64,000 nucleotides of DNA, taken from positions 22,524 through 86,523 of the forward strand of contig JAUCBJ010007084.1 of assembly GCA_032718475.1 (NCBI GenBank), in the 5' to 3' direction. The stretch comes from Nemertoderma westbladi (lineage: Eukaryota; Animalia; Xenacoelomorpha). How positions within the stretch are numbered: position 1 is the first letter of the stretch; each line of letters opens with the position of its first letter. The notes under the pieces are model-generated. The model saw nothing but the letters and a program-made list of their open reading frames with translations, was not told the origin of the DNA and ran no database searches. A program made the translations under genes and the position numbers. This document shows, piece after piece, positions 1 to 64,000 of the stretch.

Positions 1-62
1 ATACAAATTACATAAACAATAAGAAAGGCTCATGAGTCTTCCGTCCACCCTTGCCCTCCCTT

Positions 63-2362
63 TTACCGCTTGGTGGATCGAGCCTTGCCATGTCCTCGAA
101 AACTGCGTACAGGTAACTTTGCTTGCGGTATGGGACTTGTGGGGCGAGTCACTAGTTTACCTCGGACGTTGGGAGATGGTGCGACCATTTCCTCACATGC
201 TCGTCTATTAGGCATCCCAAATCCTCGACCGACTCCTCGTGATCGACCGGTTGTGTCTACCGTTGGTAAAACATCTGGGAACGCGTGGGAAGCGGACGAC
301 GCAGACCCAAGAGAAACTTGCGCCCCCCTTTGATCAGCTGGTATATGTCCCGATCCTCCTTGCGGTTCTCTGGTAAGTGACACCGTATCCCGAGTAACTC
401 GAATAGTCGGTTCATTTCCCTTGCGTTCTTCAATGTTGATAGTTTTCTTTAATTGTTGGCTCACTTTCTGAACCCTTATGATCCTATTCTGTCCGTCCTC
501 CCGAGGGTGTCGTGCAGATGGCGCAACCGGAGTGGCTGGTATGTTGGTCGCCTCTAGGATCTCCTCTTCCTCGAATACGCTCGCTCGTATACGTTTATGG
601 TAGAAGGCGGCTCGGTACACCCACGCGACGGTTAACCAAGCTCCTTTGTTTCATTTTTCTGTTCGAAACCGATCGAATTCACCATATGTGATACGATTGA
701 TGACTTTCTGGAACTTCCATGTATTCTTATTATCGGGATGAATCTGTAGCAAATACTCGCGCACAACTCTGAATCCACTATCGTGAGGCAAAATATCGAC
801 TACCTCGATAAGTTCATCATATTGGGGCATAGCGGAGATATATCCTTCCAACATCATAGTTTGAGGGTTTACCGCCCAAAATCCAAGATGTGCTCTCATT
901 GGGAATCGTCTTCTTTGCGCCGATACATGTTTGTCAGCTAAATCTTCCCATTTGTCAAATAGTTTTCTCACAGGTTTTACAGATTCGTGTTCGTATGGTA
1001 TGTCTCGTAATTGGCATTCAGACTCTCTATGTCCCTTTATATTACAATAGGTGCATTGAGCCATAAATCTCCAGCAAGTATAAAATGTATGGGACCCTTG
1101 ATCTCCACACCATCCACAGATTAGTTGAGTCGTAGTAATGTGCTTTCCACTGCACTTTGTTGAATGATGTCCAGCGACGCCACATTTACCACACATAGTG
1201 TTACCAGGGTACCACACTCGCTCATATATAAGATCTCCAATTGGACTTCCTCCCACACTATAGTCGTAGTCGTCTGGATCTACAGGTTGGTATGTTTCAG
1301 AAAGTTGTATGCAAACTACAGCATCTGTTGCTTCAAGTTGTCGAATCTCCATCTGGGATTTCTTCGGGAGGTTCCTTTCAATCTCAAGAAGTTCCTCTAG
1401 AGGATCATCAACGGTTGTCATTACTTCGAAATCATCACCTAAGTGACCGATAGGCGCGCGCGTCTGCCGTGATTCGTCGGTAATCTCCACGATACGTTCT
1501 CCTTCATAGGATAACAATGTAAACATAGATGGTCTTTCGATAAGAGATCCCGTACAGCGAAGATACACGTCTCGAAATATACTAAATCCTGCTCGAGTAA
1601 AGGCATTGCACTGAGCGTCGGAATTGTAGAAGGGTTTGAGAAATCGTTTAAACACGTCGGTATGAATTCTCCCTTCCGCGTAGAACGTATGATATTCTCC
1701 GAGACAAAGTGGATGTCTTTTAAGAGTCCGAGACACAATGTCGGCGACTAGGCAAACATTCACTGATGACTCTATCGCTAAATAATATTGTAGGACCACT
1801 CTTGGAGGTGACGTAATAGCCCAATACACGCATCATCTCCATTTGAGCTGTGATTCAAACTTGTTTATATCCGGAGTATCACCTTCACCATACGTTTCAA
1901 TATACTTGGTTCTTTTACTTTCCTTGTAATCCCAATTAAACATTAGGTAGGAGATGTATCCAGTTCCGGTTTTCTGAGTATCATACTCACGGAAAAATCC
2001 TTGTTCTATAGACTACAGTATAAGAGGTCGAGTCTCGACGTAAGGTGTCGGTAATCGGTCGTCACTGTCCGTCATGCCGGCGAAGTCGCTAATTAAGTCC
2101 TCTCTCACTCCTGATCCAATCTTTACAACGGTTTTATCTAAAATCATATTTCTTACCATCTTTGGTAGCATTCTAGCATCGATATTACAAGCTTGGTCCA
2201 TCTTCTTTACTATATTAGTGATGAGATGGTGTCGCTTTGTATTTGCTGGAGGTATTGGCATTCGTTTGTCGCTTCTTTGTCTACTGAAAACGTGAAAGAC
2301 TCCATCTGACGCTCTAATTTGTATAGTCTTGGAAGTCAGACTTTGTTGATGGCTGCCGCCCT
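63..2362 (-). pseudogene. C-terminal half of element A ORF3 (exonuclease-like core, CCHC knuckles)
   Basis: ORF pieces 2013-2372, 651-1829 and 63-620 match ORF3 of C (GGSHQQSLTSKTIQIR...ARSTKR) with in-frame stops near 2013, 1833 and 651. Confidence 0.92.
2358..2362. repeat. Left target-site duplication (GCCCT) of element B
   Basis: GCCCT directly precedes TGTTA at 2363; the same 5-mer follows TAACA at 22420-22424. Confidence 0.95.
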
Positions 2363-4226
2363 TGTTAAACAAGGCGCGATCCCTATACTAACAGCAGAAC
2401 TGTTGAACAGACAAATACCGGTATACTTCTCTGCCCACCTAATAAGTTCCTGCCTAACCAATCAGACACCAAGACTGCTCAGAGTGTATTCTTACGCCTA
2501 ATTTTACTTACTGTTATACGATAGTACCTAAGCTCTTTCTAATCGCGAATACTGGGGGCTCCCTAACAGAATGTGTGAATGCGAGAATATTTAAAAATAA
2601 TCAAATCTGGTACAGTATGCTGTCTCTACGTGCGCGTAAAACCACTCCGGGTCTAAAATTGCCTGCAGCTGGCTTTAGGCCAGCAAATTACTAGTGTACA
2701 GTGTCTTTTAATACTGAATAATGCGATCTAGCTTATTGCCCGCTAATGGAAATAACCGCTCAGCGTGAATAGTTTACGGTACGCTAATTATTACCTTAGC
2801 TACTCTCCGCTATGCTGCGTACTAATTCTTAATTTTAATAACTAATTACAGTCACAAATGTGTAACGGCGTACTAATTACTAAGTATTCCAGAATGCGCA
2901 ATTCTAATTTATTACGCAATGAATCACATTAGCAACAACCTAATATACCGTATTACTTTGACTTAATCAATAATTAATTACAGTAATCTAAGAAATAGAA
3001 ATCAATCAAAGAGAAAGGGGGCCTATCTAAGTGTTCATAATCTTAGGCACACTTCAGTAACACACCAATCAGCGTCAGCAATCATAGCTCGCAATTATTC
3101 GCAAGGTGTCCACAATCGTGCAATTCACTTTCTACACTGATCATCAACACTAACATCTTTCACTGTCACTGTAATGCGTACAGGCCCCTCCCGGGTACGT
3201 ATAGGCTTCCTAACTAACCCAATTCCTGCCCCCTAATACTAAAATAGAGACAAAACCTGGATCATCAGCCCCCTAGTTACCGTACCAGCGAGCGGTCTAC
3301 GCACCACAATGCCAGTTGCCCGACCGCAACGATGACCCCCGCCAGCGTTGCTCGCCTTTGAATCCTCCACTCCCTTCGTCGCTAACCCCCCGATGTGCCC
3401 ACCGCCTACCGGTACCTTAGCCCTTCATCCGGATTAATAGCTACCGTAGCGGCACATGCAAATCACAAAGGTCTGATAGTCTCAGAAATCCCGTAGGATT
3501 ATTGTGTCGAAAGGAATTACATAGAACCATTAACTAAAGGGTAGAAATCACAGTTCCATGATGTAATTAGCAGTAATCTTTGAGATTGATTGAGAAACAC
3601 AACAAGAATCAAACAGAAATTATAAATTTGCAAATCATTTCAAGAAAATCAAAAAAGGGCAGTAATTTACGCAGAAAATATACGGAAAATTAAGCACAGA
3701 TTGGGGGATGGTGTGGGGAGAATAATACAGACATACCGGCACAGCTCCAATTTATAGGTGATTTCAGAAGGATGATGTAATCGGTCCCCTATTGGCTCTC
3801 CAATCCGCCCCTACCATCAGACCAACCTAAGAGCAGTTAGGCCAATAAGGAAGCCGGATTGTGAACCTCAGGGCTTCCAAATCGCAAATTATTACCATAT
3901 ATGGTAATGGATCATGCTCCTGGCTACTGAATGGTTAGGACTGCGTTCCTATGCTAGCCATGTCGAGGCTAATAACAGCAAGCCCGTATCCAGGGTCCAA
4001 CAAGAACTTGCTACCCTGGGACTATCTACCTATATCCTAATACAAAATTACATAGATAGGGCTACATACTATACAAAATGGATGAATTCAAATATATGGG
4101 CGTTTTAACTTCCTTATCTAAATGTCACCGCACTATGCCTTATCTAAATAATTATAATGCACAATAACAAACATATTATACTGTATGATGGCTAATAATG
4201 TGGATACAGCGCCATATACCGTAACA
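2363..4226 (-). repeat. 3' LTR of element B (1864 bp; lacks a 277-bp segment present in the 5' LTR)
   Basis: Near-identical to 20279-22419 (about 19 substitutions counted by eye); missing segment 20397-20673 is bounded by CTC microhomology. Confidence 0.95.
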
Positions 4227-4233
4227 CCGCTCC
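4227..4233 (-). other. Short polypurine tract (GGAGCGG) of element B
   Basis: Abuts the 3' LTR start; the same heptamer abuts the 3' LTR of C. Confidence 0.8.
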
Positions 4234-4742
4234 AAGGGAAATCATACAATGTTTCCCTCCAATTGTAGAAGAGTATAAGGTGATGTATACAAACAAAATA
4301 AATTTCTTTCAAATAAACTAAATACTTGGTACTACAAATTCTACTATTTACAAATATTGCCATAGATATATTGCATAATGAGTTTACGTACAAATTAAAT
4401 TTACAAAATATTATCTCCTTCAATATTAACGATTATTTCATACAAATTAAGTTTCAAATATTGTTTCTCGTTCGTTCTACATAATGATTACTACATACAA
4501 GATCAAATATAAAAATTTTTGCTAGGGTAGGTGAAAGAAGTAAGCCAAACCCGCAGGTTTGTCTCCCCAATCACTTCCTTCGCCTCTTTCATAATATAAA
4601 TTCAAATTAACGCAAAATATAAATTCAAATCAACGCAACTAGTGTATATGAGTCTAGTCGGGTATTTCTAAAAATGCTACAATATACATCAGAGCGACGA
4701 TGATGTATATATCTAGAGTCTGTCACCCTGTGCTATAATGTA

Positions 4743-7700
4743 TTATCGACCTGCTCCTGGGTTCTTTGGGCTCGCTCCTCTCCTTTGCCCCCTACCCAGA
4801 TACACTAAGCGTCCTCTGGTAGTTGATTCTGTTGACGGCGTCCGAGAGCCATCACTCCCCGGAACCGGCGACGACGTTCCCTGAGCCCCGACTGATTCTC
4901 GACTGGTGCTTCTCCCTCGGCCTCGTCCCAATCGTGCTCCTGTGGTCGCTTCCGCCAACTCTTCCTTATGCAATTGCACTCGCGCCTTCTCCGATGCCCC
5001 CTGCGCCTTGCGCTGCAATCGCTGAGCCTCAATAATTGAATGATAGTGGTCGTCCTTGACTTGACGTTTGTCTCGGACCTCTCCTCCTGGTTCTCTCCGC
5101 GAGCCTTGAGCTCCAGCGGTTGTCACTGTGGTCGCCGCAATCCTCTGTTCCTGTATCCTCTCAGCGGTCAATGACCCCACTGGCACATGAGTCAACAAGA
5201 ATTCGTTGCGGTATTGTATAGCCGCCATCCTCCAATCACCTCTCGCGCGTACCACCTTTCTAGTTTCCGAAAACAGACGTTTTGTAATTCGGTCGCAAAT
5301 GGCAACGAAGTTCCAAGTATACTTGTTGTCCATATTTAACTGTCTGAAGTATTCTCGGACTACGATAACTCCAGTGTTTTGTGGAAGGTCTTGAGCGGTC
5401 AGGATGAGCTCTTGATACTGTGGCAAAGACTGTAAATACGGCTCATATGCAACGTGAGATGGGTCTACTGCCCAAAATCCGTATCCCGCCTTAAATGGTA
5501 ACCAACGCATCTGCACTTGAATGTGGTAGTCGGCCACACTCTCCACCTTATCTAACATCTCCCGAAGTAGGTTGGCGCTATGGTTTTGGAAGGAATCATC
5601 TCGCAGCTGACATCTCGCGCTACGATGTCCCTTTACTCCACAATATCCGCATTGAGAAATGAAGACGGTGCACGTGTGAAACAAATGGTCGGTCTCATTA
5701 CACCAACGGCAAACCTTATGCGCCGCCTCTACTACTGCGTCGCACGATTTTTGATTGTGCCTTGTGCTGCCGCACAACTTACATCTACGCGCTTGTGGAA
5801 ACCAGGCCCTCTCGTATATGAGGTCTCCAATCGGTTTCGCACTTCCTTCTTTCCCAATGTCCAATACGATGTCATCCTCTCCGGTCAGCGGTTGTCGATC
5901 CGGAACAAAGTAAACATCCTCGCCCTTGTCCTCTATCTCCAATATTTCCTCCCACGTTTGTTTCGGATATGTCTTCTCCACCAGAAGATCCACTCCGAAT
6001 ACCTCTACTAACGTCTCCAGCCAACCCTCTTTAACAGGTCTATCAGCCTCCGAGTGGAAGGGAGTACCAAACCCGCGGGTTTGATTCCCGAACCACTTCT
6101 CCAAGGCCTCTGGCGTCGGATACTCCATCGACGGTCGGTCTCCCAAGTCTCCGATGTTCTGTCGATATACTCCTTCGAATATTGCTAATCCCCTCCTAAC
6201 CATCGACGTATTCTCTAACGATTGGTTGAAGAACGGGGTTAAGAAACACTTCATCACGTCGGATTGGATTCCCCCTTTCGAGCGAATGTATTGATCTCCT
6301 CCGAACACCAATGGATGACGCTTCAAAACTCGCGCAACGATATCTACTAATAAACAAGTTACCGTGTTCGACTCAAGCACCAAATAATATTGTAGTGACG
6401 CACGGGGTGGCGCGCAAATGTTCCAATACACCAACGCTTGCCGCTTGAAGTGGGATTTGAACTCCGCTCCCGGTGGCGTGTTGTATTCACCATACGCCTC
6501 CTCATACTTCTTCTGCGTCTTTAACTTAAAGTCCCAATTATACAATAAATGTGCTATGAAGCCCATACCAGTCTTGGCAGAGTTGGGATACTCTCTATAA
6601 ATTCCAATATCCCGTGCCCATAGCAACAATAGCTTGGTGTCGACGAACGGTCTCGGCAATCTATCTTCCAAGTCAGTCATGGCGTTGAAGTCACTCTCCA
6701 AATCGCTCTGGACTCCTGATCCCACCTTGATGTAATCTTGGTTGAGAATAGCCTCTCTAACCTTCTTGGGTAACATCCTGGCGTCGATACGCTCTGCTCC
6801 GTGCATACCTCCTTGCCTGCATACCTCCAAAATCTGTTCTCTAGGATCCTTTCCCCTCCGATATTGTGTTGTTATGATGGGCTCCGGTCTCTCTCTATCC
6901 GCCCTTACGCGCATAAACACATGAGTCACACCATCGGCCGCACGAATTTGAATGCACTTGCTAGTCAAACATTCTTGATGGGACCCTCCTTCATTGTCGT
7001 AGAACATCACTCTCCAATCTTGCAGTGATTCCTCCGTCTTCCTCCACTGACGCTGAATCTCGTCTGATGGGGTCCACATGCGCTCGATAGCCTTGTGGTC
7101 ATCATATCGGGTGTAAGAACCCTTCCTCCTCAGCCACGTCTGGTCTACCTCCTCGTTGTCTGGGAATGTAGCCACCGCGACCCATACCTTGATGTACTTG
7201 TCTAACCATCCAAACAGTTTACTCTCCTTCCCCGGAGCTCCAATCTTGTCTAGTGTGTCATAATCCGTGATCTGCATCGGGACATCACGCAAGAACTTCA
7301 CGCATAAAACTTCCCGTAGACAGTCAACGTTCCAATGATCCGCCATTCTCACCATCGGCAAGAATCTAATCGCTTCTCGCAACTCCGGATGATCTACCAA
7401 TATCGCAGGTTCGTTGCCGTCGTCGGCATAATACACCAGTCGGGGTTGAGATACGGCCTGTGGAACAAATCCGGTCGCTCTCCTCGTCTCCTCCTGATGT
7501 CTATCCGCGGTCTTATTATATTCTGCTACCCGCTTCTCGAATAACTCCTTCGCTTTCACCGCTCGCTCCTCCTGCCGCAACGCGTCTATGTCGTCCTGAT
7601 GCTCAGGCGTGAGGGTTCTCGCTCGATGAGGCGAAGTAAACGTAGTCCAGGGACTCGAGAGCTCCAAACCCGCGGGTTTGGTACCCGAGTCCCGTGCCGC

Positions 7701-8453
7701 TTCGCGCCGCGCCTCTAGGTCCTTGTAGGCTCGGTATAGCGAAATGGCCGCTGATGTCTCTATCAAACTGGGTCTCGAACAGGGTTTAATCTCCGTATAC
7801 GGATCTAATGTTGTAACGGTCGGCGTAACAGGTCTAGGAGGTTGCTTTCCGCTGAAGTCGATACTGATCATCGGGTTGCTCATTGGGTAACCTCCCTCGT
7901 TGTATCTGAGGAACTGATGAGCCGGACATCGTGTTAATATTGGTTCGGGATGTTGCTCGTCCAGTCGGTCGGGAATCGCGACGTCTTGTTTGTTCATGCA
8001 TTCACCACACTTGTAAAACAACTTGTACACACTGAAGACCTTCGGCGTCTCTTGATCCTCGCCTCGAGTCCTCCGGTACAGATGCATTCCGTCGAACTGG
8101 TCTCGGACTGCAGGTAGCGGTTCTTCATGTCGTAAATACATATTCATATGGTACAGCCGCGCAATCTCCTCATCTGGGTCTGCACTAATGTCACATACGT
8201 CTAAAGCGAAGTCGTAGGGATACCGAGTGCGATACTCTCTCCGCAAAACTTCCATACGGTCCCCCAACGCTCTCATTCTTTCCCTCCTTAGCTCCTTGTC
8301 ATACGCAGGTTTATATTTCCCATTTAGTTCCATCACCGACCTCCCATGGTAGTAAACATTTGAATCTTTACATCCCGGTCGCGCGAATGGTAACTCCGCC
8401 TCCTCTCTAGCAGTAAATCCTCTGCGCGGTTGCGCTCTAATTCCCTTCTCCAT
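4743..8453 (-). CDS. Element B ORF3, 1236 aa from MEKG: putative DEDDy-type 3'-5' exonuclease + CCHC zinc-knuckle protein
   Basis: Uninterrupted ORF. Motifs FYDNE, CIQIR, LPKKVREAILNQDYIKVGSGVQSD, FVDT, YW..PP..LQYYLVLE; three CX2CX4HX4C; RGRGR tail. Alignable to ORF3 of C. Confidence 0.85.
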   Translation of the reverse strand: MEKGIRAQPRRGFTAREEAELPFARPGCKDSNVYYHGRSVMELNGKYKPAYDKELRRERMRALGDRMEVLRREYRTRYPYDFALDVCDISADPDEEIARLYHMNMYLRHEEPLPAVRDQFDGMHLYRRTRGEDQETPKVFSVYKLFYKCGECMNKQDVAIPDRLDEQHPEPILTRCPAHQFLRYNEGGYPMSNPMISIDFSGKQPPRPVTPTVTTLDPYTEIKPCSRPSLIETSAAISLYRAYKDLEARREAARDSGTKPAGLELSSPWTTFTSPHRARTLTPEHQDDIDALRQEERAVKAKELFEKRVAEYNKTADRHQEETRRATGFVPQAVSQPRLVYYADDGNEPAILVDHPELREAIRFLPMVRMADHWNVDCLREVLCVKFLRDVPMQITDYDTLDKIGAPGKESKLFGWLDKYIKVWVAVATFPDNEEVDQTWLRRKGSYTRYDDHKAIERMWTPSDEIQRQWRKTEESLQDWRVMFYDNEGGSHQECLTSKCIQIRAADGVTHVFMRVRADRERPEPIITTQYRRGKDPREQILEVCRQGGMHGAERIDARMLPKKVREAILNQDYIKVGSGVQSDLESDFNAMTDLEDRLPRPFVDTKLLLLWARDIGIYREYPNSAKTGMGFIAHLLYNWDFKLKTQKKYEEAYGEYNTPPGAEFKSHFKRQALVYWNICAPPRASLQYYLVLESNTVTCLLVDIVARVLKRHPLVFGGDQYIRSKGGIQSDVMKCFLTPFFNQSLENTSMVRRGLAIFEGVYRQNIGDLGDRPSMEYPTPEALEKWFGNQTRGFGTPFHSEADRPVKEGWLETLVEVFGVDLLVEKTYPKQTWEEILEIEDKGEDVYFVPDRQPLTGEDDIVLDIGKEGSAKPIGDLIYERAWFPQARRCKLCGSTRHNQKSCDAVVEAAHKVCRWCNETDHLFHTCTVFISQCGYCGVKGHRSARCQLRDDSFQNHSANLLREMLDKVESVADYHIQVQMRWLPFKAGYGFWAVDPSHVAYEPYLQSLPQYQELILTAQDLPQNTGVIVVREYFRQLNMDNKYTWNFVAICDRITKRLFSETRKVVRARGDWRMAAIQYRNEFLLTHVPVGSLTAERIQEQRIAATTVTTAGAQGSRREPGGEVRDKRQVKDDHYHSIIEAQRLQRKAQGASEKARVQLHKEELAEATTGARLGRGRGRSTSRESVGAQGTSSPVPGSDGSRTPSTESTTRGRLVYLGRGQRRGASPKNPGAGR

Positions 8454-9212
8454 TATGCACCGCGTATATACATATATATATCCCAATAAGTACCGTTACG
8501 TAACCAATTACACTGTGGGTAAATCAGTTAGATGTCGCCGAAAGACAGACCTCCCGAACCCCCCGCTGCCTTCCAGCAGTTCAGGTTCGACTCTCTAGAT
8601 CCCGTCTCTTCCTAACTAACTATCCTCTAACCTATTCCCATGCATAGCGCAAAAAACTTTGGAGATAAACTGGCCGTGACCAACTCACTTTTTGATGCCC
8701 AAACTACTCCCATTACTCGTACTAAACTACAGTAGTTAGAAGGGACAATAGTCTTGATTGTTCGACTATACCAAACCCACAGGTTTGATAATCGAATGTC
8801 ACACTTCACTGCAAACTACTGAGTGGGGTCCGTGTACGCCCTGGTGCTACTAACCTTTAGCACCTTAGTTGTACTGTTGGCACCAATCTGTGGAAGTTGC
8901 TAAACTCAATTTACACTCCTACATAATATAGCCGTCACCACGGTTTCTAAATGCTATTTTCCAGGCTTCACGACTTTTCAAATTACTGTATCTCTATAGA
9001 CGAATTCTAAAACGCGTCTATACACAGCGTCTGAGATTGTCTTGGGTTCACTTCTAATTTTTTTTTTTTAATTTTCCAAAAATTTTGAAAATAAAATTTT
9101 GTTTTTTGATACCCACCAGATAAAACTCAACGCAAATCACCACAACCCCGCTCCTATGCATTTCCTAGTATTTGCATATGAGGAATGCATACGAAGTGAG
9201 TTGTGTCCAACA

Positions 9213-10810
9213 CTAACTTTGCTTTGAGGCAGGAGACAAATTATAATCTCCTGTCTCTATGCGTGTCTCTTCCAATAACACAATATCTTGGACCGGTCGG
9301 TCCAAGGTGTGTAAACCATTAGTTTTACACTTCTTCGGGTGCGGACACTTGCACCTAATTTTCACAGTGACTGTGCACACTATGTTTTGCACGTCTGGGT
9401 GTATATGCAAGATCACTCCAGTCTCCCAATATTTTCTCTTGACTATCGGCTCGGTTATTAATACGTAGTCTCCTCTTTGGAGGCTCCGAACCGTTTTGTA
9501 CCACTTATTTCTGGTGGATATGGTAGGAAGATAATATTCCCGCCAATATTCCCAGAATGTGTACGCCACAAATTGAGTCACTTTCCAGCTTTTACGACTA
9601 TATAGTTCGGCACTAATGGGTTCTGATGCCGGCACAAGAAATGCTGGACTCTGCATTAGCAAATGATTCGGCGTTAATGCAACACCATCTGGCAACATAG
9701 CTATCGGCCTCGAGTTTAGGGTATGCTCGATTTCGATGAAAGCTGTAACCAGTTCGTCGTCGGTAAGTTGTTTATTTACAGGCAATGTTTTGGCAATGGC
9801 CTGTTTTACAGAGCGAACCAAACGCTCCCAACTTACTCCTCTCCAAGGACTTTCTGGAGTATTAAATCTCCACTCTACTCATTGCGGCAAAAGTGCTGCA
9901 GAAATTTCTTTATTCTGTGCTGCTTTGTGAGCCGCGTTTAACTCGCTATTCCCTCCGACAAAGTTTGTACCCTTATCGGAGTAGAACGCCTTTACTAGTC
10001 CTCTCCTGGCCATAAATCTCTTTAAGGCCAGGAGCAGAGATTTGGTCGACATGTCTGCCACACGCTCGACATGTATGGCTCTACTAGCCATGCATTTCAG
10101 TAGCAGACCCCATCGCTTGTGGGTCAGCCGTCCACTCTTTGCCTCAATCGGACCAAAACAATCCACCCCTGTGTTCGTAAAAGGTGGGTCATATGCCTGC
10201 ACTCTCACTTCCGGAAGTTCAGCCATCTCCTGTTCCAATACTCTGGCGTTCACCCTCTTGCAAACCAGACAGGCGTCGTACATAGTGCCTACTGCCCTGC
10301 TTGGCTGCAATAGAATGAATCGACAAACAGTGTAACTTTCCCGCGTGATGCAACCTCTTGTGTATATCCCATAGAATCGCTCTTTGCAATTCTATTGGGT
10401 GACTAGGGATTATCACTGGGAACCGAAACTGTGAATTTATGTCGACAGTCTGGATTCTCGATCTATGACAAATTAAACCCTTATGGATTAATGGACTCCA
10501 TTATCTAAGGGGTTTATAGAGAACTGGTTGTTGAGCCGATAATAGGTGGAATTCTTTCGGGAAGGCACACATTTGATAATGCTTCAAATGCCTTAATTCC
10601 GCTTGATCAATCTCATCCTCTGTCAGAGGTTGTTTCAATTTCTGAATTCGCTCACTATTAGCGCTCGTTTGTTCTCCCAAATGTTTCTAATGTTTTATAC
10701 AAAGGTACAAAACGTATCGGCTTAACCACGCAGTTCTTTTACAAATTGTCAGCCAAGAGGCAGACGAATTTAGTAATTTGTCATAAACACTGCATGACTC
10801 TAATGCCAAC
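9213..10810 (-). pseudogene. pol: Element B integrase (BEL-type, disrupted)
   Basis: HH-CC finger (HKRLHHAG...CLVC), TGVDCFGP, SDKGTNF, GVWERLV and BEL C-terminal FWEYWREYY/RPVQDIVLL; stops near 10687, 10502, 9879 and a frameshift near 10320. Confidence 0.9.
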
Positions 10811-12141
10811 GACGGTTGTCCGCTAACTAATGGAAGTTTCGAATCCAAACCCGCAGGTTTGGAAACCAAATGCTCCATTGTGTCGGTCATTTTCTGTCCG
10901 TCACTTACCAACTGTGACCGTCGTCTAGTCTGTAAGGGTGGTTTTACGTCATAACTTTGCTTGTGTCCTTCTGGGCTCCTCCCGGAGGAGCACCCACGAG
11001 GCGGACACTGTCCCACCACCCCTGGGGCCAGTCTGACTGATGTTATTATCAGACCGGGCTGGAGGGTGGCCCGATGCTTCCCGGGTTCTGTTTTCGGTCC
11101 CCCGATCACACCGGCACAGCTCGTCGAACGTGTAGCCAGATGGGTGGCTACTGTCAACTTACTGTGGCCTGACTGTACATTGAGCCAACTCAAAGTATAA
11201 CAAAGAGTCAACCGGCAGGTGGACCAGTCGATAGCGATCAAGCACCAAGGTTGCCCTTGGGCCTAACTGACGGTCTTGTCCCACGTGGGCTTGCGCTACC
11301 CAACATGGAATATTGACACGTTTTCACCCGCCTCGCCGGCAGTATTGAGGGGAAGTAAGTTCCGCAAACAATACTGACTAGCTCGAAAGCTAGGAACAAG
11401 TAACCACTTACCAGTCGCTGTACACGTGTACTCAACAGATGTTCACGATATCAAGTACACTACGGTAAACACAAAATCTGACACATACCATGCACACACA
11501 GGAGACATAATCGGGAAAGACAAAATCGGGGTCAAATCGTGAGGGACAAAATCAGAGGGGACAAAATTGTATCGACCAACCAGAAAGTCGAGAGTACCTT
11601 ATTTTACCATCGGGGCAAAATAACTTTGTGTGCACAAAGTATGCTGGGGCGCAGTAAAGTATGGTCCTACTAATACCAGCGGCGTCTGGACCAACTGGCA
11701 AGGTTTCCCACACTCACTCACAGTGGCCATACATACAATCACGTGTACTCACATACCCACAGCAACAGAAAGCTCATCTCAGACCTAAACACACTCCAAA
11801 GACCAATCAGCTGAACATGGAGACAATAACATATAGTATCAAAAAAACGGAACAGCTGACGGTCAATGGCACACATCCAAGCCCCAAAGCTAACTGCCAC
11901 TGCTCGCCCACATACAAATCACAGTTCACACCACATGAACCACAAATCACACCATGCCACCACCCCTACTGTGTACAGGACTGGCAGTACGGCAACAGGC
12001 CGACTAGACGGAACCACGGCACCATGTCGATTCATGGTTCGTCAGACACGAGGGCCTTCAGTATCTCCCTTGCACTTAGGTCAGGAAATTTAACGTGCCC
12101 CTAGACCCTCACGAGTCCGCTGCCGCCTGCTAAGGGCACCT

Positions 12142-15100
12142 CTATAGAGACCTCACCTCTTTAGGTACCCTTCCGGACCTAGTCGTCACGTAAGTCTGTA
12201 GGTCTGACAGGTCTCCGGGCTGCTCCAATGACTCTTCAGGCTGCTCCAATGACTCTTCAGGCCGCTCCAATGACTTGAGTTTGGCTTTCGACTTTGACTT
12301 GGAGACTTTCTCCACTTTGACTTCTGCATCTTCTGGCATCGGATTGGTCACTATCTTCAGTCGCTCTGGCCAATGTTCCTGTGTCCTCGTTAGAAAATCA
12401 GGTCCATGCAACCAAAACTCCTGGGACTCTTCCTGACAGAATTCCGCCGGCATTGCACCTCTCGAAGTTATGTCGGCCGGGTTCAACACTCCCGGACAAT
12501 GACTCCACTGTTCCTTTGTCGTAAAGTCGACAATCTGAGCGCGTCTGTTGGCCACAAATGTCTTTAGTGCAATATTGTCGGCTGCAATGTATACTAACAC
12601 CAAGGATGCGTCCGTCCAATAGAATAAGGTCAATGTCGTGTCTAGCTCCTCAATTATCTGCTTACTTACCTCGACTGAAACTACTGCCACCTGTAACTCT
12701 GCACGAGGGACAGTCATGTATTTGACCGGCATTGTCTTTGATCTAGAAGTCACAAAGGCCGTCTCAAACTTGTCCTGACTTACCTCTCGGCGAAGGTAGG
12801 CTACCATACCAAAGCCGGTGTCACTTGCGTCACTAAATAAGTGGAGTTCGAGATCAGCTAGAAATACCAGCTGATTCGGAAAGTAGGAACGAGGTACATC
12901 TATATTTTTCAATAGATGTAACTCGGCTTCCCACTCTCTCCACTGCTTTGCATGTATAGGAGATATTGGTTCGTCCCACTCTAGGTTGGACAACCAAATT
13001 TTCCTCATGCACGCTCGTGCCTGTAATATTACCGGACTGATAAAGTTCATCGGGTCAAATAGTCTACTCAATGTCGATAAGCAAATTCTCTTTGTCAAAA
13101 TCTTGTCTGGGCTACTGGGCTCAAATCTAACTCTTACCTGGAACTTGTCCGTGTTCGGGTTCCAAGCATGTCCCAGTACTCGCGCCATGGGGATGGGTTC
13201 TACCCCCAATTCAATGTCTCCGCTCCTGCGATCTTTCACCGGGAACGACTCTAATAGGGCCTCCGAGTTCGTAGTGAACTTGGTCAGAGGAAAACCCCCT
13301 GTAGCCAAGCACTCCTGTAGGCCGTGAGCCACTTCTATGGCTTGTTCCGCCGTGTCCTTAGACACCAATCCGTCGTCCATGTAGAAGTTTCTCAAGATGG
13401 ACTCGATAACCTCTACTGGGTACTTACCAATCTGGGCTGTTGCCGTTTTCCTTAGAACAAACAGCGTACCATTGGGACTATCGCGGGTGCCAAATATCCT
13501 AACGTACATTTGGTATGTAACCACTGGGCCGGATAAGTCTTCATTCTCAAACCAGAGAAATCGAAGGCTATCCTGGTCTGCCTTACAGGCTCTTACCTGG
13601 TGGAACATCGCCTCGATGTCACAAGTATGAGCGAATCGCCACTGTCTAAAACGTAACAGTATACCTATCAAATAATTATTCAGGTTGGGACCATCCATCA
13701 ACTCTGAATTCAGGGACATACCTCTATAGACTGCCGCGCAGTCATTGACTACTCGGACTTTGTCAGGCTTGTCAGGGTGAGTCACATAGTGGTGTGGAAG
13801 GTAATATGTCTGGTCTGTCACTAAGTCAGGGTCCTCTACCTTCCCAGCAAATCCCTTGGCGAAATAGTTGTTGATCTGGGCGCAATACTTCTTCCTAATG
13901 TCTGGATTCCTTAACAACCGAGCCCTTACTCCGTTCAATCTTTTCAAGGCTAAACTGTAGTTGTTCTCCAACTTAGGTGGTTGTCGACGCCACAACATTC
14001 CAACTTCAAAATGTCCAGTCGGTAGCAGACGTATGGTGTCTTCCATCATCTCCAGCGACCGTTTCTCATCAGTAGACATGGTTAGGTCATATCCACCGGG
14101 TTCCATTGCGTCCCTTTCCAGCCATTCGACGGTTCTAGCTCCTGTCTCGAGGTCCTGGCGTATCAATTCCTTCTGTAGCTCCTCTTCACTGTATTGGAAA
14201 ATGTCTAGGTCTCGATATTTAGCCACTTGACCCTCCACTATATCGGTATAAGTCAAAACGTTACTCAAATAGGTAGCGTGGGCCGCTGAACCAGACCCAC
14301 GGGTCTGATAACAGTAGTCCTCGGGTTCACTATCTGTCCGGTCGTTGTGAAGTGGTTCCGACAACCTAACATTATCGGGAATCAACTCCTCGTCCGACTC
14401 GCTAACGTCACTATAATGGTCAATACAGGTTCTCCTAAACTCGTCTAAGTCTGGTGGTTCTACTAACGGTGGTTCAGTTATAGTCTGTAATTCGTCGTAT
14501 CTATCTATTGGCTTGTCGCCACCTGTAAACTCATAAGACATGGGTACTCGTGTATACCAACCTAATATAGTCCTATGGGCATGTGGTCCATTTACATGCG
14601 GTTCAGCTGGTCTCGTTTCCCATATTTGGTGTGCGATTAGCTGTTCTGCACCAATCAACATAGAAACATTCCTATAACCTACCTGGTGTCTGGGTACTCT
14701 GAGCTTGTCAAAATACTCCTGTGCTATGGGACTCATTGGCGGCACCTTACCTAACTGCCTGCCGAACCCCTTCATAGCTAGACACTTAAATCCGTCCAAT
14801 GGCAAAGCTCTCTGTTCTTGTCGAGTATGTTGGTCTCTCGGAAGTAGGGAGTCTAATTCTACCGAAATTCTGTGTCCCTTGAGGTCCCCTACCCCGTGCA
14901 TAGACTTCAACTCTATTTGGATCTCCTCGGCATCTTGGAAGCTAGAAACGGCTCTCGCCACTTCCTCGTCGATATAAGATAATGTGGACGCTGTGTCCAA
15001 CATCACATATATCCGCTTTGATCCCTTATCTCCAGTAAGTTTCACCAGAATCACGCTGAATATTTCCGACGTGGCCGATGATAAATACGTCCGCGCGCTG

Positions 15101-15250
15101 GTCGATGAACTGTCCGCAGTGAAACCTTGGCAGGTCACTTCTCTCGCGCTTAACTCGCCATCTTCGTCCGACGAACCTGGTTGGTAACCATCGTCCTGGA
15201 TGCTAGTATACGTATTTCTCCTTCTCGATACGGGTTCTTTCTCCCCTTCC
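12142..15250 (-). CDS. pol: Element B pol segment: aspartic protease, reverse transcriptase, RNase H
   Basis: MLDTAS (PR); YYLPHH, KVRVVNDCA, DIEAMFHQV, FYMDDG (RT); LFSDAS, PRAEL, WTDA, NPAD (Pao RNase H). The start is approximate because the frame changes from gag near 15250. Confidence 0.92.
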
Positions 15251-18200
15251 TTTGAGGATTTTGCTGTAAGTAACGGTCCGTTGGGGTATGGAAATCCGCA
15301 TGTAGCAACTTGTGATGTAATCTGCCGCATTCCATGCATCCGTCCTTGCTGTTCGGGCACTGCCGCCGTACATGTCCTGGCGCAAGACAAGCCCAACAGG
15401 TGTCCAACGTCCGCACCTGAACTCTTCTCTGTTCCGAATTTAATTCTTTGAACCGTCTGCAACTATCTAACTTATGGTCGTCAGATCTTACCTCCTTTAG
15501 TAAGCAGAATTGGCAACCTACAAATCCATCCGGCAACTCCTGTTGCTTTAACCTAGGTCTATCTAACCGCTCACCTGACCATACTCGCGAGTCTGATCTA
15601 AAGGCTGGGGTACTCGAATTATATCTGTCTACTAAATTAAATGTCACAGTGGTCCTGTCATCGTCAAAACTTACCATAGACTTACCGGTAACAGGTTTAG
15701 ACTCCCTCATATTCTCCTCTGAGAAGTTTGATTTCATCTCTGCTACTGCGTCTGTGGCTATCATGTCATGAATGTGTTGAAGTGTCAATACTTTACCTTG
15801 GCCCTCCAACTTGTTCTCTAATTTGCGCCATTTCTGTCTGTAACGCATGTTTAAACATCTTATTACGCTTTTTAAAACTTTGGCGTGATCTCCATGATGA
15901 GGTAGATTCACCGTCCTCAAGATGTCTAATGCGTTCGAAATAGCGTTCGCTAAGTTCAACAGCTCTAACGGAGTTGTAATCCTTCCGCCCTTACCCAAGT
16001 CTTCCACTATCGACTGCGCCATCTTGGTTTTATTCCCATAGATGTCGCTAAGCGTCTTCATTGCTAACTCAAATGCTCTTTCATTGCCGACGAAGTTGTC
16101 AGCAATGACTCTAGGTTCTCGATGGAGCATCTGAAGCAAATAGTTGAACTTCTCGTTGGGAGTAAAGGTGCTGTTGGTCAGCTGTTCGTCGACATAGGTT
16201 TTGAATGTCCTCCAGTGTTTGTGGTTGCCCATAAACTTCTGGGGTTGTTGCGTCGGCAGTCCTTGCCTAGCAGCAAACTTACCTATGTCCCTAAGGGTTG
16301 CGTCGTTCCGGGTTAACAAATGGTTTAGTTCCGCAGGGTTATTAAGTCTGGTCCTTTCCCGGTGGTTCCAACTTACCTGCTCCGCGTCGGTCCTTCTTTC
16401 CTTATAGTTTCGGGACTTCTGACGTCTCATGTCTTCCTCTTCATCGCTTGACTCGGTGTCAGTCCTTAGTGAGACCTTGGCAGGTTTGCGTGCTGAGGCC
16501 CTGACCCAAGCGTCCTGTATAAACTTTTCCGCCGAATTTTCGAAATTGGGATTATGGATAGTCAGGACAGGCGTCCTTACCTGAGGTCTATGTATAGTTG
16601 CCTCTGATATACGTACTCGTTGATTAGGTTGGACTTTATCTAAGTCAGGCCTGCTAGGATTTGAATTACTCCTTACCTGGGCTGCTTCCTTTAACCGTAG
16701 GTTACTAAGCATGTCCATTATAGGTTGGATGAGCGGCGATATAGCTTGCGCTAAACTGGCACTTAACTCATCCCTCGTAATAAATTCCTGGCTAGGGTTC
16801 TGTTGTATAGTCGGCTCTATCTGAGTAATCCGCTGTCTCTCATATGATCCCTCTTCCGGTTTAACCCGGAAGTTCTCCGTCGAACTGGGTCGGCGCTCCG
16901 TTCGCGTATTCCAAACCCGCGGGTTCGGTTTGCCTAATACTCGTCCTGTCGGAGTTTCTCTAAACTCTTCATCGTCTCATTTGGTATGAAGTGGTGCGGT
17001 GTTCCGATGACGTGGATTCTGCGCGATGGGTGAAGCACTAATACCAACTGGCGTGCGATATGTAGAGAACGGTTTAGCGATCCGAGTACTCGTAATAGCT
17101 GGACCAGGTATAGGAATTCTGGTCGTCGTCGACTCGCGTATAGTCTGAGTTCTCGCTTCCTGTTCGGCCTTCTGCAGTGCGAACAGTTCTCGCAACTCAG
17201 TACCTACACTCGCCCCACATTCTTCGATCATTCGCATCCCCTTCTCGGCGATTTCATTCGCCTTCCTGGTCCGTTCTTCGCTCTCTAAATTTGATCTCGC
17301 ACTTTCTAACTGCGCCAGTTTACGTTCTTCTTCTTCCCTCGCTCGTCTCGCTACGCTCTCTTCTTCCAGTTGTGCCTTTTCTTCATACAACATCTGTCGC
17401 TCTTTCTCAATCTCGAGTTCGCGTTCCTTGCGTTCACGTTCAAGTTCGAGTTCGCGTTCTTTCTGTTCGCGTTCGAGTCTGAGTTCGCGTTTCTTTGCTT
17501 CCTGTTCACGTTCGAGTTGGAGTTCGCGTTTCTTCGCTTCCCGTTCGCGTTCAAGTTGGAGTTCTCGTTCTTTCTGTTCGCGTTCAAGTTGGAGTTCGCG
17601 TTCTTTTCGTTCGCGTTCCGCTTGCTCACGCTTACCTTTGTCTTCCAACTCCCGCAACTTTGCGTCTAACTTACGTGCGCGCTCCCATTCCCTTTCAGCT
17701 TCCTTCCGTGCTTCCGATGCATGCAAAACTTCCGCCTGTTGTTCGTCCAGTCGGCGTCTTCTCTCCTCCGCTGAGTTGTGAGAAACAAGGGATCTAGCAC
17801 ATATAACTTTCCCTCGCGTGTGACTAACCTGGGAATCGCCACTGTCTCTGGATGCGTCGTCGGGTGGAGTTAACGTACTTTGTTGGATGTTCTCCGTTGT
17901 CGGTAGCACCTGGCCCGGTACCACCACTCCACTCTGCATCAGCCAGCTAGTAACTTCCCTCTGATAACGGCGCTCCTCCTTGTCTTGGATCTCTTCCTGC
18001 TCCACTAAGTTTCTCAACTCTGCGTCACTCACCTGAGTCGCCTGCGCTTGTGATGCCCATAGCAGCCAGTTCTCCGTCCTAACTTGTCGGAATCGCTCCG
18101 ATAACGCGCGGTGCTCCAACAGGGCTGCTAAAACCCTGTCGTAAATCCTCGTCGCCACGTCGCTCGACTGAGACTCCACTGCTCTCTTTGCTAGGACTGC

Positions 18201-18779
18201 AAGCTCCTCCGTCTGCTTAAATAACGCTGAGTTGTATCCCTTTCTAATCTCTACTAACCCTGCCCGTCCGATGTTCGCTGAGTCGGCTAGCATCTTCCTT
18301 ACCTTGTCCGTCGTCCGAGTTATATGTCCGGCATGCGCGCGAAGTTTCTTCTTTATCGCGATGTCGAACTCTCTGTCACTTACCTGACTTACACTTGGTG
18401 GACTTGAAGGATTATTCCGGGAACTACGGGTACTCCTTATAGCCGCTGGGACCACGGCACTTACCATACCCACAGGTCTGGAAACCGGGCTCCGGGCTCT
18501 CGCTTCTGCTACACTAACCTCCCTATCACTCACCTCTGGTCGGGCTGCTGTACAATCCTTCCTTACAGTAGTGGTAGGGGATCCTAATACTATTACTTGA
18601 GGTTGTTGTTCTTCCTCACTAGTTACTGTCTCGTCCTCCTGTTCACTTACGTCAGAGTCGCTCGCTGCGTCGTCATAGTCGGCATTGTCGTCAACAGTAA
18701 TATTTACGCTATCGTCAGTCGGCGGTCCAGCCGCCATCTCATAGCTGTCCTCTAGTGCCTCCTTGTCTGAGACACTCAT
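15150..18779 (-). pseudogene. gag: Element B gag (coiled-coil N-term, BEL capsid-like domain, three Zn fingers); one in-frame TGA at 16977
   Basis: ORFs 16977-18779 and 15150-16718 share a frame. PQKFMGNHKHWRTF..EKFNYL; CQFC..H..C, CWACLAPGHVRRQC, CMECGRLHHKLLH. Confidence 0.9.
17410..17620 (-). repeat. ~33-39-bp coding tandem repeat (ERELQLEREQK) in B gag
   Basis: Repeated gttcgcgttc...gagtt units encoding an E/R/K-rich coiled coil. Confidence 0.8.
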
Positions 18780-19781
18780 AGTCTAAATAATGTTTTGCCT
18801 TCCGGCAAAAATATCTCACAAAATTTCGAGATATAATTATAATTTAACCGAAATACGGTCAAATTATTTGACAAATAATCAGTTGGTCCAAAATGTCAAA
18901 ATAAATTCGCAATGCAATATTGTGAATTTAATAGGATATAGTTATAGCAAATACTAGCACAATATTTAAACAAAAATATTATTATATAGCTATTATATAG
19001 CATTTTAATACCGGTATAGCACAAAATAACTTTGAATCTAATACAAAATATTCAAAATAAACTTGCCACCCGAATATTTCTAATTTTACATATATAGCTC
19101 TAATTAACACAATTTTAATTTCAAATATTATATGTATCCACTAGCGCGTGGCTACATCTTCGGGTTGCGACTCTCTCAAACTCTCTCTCTAACTTGAGCG
19201 ATTCAAAAAACCATGGCCGGCTAAACCTAACTAACCTAACTAATAAATTGAGTTCAGCTTCGCAGTTAAACAATCGGTAATTTTTTACTGCTTCCACAAA
19301 CACAATAGTGCCAACAGAACAACTAACCTTGTTTGCTGTGAGATTCCACGTCCGCGTCCAAAGATTCAGGCTCTTCGCTGATTGCAAACCGAACCCGCAG
19401 ACCCACACGAACCCTAAACTCAGAAGTCCCGTCTTGCCATGTATCTCCAGATGGTATAAAATAACTAAGCGGTTACCTAACATACCGGTACAAAACTCTA
19501 GAATTTTACAAATAATTTTGACCAAAACTAAATTCTCGCAAACCTAACTAAAATTTTCAAAAAACTAATTAATTACAGCTTGCCCTTAGGCCTAAGGAAC
19601 TGCTGTATTCGCAATTAGTAAAAACGCACTACCGTACATCCATTGTACGCAGTACAGTAAGTAGAACAGTACACCAACCTAACAGCCTAAAGAATACTGT
19701 ATGTTGAAGTGACCGAGGTTCCAGTTGGGTAACGTAGTTTAATCAAGAAAAGCAATATTAACGAACAACTAAATAATCCCA

Positions 19782-19822
19782 TGGTACGTTTCGATATATT
19801 ACAAAATAATCATCATCAGCCA
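19782..19822 (-). ncRNA. Minimal type I hammerhead ribozyme-like motif (left arm)
   Basis: TGG CTGATGA T GATTATT-ttgt-AATA-t-ATC GAAA C GTA CCA. Confidence 0.6.
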
Positions 19823-20006
19823 AATAAAATAAAACAACATACAGACAGAAACTCAAAATTCAGCAATTATAACTATTTACTAAATACGCCTAAATGTGTA
19901 CAACAGTTTATAAATTTTCAATTGAGTGACATGACAGGCTAGATTAAAGGTACAGTAGAATACAATGTTATGTAGTATGTTGTGCAGTATGTTGTTTTAT
20001 TTTATT

Positions 20007-20047
20007 TGGCTGATGATGATTATTTTGTAATATATCGAAACGTACCA
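20007..20047 (+). ncRNA. Minimal type I hammerhead ribozyme-like motif (right arm)
   Basis: Same sequence as the left arm on the opposite strand: CUGAUGA, stem II, GAAAC-GUA, short stem I TGG/CCA. Confidence 0.6.
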
Positions 20048-20268
20048 TGGGATTATTTAGTTGTTCGTTAATATTGCTTTTCTTGATTAAAATACTGTAT
20101 GTGGTACAGCAAAACAAATGTCCCTTCTACTATACGCAGTAACAGCAATCAGCCTAATGTACTACTGTACTATTGTACGCGACCAGTGAATACCGTAATC
20201 TAAACTTAACAGCCTAAGAATACTCTCAATGTCCTACTGTACGCGGTAGGCCTACAGCAGACAAAATA

Positions 20269-20278
20269 TACGCATTAC
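20269..20278 (-). other. PBS position of element B (GTAATGCGTA), non-canonical
   Basis: Immediately after the 5' LTR, no TGG start, complementary to LTR-internal 21364-21373. Confidence 0.55.
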
Positions 20279-22419
20279 TGTTAAACAAGGCGCGATCCCT
20301 ATACTAACAGCAGAACTGTTGAACAGACAAATACCGGTATACTTCTCTGCCCACCTAATAAGTTCCTGCCTAACCAATCAGACACCAAGACTGCTCTACT
20401 GTTAAATAAAGGTGATCAGGAGCGTGCTATTACTAAATGTAAGGCTGCTAAATACAAAACCACTACTTACCGTTAGATGGCGCTAATCTGCCGTCCGCTA
20501 ATATATTTTACTAAATTTACACGGCTCCTGCAAATTGCTTGTTCCTTTCTCTGCCGATTGCTCAACAGAGAGCTAACTGTTCGAATCTATGAGCCACGCG
20601 GGAATAACCAAAACAACAAACCCAAATCGGCTCCCTAAGCTGACTTAAGACGAGTGCGAGGGGCTTTGCACTCAGAGTGTATTCTTACGCCTAATTTTAC
20701 TTACTGTTATACGATAGTACCTAAGCTCTTTCTAATCGCGAATACTGGGGGCTCCCTAACAGAATGTGTGAATGCGAGAATATTTAAAAATAATCAAATC
20801 TGGTACAGTATGCTGTCTCTACGTGCGCGTAAAACCACTCCGGGTCTAAAATTGCCTGCAGCTGGCTTTAGGCCAGCAAATTACTAGTGTACAGTGTCTT
20901 TTAATACTGAATAATGCGATCTAGCTTATTGCCCGCTAATGCAAATAACCGCTCAGCGTGAATAGTTTACGGTACGCTAATTATTACCTTAGCTACTCTC
21001 CGCTATGCTGCGTACTAATTCTTAATTTTAATAACTAATTACAGTCACAAATGTGTAACGGCGTACTAATTACTAAGTATTCCAGAATGCGCAATTCTAA
21101 TTTATTACGCAATGAATCACATTAGCAACAGCCTAATATACCGTATTACTTTGACTTAATCAATAATTAATTATAGTAATCTAAGAAATAGAAATCAATC
21201 AAAGAGAAAGGGGGGCTATCTAAGTGTTCGTAATCTTAGGCACACTTCAGTAACACACCAATCAGCGTCAGCAATCATAGCTCGCAATTATTCGCAAGGT
21301 GTCCACAATCGTGCAATTCACTTTCTACACTGATCATCAACACTAACATCTTTCACTGTCACTGTAATGCGTACAGGCCCCTCCCGGGTACGTATAGGCT
21401 TCCTAACTAACCCAATTCCTGCCCCCTAATACTAAAATAGAGACAAAACCTGGATTATCAGCCCCCTAGTTACCGTACCAGCGAGCAGTCTACGCACCAC
21501 AATGCCAGTTGCCCGACCGCAACGATGACCCCCGCCAGCGTTGCTCGCCTTTGAATCCTCCACTCCCTTCGTCGCTAACCCCCCGATGTGCCCACCGCCT
21601 ACCGGTACCTTAGCCCTTCATCCTTATTAATAGCTACCGTAGCGGCACATGCAAATCACATATGTCTGACAGTCTCAGAAATCCCGTAGGATTATTGTGT
21701 CGAAAGGAATTACATAGAACCATTAACTAAAGGGTAGAAATCACAGTTCCATGATGTAATTAGCAGTAATCTTTGAGATTGATTGAGAAACACAACAAGA
21801 ATCAAACAGAAATTATAAATTTGCAAATCATTTCAAGAAAATCAAAAAAGGGCAGTAATTTACGCAGAAAATATACGGAAAACTAAGCACAGATTGGGGG
21901 ATGGTGTGGGGAGAATAATACAGACATACCGGCACAGCGCCAATTTATAGGTGATTTCAGAAGGATGATGTAATCGGTCCCCTATTGGCTCTCCAATCCG
22001 CCCTTACCATCAGACCAACCTAAGAGCAGTTAGGCCAATAAGGAAGCCGGATTGTGAACCTCAGGGCATCCAAATCGCAAATTATTACCATATATGGTAA
22101 TGGATCATGCTCCTGGCTACTGAATGGTTAGGACTGCGTTCTTATGCTAGCCATGTCGAGGCTAATAACAGCAAGCCCGTATCCAGGGTCCAACAAGAAC
22201 TTGCTACCCTGGGACTATCTACCTATATCCTAATACAAAATTACATAGATAGGGCTACATACTATACAAAATGGATGAATTCAAATATATGGGCGTTTTA
22301 ACTTCCTTATCTAAATGTCACCGCACTATGCCTTATCTAAATAATTATACTGCACAATAACAAACATATTATACTGTATCATGGCTAATAATGTGGATAC
22401 AGCGCCATATACCGTAACA
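20279..22419 (-). repeat. 5' LTR of element B (2141 bp)
   Basis: Direct repeat of 2363-4226; TG...CA ends; TATAAA near 21944-21949 (minus) with CCAAT boxes upstream. Confidence 0.95.
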
Positions 22420-22424
22420 GCCCT
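22420..22424. repeat. Right target-site duplication (GCCCT) of element B
   Basis: Matches 2358-2362. Confidence 0.95.
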
Positions 22425-23841
22425 CATTATCATAAAACATGTAGCCATTCTCTTGAAATGATCTGAACGTTCTGTTCCATTCGTCCATCAATTCTTCCGA
22501 AGGTTGCCAAATCTTCTCTATATCCCTCTCGTCCTCGAAACGAATGACTTTACCTTGCCAGTTCGTAGCGATGTCTGTATCCGACTCGAAGGTTCCTGTT
22601 CCAATCCATAAACGAATCGTTCTGGTTAAATATCCTTTCAGGTTACTCGGAGCTATATCAGCACCAGCTCTATCCAATTCCCTAAAGTCTTGAATGTGAG
22701 GCGGAACATTATGCACGACCTTCTGCGTAATATGTCTACGTAAATCATATATCTTAACCATATCGCTTAGAACAACTGCAGGAAGAAACTCCGGGTTTGA
22801 AATGATTTCCGGATGATCCACGATAGGTATTTCATACGTCGTATCCTCTCGGACTGGTATACTAATAGGGTAATTGAGTGTCGTACTCAATGGTTTCGTG
22901 GTCAAAGTACTATGCGGTTGCATTTCTCTTGTCCTTTCCGGGGATGCAATCTGTAGTCTCTGAATAACGTTTTGAGCAAAGTTTATACTTTCGAAGATTT
23001 CCGGTGTCATCTCCTTAGCTGAAGTTTGATCGTGTGACATCCAATGGTAAGGTAGGCTTGTGAGTCTTCCGCCCCATTCTTCCATCTCACCTTTCTCGAA
23101 AGCCTTATAGGCTCTGTATAGGCTAAGAGCTTCTTTCTTTTTGCGGGTTGACTGAGTCACCTCTTCCAGCGTAAGTTCAAATGCATCGGGTTCAACAATC
23201 TTTGGTGGGCAAACGACAATTTCTCCCGCCTTTGGTCCACTCATAGCAAATGAATGATACGGATTCAATAAAGGATACCCTCCTTCCTGGTAGCGTAGTT
23301 GTTGATGGTTCGAACACCTCGCCAATATCGGTTCGGGATTTTCCTTATTCAAACGCATCGGAATCGCCTTTTGTTGTTCGCGCATACAAGCACCACATTT
23401 ATAATAAAGTTTGTAAACTGAAAAGGCTTCCTTCGTTTCTCTATCGTCTCCTCGAGTTTGTCTGTAAAGATGCATTCCATCGAATTCATCGCGTACCGCA
23501 GGCATAGGTTCATCTGCTTTCAGGTATTGCATGATATGATACAAGCGACTTATTTCGGTATCGGGGTCTTCACTAATATCTCCCGTATCACATAAGGCAT
23601 CATACGGATAAAGTTCATTGAAGGTTTTACGTAAACTTTCGATTCTTTCATTTAGCGCGTTCTGCCTTCTCTTTAATACATTTGAGTCATATTTAGTCTT
23701 TGCGAGTTTCGCTGTACTTTCTGATAAATCCTTTATTCCGAATATAGTGTAATCCTTTGCACCGAATCTTTCAAATGGCGCTGCTGCTTCCTCTTGGATA
23801 TCGTATCCCCATCTCGGCTCTCCATGTATCCCCTTCGCCAT
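22420..23841 (-). pseudogene. N-terminal half of element A ORF3 (MAKGIHGE...MFYDNEG), truncated by B
   Basis: Open frame closely matching aa 1-474 of C ORF3, then reading into the B LTR. Confidence 0.93.
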
Positions 23842-24503
23842 TATTGGAAGTATAGTTACATAATCATTGCTACTAGAGGGAATACAACAGAGTTTATTGT
23901 TAGTTGTGAGGAGATTTGAGTGTTTTTTGTCTGCCCTTTTGGCTCGACAACGCTCTAACCTCCTACCCATAGCCTAAGATCTAAGGTTTCTTTAATGACA
24001 CACTGCTTTCTTATCTAAATTTTTGCCGAAATAAAAACGATTTTTGGGCTAAACTGGCTGTGAGTCTAAAATACTCACCTTTTGGTCCCAAACTATTATC
24101 AGAAAATAAGCAGTCAAGAATTAGTAATAAATATAGGGAAGTCTATTTTTGACGTAACTTATTGAAACAAGACCGTGTAAAATTTAATTAAATTTAAGAA
24201 AGGCTCGCGAGTCTTCCGTTCTCTTGTCTTTCTAATTTTAAGTTCCACCCGACTGTACCCTGAAATCTATTCACTGGAGAAAATTTAAAAAATTTTCAAA
24301 TCCAAAATGGATTGTCTAAAATTTTGAAAATGTCTCAATATTGTGAGTTTCAAGTAGAATTCCATTTCTTTTACCTACAAATCCCGCTCCTATGTGACAC
24401 ATAAGGGTACTACCCTCAATGTTCACATATAAAGACAATGGAATTCTACCGCTGTCTTTACTACAGTGTACAGGTACGTGGAAATCTATTTGTAAACTCC
24501 TTA

Positions 24504-27500
24504 TTATTTACTAACATTAGTTGGAGATTTGTAGTCTCCAGACTCGTTCCGAGTCTCTTCTAGAAGTACGAGATGTTGAGTCGGTCTATCTACTGTACGA
24601 CCGTCAATTGTCCGTACCGTCACAGTTCTTGTCACTCCATCCATAGATCGATGTGTGGCTAAAATTACACCTGTTATCCAGAAGCGTCTTTTTAGATTCA
24701 CTTCTGCTAACAGCACATAATCTCCCGGCTTTAATGCACGGGTATTATTGTACCAGTTTGTTCTGGCAGAAATAGATTGCAAATAATGGTTTTGCCATAT
24801 TTTCCAGAATTTGTTAGCCAGTAGTTGCGTGATTTTCCACGCTTTTCTACCCTAGCTATCGCCTTCTATTGGAATAGAAATAGGCATCAATGTTGTCGGT
24901 GCCTGCATTAGCAGGTGTGCCGGTGTTAAAGCAAATTGGGATTGTTTGTCATCGGGTACTAATACTATTGGTCTAGTATTTAGTATTGCCTCGATTTCAA
25001 CAAACAATGTGGTCAGTTGGTCGTCTGTCAAGATGTGGTGTACTGGAATGACCTTTGTCATGGCTGTTTTGATAGATCTTATCAGTCTCTCCCAGACTCT
25101 GCCTCTCCATGGACTATCTGGAGGATTAAACTTCCAAACAATCTTGTAAGGACGTAGTTCGTTTGAGATTTGATCATGATCTAATTTCTTAAAGGCTCTA
25201 GCAATTTCATTTCGAGCACCAACAAAGTTTGTACCTTGGTCTGAGTACAAGCATTTTACTAATCCGCGTCTAGTGATAAATTGCCGTAATGCTAGTATAA
25301 AAGCATTGGTGGAAAGATCCATCACACGTTCAATGTGAACTGCCCTACTGGACATGTATGTGAAAATCAGTCCCCAGCGTTTTACTAGTATACGTCCACG
25401 TTTCGTATGTATGGGACCAAAGCAGTCAATTCCAGTCTCTGTGAAAGGTGGTCTGAATGCTTGTAGTCGTGCTTGTGAAAGTTCACTCATTTCTTGGGTA
25501 CCTATTCTAGAATGTACCTTTTTACAAATAATACACGTACGCGTCACTGAACTTAACGCTTTACTGGGTCTAATTAATACGAATCTTGTACGTAAGTAGG
25601 AAAGACAGTGGTGTCTTCCAGCGTGTTTCAGATGTAAATGTGCGTCCAGTATCATTGCACGTTGTAATTCGTGATGTTGCGGTATTAATATTGGGTACCT
25701 AAAATCAGTATTAAGGTCAATGTTTTGAAGCCGAGATTTATGACAAATTAAGCCATTATAAATTATCGGACTCTAACTCAATATTGGTGACGACTTGATT
25801 GGTTGACCTTGACTCATAGATGTGAATTCGCGTGCGAAATATCGTAATTGGTAATGGCGAATTAATTTAATTTCACATCTATCTATCTCAGTCAATGTAA
25901 GTCGACGTGTAAAGTCGCGCTTGCCTTTAACGTATTGTACAAAACGTACAATCCACGCTAATTTTCGGCACGCGTTTGTCCAAGAATCTGTCAGGTTTAC
26001 AATGCGGTCGACGTAAGTGTTTATGACGTCATCAGGTAAGTCAATGGAGAATTTGGAAGGTTTTGTTTTACTAGATGGGCCCATGGGTCCGCCGGTAGGT
26101 ATTCCCTTGTTGACTGTTGATCCGTCCGGGTCTACAAGTAATTTGTCCTTCTTTGTCTTCTTACCTTGATTGTCTGTACTTTCTGAGTCGATCCTTAATG
26201 GTGGTTTTAACTCTATGGGATCACTGGGTTTCGGTAAACTTATTTTTCTGCCGATATTTATCCCAGGTATCACCGTAGGTTGTAAGTTGGGTATGTCTCT
26301 TGAGCGCAAAGTAACACCTGTATTTACATTTGTATAGGTACTACCTACATCTGTAATACATGAGGTTTCACTGTACTTATGGTTACTCAAGAGTGTCAAA
26401 TTTGGTAGTTTGTCAATACAAGGCCGCTCCAATAGGGAAACTGCGGCTTTACTGTTAGTCAATACATTACTAATGTCTGGTAGAACATTTTGTGGTATGT
26501 ATTGTAAAATGTTTTGCGGAACATCCGGCAAAACGTCTAGTGACATGTCTGGCAAAATGTCTGGTTGACCGTCTGGCGATATGTCTGGTTGAGAAAGGCT
26601 CGCAAGTCTTCCGTTCTTAACTTTGGAAGTTATATCTTTCCATTTTGCCTTCGGTTTTCTCTTGAGTTTCGCCGTCGTCTTTTTCTTTGCTTTCCCTTTC
26701 TTTGGTTTTTTAATTTCGGCGTCCTTAGGGATAGTGTTAGACTTGTTGTCATATAGTGGCGGCCAATGTTGTGATGTTCTTTGCAAGAATTGTGGTCCAT
26801 GTTGCCAAAATTCCTTGTTCTCCGGTTTACAGAACTCCTCAGGCATCATTCCTCGCGACACAATATCAGCTGGGTTTTGTGGTCCGGGACAATGTCGCCA
26901 ATCTTCCTTTATTGAACGGTCCAAAATTTCCGCACGACAGTTAGCTACAAATGTCTTAAATTCAAGAGTGTCGTTGTTTATATAGAATAAAACTAACTTT
27001 GCGTCAGTCCAATAAAATATCTGTAAACTTGATTGTAATTCCGTCTGTATAAGGTTTACGATTGTAGTTGACAGGGTTGCTGCTTGTAGCTCAGCGCATG
27101 GTGTCGTCATGTACTTAGTAGGCATGGTTTAAGCCTTAGAAGTAATGAGTGAAACCTCGAAATCGTCTGAGTCTACTTGTTTGCGCAAATACGCTGTCAC
27201 TCCAAAGCCGTTGTCACTGGCATCGGAAAAACAATGTAATTCTAAGTCGTCAGGAAATGTCGTCTGTAATGGAAAGTACACCCGGGGTATGGAATAATCT
27301 TCTAGCGAAGACAATTGCGTCTTCCAAGTTTTCCATAAGTCCACTTGTTCGGATGAGATCGGTTTGTCCCATGTAAGTCCATCTTTCCAAATACTGCGCA
27401 TGTATATTCTTGCTTGCAGTATTATTGGGCTGATAAAAGGGGTCGAACAGTCGACTCAGCTTTGACAAGCAAGACCTCTTTGTCAGAGAATCCCCTTGAG

Positions 27501-30500
27501 CGTCCAGTCTTACCTTCACTCGAAAGTTGTCTGTGTTTGGGTCCCAAAAGAGCCCCAACACCTTGGTCATTGGTAGTGGTTCAAACTCTAAGTCAATGTC
27601 ACCACCCCCACGTTCAGTCGTTTTGAATGAATTTACTAATTCGGCACTGTTTGAGGCAAACTTGGTGAGGTTAAAACCTCCACCTGCTAAACAGTCCCGT
27701 AATTGATGTGCTACTGTTATAGCACGTTCTACTGTGTCACAACTTTGTAATCCATCGTCCACATAAAAATCTCGTTCTACGATCTGGATTACCTCTGGGT
27801 CATACTTATGTTTCTGGTCCCTAGCGGTCTGCTTCAGGGTGTACATAGTACAATTTGGGCTGTCTCTGGCACAGAAAACGCGAACTTGCATTTGGTAAGT
27901 CGCCGGTGGTTGACTTAAGTCTCCATCCGGGTACCAGAGGAACCTCAAACTGTCTCTGTCTCGCTCTAACGCTCGCACTTGGTGAAACATGGCTTTGACG
28001 TCGCAAGTAAATGCTACTTGGCGTTGACGGAAGCGCATAATCACGCCCATGAGATAATTATTTATGTTTGGTCCATCCATTAGCTCACTATTGAGAGACA
28101 TTCCCTCAAACAGAGCCACACAGTCATTAACTACACGTAATTTGTCAGGTTTATCGGGGTGTCTCACGTAGTGATGTAGTAAATAGTATGTCTGGTCTGT
28201 CCCAATCTCTGGGTTAGTCATTCTGCTAGCGTACCCTTTTGTCAAATACGTCTCCATCTGGGTATTGTACTGCAGATGGGCTTTCTCGTCCTTCAATAAA
28301 CATTGTCGTATTGAGTTTAGACGTCTTAAAGCTAGCGGATAATTATTTATAAGTTTAGGACGCTGGTTACGCCATAACATCCCTACCTCATAATGTCCGT
28401 CTTCCGTCTGGCGGATAGTATCTTCCATGATCTTTAAAGATTGTTTCTCTTATTCCGATATACATGGTTCGTAACTACCAGGTTTGGCTGTATCTTGCTC
28501 CAACCATCTGATAGTTTTCTCTGTTAATTCTTTGTCTAGTGCCGCTTGTTCCACTTGACAGTGTCTTAAGGTTTCGTCATCTACGGGCGTTGTTAAGGTT
28601 ATTGGTTTAGGTAGACTCGCAAGCCTTCCGGCGTTATCATCTGTCGTTGATGGAACCTCTGCCTGACTCCGCTCCTTCTCAATCTCTACACTAACCTTGT
28701 GGATTGGCTGCTCTCTGTGACTTATTGTATTCGCTACACACGACGTACCTATAACGTTGTCGTGTTTTGTCGAATGTAGTGTAGTATAGTCTCTGTCGTG
28801 TGAAAAGGAATGAGTTGAAGTTGTGGTACATCAACTTCATGTACTTTGCACATCGTCTTCCACATCACTTATATCTAGTGTGCGCACAGGCGCTCGAGTA
28901 TACCAACCTATCGGAGTTCGACAGGCGTAAGCGTTTCCTGCTACAACTACCGATGGTCTGGTTTCCCACACTTGATGTAAGTTGAATTGGTCTGTCCCAA
29001 TCAGCATTGCTACTGATCTATAGTTAACCGGACATTCAGGTACACCAAGGTGTCTAAAATACTTACAGTCCTCCAAAGATTGTTCTGGCACTGGACCTAG
29101 TAGATTACTAAAGTCCTTAGTGGCCGCAAAAGTTAAATCCTTAAAGGGTAACAAAGACCTCTCCTTTTTGCTATGTTGCGATTTCGGAAGAAGAGTGTCT
29201 AAGTTTAACTTAACTCTAGTCACTGGTATTGCACATTGTCCATGCATACTACTTATGGTATATCTGATGTGCTTACCTTGTCTAAGGTCCGTCACGACGT
29301 CGGCTACCTTCTCATCCACGTAGCTGTGAGATGAGGCTGAATCTAAAATAGCGTAGATCCGTTTGCTCCCTTTTGTGCCCGTAATCCTAACAGGAATTAC
29401 GCTAAATCCCTTCAGTTGGTCAGGCGTCAGAAGCGCAATCGATGGTTGTTCGTCTCCATCTGAGTATATGTCGTCGTCTTCGGATTCTTCATCAGAAGTC
29501 CCGGATTGTTCTGGGAAACAATCCCGAATATGCGTCACGAAAGTTGGTGTTGTTTTTGATTCTCGATTCTTGTATGCCATGTTGCATTTTGCTGCAGCTT
29601 CCGGGTGTTCCCTGGTGAAGCGTTTTGTCGGCGTATGACTATCCGTGTGGAGCAAACCGTCATGGTTGCGTCCACAGGAAGGACATGTGTCCGTATTTGG
29701 GCAGTCCTTACGGACATGTCCATGTTGCGTACACCTCCAACAAGAATCCAATGGCCGTATCTGTAGTCTTCGTTCTTCCGAGTTTAACTCGTGAAACAGT
29801 CGACATCCTCTCAACTTGTGACTAGTATGCCGCTTACCGAGCCGCTCGCAGTATTGGCAACCGCTAAAGTCGGCACTCAGTTGCTGCCTAGTCTGTCTGA
29901 TCCCAATGGGTGCGGACACTTTACTACCGTCAGAAAATTGTCGGGTTTCTGTCGGTGTAGCGTAGGTGGCTGTCCTTGTGGATGTCGTCGGTGGTTTTTG
30001 TCGGTTGGATGATGGTAAGGTGATTCCTTCTGCTACAATGTGTTGGTCGGTGTAGTTAGATCGAGTCTCCACCACTGCTTCCCTAGATATTAATAGGTAC
30101 ACATCCTCCAATTTCAAAAATCCACCCCTTTCTTCCCGCTGATACTCGATTTTCCTCCACTCCCGACGAAGTCGATGGTGTAGTCTCCCTATGATTTTTA
30201 ATAGGACTGTAGGGGTGTTTCCGTAATCGAGTTGTCCAATAGATCGTAATGTAGTGATAGCGTTCTTGATTTCGTCAGCTAGTTTCAGTAAGTCGACGGG
30301 TTTAGTAATAGCCCCCCCCCCCCTTACAGAGTTCCTCTATTACTGACTTGGCCGTGCTTACCGTACCTCCGTAGATTGAAGTTAAGCAATTGTATGCTAA
30401 CTCGAAGGCATCTGGTACACCAACGAAAGTCTCTGCTAAACCTTTGAGTTCTCCCGTCAATGTTTGAAGCAGGTAGTTAAACTTTTCCCTTGATGTAAAA

Positions 30501-33224
30501 GCGCACGCAGCAATTTGAGATTCGATGTAGTCTACGAATGTGTGCCAATGTTTGGAGTTACCGGAAAACTTAGGTGGTTGTTGCACCGGTAGTCCTTGTC
30601 TAGCTGCGAATTTAGCTATCTCCTCGGCTACGTTCAAAGTTTCGCATCCTTGGTTGGCAATCGAGTTGATGTTCTCCCGTCTTGGCTCTTTCCTTTGATA
30701 CGAGGTGTTTCTTGAAGGTATCACTCTTTGCGGATCCTTTGGGTTTCTATTGTGTTCGAATTCGGTATTTCTCGAACTATCGGTTTGAAATTCCTCTAAG
30801 CGTTCCTCAATCTGGGCCAACTTGTTGACAACTGGTCGCATTAGGTCGGCGAATTGTTGCGTACTAATTGCGTCCGTTGGTTGTAACGCTTTCTGTGTTG
30901 GTGTATTTTGTGGAGGATCATTTATAAAGGAGTTATCTGAACGCTCACGTTTGCATTCATCAGCCGCTCCTGTTCTAAACACCTCGCGTTCGGGGTAATC
31001 CGACTCGCTTGAAGTACTACTATCACCTGGATACGGTGGCCGACGTGCTTGCGTCCCTTGTGTTGTCCGAATTCTAACATTCCGTTTGGAAACATCGTCT
31101 ACTGGTCTCCGTCATTCGGTAGGCTCACAAGTCTTCCTCGAAGTCGTAGATTGCGATGTAAACTGATTAAGCGGTCGCGTGTCTACTGGTCTCCATTGTT
31201 TGGTAGGCTCACAAGTCTTCCTCGAAGTCGTAGATTGCGATGTAAACTGGTTAAGCGGTTGCGTGTCTACTGGTCTCCGTTGTTCGGTAGGCTCAGAAGT
31301 CTTCCTCGAAGTCGTAGATTGCGATGTAAACTGGTTAAGCGGTCGCGTGTCTACTGGTCTCCGTTGTTTGGTAGGCTCACAAGTCTTCCTCGAAGTCGTA
31401 GATTGCGATATAAACTGAAACGCTGGTCGCGTAATGGCGTTTGCGTCTAAAGTCCTCGTAGGTCTAAACACAATTGGATCTGCGTTGTGCGTGACCGGTT
31501 TCGGTGTCGAAGGTTGACTCACCTGTTTAGTCGTCAGTAATGCAGTCCCTGCCAATAAACTACTACGATCTGTAATCGGTGGGTTACTTACCTTGACTTT
31601 CGGAATAGGCGATGACGTTGCTCTTGGCGGTACAAACTTGTCCGGAATAACATAACTGTGTTCCGTCGCATCGTGTATAGGAGATATACTGCTACTACCC
31701 GCAATCGAAACAGGTCCTTTGTTCGTAATTGGTGCAAACATTGGAGTTACTTGAGGAAATCGTTGACACAAATCTTTAACCAATTCCCGTTCTTGCTCAG
31801 GTGCTCCTACGCTTCCTTCCTTCATCCGTTCCTGAATTTGACAATGCCTTACCTCTATCCGGTCTAGATCGTGTCCGTCTCGAGATCTCATCGATCGATC
31901 GCGGGCTTGAAGATCCAGATCTTCATTGGCATTGGCTAATTCTCTCGCCTTCCTTTCGAGTTCGAAATGAAGTTTAACTTCTTTCTCGTGTTGTTCCGTC
32001 TGTTGTTGTTGCGCCTCGAACTCCGCTAGTCATATAGCTGATTGAGCCTTTATCTGTCGTTTTTTCAACTCGGCTCGAGCTTCCGAAACTCGCCTTTGTT
32101 CGTCCAATTCGGCTGTTGCCGCTTGTTTCTCCAACTTAGTGTGTTCGTCGCGCTAACTCAGCTTGTCGTTCCAACTCAGCTGTTGCTGCTCGTTGCGCTA
32201 ACTCAGCTGCTGCTGTACACTGTGCTATTTCTAACTCTAACCTTTCCATCTCAGCTGCTTCTAGTTCTGCTGCTTCTTGCAGATGAGAGATTCTCGCAAC
32301 ATTTGCGACGCGTAGTTTCTCTTCCTCTACAGCTGCTTGTACCGTCAATAACTGAGTTTGTTCCTCGATTTCCCGTTGTTGTCTGTAGAACTGTTGTTGC
32401 TGTCGAGAAATTTCTGATGTTACCATACTTACCTCGCCAATTTCGCTGCGAATACTCACCAATGATTGATCCAGTATTCCCGGTGCCAGGTCGATTTGTA
32501 CGGGTGAAGTTTCCCTCGTAGCTTCTGGCACGGTTTCCAAATCGCCAACGTCTTCGCCGCACATACGTAAGTGATCCATCAGGTATTTCAATTGTCCATC
32601 CAATCTGTACAGTTCTTGTTCTTCCTCGGGTTGTAACAGTTTGTCGGAAACTGACTCACCTAATAACTGGTCCGCTTGTTCCTGTTGTATCAGTCTAACG
32701 GCCGTCTTAAACTAAATTAGTTTCTCCCTAGCGATCATTAATTTCTCGAGGATCTTAAACTGTGTGTCCGTATCCTGTCTTTGTCTAGCTAGATCTTGTA
32801 GACTGATTAGGTTATCTACAGACTTATGTACTTTACTTTGTACTCTAACCTGTAGGGTGTAGAATTCGAACCGAGACATCGGAGCGGTCAACTTGTCTAA
32901 TATGCGTTGGCCTTCTCCAATACTCCTGTTAATATGCGCCATGTATCCTCCGACGCTTCTAACAACGCTCTCTTGGCTTCCTACTGAACTTACCATGTCC
33001 GTTTCCCTGTATCTAGGTTGCGGAACAGTTAGAAAATCCTCGGTCCTGCCGTCGCCTCGTACTACGGCATCCGGTACTCCCATTGGATGTACTGGTGACG
33101 CACACGGTGTAGGTTCGGTAGGCTCGCGAGTCTTCCCCTGTGGTTCTTCCGCTACTGACTTATCCGCGTCACATGAGTCATATTTGGTATGTGTATTCTT
33201 CGTATAGTCCTGTTTGTCACTCAT
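24504..33224 (-). pseudogene. pol: Element A gag-pol (BEL/Pao), many stops and frameshifts
   Basis: Fragments with PPKFSGNSKHW, three Zn fingers, ILDSAS, FYVDDG, FSDAS, TGIDCFGP, SDQGTNF, VWERL; colinear with 42367-51281. Confidence 0.93.
31097..31418 (-). repeat. 84-bp coding tandem repeat (~3.8 copies) in A gag
   Basis: Repeated QFTSQSTTSRKTCEPT.QRRPVDTRPLN (28 aa). Confidence 0.9.
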
Positions 33225-34037
33225 TTCGGTAGTTGTAAGTCAAGTAAAGTATGAGTGTCAAAGTATCAAATTTACCGTATTTATATCTAAACGGTACTAA
33301 TTACAGTCATATAAAATTAGCCTACCGGCCGATTTTATAGCAAATGGATAAAATTCGCCTAGCAGCCAATTTTACAGCAAATAAATGTCACGGAATAAGT
33401 ATATAATAAAATTAGCCTATCGGCCAATTTTATAACAAATAAATCGGATAACGATATACGTTATCAAAATATAAATCAAACACAAATAATTACGGACTAA
33501 TTCAGCAATAAACAAAGAAATCGTACAGAATGCATAAGTACTTTAGACAGTGAAACCCACAATAATTTTAACTAATACGGTAATGCCTAACTGATTTATG
33601 CAACTTTTCAAACTTACCCACTCCAATAATTCTCCAGAAAAACAGATTCCCAGATACAAACCGGACGTGAACCTTTCCGTTTCCAGCGTTGCGGACGAAG
33701 TGCGATTTTTCCCAACCAAAGTTGTTGGGTTATCTATCTCCCAAACTTGCTAAACACGGTCTTTCTCTCGTTGCAGTCTAGAAATGAGCTCTGAATCCTG
33801 AAAAACAAAAGAGTTTGGTTTTACTTTTACGAAAATTTTGTACCGGTACAATATGGTATTTAAACCCTTTTTTTTAAACACCGGTATTCAATTCCAAATA
33901 TTTTACACGCGTTTCAAATCAAAATTTTTATTTCAAAATTAGCACTTAGCTAATCAAATACAAATTTGACCTCAAAATACAAATTTTCAAACAATTTTAG
34001 TCCTACTAAACCGTAGTTCAGCAAAACATATTCCTAC

Positions 34038-34960
34038 TAAATTAGGAAATATGTTAAATAATACCATATTCCTACGAAATGGAAGAGACGGGACTAATAC
34101 CTGCAATGTCCTACTGTAAAGTCTGTGAATCAAAGCATAATACGACCTTCTCACCAAAACAGTAAACTCTAAGTAAACAAACCTATTGCAGTATTGGTCT
34201 CTTATAACCGGTGAGGCAGAAAACAGCTGTCTAACCTTCAGGCGATGGGCGAATAACTAAGGATGATATTGCGGGTTGTCTCTTCCTACATTCCTCCGAT
34301 GTTCCCGTCTATTGCTGCGGTCCGCTACCTAGCCTGCCATCCATCTTTCAGTTGGGTTCACCGTGGTGAAACATAGTAAAAGGCAGATGTGGCGAATACT
34401 TCTATCTTTATTACAAAATTTAAACGATAACTAATATACAATAACATTTACAAAGTTAAAGTAGTGAATAAGTGAATAACTAAGTGAAGTATATAGAAGG
34501 TTACTATCAGATAACTAATGAACAAATTGCACCTTTTATAGCAAATTGGTGCTGCAAACAATCGAGAATATTCTATGAGTTATATTGGGTTTTAAAGATA
34601 ATCATTGGTCCAGCAAACACATATCTTGTACGACATTGGTTACTATCAGATAACTGCAATCATATTGGTTAATCTACCTTAAGCAGATGCAATTAAATCG
34701 TAGCGGTCAATTTGAATGAGTTGAAATTTAGCACAAAAAATAATTCGCACTTGCTAGGATTCGAACTCAACACCTACTGAACGATTTTCCAGCGCATAAC
34801 CGACTGAGCTACTGAACCACTTGATCAACATTGTACAGCTATAGCTATTGTATAGCTATAGTAAAGACAAATGAGGACTTAATGTAATCTTTATAACAAG
34901 TTTATTCCAACAAATAAAATTTTTGAAAATCCACGGCTTTTATGAGGATATAATTCTATA
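34038..34960 (-). repeat. 5' LTR of element A (~923 bp)
   Basis: Homologous to the C LTR from TATAGAATTATA to the conserved GTAGGAATATG; lacks C segment 40365-41378. The inner boundary is inferred from C. Confidence 0.8.
34735..34818 (-). promoter_or_regulatory. tRNA-like Pol III cassette in the A LTR
   Basis: Box A TAGCTCAGTCGG, box B GAGTTCGAATCC, then T6. Confidence 0.7.
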
Positions 34961-37234
34961 TTATCCTCAACACCTTTTCAACATGTATTTCATAAATCAT
35001 CACATTGATTTCAGAAAGTTCTATTTGGGTTTCAGTTTTTTCATTGTGATTTCAAAATGTTACAATTTGATTTCAATAAATCTATTTCAATTTCAGAATA
35101 TACCATTTGTATTTAAACAAATACATTTCAATTTCAACATATGTCATTTGGATTCTAAAATTATCATTTCGATTTCAGAATGCGTCTTTTGGATTTCAAA
35201 AATTACATTACGATTTCAGATAAGGAAAGAATAATTTTGAAATATATCAAATGGAATTTATGAATCCCAATTACAATATTTTGAACTCAAAATGCTTATC
35301 TACTGTAATTACATTTTTAAATTACATTTTTCTTGCCGATGTAAAGGGAGTAGATCAAGGAGTCGTGGAGGAAAGGGGAAAAGAAAGGAAAGAGAGGAAG
35401 ATCGAGAAGACCGAGAAGAAAGAAGAACCAACCAGTTGAAATGTAAAAAGACACTAAAGATTGCTACAATGAACGCACGCACGATGAAACCACATAACAA
35501 ACAGGGTGACATGGTCGCTCTGGCAATGGAATATAACATCGACATCATCTGCATCCAAGAACATCGGATTTGTCATGAAGACACTGCCATGAAGTACAAT
35601 GACATTGGAAATGGATGGACGTTAGTAACAAGCTCAGCAGTAAGAAACTCGGCCAATGCATCAATTGGTGGAGTTTCGGGGTCAATCGGCAACAGTTATA
35701 TGTTGCTACAGTCCAACCAATGCCTCAGAGCCAGAACAAGCAGTCAAGTTTTATGAAGAACTGACTGGACTTATAAAGGACATTCCGAAACACAATGTTA
35801 AATTCATTGCTGGTGACCTGAATGCCCAAATTGGCCCAGAAGACATCAAGGGTTATACCTATAACACCAGTTCCAACAGAAATGGGTACTTACTTTTAGA
35901 CCTAATGGAAGAATGTGAATTGATACCAACAAACAACACATTCGAAAAGAGTAAGGGGAAGCTATGGACCTTTCAATACCCTAATGGAACCAAAGCACAA
36001 CTGGATTACATCCTCATAAACAAAAAGTGGAGAAACAGCATGATCAACTGCGAGGCATACAGCTCGTTCAACCTAATTGGTTCGGACCACAGAATTGTGA
36101 CTGCAGAGATCAGACTCAGTTTGAGAGCCAGCAAACCCAGGACAAGCAAGCAAATCAAATATGACTGGGAAAAACTCAGAACTGACAATGCTGTAAAGGA
36201 TGCTTATACAGTAGTAGTTAAAAACCGCTTTGAAGCACTTCAGTCAATGGATGAAGACCAATCCACCAATTCAATATACCAGAATATAATAACAGCCCAC
36301 AAGGAATCAGCTAAGAGGCATATCCTCCAGAAACCCAAACGAAAACAATATTTGCCATAGCAAAACTCTGAGGTTACTTGTAAGAGAGAAGATCTTAAGA
36401 TAGCCTACAAAGTTAAAACCGAACAACCAACAACCGAAAACATTAACAAGGTTGAGAAAGCTAAGGACGATCTTAAATTGGCCTAAAACATCAGCCAGGA
36501 AAAGTACATACAGGATAAAACTGAAGCAATTACAACTGCTCACATACAGCAACAATCAAGACTTACCTGGCAAACTGTAAATGAGGTATCTGGTCGGAAA
36601 AGTTGTGCAAAGGGGCCCCTCAAAGCCGATAGTCCTGAAGAACGTGTTGGGAAGTGGAAAAATCACTTCAGCAACTTGCTTGGGCAGCCACCAAACATCG
36701 AGGTCAGCCCTACAAGGAAAATATATGACAAGACACTACCTATAGAAACAGGGGACTTCACACCTGCCGAACTCCAAAGAAGCATTAAAAGCATGTCCAA
36801 TAATAAAGCGAGTGGATTAGATGAAATCCCAGCAGAGGTATGGAAAACCGGAGTGCTAAATAGACCATTATTGAATGTTTACAACCGGATGTTAAAAGGG
36901 GAAAAGCCACAACCAATTTGGACTAAAGGTCAACTAAAGCCTCTCCCCAAGAAAGGAGACCTCGGCATACCAACAAACTATCGTGGGATCTGTCTGCTTG
37001 TGGTAGCTGCCAAAATATACAATAAAATGATTCTATATAGGATTAGGCCTCACATAGAGAAACTACTGCGTAAGAGCCAAAACGGATTTCGACCAAGTAG
37101 ATCAACAATAGCTCAAATAATAAGTGAATTGTTGTGGGGTGAGTGACGCGGTGAATTAAATATATAATGTAAATAGGACAATATGATAATGCTCTCCATA
37201 GCGAAAAATATCAACCGACCCTGTTGGGGCTCGA

Positions 37235-37278
37235 ACCCGGTACCTAGGTTTCAAACTTCTGGTTATCATCAGCCGGGT
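37235..37278 (-). ncRNA. Minimal type I hammerhead ribozyme, copy 1
   Basis: ACCCGG CTGATGA T AAC-cagaa-GTT T GAAA CCTAG GTA CCGGGT: 6-bp stem I, full core, palindromic stem III. Confidence 0.8.
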
Positions 37279-37603
37279 GAGTGTACTGAGCTACCAGGCC
37301 GGATGAATATTTCGTTATGGAGTGGAAGATCATATTAAGGCCATACAATCACTCAAAGTAAAGTACAACTTCCGTTATTCCCGTGCTCTGCCAGAAATGG
37401 CAACCATGCCTCAAAGAATAACTATTATACAGTGTTGTAGAAACCACTGTAACCCCGTATGCCTGGCCCAGGCTGTTAGTTAATGATAATAAGTGAATTG
37501 TTGTGGGGTGAGTGACGCGGTGAATTAAATATATAATGTAAATAGGACAATATGATAATGCTCTCCATAGCGAAAAATATCAACCGACCCTGTTGGGGCT
37601 CGA

Positions 37604-37647
37604 ACCCGGTACCTAGGTTTCAAACTTCTGGTTATCATCAGCCGGGT
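37604..37647 (-). ncRNA. Minimal type I hammerhead ribozyme, copy 2
   Basis: Identical to copy 1, offset +369. Confidence 0.8.
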
Positions 37648-37972
37648 GAGTGTACTGAGCTACCAGGCCGGATGAATATTTCGTTATGGAGTGGAAGATC
37701 ATATTAAGGCCATACAATCACTCAAAGTAAAGTACAACTTCCGTTATTCCCGTGCTCTGCCAGAAATGGCAACCATGCCTCAAAGAATAACTATTATACA
37801 GTGTTGTAGAAACCACTGTAACCCCGTATGCCTGGCCCAGGCTGTTAGTTAATGATAATAAGTGAATTGTTGTGGGGTGAGTGACGCGGTGAATTAAATA
37901 TATAATGTAAATAGGACAATATGATAATGCTCTCCATAGCGAAAAATATCAACCGACCCTGTTGGGGCTCGA

Positions 37973-38016
37973 ACCCGGTACCTAGGTTTCAAACTTCTGG
38001 TTATCATCAGCCGGGT
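37973..38016 (-). ncRNA. Minimal type I hammerhead ribozyme, copy 3
   Basis: Identical to copy 1, offset +738. Confidence 0.8.
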
Positions 38017-39611
38017 GAGTGTACTGAGCTACCAGGCCGGATGAATATTTCGTTATGGAGTGGAAGATCATATTAAGGCCATACAATCACTCAAAGTAAA
38101 GTACAACTTCCGTTATTCCCGTGCTCTGCCAGAAATGGCAACCATGCCTCAAAGAATAACTATTATACAGTGTTGTAGAAACCACTGTAACCCCGTATGC
38201 CTGGCCCAGGCTGTTAGTTAATGATAATAAGTGAATTGTTGTGGGGTGATGACTTTTGTGGACTTCAAGAAGGCATTCGACTCCATCCATAGAGGTAAAA
38301 TTGTTGCTGGCATTGGATTGTTATATTGTGACACAGAAGCGCAGGTACTCTCACCAGATGGTGAAACTGAGTTTTTCTCAATCCTGGCTGGCGTACTGCA
38401 AGGTGACACATTAGCACCATTACTATTTGTAATTGTGCTGGATTACGCAATGAGGACGGCCACAAAGGGTGAAGATCTGGGATTCACACTTCAAGAACGC
38501 AGAAGTAGTAGATATCCGGTAACTACAGTCACAGACACCGACTTAGCGGATGACATCGCCCTGCTCTCTAATACGCTAGCAGATGCACAGCTTCTACTAA
38601 ATAAAGTGGAGAGGGCTGCATAGGAGGTTGGATTGCATATAAATGCTACCAAGACCGAATTCATGACCTTTAATGTTGATGGAAACTTGACAACCATTGA
38701 TAATAATCAACTAAGGAAGGTCGACGGCTTCCAGTACCTTGGATCATGGATAGAGAGTAGCAAAAAGGACATAGAAGTTAGGAAAGCAAAGGCTTGGGTA
38801 GCTCTATCAAAAATGGATACCATCTGGAAATCAGATCTCTCCAGGCACCTGAAGACTTAGTTCTTTCGAGCCACAGTGGAAAGTGTATTTTTATACGGGG
38901 GTGAGACCTGGACACTGACTAAATCACTTGAACAACGAATTGATGGTTGCTACACAAGACTACTAAGGGCAGCCCTAAACATCAGCTGGAGACAACACAT
39001 GACAAACGCCGAGCTTTATGGTACAATACCACCTGTATCAACCACCCTCCGTGAACGCAGATTAAGATTCAGTGGGCACTGCTGGCGAAGTAAAGACGAG
39101 GTCATACCCGATCTACTTCTCTGGCAGCCAACTCATGGAAAGCGTAGTCGTGGACAACCTGCCATAACATATATAGATCAATTTGAAAGGGATACTGAAC
39201 TTGGGAGAAACGAAATTGCGACAACTATGGAGAATCGGGAAGCCTGGAAGGATCTCATTTCCACTGTCCGAGTTCGCTCGACCTAGTAGTAGTAGTACTT
39301 GTATTTTAGATGTCCGAGGTAATAGATTTAATAAAAATAATTAAAGCAATATTAATTAAGGTGATCGGTGTTGGTATACTGCAGGTAGACCATAAATTAA
39401 ACTTGGAAATCATTTGTTTTAGGACCGAATTGTCCGGGACCGAATTGTCCAGTTCCTGATAGAAACATAATTCGATGCAAAAATAAAATACTATGAAAAT
39501 AAAATAACATATACTGTATTAATATGTATAATATACACCATAACCCTTAAATGCGCCTTGATTTATTGCCCTTAAAAGGCGCGTTATAAATAAATTATTA
39601 TTATTATTATT

Positions 39612-41556
39612 TATAGAATTATATTCCCTAAATGCCGTGGATTTCAAAATTTTATTTTATTCGAATTAACTTTGTAAAGATTGCTTTGAGTTCTCATTCG
39701 TATTGGTTCTATCATTTGTACATCTATCGGTCAAGTGGTTCAGTAGCTCAGTTGGTAGAGCGTTGGAAATTATATGTGTAGTAGGTATCGAGTTCGAATC
39801 CTAGTAAGTGCGAATTATTTTTTGTACAGAATTTCAACTCATTTAAATTAACCGCTACAAATTAATTGCATTTGTCTGTACCAATGAGGCTGTAGTTATT
39901 TGATTGTAACCAATGTCGTGCAAGTTATATATTAGCTGGACCAATAGCTATCTTTAAAACCTTGTTAGAATCTATAGAACAATCGAGAATTTTCTCGATT
40001 GATTGCGGCACAAATTTAGTATATAAAGGTGCGATTTCGTTCATTAGTTATCACACTTACACAAACTTCTTATACAATCTATTATATCAATATTCACATC
40101 TATTCTGTCGTGCTTAGTTTATTTCAGATTACATTGTACATATTATTATAATCTTTTGTAATAAAAGTTAGAAATACTAGTCACATCTCAGCCCTTTTCT
40201 ATCTGTTTTACTATGGATTCACTACGGTGAACAAACTCAGGGACAGGATGGCCGGCTAGAGATCGGGCCGCAGCAATGAACGGGAACATCGGGGGAATGT
40301 AGACGAGAGACAACCCGCAATACCATCTAGAGTTATTCGCCCATCGCCTGAAAGGTTAGACAGCGTTCGATCCTTGCTACCTAAGTGTAAGACCAAAAGA
40401 TCAAAAGGTAGACGTAGTGACACGCTGTAAGCCTAAAATTACATCATAGGGACTGTACTGTCTTGATTCAGGAAAAACCGCAGTAGACCTTCATATTCCT
40501 ACGGGGGGGAGGGAGAGAGAGCAGAGATACTAGTACGCAGATAGGACGTAGGCACACCGGTACAAGGCATACACATTGGTTAGGGTGCAGCAAACTGTAC
40601 GCTTAACTCTTGCTAAGTACAGGTGCGTCTGTGACTATTTGCCGTACAACGGTGTCCATTACATCAGAACTTGTAGGCTAGGAGGGTTGCTGTGTTTTCA
40701 CCTGAATTGGGATTGTACCGTTCAGGCGGTAGGGCAGTTTACACTAGGCGCAAATAAATTGAAGCTATTAGGGATACTAACATCTACCGTGTCCCCGCCA
40801 ACGCCCTAATAGGAAGTTACCTGGACTACCTGGGTGACTAAAATTCTAGATAGGAGCCAGGATAGCTATTAGTAACTGTACGCCTACAGTAGTAAACTAA
40901 CACATCTCTTCTTAGTATCAGGGACCTGGTACCTAAAATTGCCGAATTCTGGGCGTAGTATTAACCTTATGCCTGAATTTGAGTCCTGGAAATACGCAAG
41001 AGGGGAAGGAACCTTATCATTCGTGAGTATTGGACCTACAAGTTACAAAATTAGAATATTTGTAAAATGCACACCGTACCCAGTAATTATATATGTGAAG
41101 GAGCAAAACTGCTTTGACCGTTCAGAATTAACACACGCGCGTTAGAAATTATTTACACCTCAAAATATATAAAATTAACTTTCGTCCTTACTGCACTTTG
41201 CTCGCTAGTTAGACATCTCCAAATCTCTGCCTCTGTACCTAGCTAGCGTCCCTTTGCCCAACCATATAAATCACACCGCGGCAAAGTATACGAGCCCCTT
41301 AGTCCGTCAGCGAGTCAGCCTGATTTTAGGATTCGCTGCGCGGGATTTTGTTTCATCGAAGTTTGTCTGCTCGTAGACTGTTTTCTGCCTCACCGGTTAT
41401 AAGAGATCGATACTGCAATATATTCGCTTACTTAGAGTTTACTGTTTTGGTGAGAAGGTCGGATTTATGATTTGATTTACAAACTTTACAGTAGGATATT
41501 GCAGGTATTGTTACCGTCTCTTCCATTTAGTAGGAATAGGCGTATCTCTTCAATTA
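39612..41556 (+). repeat. 5' LTR of element C (1945 bp)
   Basis: Direct repeat of 56588-58523 with about 5 substitutions and two indels; TATATAAA near 40019, AATAAA near 40160. The 3' end could be 41552 instead. Confidence 0.93.
39737..39823 (+). promoter_or_regulatory. tRNA-like Pol III cassette in the C 5' LTR
   Basis: Box A TAGCTCAGTTGG (39744), box B GAGTTCGAATCC (39790), T6 (39818-39823); no credible acceptor or anticodon stems. Confidence 0.75.
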
Positions 41557-41567
41557 GTAGGAATATG
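41557..41567 (+). other. PBS position of element C (GTAGGAATATG), non-canonical
   Basis: First bases after LTR identity ends; conserved in A (34027-34037); complementary to 40492-40502. Confidence 0.55.
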
Positions 41568-43374
41568 TTTTACTGAACTACGGTTCGGTAGGACTAAAGT
41601 TGTTTGAAAATTTTGTATTTTGAGGTAAAAATTTGTATTTGATTAGCTAAGTGCTAATTTTGAAATAAAATTTGATTTGAACCGCGTGTAAAATATTTTT
41701 TGGAATTGAATACCGGTGTTTAAAAAAGGGTTTAAATACCATATTGTACCGGTACAAAATTTTCGTAAAGTAAAACCTAACTCTTTTGTTTTTTCAGGAT
41801 TCAGAACTCATTTCTAGACTGTAACGGGAGCAAGACCGTGTTTAACAAGTTTGGGAGATAGATAACTCAACAACTTTGGTTGGGAAAATCGCGTTTCGTC
41901 CGCAACGTTAAAAACGGAAAGGTTCACGTTCGGTTTGTATCTGGGAATCTGTTTTTCTGGAGAATTATTGGAGTGGGTGAGTTCGAAAAGTTGCATAAAT
42001 AAGTTAGGCATTACCGTATTAGTTAAAATTATTGTGGGTTCCACTGTCTCAAGTATTTATGCATTCCGTACGATTTCTTTGTTCATTGCTGAATTAGTCC
42101 GTATTATTGTATTTAATTTACCTTTTGATAACGCATATCGTTATCCGATTTATTTGTTATAAAATTGGCCGCTAGGCTAATTTTATTATATACTTATTCC
42201 GTGACATTTATTTGCTGTAAAATTGGCCGTTTAGGCTAATTTTATCCATCTGCTATAAAATCGGCCGGTAGGCTAATTTTATATGACTGTAATTAGTACC
42301 GTTTAGATATAAATACGGTAAACTCGATACTTTGACACTCACTTTACTTGACTTACAACTACCGAAATGAGTGACAAACAAGACTATACAAAGAATACAC
42401 CTACCGACTATGACTCGTGTGACGCGGATAAGTCAGCAGCGGAAGGACAACAGGGGAAGACTCGCGAGCCTACCGAACCTACACCGTGTGCGTCACCAGT
42501 ACATCCAACGGGAGTACCGGATGCCGTAGTACGAGGCGACGGCAGGACCGAGGACTTTCTAACTGTTCCGCAACCTAGATACAGGGAAACGGAAATGGTA
42601 AGTTCAGCAGGAAGCACAGAAAGTGTGGTTAGAAGCGTCGGAGGATATATGGCGCATATAACCAGGAGTATTGGGGAAGGCCAACGCACATTAGACGAGT
42701 TGACCGCTCCGATGTCTCGATTCGAATTCTACACCCTCCAGGTTAGAGTGCAAACTAGAGTACACAAGTCCGTAGATAACCTAATTGGTCTACAAGATCT
42801 AGCTAGACAGAGACAGGACATGGATACTCAACTTAGAATCCTCGAGAAACTTATGATCGCTAGAGAGAAACTGATTCAGTTTAAGTCGACGATTAGACAG
42901 ATACAACAGGAACAAGCGGACCAGTTGTTAGGTGAGTCAGTTTCGGACGAATTATTACAACCCGAGGAAGAACAGGAACAGTACCGACTGGATGGACAAT
43001 TGAAACACCTGACGGACCACTTACGCATGTGCGGCGAAGACGTCGGCGATTTGGAAACCATGCCGGAATATACGAGGGAAACTTCATTCGCACAAATCGA
43101 ATCGGCACCGGGAATACTAAATCAATCGCTGGTAAGTATTCGTAGCGAAATCTGCGAGGGAAGTATGGTCACGTCGGAAGTTGCTCGACAACAGCAAGAA
43201 TTCTACCAACAACAACGAGAAATCGAGGAACAAGCTCAACTTCTAGTGATGCAGGCAGCAGTGGAGGAAGAGAAGCTGCGCGTTGTAAATGTAGCGAGAA
43301 TCTCTCATCTACAGGAACAAGCTGAATTAGAAGCAGCTGAAGTAGAAAGGTTAGAGGTAGACATCGCCCAACAA

Positions 43375-43620
43375 ACGGCAGCGGTTGATTTAGCGCAACG
43401 AAACGCAGCGGTCGAGTTAGAGCGACAGATGGCAGCGACTGATTTGGAGCGACAAAACGCAGCGGCTGATTTGGAACGACAAAACGCAGCGGCTGATTTG
43501 GAACGACGAAACGCAGCGGTCAAGTTAGAGCGACAAATGGCAGCGGCGGAATTAGAGCGACGAAACGCAGCGGCTGATTTAGAGCGACGAAACGCAGCGG
43601 CGGAATTAGAGAGAGAAAGA
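43375..43620 (+). repeat. 27-bp coding repeat (AAADLERQN) in C gag
   Basis: About nine 9-aa units; fewer copies in A. Confidence 0.85.
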
Positions 43621-44294
43621 TTAGTTTCGGAAGCACGGGCCGAAATGAAAACACGGCAAATAAAGGCTCAATCTGCTATACGACAAGCGAAGTTTGAGGC
43701 GCAACGACAACAAACGGAACAATGAGAGAAGACAGCTAAACTTCATTTCGAACTTGAGAAGAAGGCGAGAGAAGTAGCCGAAGCCAAGGAAAATCTGGAT
43801 CTTCTAGCCCGCATCGATCAATGAGATCTCGAGACGGACATGACTTGGACCAGATAGAGGTAAGACATCGCCAAATTCAGGAACGGAAGAAGGAAGGAAG
43901 CGTAGGAGCACCCGGACGGGAACGACAATTAGTAAAAGACTTGTGTCAACGATTCCCACAGGTAACTCATATGTTTGCACCAGTTACGACTAAGGAACCT
44001 GTTTCGATTGCGGGTAGTAGTAACATTTCTCCTATCCATGGTGCGACGGAACACAGGTTTGTTATTCCGGACGAGTTTACACCGCCAAGAGCAACGTCGT
44101 CGCCCATTCCGAAAGTCAAGGTAAGTAACCCACCGATTACGGATCGTAGTAGTTTGTTGACTGGACCTGCACTACTGACGACTAAACAGGTGAGTCCACC
44201 GTCGACACCTAAACCCGTTACACACTACGCTTACCCAATGACGTTTCGACCCACAAGGCCAGTTGTTTCAAATGCTGTCATTCGCCCACCGGTT

Positions 44295-44601
44295 CAGTTT
44301 ACATCGCAATCTACGACTTCGAGGAAGACTTGTGAGCCTACCGAACAACGGAGAACAGCGACGCGACCGTTCAATCAGTTTACATCGCAATCTACGACTT
44401 CGAGGAAGACTTGTGAGCCTACCGAGCAACGGAGAACAGCGACGCGACCGTTCAATCAGTTTACATCGCAATCTACGACTTCGAGGAAGACTTGTGAGCC
44501 TACCGAACAACGGAGAACAGCGACGCGACCGTTCAATCAGTTTACATCGCAATCTACGACTTCGAGGAAGACTTGTGAGCCTACCGAACAACGGAGAACA
44601 G
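44295..44601 (+). repeat. 81-bp coding tandem repeat (~3.8 copies) in C gag
   Basis: cagtttacatcg at 44295, 44376, 44457 and 44538. Confidence 0.92.
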
Positions 44602-47600
44602 TGGACGATGTTCCGAAACGGAACGTTAGAATTCGAACGACGCAACGGACGCGAGCACGTCGACCACCATATCCAGATGATAGTAGTACTTCGAGCGAAT
44701 CGGATTACCCGAAACGCGAGGTATTTAGAACAGGGGCGGCCAATGAATACAAACGCGAGCGTTCAGACAACTCCTTTGCAGACAATCCTCCACAGAATAC
44801 ACCAACACAGAAGGCGTTACAACCAACGAACGCAATTAGTACACAACAGTTCGCCGACATTCTGCGACCAGTTGTCAATAAGTTGGCTCAGATCGAGGAA
44901 CGTCTAGAGGAAGGTTACACCGACAGTTCGAGAAATTCCGAATTCGAACACAATAGACACCCGAAGGAACCACAAAGACCGGTACCTTCAAACCCCACAT
45001 CGTATCAGGGAAAAGCGCCAAGAAGGGATATCAACCAGATTACCAACCAAGGACGCGAAACTCTGAACGTTGCCGAGGAGATAGCGAAATTCGCAGCCAG
45101 ACAAGGATTGCCGGTACAACAACCACCGAAGTTTTCCGGTAGCTCAAAACACTGGCATACTTTCGTAGACTATATCGAATCCCAGATCGCCGTGTGCGCC
45201 TTTACATCACGGGAGAAGTTCAATTACTTGCTCCAAACGTTGTCAGGAGAACCTAAACGTTTGGCGGAGACTTTCGTCGGTGTACCGGACGCTTTCGAAC
45301 TAGCGTACGATCGTTTAACTTCGATATACGGAGGTACAGTGAGCATGGCCAGGTCAGTAATAGAGGAACTCTGTAAGGGAGGGGCTATCACTAAACCCGT
45401 CGACTTACTAAAACTAGCTGACGAGATCAAGAACGCTATCACTACCTTAAGATCAATTGGACAACTTGATTACGGGAATACCCCTACAGTCCTATTAAAG
45501 ATCATAGGACGACTCCACCATCGACTACGTCGGGAGTGGAGAAAGGTCGAATACCAGCGAGAGGAGCGGGGAGGATTCTTAAAATTAGAAGATGTGTACC
45601 TTTTAATATCCAGGGAGGCGGTAGTAGAAACTCGATCTAACTACACCGACCAGCACATCGTGGCAGAAGGGATCACATTGCCATCCTCCAACCGACAAAA
45701 ACCCCAGACAACATCCACTAAGACGGCCACTTACACCACACCGACGGAATTACGACAATTCTCGGACGGTAGTAGGGTATCTGCGCCCATTGGGACAAAA
45801 CAGACGAGACAGCAACTTGGTACCGACTTTAGTGGCTGCCAATACTGCGAGCATCTAGGTAAGCGGTATATCGGTCACAAGTTACGAGGTTGTCGACAAT
45901 TTCGCGAGTTAAACTCGGAAGAACGACGGCTGCAAATACGGCCACTGGACTCTTGTTGGCGGTGTACGCGACACGGACACGTCCGTAAAGATTGCCCAAA
46001 TACCGACACTTGTCCATCCTGTGGACGCAACCACAACGGTCTGCTCCACACAGACAGCCACACGCCGACGAAACGCTTCGCCAGGGAACACCCGGAAGCA
46101 GCAGCGAGATGTGATGCGGCCTACCGAAAACGAGAATCGAAAACGACTCCAACCTTCGTGACCCATATTGAGGATTGCTTCTCAGAACAATCTGGATCGT
46201 CGGACGAAGAATCAGAAGACGACGACGTATATTCCAATGGAGACGAACAACCGTCGATTGCGCTTCTGACTACTGACCAACTGAAGGGATTCAGTGTAAT
46301 TCCGATTAAGGTTACTGGCACCAAGGGGAGCAAAAGAATCTACGCGATTCTAGATTCAGCCTCATCTCATAGCTACGTGGATGAAAAGATAGCTGACGTA
46401 GTGACGGACCTTAAACAAGGTAAGTGCGTCAGTTATACAGTAAGTAGTATGCACGGACAGCGTGCAATGCCAGTGACACGAGTTAAGTTGGACTTAGACT
46501 CTCTTCTTCCAAAATCGCAGCACAGCGAGAGGGAGAGGTCTTTGTTGCCCTTTAAAGATCTAACCTTTGCGGCCACGAAGGACTTTAGTAACCTACTAGG
46601 TCCAGTGCCGGAACAATCTCTAGAGGACCGTAAGTATTTCAGACACCTTGGTGTACCCGAATGTCCTGTCAATTATAGATCGGTAGCAATGCTGATTGGG
46701 ACGGACCAATTCAACCTACATCAGGTGTGGGAAACCAGACCATCGGCAGTTGTAGCGGGAAACGCATACGCCTGCAGAACGCCGATAGGGTGGTATACTC
46801 GAGCGCCTGTGCGCACACTAGACGTAAGTGACGAGGAAGACAATGTACAGAGTACATGTAGTTTATTAACTACAAATTCAATTCATTCCTTTTCACACGA
46901 CGTGAACCATACTACACTACAGACGACAAAACATGACAGACGTGTAACTAGTATGATAAGTCACAAGGAGCAGCTAACCCACCAGGTGAGTTTAGAACTT
47001 GGGGAGAAGACGAGTCAGCTAGAGATTCCATCGACGACAGATGATAGGCTTGCGAGTCTACCTACCCCAATAACCTCAACAGTGCCCGTCGATATCGATG
47101 ATGACGCGTTGAAAATTCATCAGTTGGAACAAGCCGCTTTGGACAAAGAATTAACGGAGAAGACTATCAGGTGGTTAGAACAAGATACAGCTGAACCTGG
47201 TAGCTACGAACCTTGTATGTCGGAACAGGAGAAACAATCTTTGAAGATCATGGAAGATACTATCCACCAGACGAAAGACGGACATTATGAGGTAGGGATG
47301 TTATGGCGTAGCCAAAGCCCTAAACTCATAAACAACTATCCACTAGCCTTGAGACGTCTACACTCAATACGGCAACGTCTATTAAAGGACGAGAAAGCCC
47401 ATCTGCAGTACAACACCCAGATGGAGACGTATTTGACTAAAGGATACGCTATCCGAATGACGAACCCGGAGATAGTGACTGACCAAACATATTACTTGCC
47501 ACATCACTATGTGAGACACCCCGACAAACCAGACAAAGTACGCGTAGTCAACGACTGTGCGGCTCTGTTTGAGGGAATGTCCCTCAATAGTGAGTTGATG

Positions 47601-50600
47601 GATGGACCAAACATGAATAATTATCTAATGGGGGTGATTATGTGCTTCCGTCAGCGTCAAGTAGCCTTTACTTGCGACGTCGAAGCGATGTTTCACCAAG
47701 TGAAAGCGTTAGAGTGAGACAGAGACAGTTTGCGGTTCCTCTGGTACCCGGAAGGAGATTTAAGTCTACCACCGGCGACTTACCAAATGCAAGTTCGCGT
47801 TTTCGGTGCCAGAGACAGCCCAAATTGCACGATGTACGCCCTAAAGCAGGCCGCTAGAGATCAGAAACACCTATATGACCCAGAGATAATTAAAATCGTA
47901 GAACGGGACTTTTACGTCGATGACGGTTTACAGAGTTGCGACACAGTAGAACGTGCTACAACAGTAGCACATCAATTACGGGACTGCTTAGCGGGCGGAG
48001 GTTTTAACCTCACCAAATTCGCCTCAAACAGTGCCGAATTAGTAGACTCATTCGGGACGACTGAGCGTGGAAGTGGTGACATAGACCTAGAGTTCGAACC
48101 ACTACCGACGACTAAGGTGTTAGGGCTCTTTTGGGACCCAAACACAGACAACTTCCGAGTGAAAGTGCGACTGGACAGTCAAGAGAACACACTGACAAAG
48201 AGATCATGCTTGTCAAAGTTGAGCCGATTGTTCGATCCGTTAGGATTCATCAGTCCAGTGATACTGCAAGCCCGCATTTATATGCGCAGTATATGGAAGG
48301 ATGGACTAACATGGGACGAGCCGATCTCATCAGACCAAGTGGACTTATGGAAGACCTGGGAGGCAGAATTATCTTCGCTAGAGGATTATTTCATACCCAG
48401 GATTTACTTTCCATTACGAAGTACATTTCCTGACAACTTGGAACTACACTGTTTTTCTGACGCCAGTGACAACGGTTTTGGTGTGGCAGCGTACTTGCGC
48501 AGACAAGTAGAATCAGACGAGTTCGATGTTTCGCTCATTACTTCTAAGGCTAAGACCATGCCTACTAAGTATATGACGACACCACGAGCCGAGCTACAAG
48601 CCGCAACCCTGTCAACCACCATCGTGAACCTCATACAGACAGAACTACAGTCGAGTTTACAGATATTTTATTGGACTGACGCGACGTTGGTTTTATTTTA
48701 CATAAACAACGACACACTCGAATTCAAGACATTCGTAGCTAACCGTCGCGCGGAAATTCTAGATCGTTCAATAAAAGAGGATTGGCGACATTGTCCCGGA
48801 CCACAAAACCCAGCTGATATTGCGTCGCGAGGAATGATGCCTGAGGAATTCTGTAAACCGGAGAACAAAGAATTTTGGCAACACGGACCACAATTCTTAC
48901 AAGGTTCAACACTACATTGGCCGCCACTATACGACAACAAATCTAACACCATCCCCAAGGACGCCGAAATCAAGAAACCAAAAAAGGGGAAGACAAAGAA
49001 AAGGACAACGGCGGCAAAACTCAAGAAAAAACCGAATGCGAAATGGAAAGATATAACTTCAAAGGTCAAGAGAGGAAGACTTGCGAGCCTTTCTACACCA
49101 GACATATCGCCAGACTGTCAGCCAGACACATTACTAGACAGTCGACTAGACATTTTGTCAGAAACATCACAAAATGTTCTACCGGACATTAGTAATGTAT
49201 TGACAAACAGTAAAGCCGCAGTTTCCCTATTGGATCGGCCTTCTATTGACAAACAACCAGATACGTTACCAGACGTATCGCCAGACACATTACTAGACAG
49301 TCGACCAGACATTAGTAATGTATTGACAAACAGTAAAGCCGCAGTTTCCCTATTGGAGCGGCCTTGTATTGACAAACTACCAATTTTGACACGCTTGAGC
49401 AACCATAAGCACGGTGAAACCTCATGTATTACAGATGTGGGTAGTACCTACGCTAATGTAAATACAGGTGTTACTTTGCGCTCAAGAGACATACCGAACT
49501 TGCAACCTATGGTGAGACCTGGGATTAATGTCGGCAGGAAAATAAGTTTACCAAAACCTGCTGACCCCATAGAGTTCAAACCACCATTAACGATCGACTT
49601 ACAAAGTACTGACGATCAAGGTAAGAAGACGAAGAAGGACAAATTACTTGTAGACCCGGACGGATCAACAGTCAACAAGGGAATACTTACCGGCGGACCC
49701 GTGGGCCCTTCTAGTAATTCAAAACCTTCCAAAATCTCCATTAACTTACCTGATGACGTCACAAATACTCACGTAGATCGTATTGTAAACTTAACAGATT
49801 CTTGGTCAAACGCTTGCCGAAAATTAGCGTGGATTGTACGTTTTGTACAATACGTAAAAGGCAAACGGGACTTTACACGTCGACTTACATTGGCTGAGAT
49901 TGACAGGTGTGAAATTATATTAATTCGCCATTATCAACTGCGATATTTCGCGCGCGAATTCACATCTATAAATCAAGGCCTACCAATCAAGTCGTCACCA
50001 ATACTGAGTTGGAGTCCGATAATTTATAATGGCTTAATTTGTCATAAATCTCGGCTTCAAAACATTGACTTTAACACAAACTTTAGGTACCCAATAATAA
50101 TACCGCAACACCACGAACTACAACGTGCAATGATACTGGACGCACATCTACATCTGAAACACGCTGGAAGACACCACTGTCTTTCCTACTTACGTACTAG
50201 ATTTGTATTAATTAGACCCAGTAAAGCGTTAAGTTCAGTGACACGTACGTGTATTATTTGTAAAAAGGTACATTCTAGAATAGGTACCCAAGAAATGAGT
50301 GAACTACCACAAGCACGACTTCAAGCATTCAGACCACCTTTTACAGAGACTGGAATTGATTGCTTTGGTCCCATACATACGAAACGTGGACGTATACTAG
50401 TAAAACGCTGGGGACTGATTTTCACATGTATGTCCAGTAGGGCAGTTCACATTGAACGTGTGATGGATCTTTCCACCAACGCGTTTATACTAGCACTGCG
50501 GCGATTTATCGCTAGACGCGGACTAGTGAAATGCTTGTACTCAGACCAAGGGACAAACTTTGTTGGTGCTCGGAATGAGATTGCTAGAGCCTTTAAGAAA

Positions 50601-51939
50601 CTAGATCATGATCAAATCTCGAACGAACTGCAACCTCACAAGATTGTTTGGAAGTTCAATCCTCCAGATAGTCCTTGGAGAGGCGGAGTCTGGGAGAGAT
50701 TGATTAGATCTATAAAGACAGCCATGGCAAAGGTCATTCCAGTAAACCACATACTGACAGACGACCAACTGACAACATTGTTTGTTGAAATCGAGGCAAT
50801 ACTAAATACTAGACCAATAGTATTAGTACCCGATGACAAACAATCTCAGTTCCCTTTGACACCGGCACACCTGCTTATGCAGGCACCGACCACTTTGACG
50901 CCGATTTCTATTCCAATAGAAAGCGACAGCTACGGTAGAAAAGCGTGGAAAATCACGCAACTACTGGCTAACAAATTCTGGGAAATATGGCAAAACCATT
51001 ATTTGCCCTCTATTTCTGCCAGAACAAACTGGTACAATAACACCCGCGCATTAAAGCCGGGAGATCACGTGCTGTTAGCGGAAGTGAATCTAAAAAGACG
51101 CTTCTGGATAACAGGTGTAATTTTAGCCACACATCCATCTATGGATGGAGTGACAAGGACTGTGACAGTACGGACAATTGACGGTCGTACAGTAGACAGA
51201 CCGACTCAACATCTCGTACTTCTTGAAGAGACTCGTAACGAGTCTGGAGACTACAAATCTCCACCTAATACTAGTAAATAATTAGGAGTTTACAAATAGA
51301 TTCCACGTACCTGTACACCGTAGTAAGGACAGCGGTAGAATTCCATTGTCTTTATATGTGAACATTGATGGTAGTACCCTTATGTCTCACATAGGAGCGG
51401 GATTTGTAGGTATAAGAAATGGAATTCTACTTGGAACTCACAATATTGAGACATTTTCGAAATTTTAGACAATCCATTTGGATTTGAAAATTTTTAAAAT
51501 TTTCTCCAGTGAATAGATTTCAGGGTACAGTCGGGTGGAACTTAAAATTAGAGAAACAAGAGAGGAAGACTTGCGAGCCTTTCTTAAAAATTTTTTAATT
51601 AAATTTTACACGGTCTTGTTTCAATAAGTTACGTCAAAATAGACTCCCCTATATTTATTACTAATTCTTGACTGCTTATTTTCTGATAATAGTTTGGGAT
51701 CAAAAGTGAGTATTTTAGACTCACAGCCAGTTTAGCCCAAATTCGTTTTTATTTCGGCAAAAAATTTTAGATAAGAAGCAGCGTGTCATTAAAGAAACCC
51801 TAGATCTTAGGCTATGGGTAGGAGGTTAGAGCGTTGTCGAGCCCAAAGGGCAGACGAAACTCTCACGTCTCCTCACAACTAACTACAAACTCTGTTGTAT
51901 TCCCTCTAGTAGTAATGATTATGTAACTACACCCTAATT

Positions 51940-54900
51940 ATGGAGAAAGGGATACAAGGAGAGCCGAGATGGGGATATGATATCCAAGAGGAGGCAGCAG
52001 CGCCATTCGAAAGATTTGGAGCCAAGGATTACACTATATTCGGTATAAAAGAATTATCGGAAAGTACAGCGAAACTCGCGAGAACTAAATATGACTCGAA
52101 TGTATTAAAGAGAAGGCAAAACGCATTAAACGAAAGAATCGAAAGTTTGCGCCAAACCTTCAACGAACTTTACCCGTACGATGCTTTGTGTGATACGGGA
52201 GACATTAGCGAAGACCCCGATACTGAAATTAGTCGTTTGTATCATACCATGCAATACCTAAAGGCGCACGAACCTATGCCCGCGGTACGCGATGAATTCG
52301 ATGGAATGCATCTTTACAGACGAACTCGAGGGGACGATAGAGAAACCAAGGAAGCATTTTCAGTTTATAAACTTTATTATCAATGCGGTTCTTGTATGCG
52401 CGAACAACGAAATGCGATTCCGATGCGTTTGAATAAGGAAAATCCCGAACCGATATTGGCGAGGTGTTCGAATCATCAACAACTACGCTACCAGGAAGGA
52501 GGGTATCCTTTATCGAATCCATATCATTCATTTGCTATGACCGGACCAAAGGCGGGAGAAACTGTCATTTACCCACCTAAGGTTGTTGAACCCGATGTAT
52601 TTGAACTTACGCTGGACGAGGCGAATCAGTCAACCCGCGAAAAGAAAGAAGCTCTTAGCCTATACAGAGCCTATAAGGCTTTCGAGAAAGGTGAGATGGA
52701 AGAATGGGGTGGAAGACTCGCGAGCCTACCTTGCCATTGGACGTCACACGATCAAACTTCAGCTAAGGAGATGACACCGGAAGTTTTCGAGAGCATAAAC
52801 TTTGCTCAAAACGTTATTCAGAGACTACAGATTGCATCCCCGGAGAGGCCAAGAGAAATGCAACCGTATAGTACTTCAACTACGAAACCATTGAGTACGA
52901 CACTCAATTTCCCTATTAGTATACCAGTCCGACAGGATACGACGTACGAAATACCCATCGTGGATCATCCAGAAATCATTTCAAACTTGGAGTTTCTTCC
53001 TGCAGTTGTTTTCAGCGATATGAGTAAGATATATGATTTACGTAGACATATTACTCAAAAGGTCGTGTACAACGTTCCACCTCATATTCAAGACTTTAAG
53101 GAACTGGATAGAGCTGGTGCCGATATAGCTCCGAGTAATCTGAAAGGATATCTAACCAAGACGATTCGTTTATGGATTGGAACCGGAACCTTCGAGTCGG
53201 ATACAGATATTGCCGCAGATTGGCGAGGTAAGGTTATTCGTTTCGAAGATGATAAGGACATAGAGAAGATTTGGCAACCTTCGGAAGAATTGTTGGATGA
53301 ATGGACTAGGACGTTTAGATCGTTTCAGGAAAACGGTTATATGTTTTATGATAACGAGGGCGGCAGTCATCAGCAGAGTTTGACTTCTAAGACTATACAG
53401 ATTAGAGCGGCGGACGGAGTCCTGCACGTTTTCAGTAGACAGAGGAGCGACAAACGAATGCCGATACCTCCAGCGAATACAAAGCGACACCATCTTATCA
53501 CCGATATAGTAAAGAAGATGGACCAAGCTTGTAATATTGACGCTAGAATGCAACCGAAGATGGTAAGAAACATGATTTTAGATAAAACTGTTGTAAAGGT
53601 TGGATCAGGAGTAAGGGAGGATTTAATTAGCGACTTCGCCGGCATGACGGACAGCGATGACCGACTACCGACACCATACGTCGACACTCGACCTCTTATT
53701 CTGTGGTCTATAGAACAGGGATATTTTCGTGAGTATAATACTCAGAAGACTGGAACTGGATACATTTCCTACCTGTTATTCAATTGGGATTATAAGGAAG
53801 GTAAGAGAAACAAGTATATTGAAACTTATGGAGAAGGTGATACTCCAGATATGAGTGAGTTTGAATCACAGCTTAAATGGAGAGGATGCGTGTATTGGGC
53901 TATTACGTCACCTCCAAGAGCGGTCTTACAATATTATTTAGCAATAGAGTCGTCAGTGAATGTTTGCCTAATCGCCGACATTGTGTCTCGGACTCTCAAA
54001 AGACATCCACTTTGTCTCGGAGAAGATCATACGTTCTACATGGAAGGGAGAATTCGTACCGACGTGTTTAGACGATTCCTTGAACCCTTCTACAACTCCG
54101 ACGCTCAGTGTAATGCCTTTACTCGAGCAGGATTTAGTATATTTCGAGACGTGTATCTTCGCTGTGCGGGATCTCTTATCGAAAGACCATCTATGTTTAC
54201 ATTGTTACCCTATGAAGGAGAACGTATCGTGGAAATTACGGATGAATCACGGCAGACGCGCGCGCCTATCGGTCACCTTGGTGATGAATTCGAAGTAACT
54301 ACTACGATCGCCGACGATCCTTTAGAGGAACTTCTTGAGATAGAAAGGAACCTCCCGAAGAAATCTCAGACGGAGATTCGACAACTTGAAGCAACAGATG
54401 CTATAGTTTGTATACAACCTTCAGAAACCTACCAACCCATAGACCCAGATGATTACGATTATAGTATGGGAGGAAGCGCTCGACCGATTGGAGATCTTAT
54501 ATACGAACGAGTGTGGTACCCTGCTAATACGATGTGTAGTAAATGTGGCGTCGCTGGACATCATATGGCAAAGTGCAGTGGAAAGCACATTACTACGACT
54601 CAGCTAATCTGTGGATGGTGTGGGGATCAAGGGTCTCATACCTTTTATACTTGCTGGAGATTTATGGCTCAGTGTACTTATTGCAATATAAAGGGACATC
54701 GAGCATCTGAATGCCAACTAAGGGACATACCTTATGAACACGAATCTGTAAAACTCGTGAGGAAGTTATTTGATGAGTGGGAAGATTTAGCCGACGAACA
54801 TGTATCAGCACAAAGAAGACGGTTTCCGATGAGAGCGCATCTCGGATTTTGGGCGGTAAATCCTCAGACGATGATGTCGGAAGGATATATCTCCGCTATG

Positions 54901-55665
54901 CCCCAATATGACGAACTTATCGAGGTTGTCGATATTTTGCCCCACGACAGCGGATTCCGAGTGGTGCGCGAGTATCTGTTACAAATTCACCCGGATAACA
55001 AAAACACGTGGAATTTTCAGAAAGTCGTTAATCGGATTACGTATGGTGAATTCGATCGTTTCCGAACTGAAAAGCGGAACAAGGGAGCTTGGTTAACCGT
55101 CGCATGGGCGTACCGAGCCGCGTTTTACCACAAACGTATACGAGCGAGCGTATTCGAGGAAGAAGAGGTCCTAGAGGCGACAAATATACCAGCCACTCCG
55201 GTTGCGCCGTCTGCACGTCACCCTCGGGAGGACGGGCAGGGTAGGATCATACGGGTCCAGAAGGTGGGCCAACAATTGAAGAAAATTATTAATGTAGAAG
55301 AACGCAAGGGAGTTGAGCCGACCATTCGAGTCACTCGGGATACGGTATCACTTCCAAGAGAACCAGTAGGAGGATCGGGACATACACCAGCTGATCAACA
55401 GGGGGCGCAAGCTACTCTTGGGTCTGCGTCGTCCGCCTTTCGCGCGTTCCCAGACGTTCTACCAATTGTAGTGACGACTGATCGGTCACGAGGAATTGGT
55501 CGAGGTTTTGGGATGCCAAATAGACGAATTTGCGAGGAAATGGTCGCACCGTCTCTCAACGTCCCAAGTAAACCAGTGACTCGCCCCATTAGTCCCATAT
55601 CGCGAGCAAAGTCACCTGTGCGTAGTTTTCGAGGACGCGGCAGGGCTCGATCAACTAAGCGATAA
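51940..55665 (+). CDS. Element C ORF3, 1241 aa: putative DEDDy-type 3'-5' exonuclease + CCHC zinc-knuckle protein
   Basis: Intact ORF. ExoI D471/E473 (FYDNE), ExoII D561 (KVGSGVRED), ExoIII Y666-x3-E670; three CCHC-type knuckles; RGRGR tail; no evident signal peptide or TM helix. Confidence 0.85.
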   Translation: MEKGIQGEPRWGYDIQEEAAAPFERFGAKDYTIFGIKELSESTAKLARTKYDSNVLKRRQNALNERIESLRQTFNELYPYDALCDTGDISEDPDTEISRLYHTMQYLKAHEPMPAVRDEFDGMHLYRRTRGDDRETKEAFSVYKLYYQCGSCMREQRNAIPMRLNKENPEPILARCSNHQQLRYQEGGYPLSNPYHSFAMTGPKAGETVIYPPKVVEPDVFELTLDEANQSTREKKEALSLYRAYKAFEKGEMEEWGGRLASLPCHWTSHDQTSAKEMTPEVFESINFAQNVIQRLQIASPERPREMQPYSTSTTKPLSTTLNFPISIPVRQDTTYEIPIVDHPEIISNLEFLPAVVFSDMSKIYDLRRHITQKVVYNVPPHIQDFKELDRAGADIAPSNLKGYLTKTIRLWIGTGTFESDTDIAADWRGKVIRFEDDKDIEKIWQPSEELLDEWTRTFRSFQENGYMFYDNEGGSHQQSLTSKTIQIRAADGVLHVFSRQRSDKRMPIPPANTKRHHLITDIVKKMDQACNIDARMQPKMVRNMILDKTVVKVGSGVREDLISDFAGMTDSDDRLPTPYVDTRPLILWSIEQGYFREYNTQKTGTGYISYLLFNWDYKEGKRNKYIETYGEGDTPDMSEFESQLKWRGCVYWAITSPPRAVLQYYLAIESSVNVCLIADIVSRTLKRHPLCLGEDHTFYMEGRIRTDVFRRFLEPFYNSDAQCNAFTRAGFSIFRDVYLRCAGSLIERPSMFTLLPYEGERIVEITDESRQTRAPIGHLGDEFEVTTTIADDPLEELLEIERNLPKKSQTEIRQLEATDAIVCIQPSETYQPIDPDDYDYSMGGSARPIGDLIYERVWYPANTMCSKCGVAGHHMAKCSGKHITTTQLICGWCGDQGSHTFYTCWRFMAQCTYCNIKGHRASECQLRDIPYEHESVKLVRKLFDEWEDLADEHVSAQRRRFPMRAHLGFWAVNPQTMMSEGYISAMPQYDELIEVVDILPHDSGFRVVREYLLQIHPDNKNTWNFQKVVNRITYGEFDRFRTEKRNKGAWLTVAWAYRAAFYHKRIRASVFEEEEVLEATNIPATPVAPSARHPREDGQGRIIRVQKVGQQLKKIINVEERKGVEPTIRVTRDTVSLPREPVGGSGHTPADQQGAQATLGSASSAFRAFPDVLPIVVTTDRSRGIGRGFGMPNRRICEEMVAPSLNVPSKPVTRPISPISRAKSPVRSFRGRGRARSTKR

Positions 55666-56580
55666 AAGGGAGGGCAAGGGTGGACGTAAGACTCGTGGGC
55701 CTTTCTTATGATTTTGTGATTTATTTTGAATTATATGTTTTATATTTAGAAAGTTTTGTATTCTGGGAAAGACTTATATTTAGTAAAACTTATATTTAGT
55801 AAAACTTATATTTTATATTTGTGCTTATTCCGAACTTATGCAATTTGTATTGTTCCGAATTTATGAAATTTAGAGAGTTTATATTTAGAAGGAACTTATA
55901 TTTGAAAGATTTATGTTTCATATTTGAAGATGCAAAGGAGTTTATATTATTCTAAACTTATGCAGTTTATATCTATATTTAGTAAGACTTATATTTGTAA
56001 GAATTTATATTTTATATTTGTGATTATTCCGAACTTATGCAATTTATATTATTCCGAACTTATGCAATTTATATTGTTCCGAATATTATGCAATTTATAT
56101 TTTATAAGCAGTATTTGTATTTACAGTGAAATAGAAAGTTTTATAGATAGAAAATTTTGTGCTCAGAAAGACTCATATTTGTAATTATTCCAAACTTATG
56201 CAATCTACATTTAGGTACGAAAGTATTTGTAATTACTTGAATTTATGCAATATTTGAGATGCAATAGTAGATGGAAGACTCGCGAGCCTTTCTTATTGTT
56301 TCATTTATTTGTATTTGTAATTGTTTGAATTTATGCAATATTTGAGATGCAATAGATTTATATTGGTGAATTTAATTTAGATTTATATTGTACTTACTTA
56401 GTAAAGCCTTAAATACGTAAAGTTTGAATTTGTAATTATTTTGTATTGAATCATTACGTAGAAAGGAAGTATTGTTTGAAATTTAATTGTAAATATGTAA
56501 GTACGCCCTAAGTATTCTATAGTTTGATTGATTATTGGTGAAAACCGTATATTTTATGCACGATAATATCCTGTTTTCAT

Positions 56581-56587
56581 GGAGCGG
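56581..56587 (+). other. Short polypurine tract (GGAGCGG) of element C
   Basis: Abuts the 3' LTR start, as in B. Confidence 0.8.
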
Positions 56588-58523
56588 TATAGAATTATAT
56601 TCCCTAAATGCCGTGGATTTTCAAAATTTTATTTTATTCGAATTAACTTTGTAAAGATTGCTTTGAGTTCTCATTCGTATTGGTTCTATCATTTGTACAT
56701 CTATCGGTCAAGTGGTTCAGTAGCTCAGTTGGTAGAGCGTTGGAAATTATATGTGTAGTAGGTATCGAGTTCGAATCCTAGTAAGTGCGAATTATTTTTT
56801 GTGCAGAATTTCAACTCATTTAAATTAACCGCTACAAATTAATTGCATTTGTCTGTACCAATGAGGCTGTAGTTATTTGATTGTAACCAATGTCGTGCAA
56901 GTTATATATTAGCTGGACCAATAGCTATCTTTAAAACCTTGTTAGAACCCATAGAACAATCGAGAATTTTCTCGATTGATTGCGGCACAAATTTAGTATA
57001 TAAAGGTGCGATTTCGTTCATTAGTTATCACACTTACACAAACTTCTTATACAATCTATTATATCAATATTCACATCTATTCTGTCGTGCTTAGTTTATT
57101 TCAGATTACATTGTACATATTATTATAATCTTTTGTAATAAAAGTTAGAAATACTAGTCACATCTCAGCCCTTTTCTATCTGTTTTACTATGGATTCACT
57201 ACGGTGAACAAACTCAGGGACAGGATGGCCGGCTAGAGATCGGGCCGCAGCAATGAACGGGAACATCGGGGGAATGTAGACGAGAGACAACCCGCAATAC
57301 CATCTAGAGTTATTCGCCCATCGCCTGAAAGGTTAGACAGCGTTCGATCCTTGCTACCTAAGTGTAAGACCAAAAGATCAAAAGGTAGACGCTGTAAGCC
57401 TAAAATTACATCATAGGGACTGTACTGTCTTGATTCAGGAAAAACCGCAGTAGACCTTCATATTCCTACGGGGGGGAGGGAGAGAGAGCAGAGATACTAG
57501 TACGCAGATAGGACGTAGGCACACCGGTACAAGGCATACACATTGGTTAGGGTGCAGCAAACTGTACGCTTAACTCTTGCTAAGTACAGGTGCGTCTGTG
57601 ACTATTTGCCGTACAACGGTGTCCATTACATCAGAACTTGTAGGCTAGGAGGGTTGCTGTGTTTTCACCTGAATTGGGATTGTACCGTTCAGGCGGTAGG
57701 GCAGTTTACACTAGGCGCAAATAAATTGAGGCTATTAGGGATACTAACATCTACCGTGTCCCCGCCAACGCCCTAATAGGAAGTTACCTGGACTACCTGG
57801 GTGACTAAAATTCTAGATAGGAGCCAGGATAGCTATTAGTAACTGTACGCCTACAGTAGTAAACTAACACATCTCTTCTTAGTATCAGGGACCTGGTACC
57901 TAAAATTGCCGAATTCTGGGCGTAGTATTAACCTTATGCCTGAATTTGAGTCCTGGAAATACGCAAGAGGGGAAGGAACCTTATCATTCGTGAGTATTGG
58001 ACCTACAAGTTACAAAATTAGAATATTTGTAAAATGCACACCGTACCCAGTAATTATATATGTGAAGGAGCAAAACTGCTTTGACCGTTCAGAATTAACA
58101 CACGCGCGTTAGAAATTATTTACACCTCAAAATATATAAAATTAACTTTCGTCCTTACTGCACTTTGCTCGCTAGTTAGACATCTCCAAATCTCTGCCTC
58201 TGTACCTAGCTAGCGTCCCTTTGCCCAACCATATAAATCACACCGCGGCAAAGTATACGAGCCCCTTAGTCCGTCAGCAAGTCAGCCTGATTTTAGGATT
58301 CGCTGCGCGGGATTTTGTTTCATCGAAGTTTGTCTGCTCGTAGACTGTTTTCTGCCTCACCGGTTATAAGAGATCGATACTGCAATATATTCGCTTACTT
58401 AGAGTTTACTGTTTTGGTGAGAAGGTCGGATTTATGATTTGATTTACAAACTTTACAGTAGGATATTGCAGGTATTGTTACCGTCTCTTCCATTTAGTAG
58501 GAATAGGCGTATCTCTTCAATTA
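56588..58523 (+). repeat. 3' LTR of element C (1936 bp)
   Basis: Direct repeat of 39612-41556. Confidence 0.93.
56714..56800 (+). promoter_or_regulatory. tRNA-like Pol III cassette in the C 3' LTR
   Basis: Identical box A, box B and T6. Confidence 0.75.
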
Positions 58524-60150
58524 TTATTATTATTAAATACAACAACCATTTTTAGGGGGTCGGAGCCCCCCCCCCCCCCCCCCCCCCGCTAATTATTTTC
58601 AAATTTCAATAAAATGCTACGAAATTTGGTATGATGATAGATCGACACCTTTCTTACTGGTGGCCTGGCCGGATTTTTTAATTTATGAGCTATTTCGATA
58701 CGACAAGCCGTTAAAAATCGTCTATTTCGCAATATTTAGCCACCTCTGTCGGCTTTATTTTTCGTCTTTGGAATGCGATCTAGATATCATTAGATCCGCC
58801 TTCATCTGCAGATTCTGAATCTGAAACCCGTTGTAAATTTCACCAAGAACTTCCAGAGATATTAACAAAATTGTAAATTAAAATATATAATAAAAATAAA
58901 AAATAATAAAAAATAAAACGTGTAAATTTTTGTGACGTAAATCGCTATAATTCTAATGTTTTTTTTACTAAATTCTAGAATATTAAATATGGGTATAATG
59001 AAAAAACAAGATGGTGAGTTTTAACTTATCTGACCTGAGTTTATTTCTTATTGAAGTATATTTGACTTATTCTAATTTAGTAAATTTCTTAATGAATTAT
59101 ATTTACTTATTTACAACATATTTACTGTTTTGATTGACACTATTTATTTTACTAGAAACGCAACGCAAGCGTTGCCGTAAGGAGCCCTTTTCACCGAGTT
59201 ATGAAGACCCTGAAATTGGTATGGTTTTTTGTTTATGTTCAGTTTGTTTACCGTCGATTGGATCAACATTGCCGAGAGCTGGAGTAGAATTATAACCCGA
59301 CATCGCGGCACCTTTATTAGTGTGTATTTGTGTGGATGTGGATATGTTTGTGGTTCCACTATAGCACTAAAGGACTCCAGCCTATTCGAACGTATCGCAA
59401 TATATAAATAAACATACGTGTTGCGTCGGTTTGATTGTTTCGTACGCGTCACAGCAGGCTGGGGTGTTACTGGTTGTTTGGCCGAGGCCGTTAGAGAAAA
59501 GTCAATTGAGTTAATGTTGTTGTTCGACGGTCTGATATGATATATTTGGTTAATTGGATGCAGAATAAGTGATACCGGTATAGTAACTAAACAGCCAATG
59601 TACCCTGGCCCATGTGAGGATCGAACCTTATTATTATTTATACACAATTCCGGGTGTAATCCGGGCTCCTTTACTAAGTGTTGCGGGAAGTGTCAACTTA
59701 TGCAGGGGATTAGTTCGTTAGTGGATACATTGTCTTTATACGCAGTTTCAGTTAGTACCAATAAAACAAGATTTAATAATGCTTAGAACAATAAAAGTGT
59801 ATATTTTAATGTTACAGTAGTTGCAATATTGATAGATAAACCGTCATAAATAAACTGGTAAGAAATAGTAGCCACTTTGAGGAGTGGTACTTGCCTGGGA
59901 ACTAAATAATATACCGTTAGTCCTAAAATCATCTACAACAATTATGTTATATAAACTCAGCTTTAAATACTGGTAAACCAATAATGAATCCAATTTAAGC
60001 ATTTAACCAATCACAGGGCGAGGAATCGCACTGTGCAAATAGAACCAACAACAGTAAGCTGACATTGTAGTTAACTGTTCATTATGAAGCCTAACACAGA
60101 TAAAACTGTAGCCATGGTTACCGTTTACCGTATAAGTAAAGGGCCATTAA

Positions 60151-61711
60151 CCCTATTAAACCCGGGGGGGGGGGGGTCAATATGACCCCCCCCGTGGTTT
60201 TTTTATTATAATTCTGAAACAAACGCAGTTGGGAATCTGAAATTTTATGACTTTTCCTAAAAATCTATTGTCTTCCTAGTAGTGAAAACCGTTTTCAAAA
60301 ATATTGGGTACTTTTCGAGTTATAGCACCATTTTTTAACCCTACTTTTGGCACTTTTTTTGAGACGTTTTTTGAAAATTACATTTCATTAAATATGAATT
60401 GTAACATCTCTATTTTTGATTTACACCGGTTTTTTGGTGTTAGAAATTTGATGGAATTCATATAAATTGATTTAGAAATTTCAAACTTGTTTTTTTCGGT
60501 GGGTGCCAAATTTTGGTGCCAGCACCAAATTTTGAATTATGTCAATTTTGTAAATTGATTGTTTGAAACTTGTTTTTTACGCAATTGGGGTTTTTTGGGG
60601 TTCTGGATTCGTTGAAATATATACGAGTTGCACCAAGCGTATCAAACTTGTATTTTTCGGTGCTGTGTGCAAATTTTGGTGCTAGCACGAAATTTTGAAA
60701 ATTCATTCGATAGATAAAATTGCTTGTGACAATTTATTACTTGCGTTTTAGAGGTTTATGGCTGTTCTGAATTCAATGAAATAAATAATTATCGAACTAG
60801 ACATCTCAAACTTGTATTTTTCGGATGTGGGTGCAAAATGTGGTGCTAGCACCAAATTTTGAAAACCATCAAATATATCAATTGATTGTGTCACCTTGTT
60901 TCTTGCGTTATACGGGTTTGTGATGGTTCTGAATTCAATGGAATCAGTAAAAATTTCATAAGAGTTCTCAAACTGGTATTTTTCGCCAGTGGGTGAAAAT
61001 TGTTGTGCCAGCACCAAATTTTGGAAAATATGCAAATTTATCAGTAGATAGTATCACCTTGTTTCTTGCGTTATACGGGTTTATGAGGGTCCTGAATCCG
61101 ATGGAATCAATAAAAACAGCACTGGACATCGCAAACTTGTACTTTTTGGTGATGGGTACGAAATTTGGTGCTAGCACCAAAATTTGCCAAATTACGCCGA
61201 AAAATACAAGTATCAATGATCTGGCATATTAGAAATGTATTCCATTAGAATCAGCGCAATCGAAAACCTGAAAATGTGAATTTATAGCATCGTATAAGTG
61301 AATTTAAAATTGTGTGTTCTACCTGAAAAGTGCTGGTTACTTGTTTTTTTCATTTTTTTCCTACGCAGAGAGGATTAAACGGCCATTTATAGTAATCATA
61401 TCATTTTTAAATATTTTCCAATGTTTTTTGCACCCCAGAAAACCTGTATTGAAAAATAATTAGCCGAAAATGTAACTTTCAAATTTTGTGAAAATTGTGC
61501 ACTACTTGTAATTTTGGTGCTGCAATATAACCACCCCAGTACATTTTTTCGAAAATTTTTTTTTCGGTCGGATCCAGACAAGTGATACCTACGTACAAAC
61601 AAAAAATCAGACGTTTTCGTAAATATTTGTAGATTTTAGAGGGGGGGGGGGGGGTCAATATGACCCCCTCCCGGTATTTGTACAGCATTTTATAGCCCGG
61701 TACTAATAGGG
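60151..61711. mobile_element. Non-autonomous piggyBac-like DNA transposon (1561 bp)
   Basis: TTAA|CCCTATTA...TAATAGGG|TTAA; subterminal ggggtcaatatgacccc palindrome at both ends; no transposase. Confidence 0.85.
60470..61220. repeat. Five diverged ~162-bp tandem units inside the piggyBac-like element
   Basis: caaact[t/g]gt..tttt at about 60482, 60643, 60807, 60969 and 61132, each followed by a tggtgc(t/c)agcac palindrome. Confidence 0.8.
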
Positions 61712-63112
61712 TTAAGGTGGTTCTTAAATTTAACGCGCCGCAAATTTCCTTATTATGAATAGAAATTGATAATTCAACAACCGGATTCGTGTACAGTCCC
61801 CTAATTTTTTAATGAAAATACAAAAAATTACACACTAAATAAATTTGGCGCAAAAAAATATAATATTTATGTTACGAATGATATGCACTATGCAAAATAC
61901 TTGGAACATATACATACAGACCTTGCGGTGAAAATACTTTCAGTTTAAAAATATATACGTACATACAAATACATATGCTACATAGACACACACTGCAAAT
62001 GATAAAAATACTTAAATCAAATTTACTTCCAATAAACATTGTTCCATCAAAATAAACTATATTTTATATTTAACTATTGTGTATAACTTTCAACATTCGA
62101 CTAATACTACTAATATAAAAATACAAAAAAAGACACACACCGCTTGGTCTGGCGTTGTAAGATAAGTAAGATTTAAATAATTGTTCAAATTAAACGACAC
62201 AAAAATAAGGGATAGATTGCCAGTCCACCTTATTTAAATAATATATATTTTACTGTGCGCACACAGAATTACATTGTGATGGATATTACTTTTAATATAT
62301 TATTTTTATTAATTATTATATTTTTCGGATATAAATAAATTAGCCAAAAATAAAACACCACCGTGTATCCTAACAGGAAATTTTTTATAAACCCAATGAT
62401 TATTTAATTATTTAATCGGAAGGGGAAATAGACCGGCCAGTCGACATTGATTACTCGACGCGATGTTAGCTCCAGAAACAAACTTCCAGCGAGGGAAGGG
62501 ACAGGCGACATCAAAATCTATCAGATGTCACACAACCATCGGTAATCCAGGGTGTAGACTTCGTCAGCGCCGCGCAGACACGCACTACCGCCAAAGCGCG
62601 TAAGGTGATGCTCGGCTCGGCGCACTTCCCATAACTCACCTGTCAACGGAACTAATTTTCGGACAACCTAATACTGTTATTTACTATCGGTTTTACATGT
62701 TATACTTACCAACCTCTTTTAATCAACTAGGCAATAACACCATATTTGGTAGATTAAATGCCCACAAATCGATTGCATGCAATATCTATAATAACTAACA
62801 TGTATTTCAATAATAAAGGTGTAGCGCTATTAAATTGATAATAGCCGCTCCGCCACTTTCCGTCCTAAGACTATATGTAGTCAAATTAACCTAATAATTA
62901 TTTATGTGAGACTTCAAATCAAGTAATGATTTGTACTAGTTTTATTTTACTTTTTATCATGTAAGTACCAACATTAATTTAACTCGAACATTTATCCCTA
63001 GTCCCCAGTTAAATTAATTAAACGTCAAAGCAGTCTTACATTGAGTTTGTTGTAATTGGAAAAACTTAGACTTTCGCCTCATCGAGAGCCATTTCTACGG
63101 TGGCCCACAACT

Positions 63113-63445
63113 GCCAGGACAGGAAACAAAGAGCAGGGCAAAATAAAAAGAAGCCAGGGCAGAAAACAAAGAGCAGGGCAAAATACAAAGAAGCCAGGGC
63201 AGAAAACAAAGAGCAGGGCAAAATAAAAAGAAGCCAGGGCAGAAAACAAAGAGCAGGGCAAAATAAAAAGAAGCCAGGGCAGAAAACAAAGAGCAGGGCA
63301 AAATACAAAGAAGCCAGGGCAGAAAACAAAGAACAGGGCAAAATAAAAAGAAGCCAGGGCAGAAAACAAAGAGCAGGGCAAAATACAAAGAAGCCAGGGC
63401 AGAAATCAAAGAACAGGGCAAAATAAAAAGAAGCCAGGGAAGAAA
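63113..63445. repeat. 40-bp tandem repeat, ~8 copies (20-bp sub-period)
   Basis: agaaaacaaagagcagggcaaaata[a/c]aaagaagccagggc repeated. Confidence 0.95.
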
Positions 63446-63553
63446 TTAAAATATAAAAAAGTATTAATAAAATGCATAACAATAGAGCCGATATCATATA
63501 CAGTATTTATGTTAAATAATTAAAGTAAAAGAATTAATACTGTTTAAATTACC

Positions 63554-64000
63554 ATGGAAAATTCTAACGCGGAACATTACCTATATGAAAAGGAACTTAT
63601 TTCGTACTATTTTAATTGTGGGTACTCATACAATGAAATAATAGGATTTCTAAGTGGTTTTGGACTAAAGCTCAGTTATCGTTCTTTATTGCGGAGGCTA
63701 CTTAGGTATGGGCTTTGCAGACGAAAAAGTGCTTCAACGATTCCAGAGAGGATAATAAGAGCTGAAATTCAGAAGGTAGTTTCGGGACCGGGTTCTCTTG
63801 GAGGATACAGACATGTGTGGCACGCCCTTAAACTAAAAGGACTAACAGTTCCCAGACTGCTAGTGCAACAATTGCTTCAAGAAGTAGATCCGGAAGGTAC
63901 TGCCATTCGTCAATCCCATAAACTTAAACGAAGGGTATATTACAATCCAGGACCAAACCATTCATGGCACATGGATGGATATGATAAAATAAAACCATGG
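63554..64000 (+). CDS. IS3EU-like / integrase-core DDE transposase, N-terminal 149 aa, truncated by window end
   Basis: Manual translation MENSNAEHYL...GYRHVWHALK...VDPEG..RRVYYNPGPNHSWHMDGYDKIKPW; HTH region plus first catalytic Asp (WHMDG). Confidence 0.85.
   Translation, partial: MENSNAEHYLYEKELISYYFNCGYSYNEIIGFLSGFGLKLSYRSLLRRLLRYGLCRRKSASTIPERIIRAEIQKVVSGPGSLGGYRHVWHALKLKGLTVPRLLVQQLLQEVDPEGTAIRQSHKLKRRVYYNPGPNHSWHMDGYDKIKPW

Follow-up and report, generated by a model that had tools for sequence, protein, structure and literature searches.

What a 16-bp palindrome is doing at dispersed places inside a retrotransposon, often within protein-coding DNA, is the question raised by this locus of Nemertoderma westbladi. 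The window, that is the whole stretch of 64,000 nucleotides that we analysed, contains three LTR retrotransposons of the BEL/Pao superfamily. Downstream of pol, all three have an additional sense open reading frame of about 1240 aa (ORF3). Element B (2363..22419, minus strand), delimited by self-BLAST, by its ends and by Pfam matches (PF05380, PF03564, PF18701), has its 5' LTR at 20279-22419 and its 3' LTR at 2363-4226, with the target-site duplication GCCCT. It is inserted inside the ORF3 of the decayed element A (1..34960, minus strand, from self-BLAST), which it splits. Contig matches to element B numbered in the thousands for one organism and a few for another. Element A belongs to the family of element C (39612..58526, plus strand), the two being 84-92% identical by self-BLAST, and C is placed in a sister family of B by self-BLAST, alignments and a tree. 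Indeed, B and C are 58% identical in the RT-RNase H region and 39% in ORF3, and they form a two-member clade with a support of 1.0 in a tree built with the first 40 of 120 database relatives. The assignment to BEL/Pao rests on LTRs with a target-site duplication, gag DUF1759, Pao peptidase A17, DUF5641 and the order PR-RT-RH-IN, and the pol sequence is closest to BEL proteins from marine invertebrates and fish (38-43%). The tRNA primer-binding site that follows the 5' LTR usually begins with TGG, but GTA stands immediately 3' of the LTR in B and C, and a 10-11 nt complement is located within the LTR (for self-priming, see PMC6317226). This atypical primer site does not undo the protein-based assignment. 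No Rfam family and no tRNA gene was found in the window, and neither the B pol nor a BEL profile matched viral contigs.

The original prediction listed five palindromes in element B, and their coordinates and mismatches proved exact (4546, one mismatch; 6068, none; 7665, none; 10846, one; 16912, one). The list was incomplete, since B carries nine sites, which follow the sense-strand consensus Y-CARACC-YGYG-GGTHTG-G with small departures. In sense order, and all on the minus strand, the first is the newly found 18465..18480 in the N-terminal part of gag (centre TGTG), followed by 16912..16927 in the middle of gag (CGCG, with a G-U-type pair on the sense strand). The third, 15580..15595, also new, lies 5' of the gag knuckles and has a CGCG centre and a T-A closing pair; the fourth, 14292..14307, new as well, lies in the protease-RT linker with a CGTG centre and a double change from A-T to G-C in its arms. 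The RNase H-integrase linker holds 10846..10861 (TGCG), and the pol-ORF3 spacer holds the last new site, 8772..8787 (TGTG). Both sites within ORF3 have CGCG centres, 7665..7680 being translated as KPAGL and 6068..6083 as QTRGF, and the ninth site, 4546..4561 (TGCG), is in the 3' untranslated region. At up to two mismatches the 16-mer had 6 matches in the whole window against 0.02 expected, and 6 were reached in 0 of 100 shuffles. A weight matrix gave the nine B sites scores of 24.7-32.9, circular insofar as the matrix was built from them, while the next-best site scored 14.6.

The original claim that the palindrome is missing from A and C holds for the exact 16-mer and fails for the motif as such, of which the sister family carries a version of its own. 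In C and A the motif reads GGAAGACT-YGYG-AGCCTWYC, to be compared with YCARACC-YGYG-GGTHTGG in B; the centre is common and the arms differ, except that the left arms have the letters ARAC in common and the right arms GY-T. When 14-mers were searched without bias, a related motif came up at 9 dispersed places in C and 8 in B, against a maximum of 4 places in a control of one codon-block shuffle per element. The sites of C, all on the plus strand, begin with 42455..42474 in the N-terminal part of gag (CGCG) and 44323..44585 in the middle of gag, where four copies with TGTG centres lie within an 81-nt tandem repeat. They continue with 47043..47062 in the protease-RT linker (TGCG, with G-T where A-C is usual), 49074..49093 in the RNase H-integrase linker (TGCG) and 51564..51583 in the pol-ORF3 spacer (TGCG). 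Two sites in ORF3 follow, 52711..52730 (CGCG) and 54251..54270 (CGCG, with a double change of the closing pair from T-A to G-C), and the 3' untranslated region has two more, 55686..55705 (CGTG) and 56273..56292 (CGCG). In A, on the minus strand, sites start at 33117, 31118-31370 (four), 28610, 26593, 24198, 23051, 1449 and 23, at positions matching those of C, so that the motif is conserved in place among copies of one family; three centres have decayed there to CACA, CATG and TCTG.

Between the two families the sites occupy parallel regions, namely the N-terminal part and the middle of gag, the protease-RT linker, the RNase H-integrase linker, the pol-ORF3 spacer, two places within ORF3 and the 3' untranslated region. 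The two ORF3 pairs (7665 with 52711, and 6068 with 54251) fall in aligned columns with zero net insertion, and the protease-RT sites are at most about 10 codons apart, in different frames. The numbers are not equal, one B site (15580) having no counterpart in C and C having additional copies, which implies that sites turn over while each family retains its own arms.

Thirteen of the 18 B and C sites are within reading frames, and the coding copies are, as first noted, read in all three of them. The fourfold-degenerate sites within the 14-nt motif cores never differed between A and C (0/20), against 382/1521 elsewhere (p = 0.003; p = 0.017 with the four tandem copies collapsed to one). This supports constraint at the nucleotide level; together with the sister arms that differ around a common centre, it bears out the original idea of family-specific cis sites. 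Codon or protein constraint is ruled out by the three reading frames and the synonymous-site conservation. Among the contig variants listed over 7612-7732, 0 of 6 fell within the motif where about 1 was expected, a comparison without power, and across all of B 40 of about 1500 differences were visible. The spacing of the sites is more even than random placement predicts, with coefficients of variation of 0.24 in B once a 1.2-kb insertion is corrected for, and of 0.30 in C, taken without the last copy in the 3' untranslated region and three of the tandem copies (p = 2e-4 and 2e-3, respectively). Restriction of the sites to linkers may contribute to this evenness, and the sites are not fully independent of each other. 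Tandem repetition is seen at one C site only. A pattern covering both families had 9 matches in B and 12 in C, circular because it was designed on these two, and 8 in 13,992 nt of A; the LTRs, flanks and inserted DNA (19,241 nt) had none. This absence, together with an ORF3 alignment in which the paired sites show no net insertion, led us to reject a common micro-insertion as origin of the motif.

The candidate reader of these sites is ORF3. In B it spans 4743..8453 (minus strand, about 1236 aa) and consists of 440 N-terminal residues, then a DEDDy/EXD2-like exonuclease domain recognised by profile match (about 7140-6330, minus strand), then three CCHC knuckles of the Lin28/nucleocapsid type (about 5780-5610, minus strand). 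The ORF3 of C (51940..55665, plus strand, 1241 aa) has the same architecture. Pfam searches with both proteins gave no match, and single-sequence searches of Pfam and PDB gave no significant one; close relatives were missing from a word-index search and from viral and metagenome contigs, and a HMMER library yielded only 7, distant and shorter. A profile of B, C and these 7 relatives matched EXD2 (E = 5e-8) and also the knuckles of Lin28, retroviral nucleocapsid and trypanosome RNase D, the last through PDB entries 7C42/7C45 (Trypanosoma brucei). When the window sequences were left out, a profile of 5 relatives still matched the ORF3 of B (E = 2e-19) and of C (E = 4e-16), with the acidic motifs lined up and the last acid E in place of D. 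The acidic residues common to B and C are D-N-E (ExoI-like, in a register that depends on a low-confidence alignment), the ExoII D, and Y...E (ExoIII-like, E for D). Structure predictions were of low confidence (mean pLDDT 48 and 36), a fold search from such a model returned nothing significant (EXD2 on top, E = 0.26), and an Atlas lead to an exonuclease plus CCHC, at 0.84, stayed under the reliability mark. On sequence grounds, ORF3 is a predicted DEDDy/EXD2-like exonuclease with three zinc knuckles. A search with the N-terminal 440 aa found no match, and this part could instead bind DNA.

Ahead of the ORF3 start of B lies a candidate splice acceptor (8513..8531, minus strand; CTAAC, pyrimidines, CAG), and a similar one precedes the ORF3 of C (51879-51909, plus strand). 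If these putative acceptors are used, a spliced mRNA would carry three to four of the sites.

We therefore propose, as a tentative reading that falls somewhat short of probable, that the palindromes are family-specific RNA self-tags bound by ORF3 as a predicted RNA-binding nuclease. That the sites act at the level of RNA in one way or another, all such readings taken together, is likely. In each family, some nine evenly spaced palindromes facing the same way would act as self-tags on the sense RNA of the element. ORF3, which the original prediction had named as the possible partner and whose recognition of the sites we infer, would read them through its three zinc knuckles; guanine pockets are a general feature of zinc knuckles, and the two invariant guanines of the loop would be seated in such pockets while the arms confer family specificity. 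The RSV nucleocapsid and the trypanosome RNase D, described below, are precedents for knuckles that handle RNA in this manner. A 3'-5' exonuclease would in this way be tethered every 1.6 kb or so along the genomic and spliced RNA of its own element. Tethered there, it might shorten or degrade host silencing RNAs or cleavage ends, to the benefit of its own family and of no other. This purpose against host silencing is speculation and the least supported step. The full form of the proposal, RNA-level self-recognition in which a captured RNase D-like nuclease and a co-evolving family barcode shield transcripts from small-RNA silencing, accordingly seems to us doubtful. Since B and C are sisters, the association of the motif with ORF3 counts as one evolutionary event.

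An unlikely competitor keeps the sites on RNA and changes the reader: they would be packaging or assembly signals of the genomic RNA read by the zinc knuckles of Gag, and ORF3 would be employed otherwise, for example in trimming the primer or the 3' end. Gag also has three knuckles, the RSV nucleocapsid and its UGCG offer a precedent, and the RNA-level evidence presented below applies to Gag equally well. Dispersed and cooperative packaging signals occur in ssRNA viruses, and an even spacing along an RNA of 16-18 kb is compatible with cooperative packaging. However, one third of the sites lie 3' of the candidate ORF3 splice acceptor, so that spliced mRNA would be tagged too, which should suit RNA handling more than the packaging of genomes only. 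Moreover, this class of motif is nearly missing from 78 ordinary BEL loci (521,172 nt), where the two-family pattern had 1 sense and 5 antisense matches. None of these loci matched the ORF3 profile either, an absence that could reflect truncation, as the 78 were confirmed from the best 80 of 402 and are mostly 4-9 kb long. In a de novo search for dispersed palindromes, covering the 67 of 78 control loci of at least 4 kb, 4 loci had 4 copies and 9 had 3, against 2 and 11 in shuffles; slices used as positive control scored only 2-5 in this search, which leaves room for other motifs in ordinary BEL elements.

The next reading, which we consider rather improbable, moves the sites to double-stranded DNA, where a VANC-like, family-specific protein of the element would bind them and keep the copy unsilenced. 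In its favour, the arms are uniform within a family and different between families, as are the VANC21 and VANC6 motifs (PMC5735166). The interiors of the elements are not CpG-depleted (observed/expected 0.98-1.2, against 0.47 for a LINE in the window), and CpG loss in A was lower within 250 nt of the sites (46/198) than beyond 500 nt (109/345; p = 0.04, post hoc), a weak hint of DNA-level protection. However, the sites keep one polarity despite their differing frames. On the sense strand, each of the 18 centres in B and C has the sequence CGCG, TGCG, CGTG or TGTG, with 13 TG and 0 CA (p = 2e-4). A dimer that binds a palindrome symmetrically would be expected to take CGCA as readily as TGCG and to have no need for a single polarity. 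Mutational strand bias is rejected as the source of this rule, as CpG changes in the background of A and C favour neither direction (113 CA / 97 TG and 43 / 46). CA is also reachable, since the decayed element A has centres CACA and CATG, and such CpG-type changes at the very centres speak against protection of the DNA. The rule persists at synonymous and non-coding centre positions, with T at 11/21 and A at 0/18 (p = 2e-4), and at the non-coding positions alone there were five T and no A (p = 0.06). Known VANC motifs, in addition, form non-coding tandem arrays, and the recognised domains of ORF3 are of RNA type. The single polarity across three frames, the TG-not-CA rule and these domains thus favour RNA over a dimeric DNA-binding factor.

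The original prediction left the choice between a DNA dimer and RNA hairpins; of the two the RNA option fits better, and the part of it that finds no support is a stable hairpin in the family of C. In B, the 3' G at the end of the site on the sense strand is invariant (9/9), with C or T as partner in 8/9, and the pairing probability in context was at least 0.94 at 6/9 sites. Double changes that preserve pairing occur in the arms at 14292, 15580 and 54251, and G-U-type arm variants on the sense strand fall into five position types. In C, the sense strand folds into weak hairpins (0 to -4.2 kcal/mol), and the antisense is more stable at 8/9 sites; the A-C mismatch at pair 3 is fixed in 8/9 sites, its antisense equivalent being G-U. 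These poor hairpins count in favour of the DNA reading. As 7/9 C sites do not form in context (probability at most 0.03), a free-standing hairpin is not general, and a fold induced by protein, or a duplex, is needed for the RNA of C.

Such a duplex is the core of a further reading, which appears quite improbable, namely that the sites pair with each other or between two packaged genomes, providing distributed dimerisation or compaction without any sequence-specific protein. YGYG comprises exactly those centres that are self-complementary in RNA through G-U pairs, stable hairpins are unnecessary, and sites of one family are predicted to form stronger duplexes with each other than with sites of the other family (mean sense energies -27.7 for B-B, -18.9 for C-C and -12.4 for B-C). 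This contrast of energies follows, however, from the definition of the motifs, and in C the sense strand does no better than the antisense (-18.9 vs -19.8). Why mismatches are fixed in the C arms is poorly explained in this way, and self-pairing would not homogenise the arms across sites. Finally, binding by a host factor, for which one tolerant protein might read the arm letters common to both families (of the transcription factors compared, SMAD, Runx, Gcm and Kaiso/BANP, none is known to have a motif that suits both), or an origin as functionless relics such as micro-insertions or repeats, is very unlikely given the synonymous-site conservation, the arms that differ per family, the aligned ORF3 sites without net insertion and the LTR, flanking and inserted DNA without a single site.

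Coming back to self-tags read by ORF3, the proposal addresses how animal LTR retrotransposons recognise their own RNA and what captured DEDDy genes are for, a role for which PMC5408684, on rotifers, offers suggestions only. Two sisters with different arms around one centre provide a built-in swap test, in which protein B or C is confronted with motif B or C. If the proposal is true, an animal retrotransposon would encode a sequence-specific reader with a possible counter-silencing mechanism, and orthogonal pairs of 20-nt RNA tag and protein might be obtained.

The individual parts of this system have precedents, and their combination was not found in the literature searched: outside most subscription journals and Repbase, which were beyond the scope of the search, we found no DEDDy-knuckle ORF3 in BEL/Pao and no evenly spaced, family-specific palindromes in the coding regions of LTR elements (a source on accessory domains is PMC6338049). 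The closest counterparts of the gene arrangement, according to PMC5408684, are the Juno and Vesta LTR retrotransposons and the Terminons of bdelloid rotifers, which carry a DEDDy ORF3. As here, the extra ORF3 follows pol and encodes an RNase D-like exonuclease in which one of the acidic motifs has E in place of D. Unlike our elements, their clades are not BEL/Pao, and the ORF3 described here is about 1240 aa long with three knuckles; the main text of PMC5408684 contains none of the terms 'CCHC', 'hairpin' or 'palindrom'. The pairing of a DEDD-type exonuclease domain with CCHC fingers is shared with the T. brucei RNase D (TbRND), where the DEDD domain receives RNA from the fingers (PMC9181182), and Drosophila Egalitarian uses a DEDD-type domain for reading an RNA localisation signal (bioRxiv 10.1101/2025.08.03.668247). 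Both are host proteins, and the accessible parts of these reports do not describe an array of target sites encoded by the gene's own carrier. The centre recalls the RSV muPsi signal, whose UGCG tetraloop is bound by a CCHC knuckle of nucleocapsid (PMC8833184; bioRxiv 10.1101/2023.11.30.569461): UGCG is among the four centres found here, and both ORF3 and Gag have knuckles. That signal is single, clustered and 5', whereas here nine tags are dispersed and also include CGCG, CGUG and UGUG.

The last comparison is with the plant DNA transposon VANDAL, in which, according to PMC5735166, VANC proteins bind motifs of 8-9 bp (YAGTATTAY, AGTTGTMC) as double-stranded DNA in non-coding tandem arrays. Here as there, a short repeated motif differs between related families and stands next to an extra gene encoded by the element. 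In contrast, the sites described here are single, evenly spaced, mostly coding, palindromic and strand-polarised, their carrier is an animal retrotransposon, and the domains of its extra gene are of RNA type. If the full form of our proposal holds, this self-recognition would correspond, on the side of RNA, to the VANC system of plants.

Two further stretches of element B, a BEL/Pao LTR retrotransposon, resemble the nine 16-bp palindromic sites of this element, which score 24.7-32.9 on the weight matrix built from them. The scores of these candidates are lower (14.6 at 7396-7415 and 3.1 at 19385-19405), and they are possibly decayed or nascent sites. In a long contig of sequencing run X1 (3302 nt) and in another of X3 (2206 nt), the match to B is limited to 69 nt (7647-7715) surrounding a motif site, and the rest of the contigs is unlike B. 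Such contigs possibly represent a further family, of which the motif region would be the best-kept part.

The pol gene of B is split in the RNase H-integrase linker by foreign DNA of ~1.2 kb (about 10958-12166). A loose contig end from run X3 bypasses this insert, whose depth profile differs in run X5. Stops and frameshifts are present in the integrase region. At 35241-37146 lie fragments of the endonuclease and RT of a decayed LINE, whose CpG o/e is 0.47. The window also carries 369-nt (37117-38253), about 163-nt (60428-61192) and 40-nt (63073-63512) tandem repeats.

The LTRs of C, an element of the family sister to B, lie at 39610-41556 and 56588-58526 and apparently start and end with TA, not TG...CA. 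Immediately 5' of the 3' LTR, both B and C carry TGGAGCGG, and no plain purine tract is found there. The 5' LTR of B has ~274 nt (20397-20670) that its 3' LTR is without, bordered by a second LTR-end-like word; the 5' LTR of A, from the same family as C, has suffered an internal deletion that leaves about 0.9 kb. The C LTR also contains a stretch (about 39715-39795 and 56715-56790) that resembles a tRNA and includes words similar to an A-box and a B-box, but for which neither ARAGORN nor Rfam made a call.

The TGG tRNA primer site is absent after the 5' LTR in both B and C. The first 10 nt past the LTR of B (20269-20278) are complementary to 21364-21373 inside the LTR, as are the first 11 nt in C (41557-41567) to 40492-40502, and in both elements the complementarity stops exactly at the LTR edge. 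The background rate of such a complement is 0.0016 (B) and 0.0007 (C) per position. This arrangement suggests that self-priming may occur in a BEL clade, a second possible job for the predicted exonuclease of ORF3, the extra protein encoded after pol. Parts of ORF3, the exonuclease and/or the triple knuckle, are resembled by P0001-P0007, distant relatives forming one unnamed protein family (514-727 aa, from contigs of 2.5-13 kb). The complements of B and C satisfy the 10-bp rule of self-priming in PMC6317226, where the lineages named are Tf1/Sushi and TAR.

What the first reader, a model, noticed from the sequence alone, without database searches (positions are those of the whole stretch)
42455..56289. 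Family A/C has its own dispersed quasi-palindrome GGAAGACTYGCGAGCCT at equivalent positions
Seen in C at 42455 (gag), 47046 (reversed, pol), 49074 (RH-IN linker), 51564 (pol-ORF3 spacer), 52711 (ORF3), 55686 and 56273 (3' UTR). Counterparts in A lie near 33120, 28611, 26596, 24201, 23054 and 26. It is read as GKTREP or GRLASL depending on frame. Like the B motif it centres on CGCG and occurs in gag, linker, ORF3 and 3' UTR, but with different arms. Inference: a per-family 'barcode' co-evolving with an element-encoded reader.
Basis: partly seen in the sequence, partly recalled or inferred. Interest (0 to 1): 0.85.

Follow-up and report, generated by a model that had tools for sequence, protein, structure and literature searches.

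The report
Retrotransposon tiled with family-specific RNA hairpins
Two related jumping-gene families each carry nine or more evenly spaced copies of their own version of a short near-palindrome, which likely folds as a hairpin in the element's RNA and would let an RNA-binding protein made by the element recognise its own transcript; the binding is untested.

Summary
The motif is real. All 13 listed sites are there, plus a four-copy cluster in gag and a weak ORF3 site in both A and C: 10 matches in C against 0 in 150 simulations. A, B and C are BEL/Pao LTR retrotransposons with a non-env ORF3 (RNase D/EXD2-like exonuclease fold plus three zinc knuckles). (1) The centre is YGYG on the sense strand, not a symmetric CGCG: 11 of 21 free pyrimidines are T, 0 of 18 free guanines are A. 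(2) The site at 47046 is not reversed. (3) The B and C motifs are homologous: they share a core and three aligned positions, and differ only in the arms. Sites are evenly spaced (p about 0.01). In B the flanks pair site by site (p about 1e-4), which points to RNA stem-loops; in C this signal is weak. Best reading (0.45): self-recognition hairpins on the element RNA, read by ORF3 or Gag knuckles. An oriented dsDNA site like those of VANC remains possible (0.2). No reader was shown, and no third family or ORF3-less control could be fetched.

The parts
39612..58523 (+). Element C, BEL/Pao LTR retrotransposon; LTRs 39612-41556 and 56588-58523 (99.1% alike), ends TA..TA, TTATT on both sides inside a TTA microsatellite; in-frame stops at 43723-43725 and 47715-47717
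42455..42474 (+). C motif site, 5' gag, loop CGCG
44323..44585 (+).
47043..47062 (+). C motif site, linker before RT, loop TGCG, G.U variant (not reversed); aligns with B 14291
49074..49093 (+). C motif site, RNase H-integrase linker, loop TGCG
51564..51583 (+). C motif site, non-coding pol-ORF3 spacer, loop TGCG, with predicted AU-rich lower stem
52711..52730 (+). C motif site in ORF3, loop CGCG; aligns with B 7664
54251..54270 (+). Weak C motif site in the ORF3 linker between exonuclease and knuckles, identical in A (1449); aligns with B 6067
55686..55705 (+). Degenerate C motif site just after the ORF3 stop, loop CGTG
56273..56292 (+). C motif site, 3' UTR, loop CGCG
51940..55665 (+). ORF3 of C (1241 aa from the first Met): unknown N-terminal part, DEDDy-like exonuclease domain, three Cys/His zinc knuckles; candidate reader
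45690..46050 (+). Gag zinc-knuckle region of C (approximate bounds); alternative reader
1..34960 (-). Element A, same family as C (88.6% alike), older and broken, ORF3 split by insertion of B; 11 motif sites at 23, 1449, 23051, 24198, 26593, 28610, 31118, 31202, 31286, 31370, 33117
2363..22419 (-). Element B, sister BEL/Pao family nested in A's ORF3; LTRs 2363-4226 and 20279-22419, TG..CA ends, GCCCT duplication; nine motif sites at 4545, 6067, 7664, 8771, 10845, 14291, 15579, 16911, 18464
4743..8453 (-). ORF3 of B, 44% identical to ORF3 of C

Best explanation
The motif is a selected, family-specific 18-20-base near-palindrome placed every 0.6-3.4 kb along these BEL/Pao elements; it likely acts as the tip of a stem-loop (7-8 pairs, YGYG loop) in the element's sense RNA, which a zinc-knuckle protein of the element, most likely ORF3 and otherwise Gag, would bind so as to coat, protect and route its own 15-17 kb transcript towards packaging. 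Shown: the repeats, their spacing, their independence of reading frame, the sense-strand YGYG rule, the shared core with family-specific arms, site-specific flank pairing in B, and the domain make-up and purifying selection of ORF3. Inferred: that the RNA folds so in vivo (well supported for B, weakly for A/C); that knuckles read the loop guanines, by analogy to Rous sarcoma virus nucleocapsid on its UGCG loop; that stem differences give family specificity; and the downstream purpose. Sites in ORF3 and the 3' UTR would also lie on any spliced ORF3 message, so a general RNP mark fits better than a classical single packaging signal.
For: Not protein-driven: sites occur in all three frames and in non-coding DNA. 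Even spacing: CV 0.37, p 0.006 in C; CV 0.40, p 0.010 in B. Loop rule over 18 B and C sites: T at 13 of 36 pyrimidine positions, A at 0 of 36 guanine positions; where the transition is silent or non-coding, 11 of 21 against 0 of 18, p 2e-4, while CpG transitions between A and C are strand-symmetric (115:99 and 43:46). B arms: 55 Watson-Crick, 5 G.U, 0 A.C and 3 other cells of 63 on the sense strand. B flanks pair with their own partner better than with other sites' flanks (permutation p about 1e-4 or less at four flank lengths, both strands); C flanks do so weakly and only on the sense strand (p 0.011-0.022 at 20-30 bases, 0.13 at 15; antisense 0.34-0.57). Five of 7 B sites folded have z of -2.4 or lower. 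Across genomic copies of B, the 62-base hairpin at 6046-6107 has 2 variable positions against 20 of 169 in the flanks (p 0.035), and the commoner change at each keeps the pair. Arms differ between A and C at 2 to 4 of 112 positions against 11% overall. ORF3 profile hits EXD2 (E 5e-8), trypanosome RNase D, Lin28, retroviral nucleocapsids and Egalitarian; pairwise dN/dS 0.15-0.17, like pol.
Against: The A/C hairpin is weak: none of 6 C sites and 1 A site folded reaches z -2 (range -1.8 to +0.8); core energies are 0 to -4.2 kcal/mol; 7 of 9 C sites keep an A.C mismatch on the sense strand that would be G.U on the antisense strand; C flank pairing is not significant against random positions (p 0.10-0.35). 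Three of 11 A sites break the YGYG rule (CATG, CACA, TCTG), which I read as decay after insertion. At third codon positions alone the conservation of the B hairpin is not significant (2 of 20 against 14 of 57, p 0.14), and that stretch was picked after seeing that it folded well. Orientation bias alone also fits a dsDNA reader, because VANC motifs are arrayed in one orientation (PMC5735166). Only two families were compared, so a link with ORF3 is untested.
Confidence: 0.45

Rival explanations
1. Oriented dsDNA binding sites for an element-encoded or host factor that keeps the integrated copy active, as VANC does for VANDAL transposons; the CpG-containing centre would make binding sensitive to methylation.
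For: The A/C motif is conserved in sequence but folds poorly. It is family-specific. VANC motifs are family-specific and co-oriented (PMC5735166 section 8). A shows excess CpG transitions, so the host probably methylates these copies (inference).
Against: A dsDNA site does not need flanks that pair site by site or pair-preserving changes. The recognisable domains of ORF3 are of single-stranded nucleic-acid-binding type. No site lies in either LTR. The N-terminal 430 residues of ORF3 are unassigned, so a DNA-binding domain there is not excluded.
Confidence: 0.2
2. RNA-RNA linkage sites without a protein reader: being self-complementary, the sites pair between the two genome copies or between distant sites, and this enforces concerted change within a family and discourages mixed dimers.
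For: YGYG stays self-complementary through G.U pairs whereas CRCR does not. Predicted duplexes are stronger within than between families: B-B -26.1, C-C -18.9, B-C -12.3 kcal/mol.
Against: That ranking follows from sequence similarity alone. A conserved A.C or G.U pair at one position in C, and invariant A.U and C.G pairs in both families, look like recognition features more than maximal pairing. Local lower stems in B would compete with extended duplexes.
Confidence: 0.15
3. Sense-RNA hairpins read by a host protein (export, localisation or stability factor); ORF3 is unrelated to them.
For: The core ARACY-YGYG-RG is shared by both families in one host. Drosophila Egalitarian reads host and transposon stem-loops by shape (PMC13186709 passages).
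Against: A host reader of the shared core would leave the outer arms free to drift site by site, yet they are uniform within each family and differ between families at aligned positions.
Confidence: 0.13
4. A neutral by-product: a short word copied around the element by template switching or local duplication.
For: Four copies did arise by tandem duplication in gag, and the two 3' UTR sites share flanking similarity.
Against: Flanks of the other sites are unrelated, spacing is even, positions persist between families 44% alike in ORF3, arms are more conserved than the background and loop guanines never vary in B or C.
Confidence: 0.07

Closest known systems
BEL/Pao LTR retrotransposons (Belpaoviridae)
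   Same: LTRs, 5-base target duplication, DUF1759 gag, Pao peptidase A17, integrase zinc finger and DUF5641 in BEL order; pol relatives 35-42% identical.
   Different: 19-20 kb long, about 1.9 kb LTRs, a 1240-aa non-env ORF3, dispersed motifs, TA..TA ends in C, and no TGG-type primer site after the 5' LTR.
DEDDy-exonuclease ORF3 of bdelloid Juno and Vesta LTR retrotransposons and Terminons (PMC5408684)
   Same: An RNase D-like DEDDy ORF3 downstream of pol.
   Different: Here the host element is BEL/Pao, and ORF3 adds three zinc knuckles and a long N-terminal part. The paper's main text has 0 occurrences of stem-loop, hairpin or palindrom (supplements not seen). Direct homology to the rotifer ORFs was not tested.
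VANC anti-silencing proteins and their motifs in Arabidopsis VANDAL transposons (PMC5735166)
   Same: Family-specific, co-oriented motifs inside an element that carries an accessory gene.
   Different: VANC motifs are 9-base non-palindromic dsDNA words, dense and mainly non-coding, in a DNA transposon. Here they are 18-20-base near-palindromes, one per 1-3 kb, mostly in coding linkers, with signs of RNA pairing; no VANC-like domain was found.
Rous sarcoma virus Psi stem-loop C with nucleocapsid; dispersed packaging signals of RNA viruses (PMC5035970, PMC6281560)
   Same: A UGCG tetraloop whose guanines are bound by a zinc knuckle; many dispersed stem-loops with one recognition motif.
   Different: RSV has one 5' signal, and the same paper found the UGCG mutation did not lower Gag specificity in vitro. 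Here the sites run through gag, pol, ORF3 and the 3' UTR of a retrotransposon.
Trypanosoma brucei RNase D and Drosophila Egalitarian
   Same: DEDDy exonuclease fold; RNase D has a C-terminal zinc-finger domain; Egalitarian uses its exonuclease-like domain to grip RNA stem-loops.
   Different: Cellular proteins, 12-13% identical in the fold match, with Foldseek E only 2e-3 to 4e-3 on a model of mean pLDDT 59; no LOTUS-like domain was seen in ORF3.
CERV of C. elegans Cer1 (PMC10309623)
   Same: An accessory protein of an LTR retrotransposon that acts on the element's own genomic RNA (abstract).
   Different: No sequence relation was tested, and the abstract names no repeated cis-element.

Membership tests
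BEL/Pao LTR retrotransposon | Direct LTRs with a target-site duplication | tested here: met
   C LTRs 99.1% alike with TTATT on both sides; B LTRs with GCCCT duplication
BEL/Pao LTR retrotransposon | BEL-type gag and pol domains in the order PR-RT-RH-IN | tested here: met
   DUF1759, Peptidase_A17, Integrase_H2C2 and DUF5641; 453 proteins at E 1e-50 or better, the 120 listed all with PF05380
BEL/Pao LTR retrotransposon | TG..CA termini and a tRNA primer site | tested here: inconclusive
   B has TG..CA, C has TA..TA; both leaders begin GTA, not TGG; no host tRNA set was available
DEDDy 3'-5' exonuclease (ORF3) | RNase D/EXD2 fold | tested here: met
   Profile hit to EXD2 at E 4.8e-8; all listed Foldseek rows are DEDD-family nucleases or polymerase proofreading domains, none at E 0.001 or better; Atlas lead PF01612 at 0.92
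DEDDy 3'-5' exonuclease (ORF3) | Four acidic catalytic residues and activity | tested here: inconclusive
   By alignment D-x-E, D and Y-x-x-x-E, so the last Asp is Glu in B and C; activity not testable
VANC/VANDAL-type anti-silencing system | Family-specific, co-oriented motif | tested here: met
VANC/VANDAL-type anti-silencing system | Dense arrays mainly in non-coding DNA | tested here: not met
   13 of 18 independent B and C sites are in ORFs, spaced 0.6-3.4 kb
VANC/VANDAL-type anti-silencing system | Element protein binds the dsDNA motif and causes hypomethylation | not testable with these tools
   needs EMSA, ChIP or methylome data
Retroviral-type Psi packaging signal | Confined to the 5' leader or gag, absent from spliced RNA | tested here: not met
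   four or five sites lie downstream of pol
Dispersed packaging signals of RNA viruses | Many stem-loops sharing a loop motif on the genomic strand | tested here: inconclusive
   met for B, weak for A/C
Dispersed packaging signals of RNA viruses | Binding by the coat (Gag) protein | not testable with these tools
   no protein-RNA assay or prediction available
Described RNA family (Rfam) | Match at the gathering score | tested here: not met
   0 matches in the window

The most novel reading that the evidence does not exclude
An animal BEL/Pao lineage carries its own RNA self-recognition system: an RNase D/Egalitarian-like ORF3 with three zinc knuckles binds YGYG-capped hairpins tiled along the element's transcript, and reader and hairpin stems diverge together family by family, an RNA-level counterpart of plant VANC anti-silencing that keeps related families from using each other's machinery.
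Probability: 0.3. Interest if true: 0.85.

Novelty: new variant of a known kind. Interest (0 to 1): 0.68.

Why it matters
How LTR retrotransposons pick out their own RNA, and what their non-env third genes do, are both open questions. Here a 20-base cis-element comes in two natural versions with two natural candidate readers (ORF3 44% identical; Gag knuckle region 38%), so a simple cross-binding test with short RNAs can decide the matter. If it holds, it gives a function to exonuclease-type ORF3s, a case of concerted change at nine dispersed sites, and possibly orthogonal hairpin-protein pairs.

Tried and rejected
No host genome is held, so other families in this host could not be mined. No related locus was obtained: scans of viral contigs, metagenome contigs (52, 68) and prokaryote genome contigs (71, 81) all gave 0 confirmed loci. 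The ORF3-less control and the third ORF3-bearing family are therefore untested, and it is unknown whether the ORF3-like proteins P0001-P0015 lie in retroelements. Word-indexed searches with ORF3 found nothing; Pfam has no hit on either ORF3; a single-sequence fold failed (pLDDT 32). No RNA holder is listed for the element, which is no evidence on expression. Rfam gave 0 matches. Protein constraint as the cause was rejected (three frames and non-coding sites). CpG decay as the cause of the loop rule was rejected (strand-symmetric in these elements). The 'reversed' site was rejected. An 11-base complement between the C leader (41582-41592) and the first gag site is not kept in A, so I do not use it. 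Joints that re-anchor exactly at 47046 and 49074 in runs X1 and X2 (2 of 15 joints shown, of 33) fit a conserved island but also a match to another motif copy, and the tool warns about such joints: weak only. The pair-count test on 17 distinct sites (87% paired against 71% shuffled) mostly reflects the B versus C split and the structure came from these sequences, so it is not counted as independent. Look-ups of earlier findings by place, sequence and a first word set were empty.
Full report
Layout. Self-comparison and ORF listing show three BEL/Pao LTR retrotransposons. C lies at 39612-58523 (+), with LTRs 99.1% alike. A lies on the minus strand from about 34960 to beyond base 1 and is 88.6% identical to C over 14,145 columns. 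B (2363-22419, minus) is inserted into A's ORF3 with a GCCCT duplication. Pfam gives DUF1759, Peptidase_A17, Integrase_H2C2 and DUF5641. The nearest pol proteins in the database are 35-42% identical, and those with names come from marine animals, so B and A/C (56% identical in RT/RNase H) form a clade of their own. Contigs from three DNA runs of one organism cover C at summed depths of hundreds to tens of thousands with many variants, and two samples do so for B; this suggests many genomic copies, though the tool warns that summed depth is no copy number.

The observation. Every listed site is present. There are also four copies in an 81-bp tandem repeat in gag and a weak site in ORF3, in both A and C. 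C's internal DNA holds 10 matches with up to 2 mismatches; 150 Markov simulations held none. B has nine sites of its own motif. The sites fall in all three frames and in non-coding DNA, so the peptides GKTREP and GRLASL are by-products. Spacing is more even than random placement (C, gag cluster counted once: CV 0.37, p 0.006; B: CV 0.40, p 0.010). No site lies in an LTR, and the LINE fragment and the remaining DNA of the window hold none.

One motif, two versions. Aligned on the centre, 19 sites (9 B, 9 C, 1 A) share five invariant columns. A common core matches exactly 8 times in B and 11 times in C on the sense strand, while the full family patterns never cross-match at up to 1 mismatch. Three sites lie at aligned positions of the two families: 47043 with 14291, 52711 with 7664, 54251 with 6067. 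Five more lie in equivalent regions (5' gag, mid gag, RNase H-integrase linker, pol-ORF3 spacer, 3' UTR); B 15579 has no partner in C. So the outer arms and one inner pair changed together at dispersed, homologous sites. This concerted change is the surprising part.

RNA or DNA. On the sense strand the central four bases of all 18 independent B and C sites are YGYG. Pyrimidine positions are T in 13 of 36 cases, guanine positions are A in 0 of 36; counting only silent or non-coding transitions, 11 of 21 against 0 of 18 (p 2e-4). CpG transitions between A and C are strand-symmetric, so mutation bias does not explain this. Three of 11 sites in the older copy A break the rule. The site called reversed keeps TGCG on the sense strand and only swaps an A.C pair for G.U. 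Orientation alone does not exclude a dsDNA reader, since VANC motifs are co-oriented (PMC5735166, section 8 read). The case for RNA rests on pairing. In B the arms vary by G.U and by two-sided changes; the unrelated flanks of each site pair with each other better than with flanks of other sites (p about 1e-4 or less, both strands); 5 of 7 sites folded have z of -2.4 or lower; and across genomic copies the hairpin at 6046-6107 varies at 2 of 62 positions against 20 of 169 outside (p 0.035; p 0.14 at third codon positions; stretch chosen after the fact). In A/C, the subject of the finding, the evidence is thinner: flank pairing appears on the sense strand only (permutation p 0.011-0.022 at 20-30 bases) and is not significant against random positions; none of 7 sites folded reaches z -2; 7 of 9 C sites carry an A.C mismatch. 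I carry the RNA reading over to A/C mainly by homology with B.

The candidate reader. ORF3 has no Pfam hit and no close relative. A profile of the three window copies found 11 proteins at E 0.001 or better among 1.84 billion; ten share the exonuclease region, the knuckle region or both, and one (P0011) shares only generic knuckles and was left out of the next alignment. That alignment (13 rows) shows exonuclease motifs, three Cys/His knuckles and a conserved C-terminal block. Its profile hits EXD2 (E 4.8e-8), trypanosome RNase D, Lin28, retroviral nucleocapsids including that of Rous sarcoma virus, and Egalitarian. A model of mean pLDDT 59 ranks trypanosome RNase D and Egalitarian first, none at E 0.001. 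Rough pairwise dN/dS between A and C is 0.17 and 0.15 for the two halves of ORF3, 0.13 for RT/RNase H and 0.14 for integrase. Gag has its own knuckles, so it is an equally available reader.

Mechanism. I commit to sense-RNA stem-loops read by an element-encoded knuckle protein (0.45; ORF3 about 0.3, Gag about 0.15). The loop guanines would sit in knuckle pockets as in the Rous sarcoma virus UGCG loop (PMC5035970, passages; the same paper found that loop dispensable for Gag specificity in vitro), and the exonuclease fold might grip the stem as Egalitarian's does (PMC13186709, passages). Binding every 1-3 kb would coat and route a very long RNA in cis, a role like that of CERV in Cer1 (PMC10309623, abstract). 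All of these steps are inferred. Rivals: an oriented dsDNA site (0.2), RNA-RNA linkage (0.15), a host RNA-binding reader (0.13), neutral copying (0.07).

Novelty. DEDDy-type ORF3s are known from rotifer Juno and Vesta elements (PMC5408684, part 2 of 5 and passages read); dispersed packaging stem-loops are known from RNA viruses (PMC6281560, abstract); zinc-finger RNase D from trypanosomes (PMC7797062, abstract). Six searches of the held library (listings only) showed no BEL/Pao element with this ORF3 and no retrotransposon tiled with family-specific hairpins. The library lacks most subscription papers and repeat-database entries, and no supplements were read, so absence from print is not established. 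Three unchecked notes of this scan describe dispersed palindromes in fungal retrotransposons; they are leads that the theme may be wider, not support. Verdict: a real, selected feature, a new variant of known kinds, interest 0.68, limited by having two families and no binding data.

Noticed in passing
window 41557-41600 and 20235-20278: Neither C nor B has a TGG-type tRNA primer site after the 5' LTR; both leaders begin GTA and carry a short hairpin followed by GTAGGAC, which may point to unusual priming.
   Followed up: partly
window 39612 and 58523: C ends TA..TA whereas its sister family B ends TG..CA; C sits in a TTA microsatellite, so the exact ends are slightly uncertain.
   Followed up: partly
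proteins P0001-P0010, P0012-P0016: An unnamed protein family with a DEDDy-like exonuclease, three zinc knuckles and a conserved C-terminal block, about 20% identical to ORF3, on metagenome contigs of 2-13.5 kb; context unknown.
   Followed up: partly
window 51940-53230: The N-terminal 430 residues of ORF3 include a block well conserved between B and C with a Cys-x2-Cys and Cys-x2-His pattern and no database hit.
   Followed up: no
window 19734-20095: A 360-base inverted repeat (81% self-complementary) in the 5' leader of B, possibly a MITE.
   Followed up: no
window 20397-20670 and 40364-41378: B's 5' LTR has about 275 bases that its 3' LTR lacks; A's 5' LTR lacks about 1 kb present in C's LTR.
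   Followed up: no
window 35241-39500: A LINE fragment (endonuclease domain) between A and C with a near-perfect 369-base tandem repeat at 37117-38253.
   Followed up: no
window 60428-61211, 63113-63445, 63548-64000: Tandem repeats of about 162 and 80 bases, and an ORF that runs off the window and by eye resembles an integrase core; no Pfam hit.
   Followed up: no
window 6067-6091 (run X1): Loose ends on both sides of the motif resemble a diverged version of the 7664 site whose flanks, read by eye, still pair in another register; it is not certain that both ends belong to one contig.
   Followed up: partly
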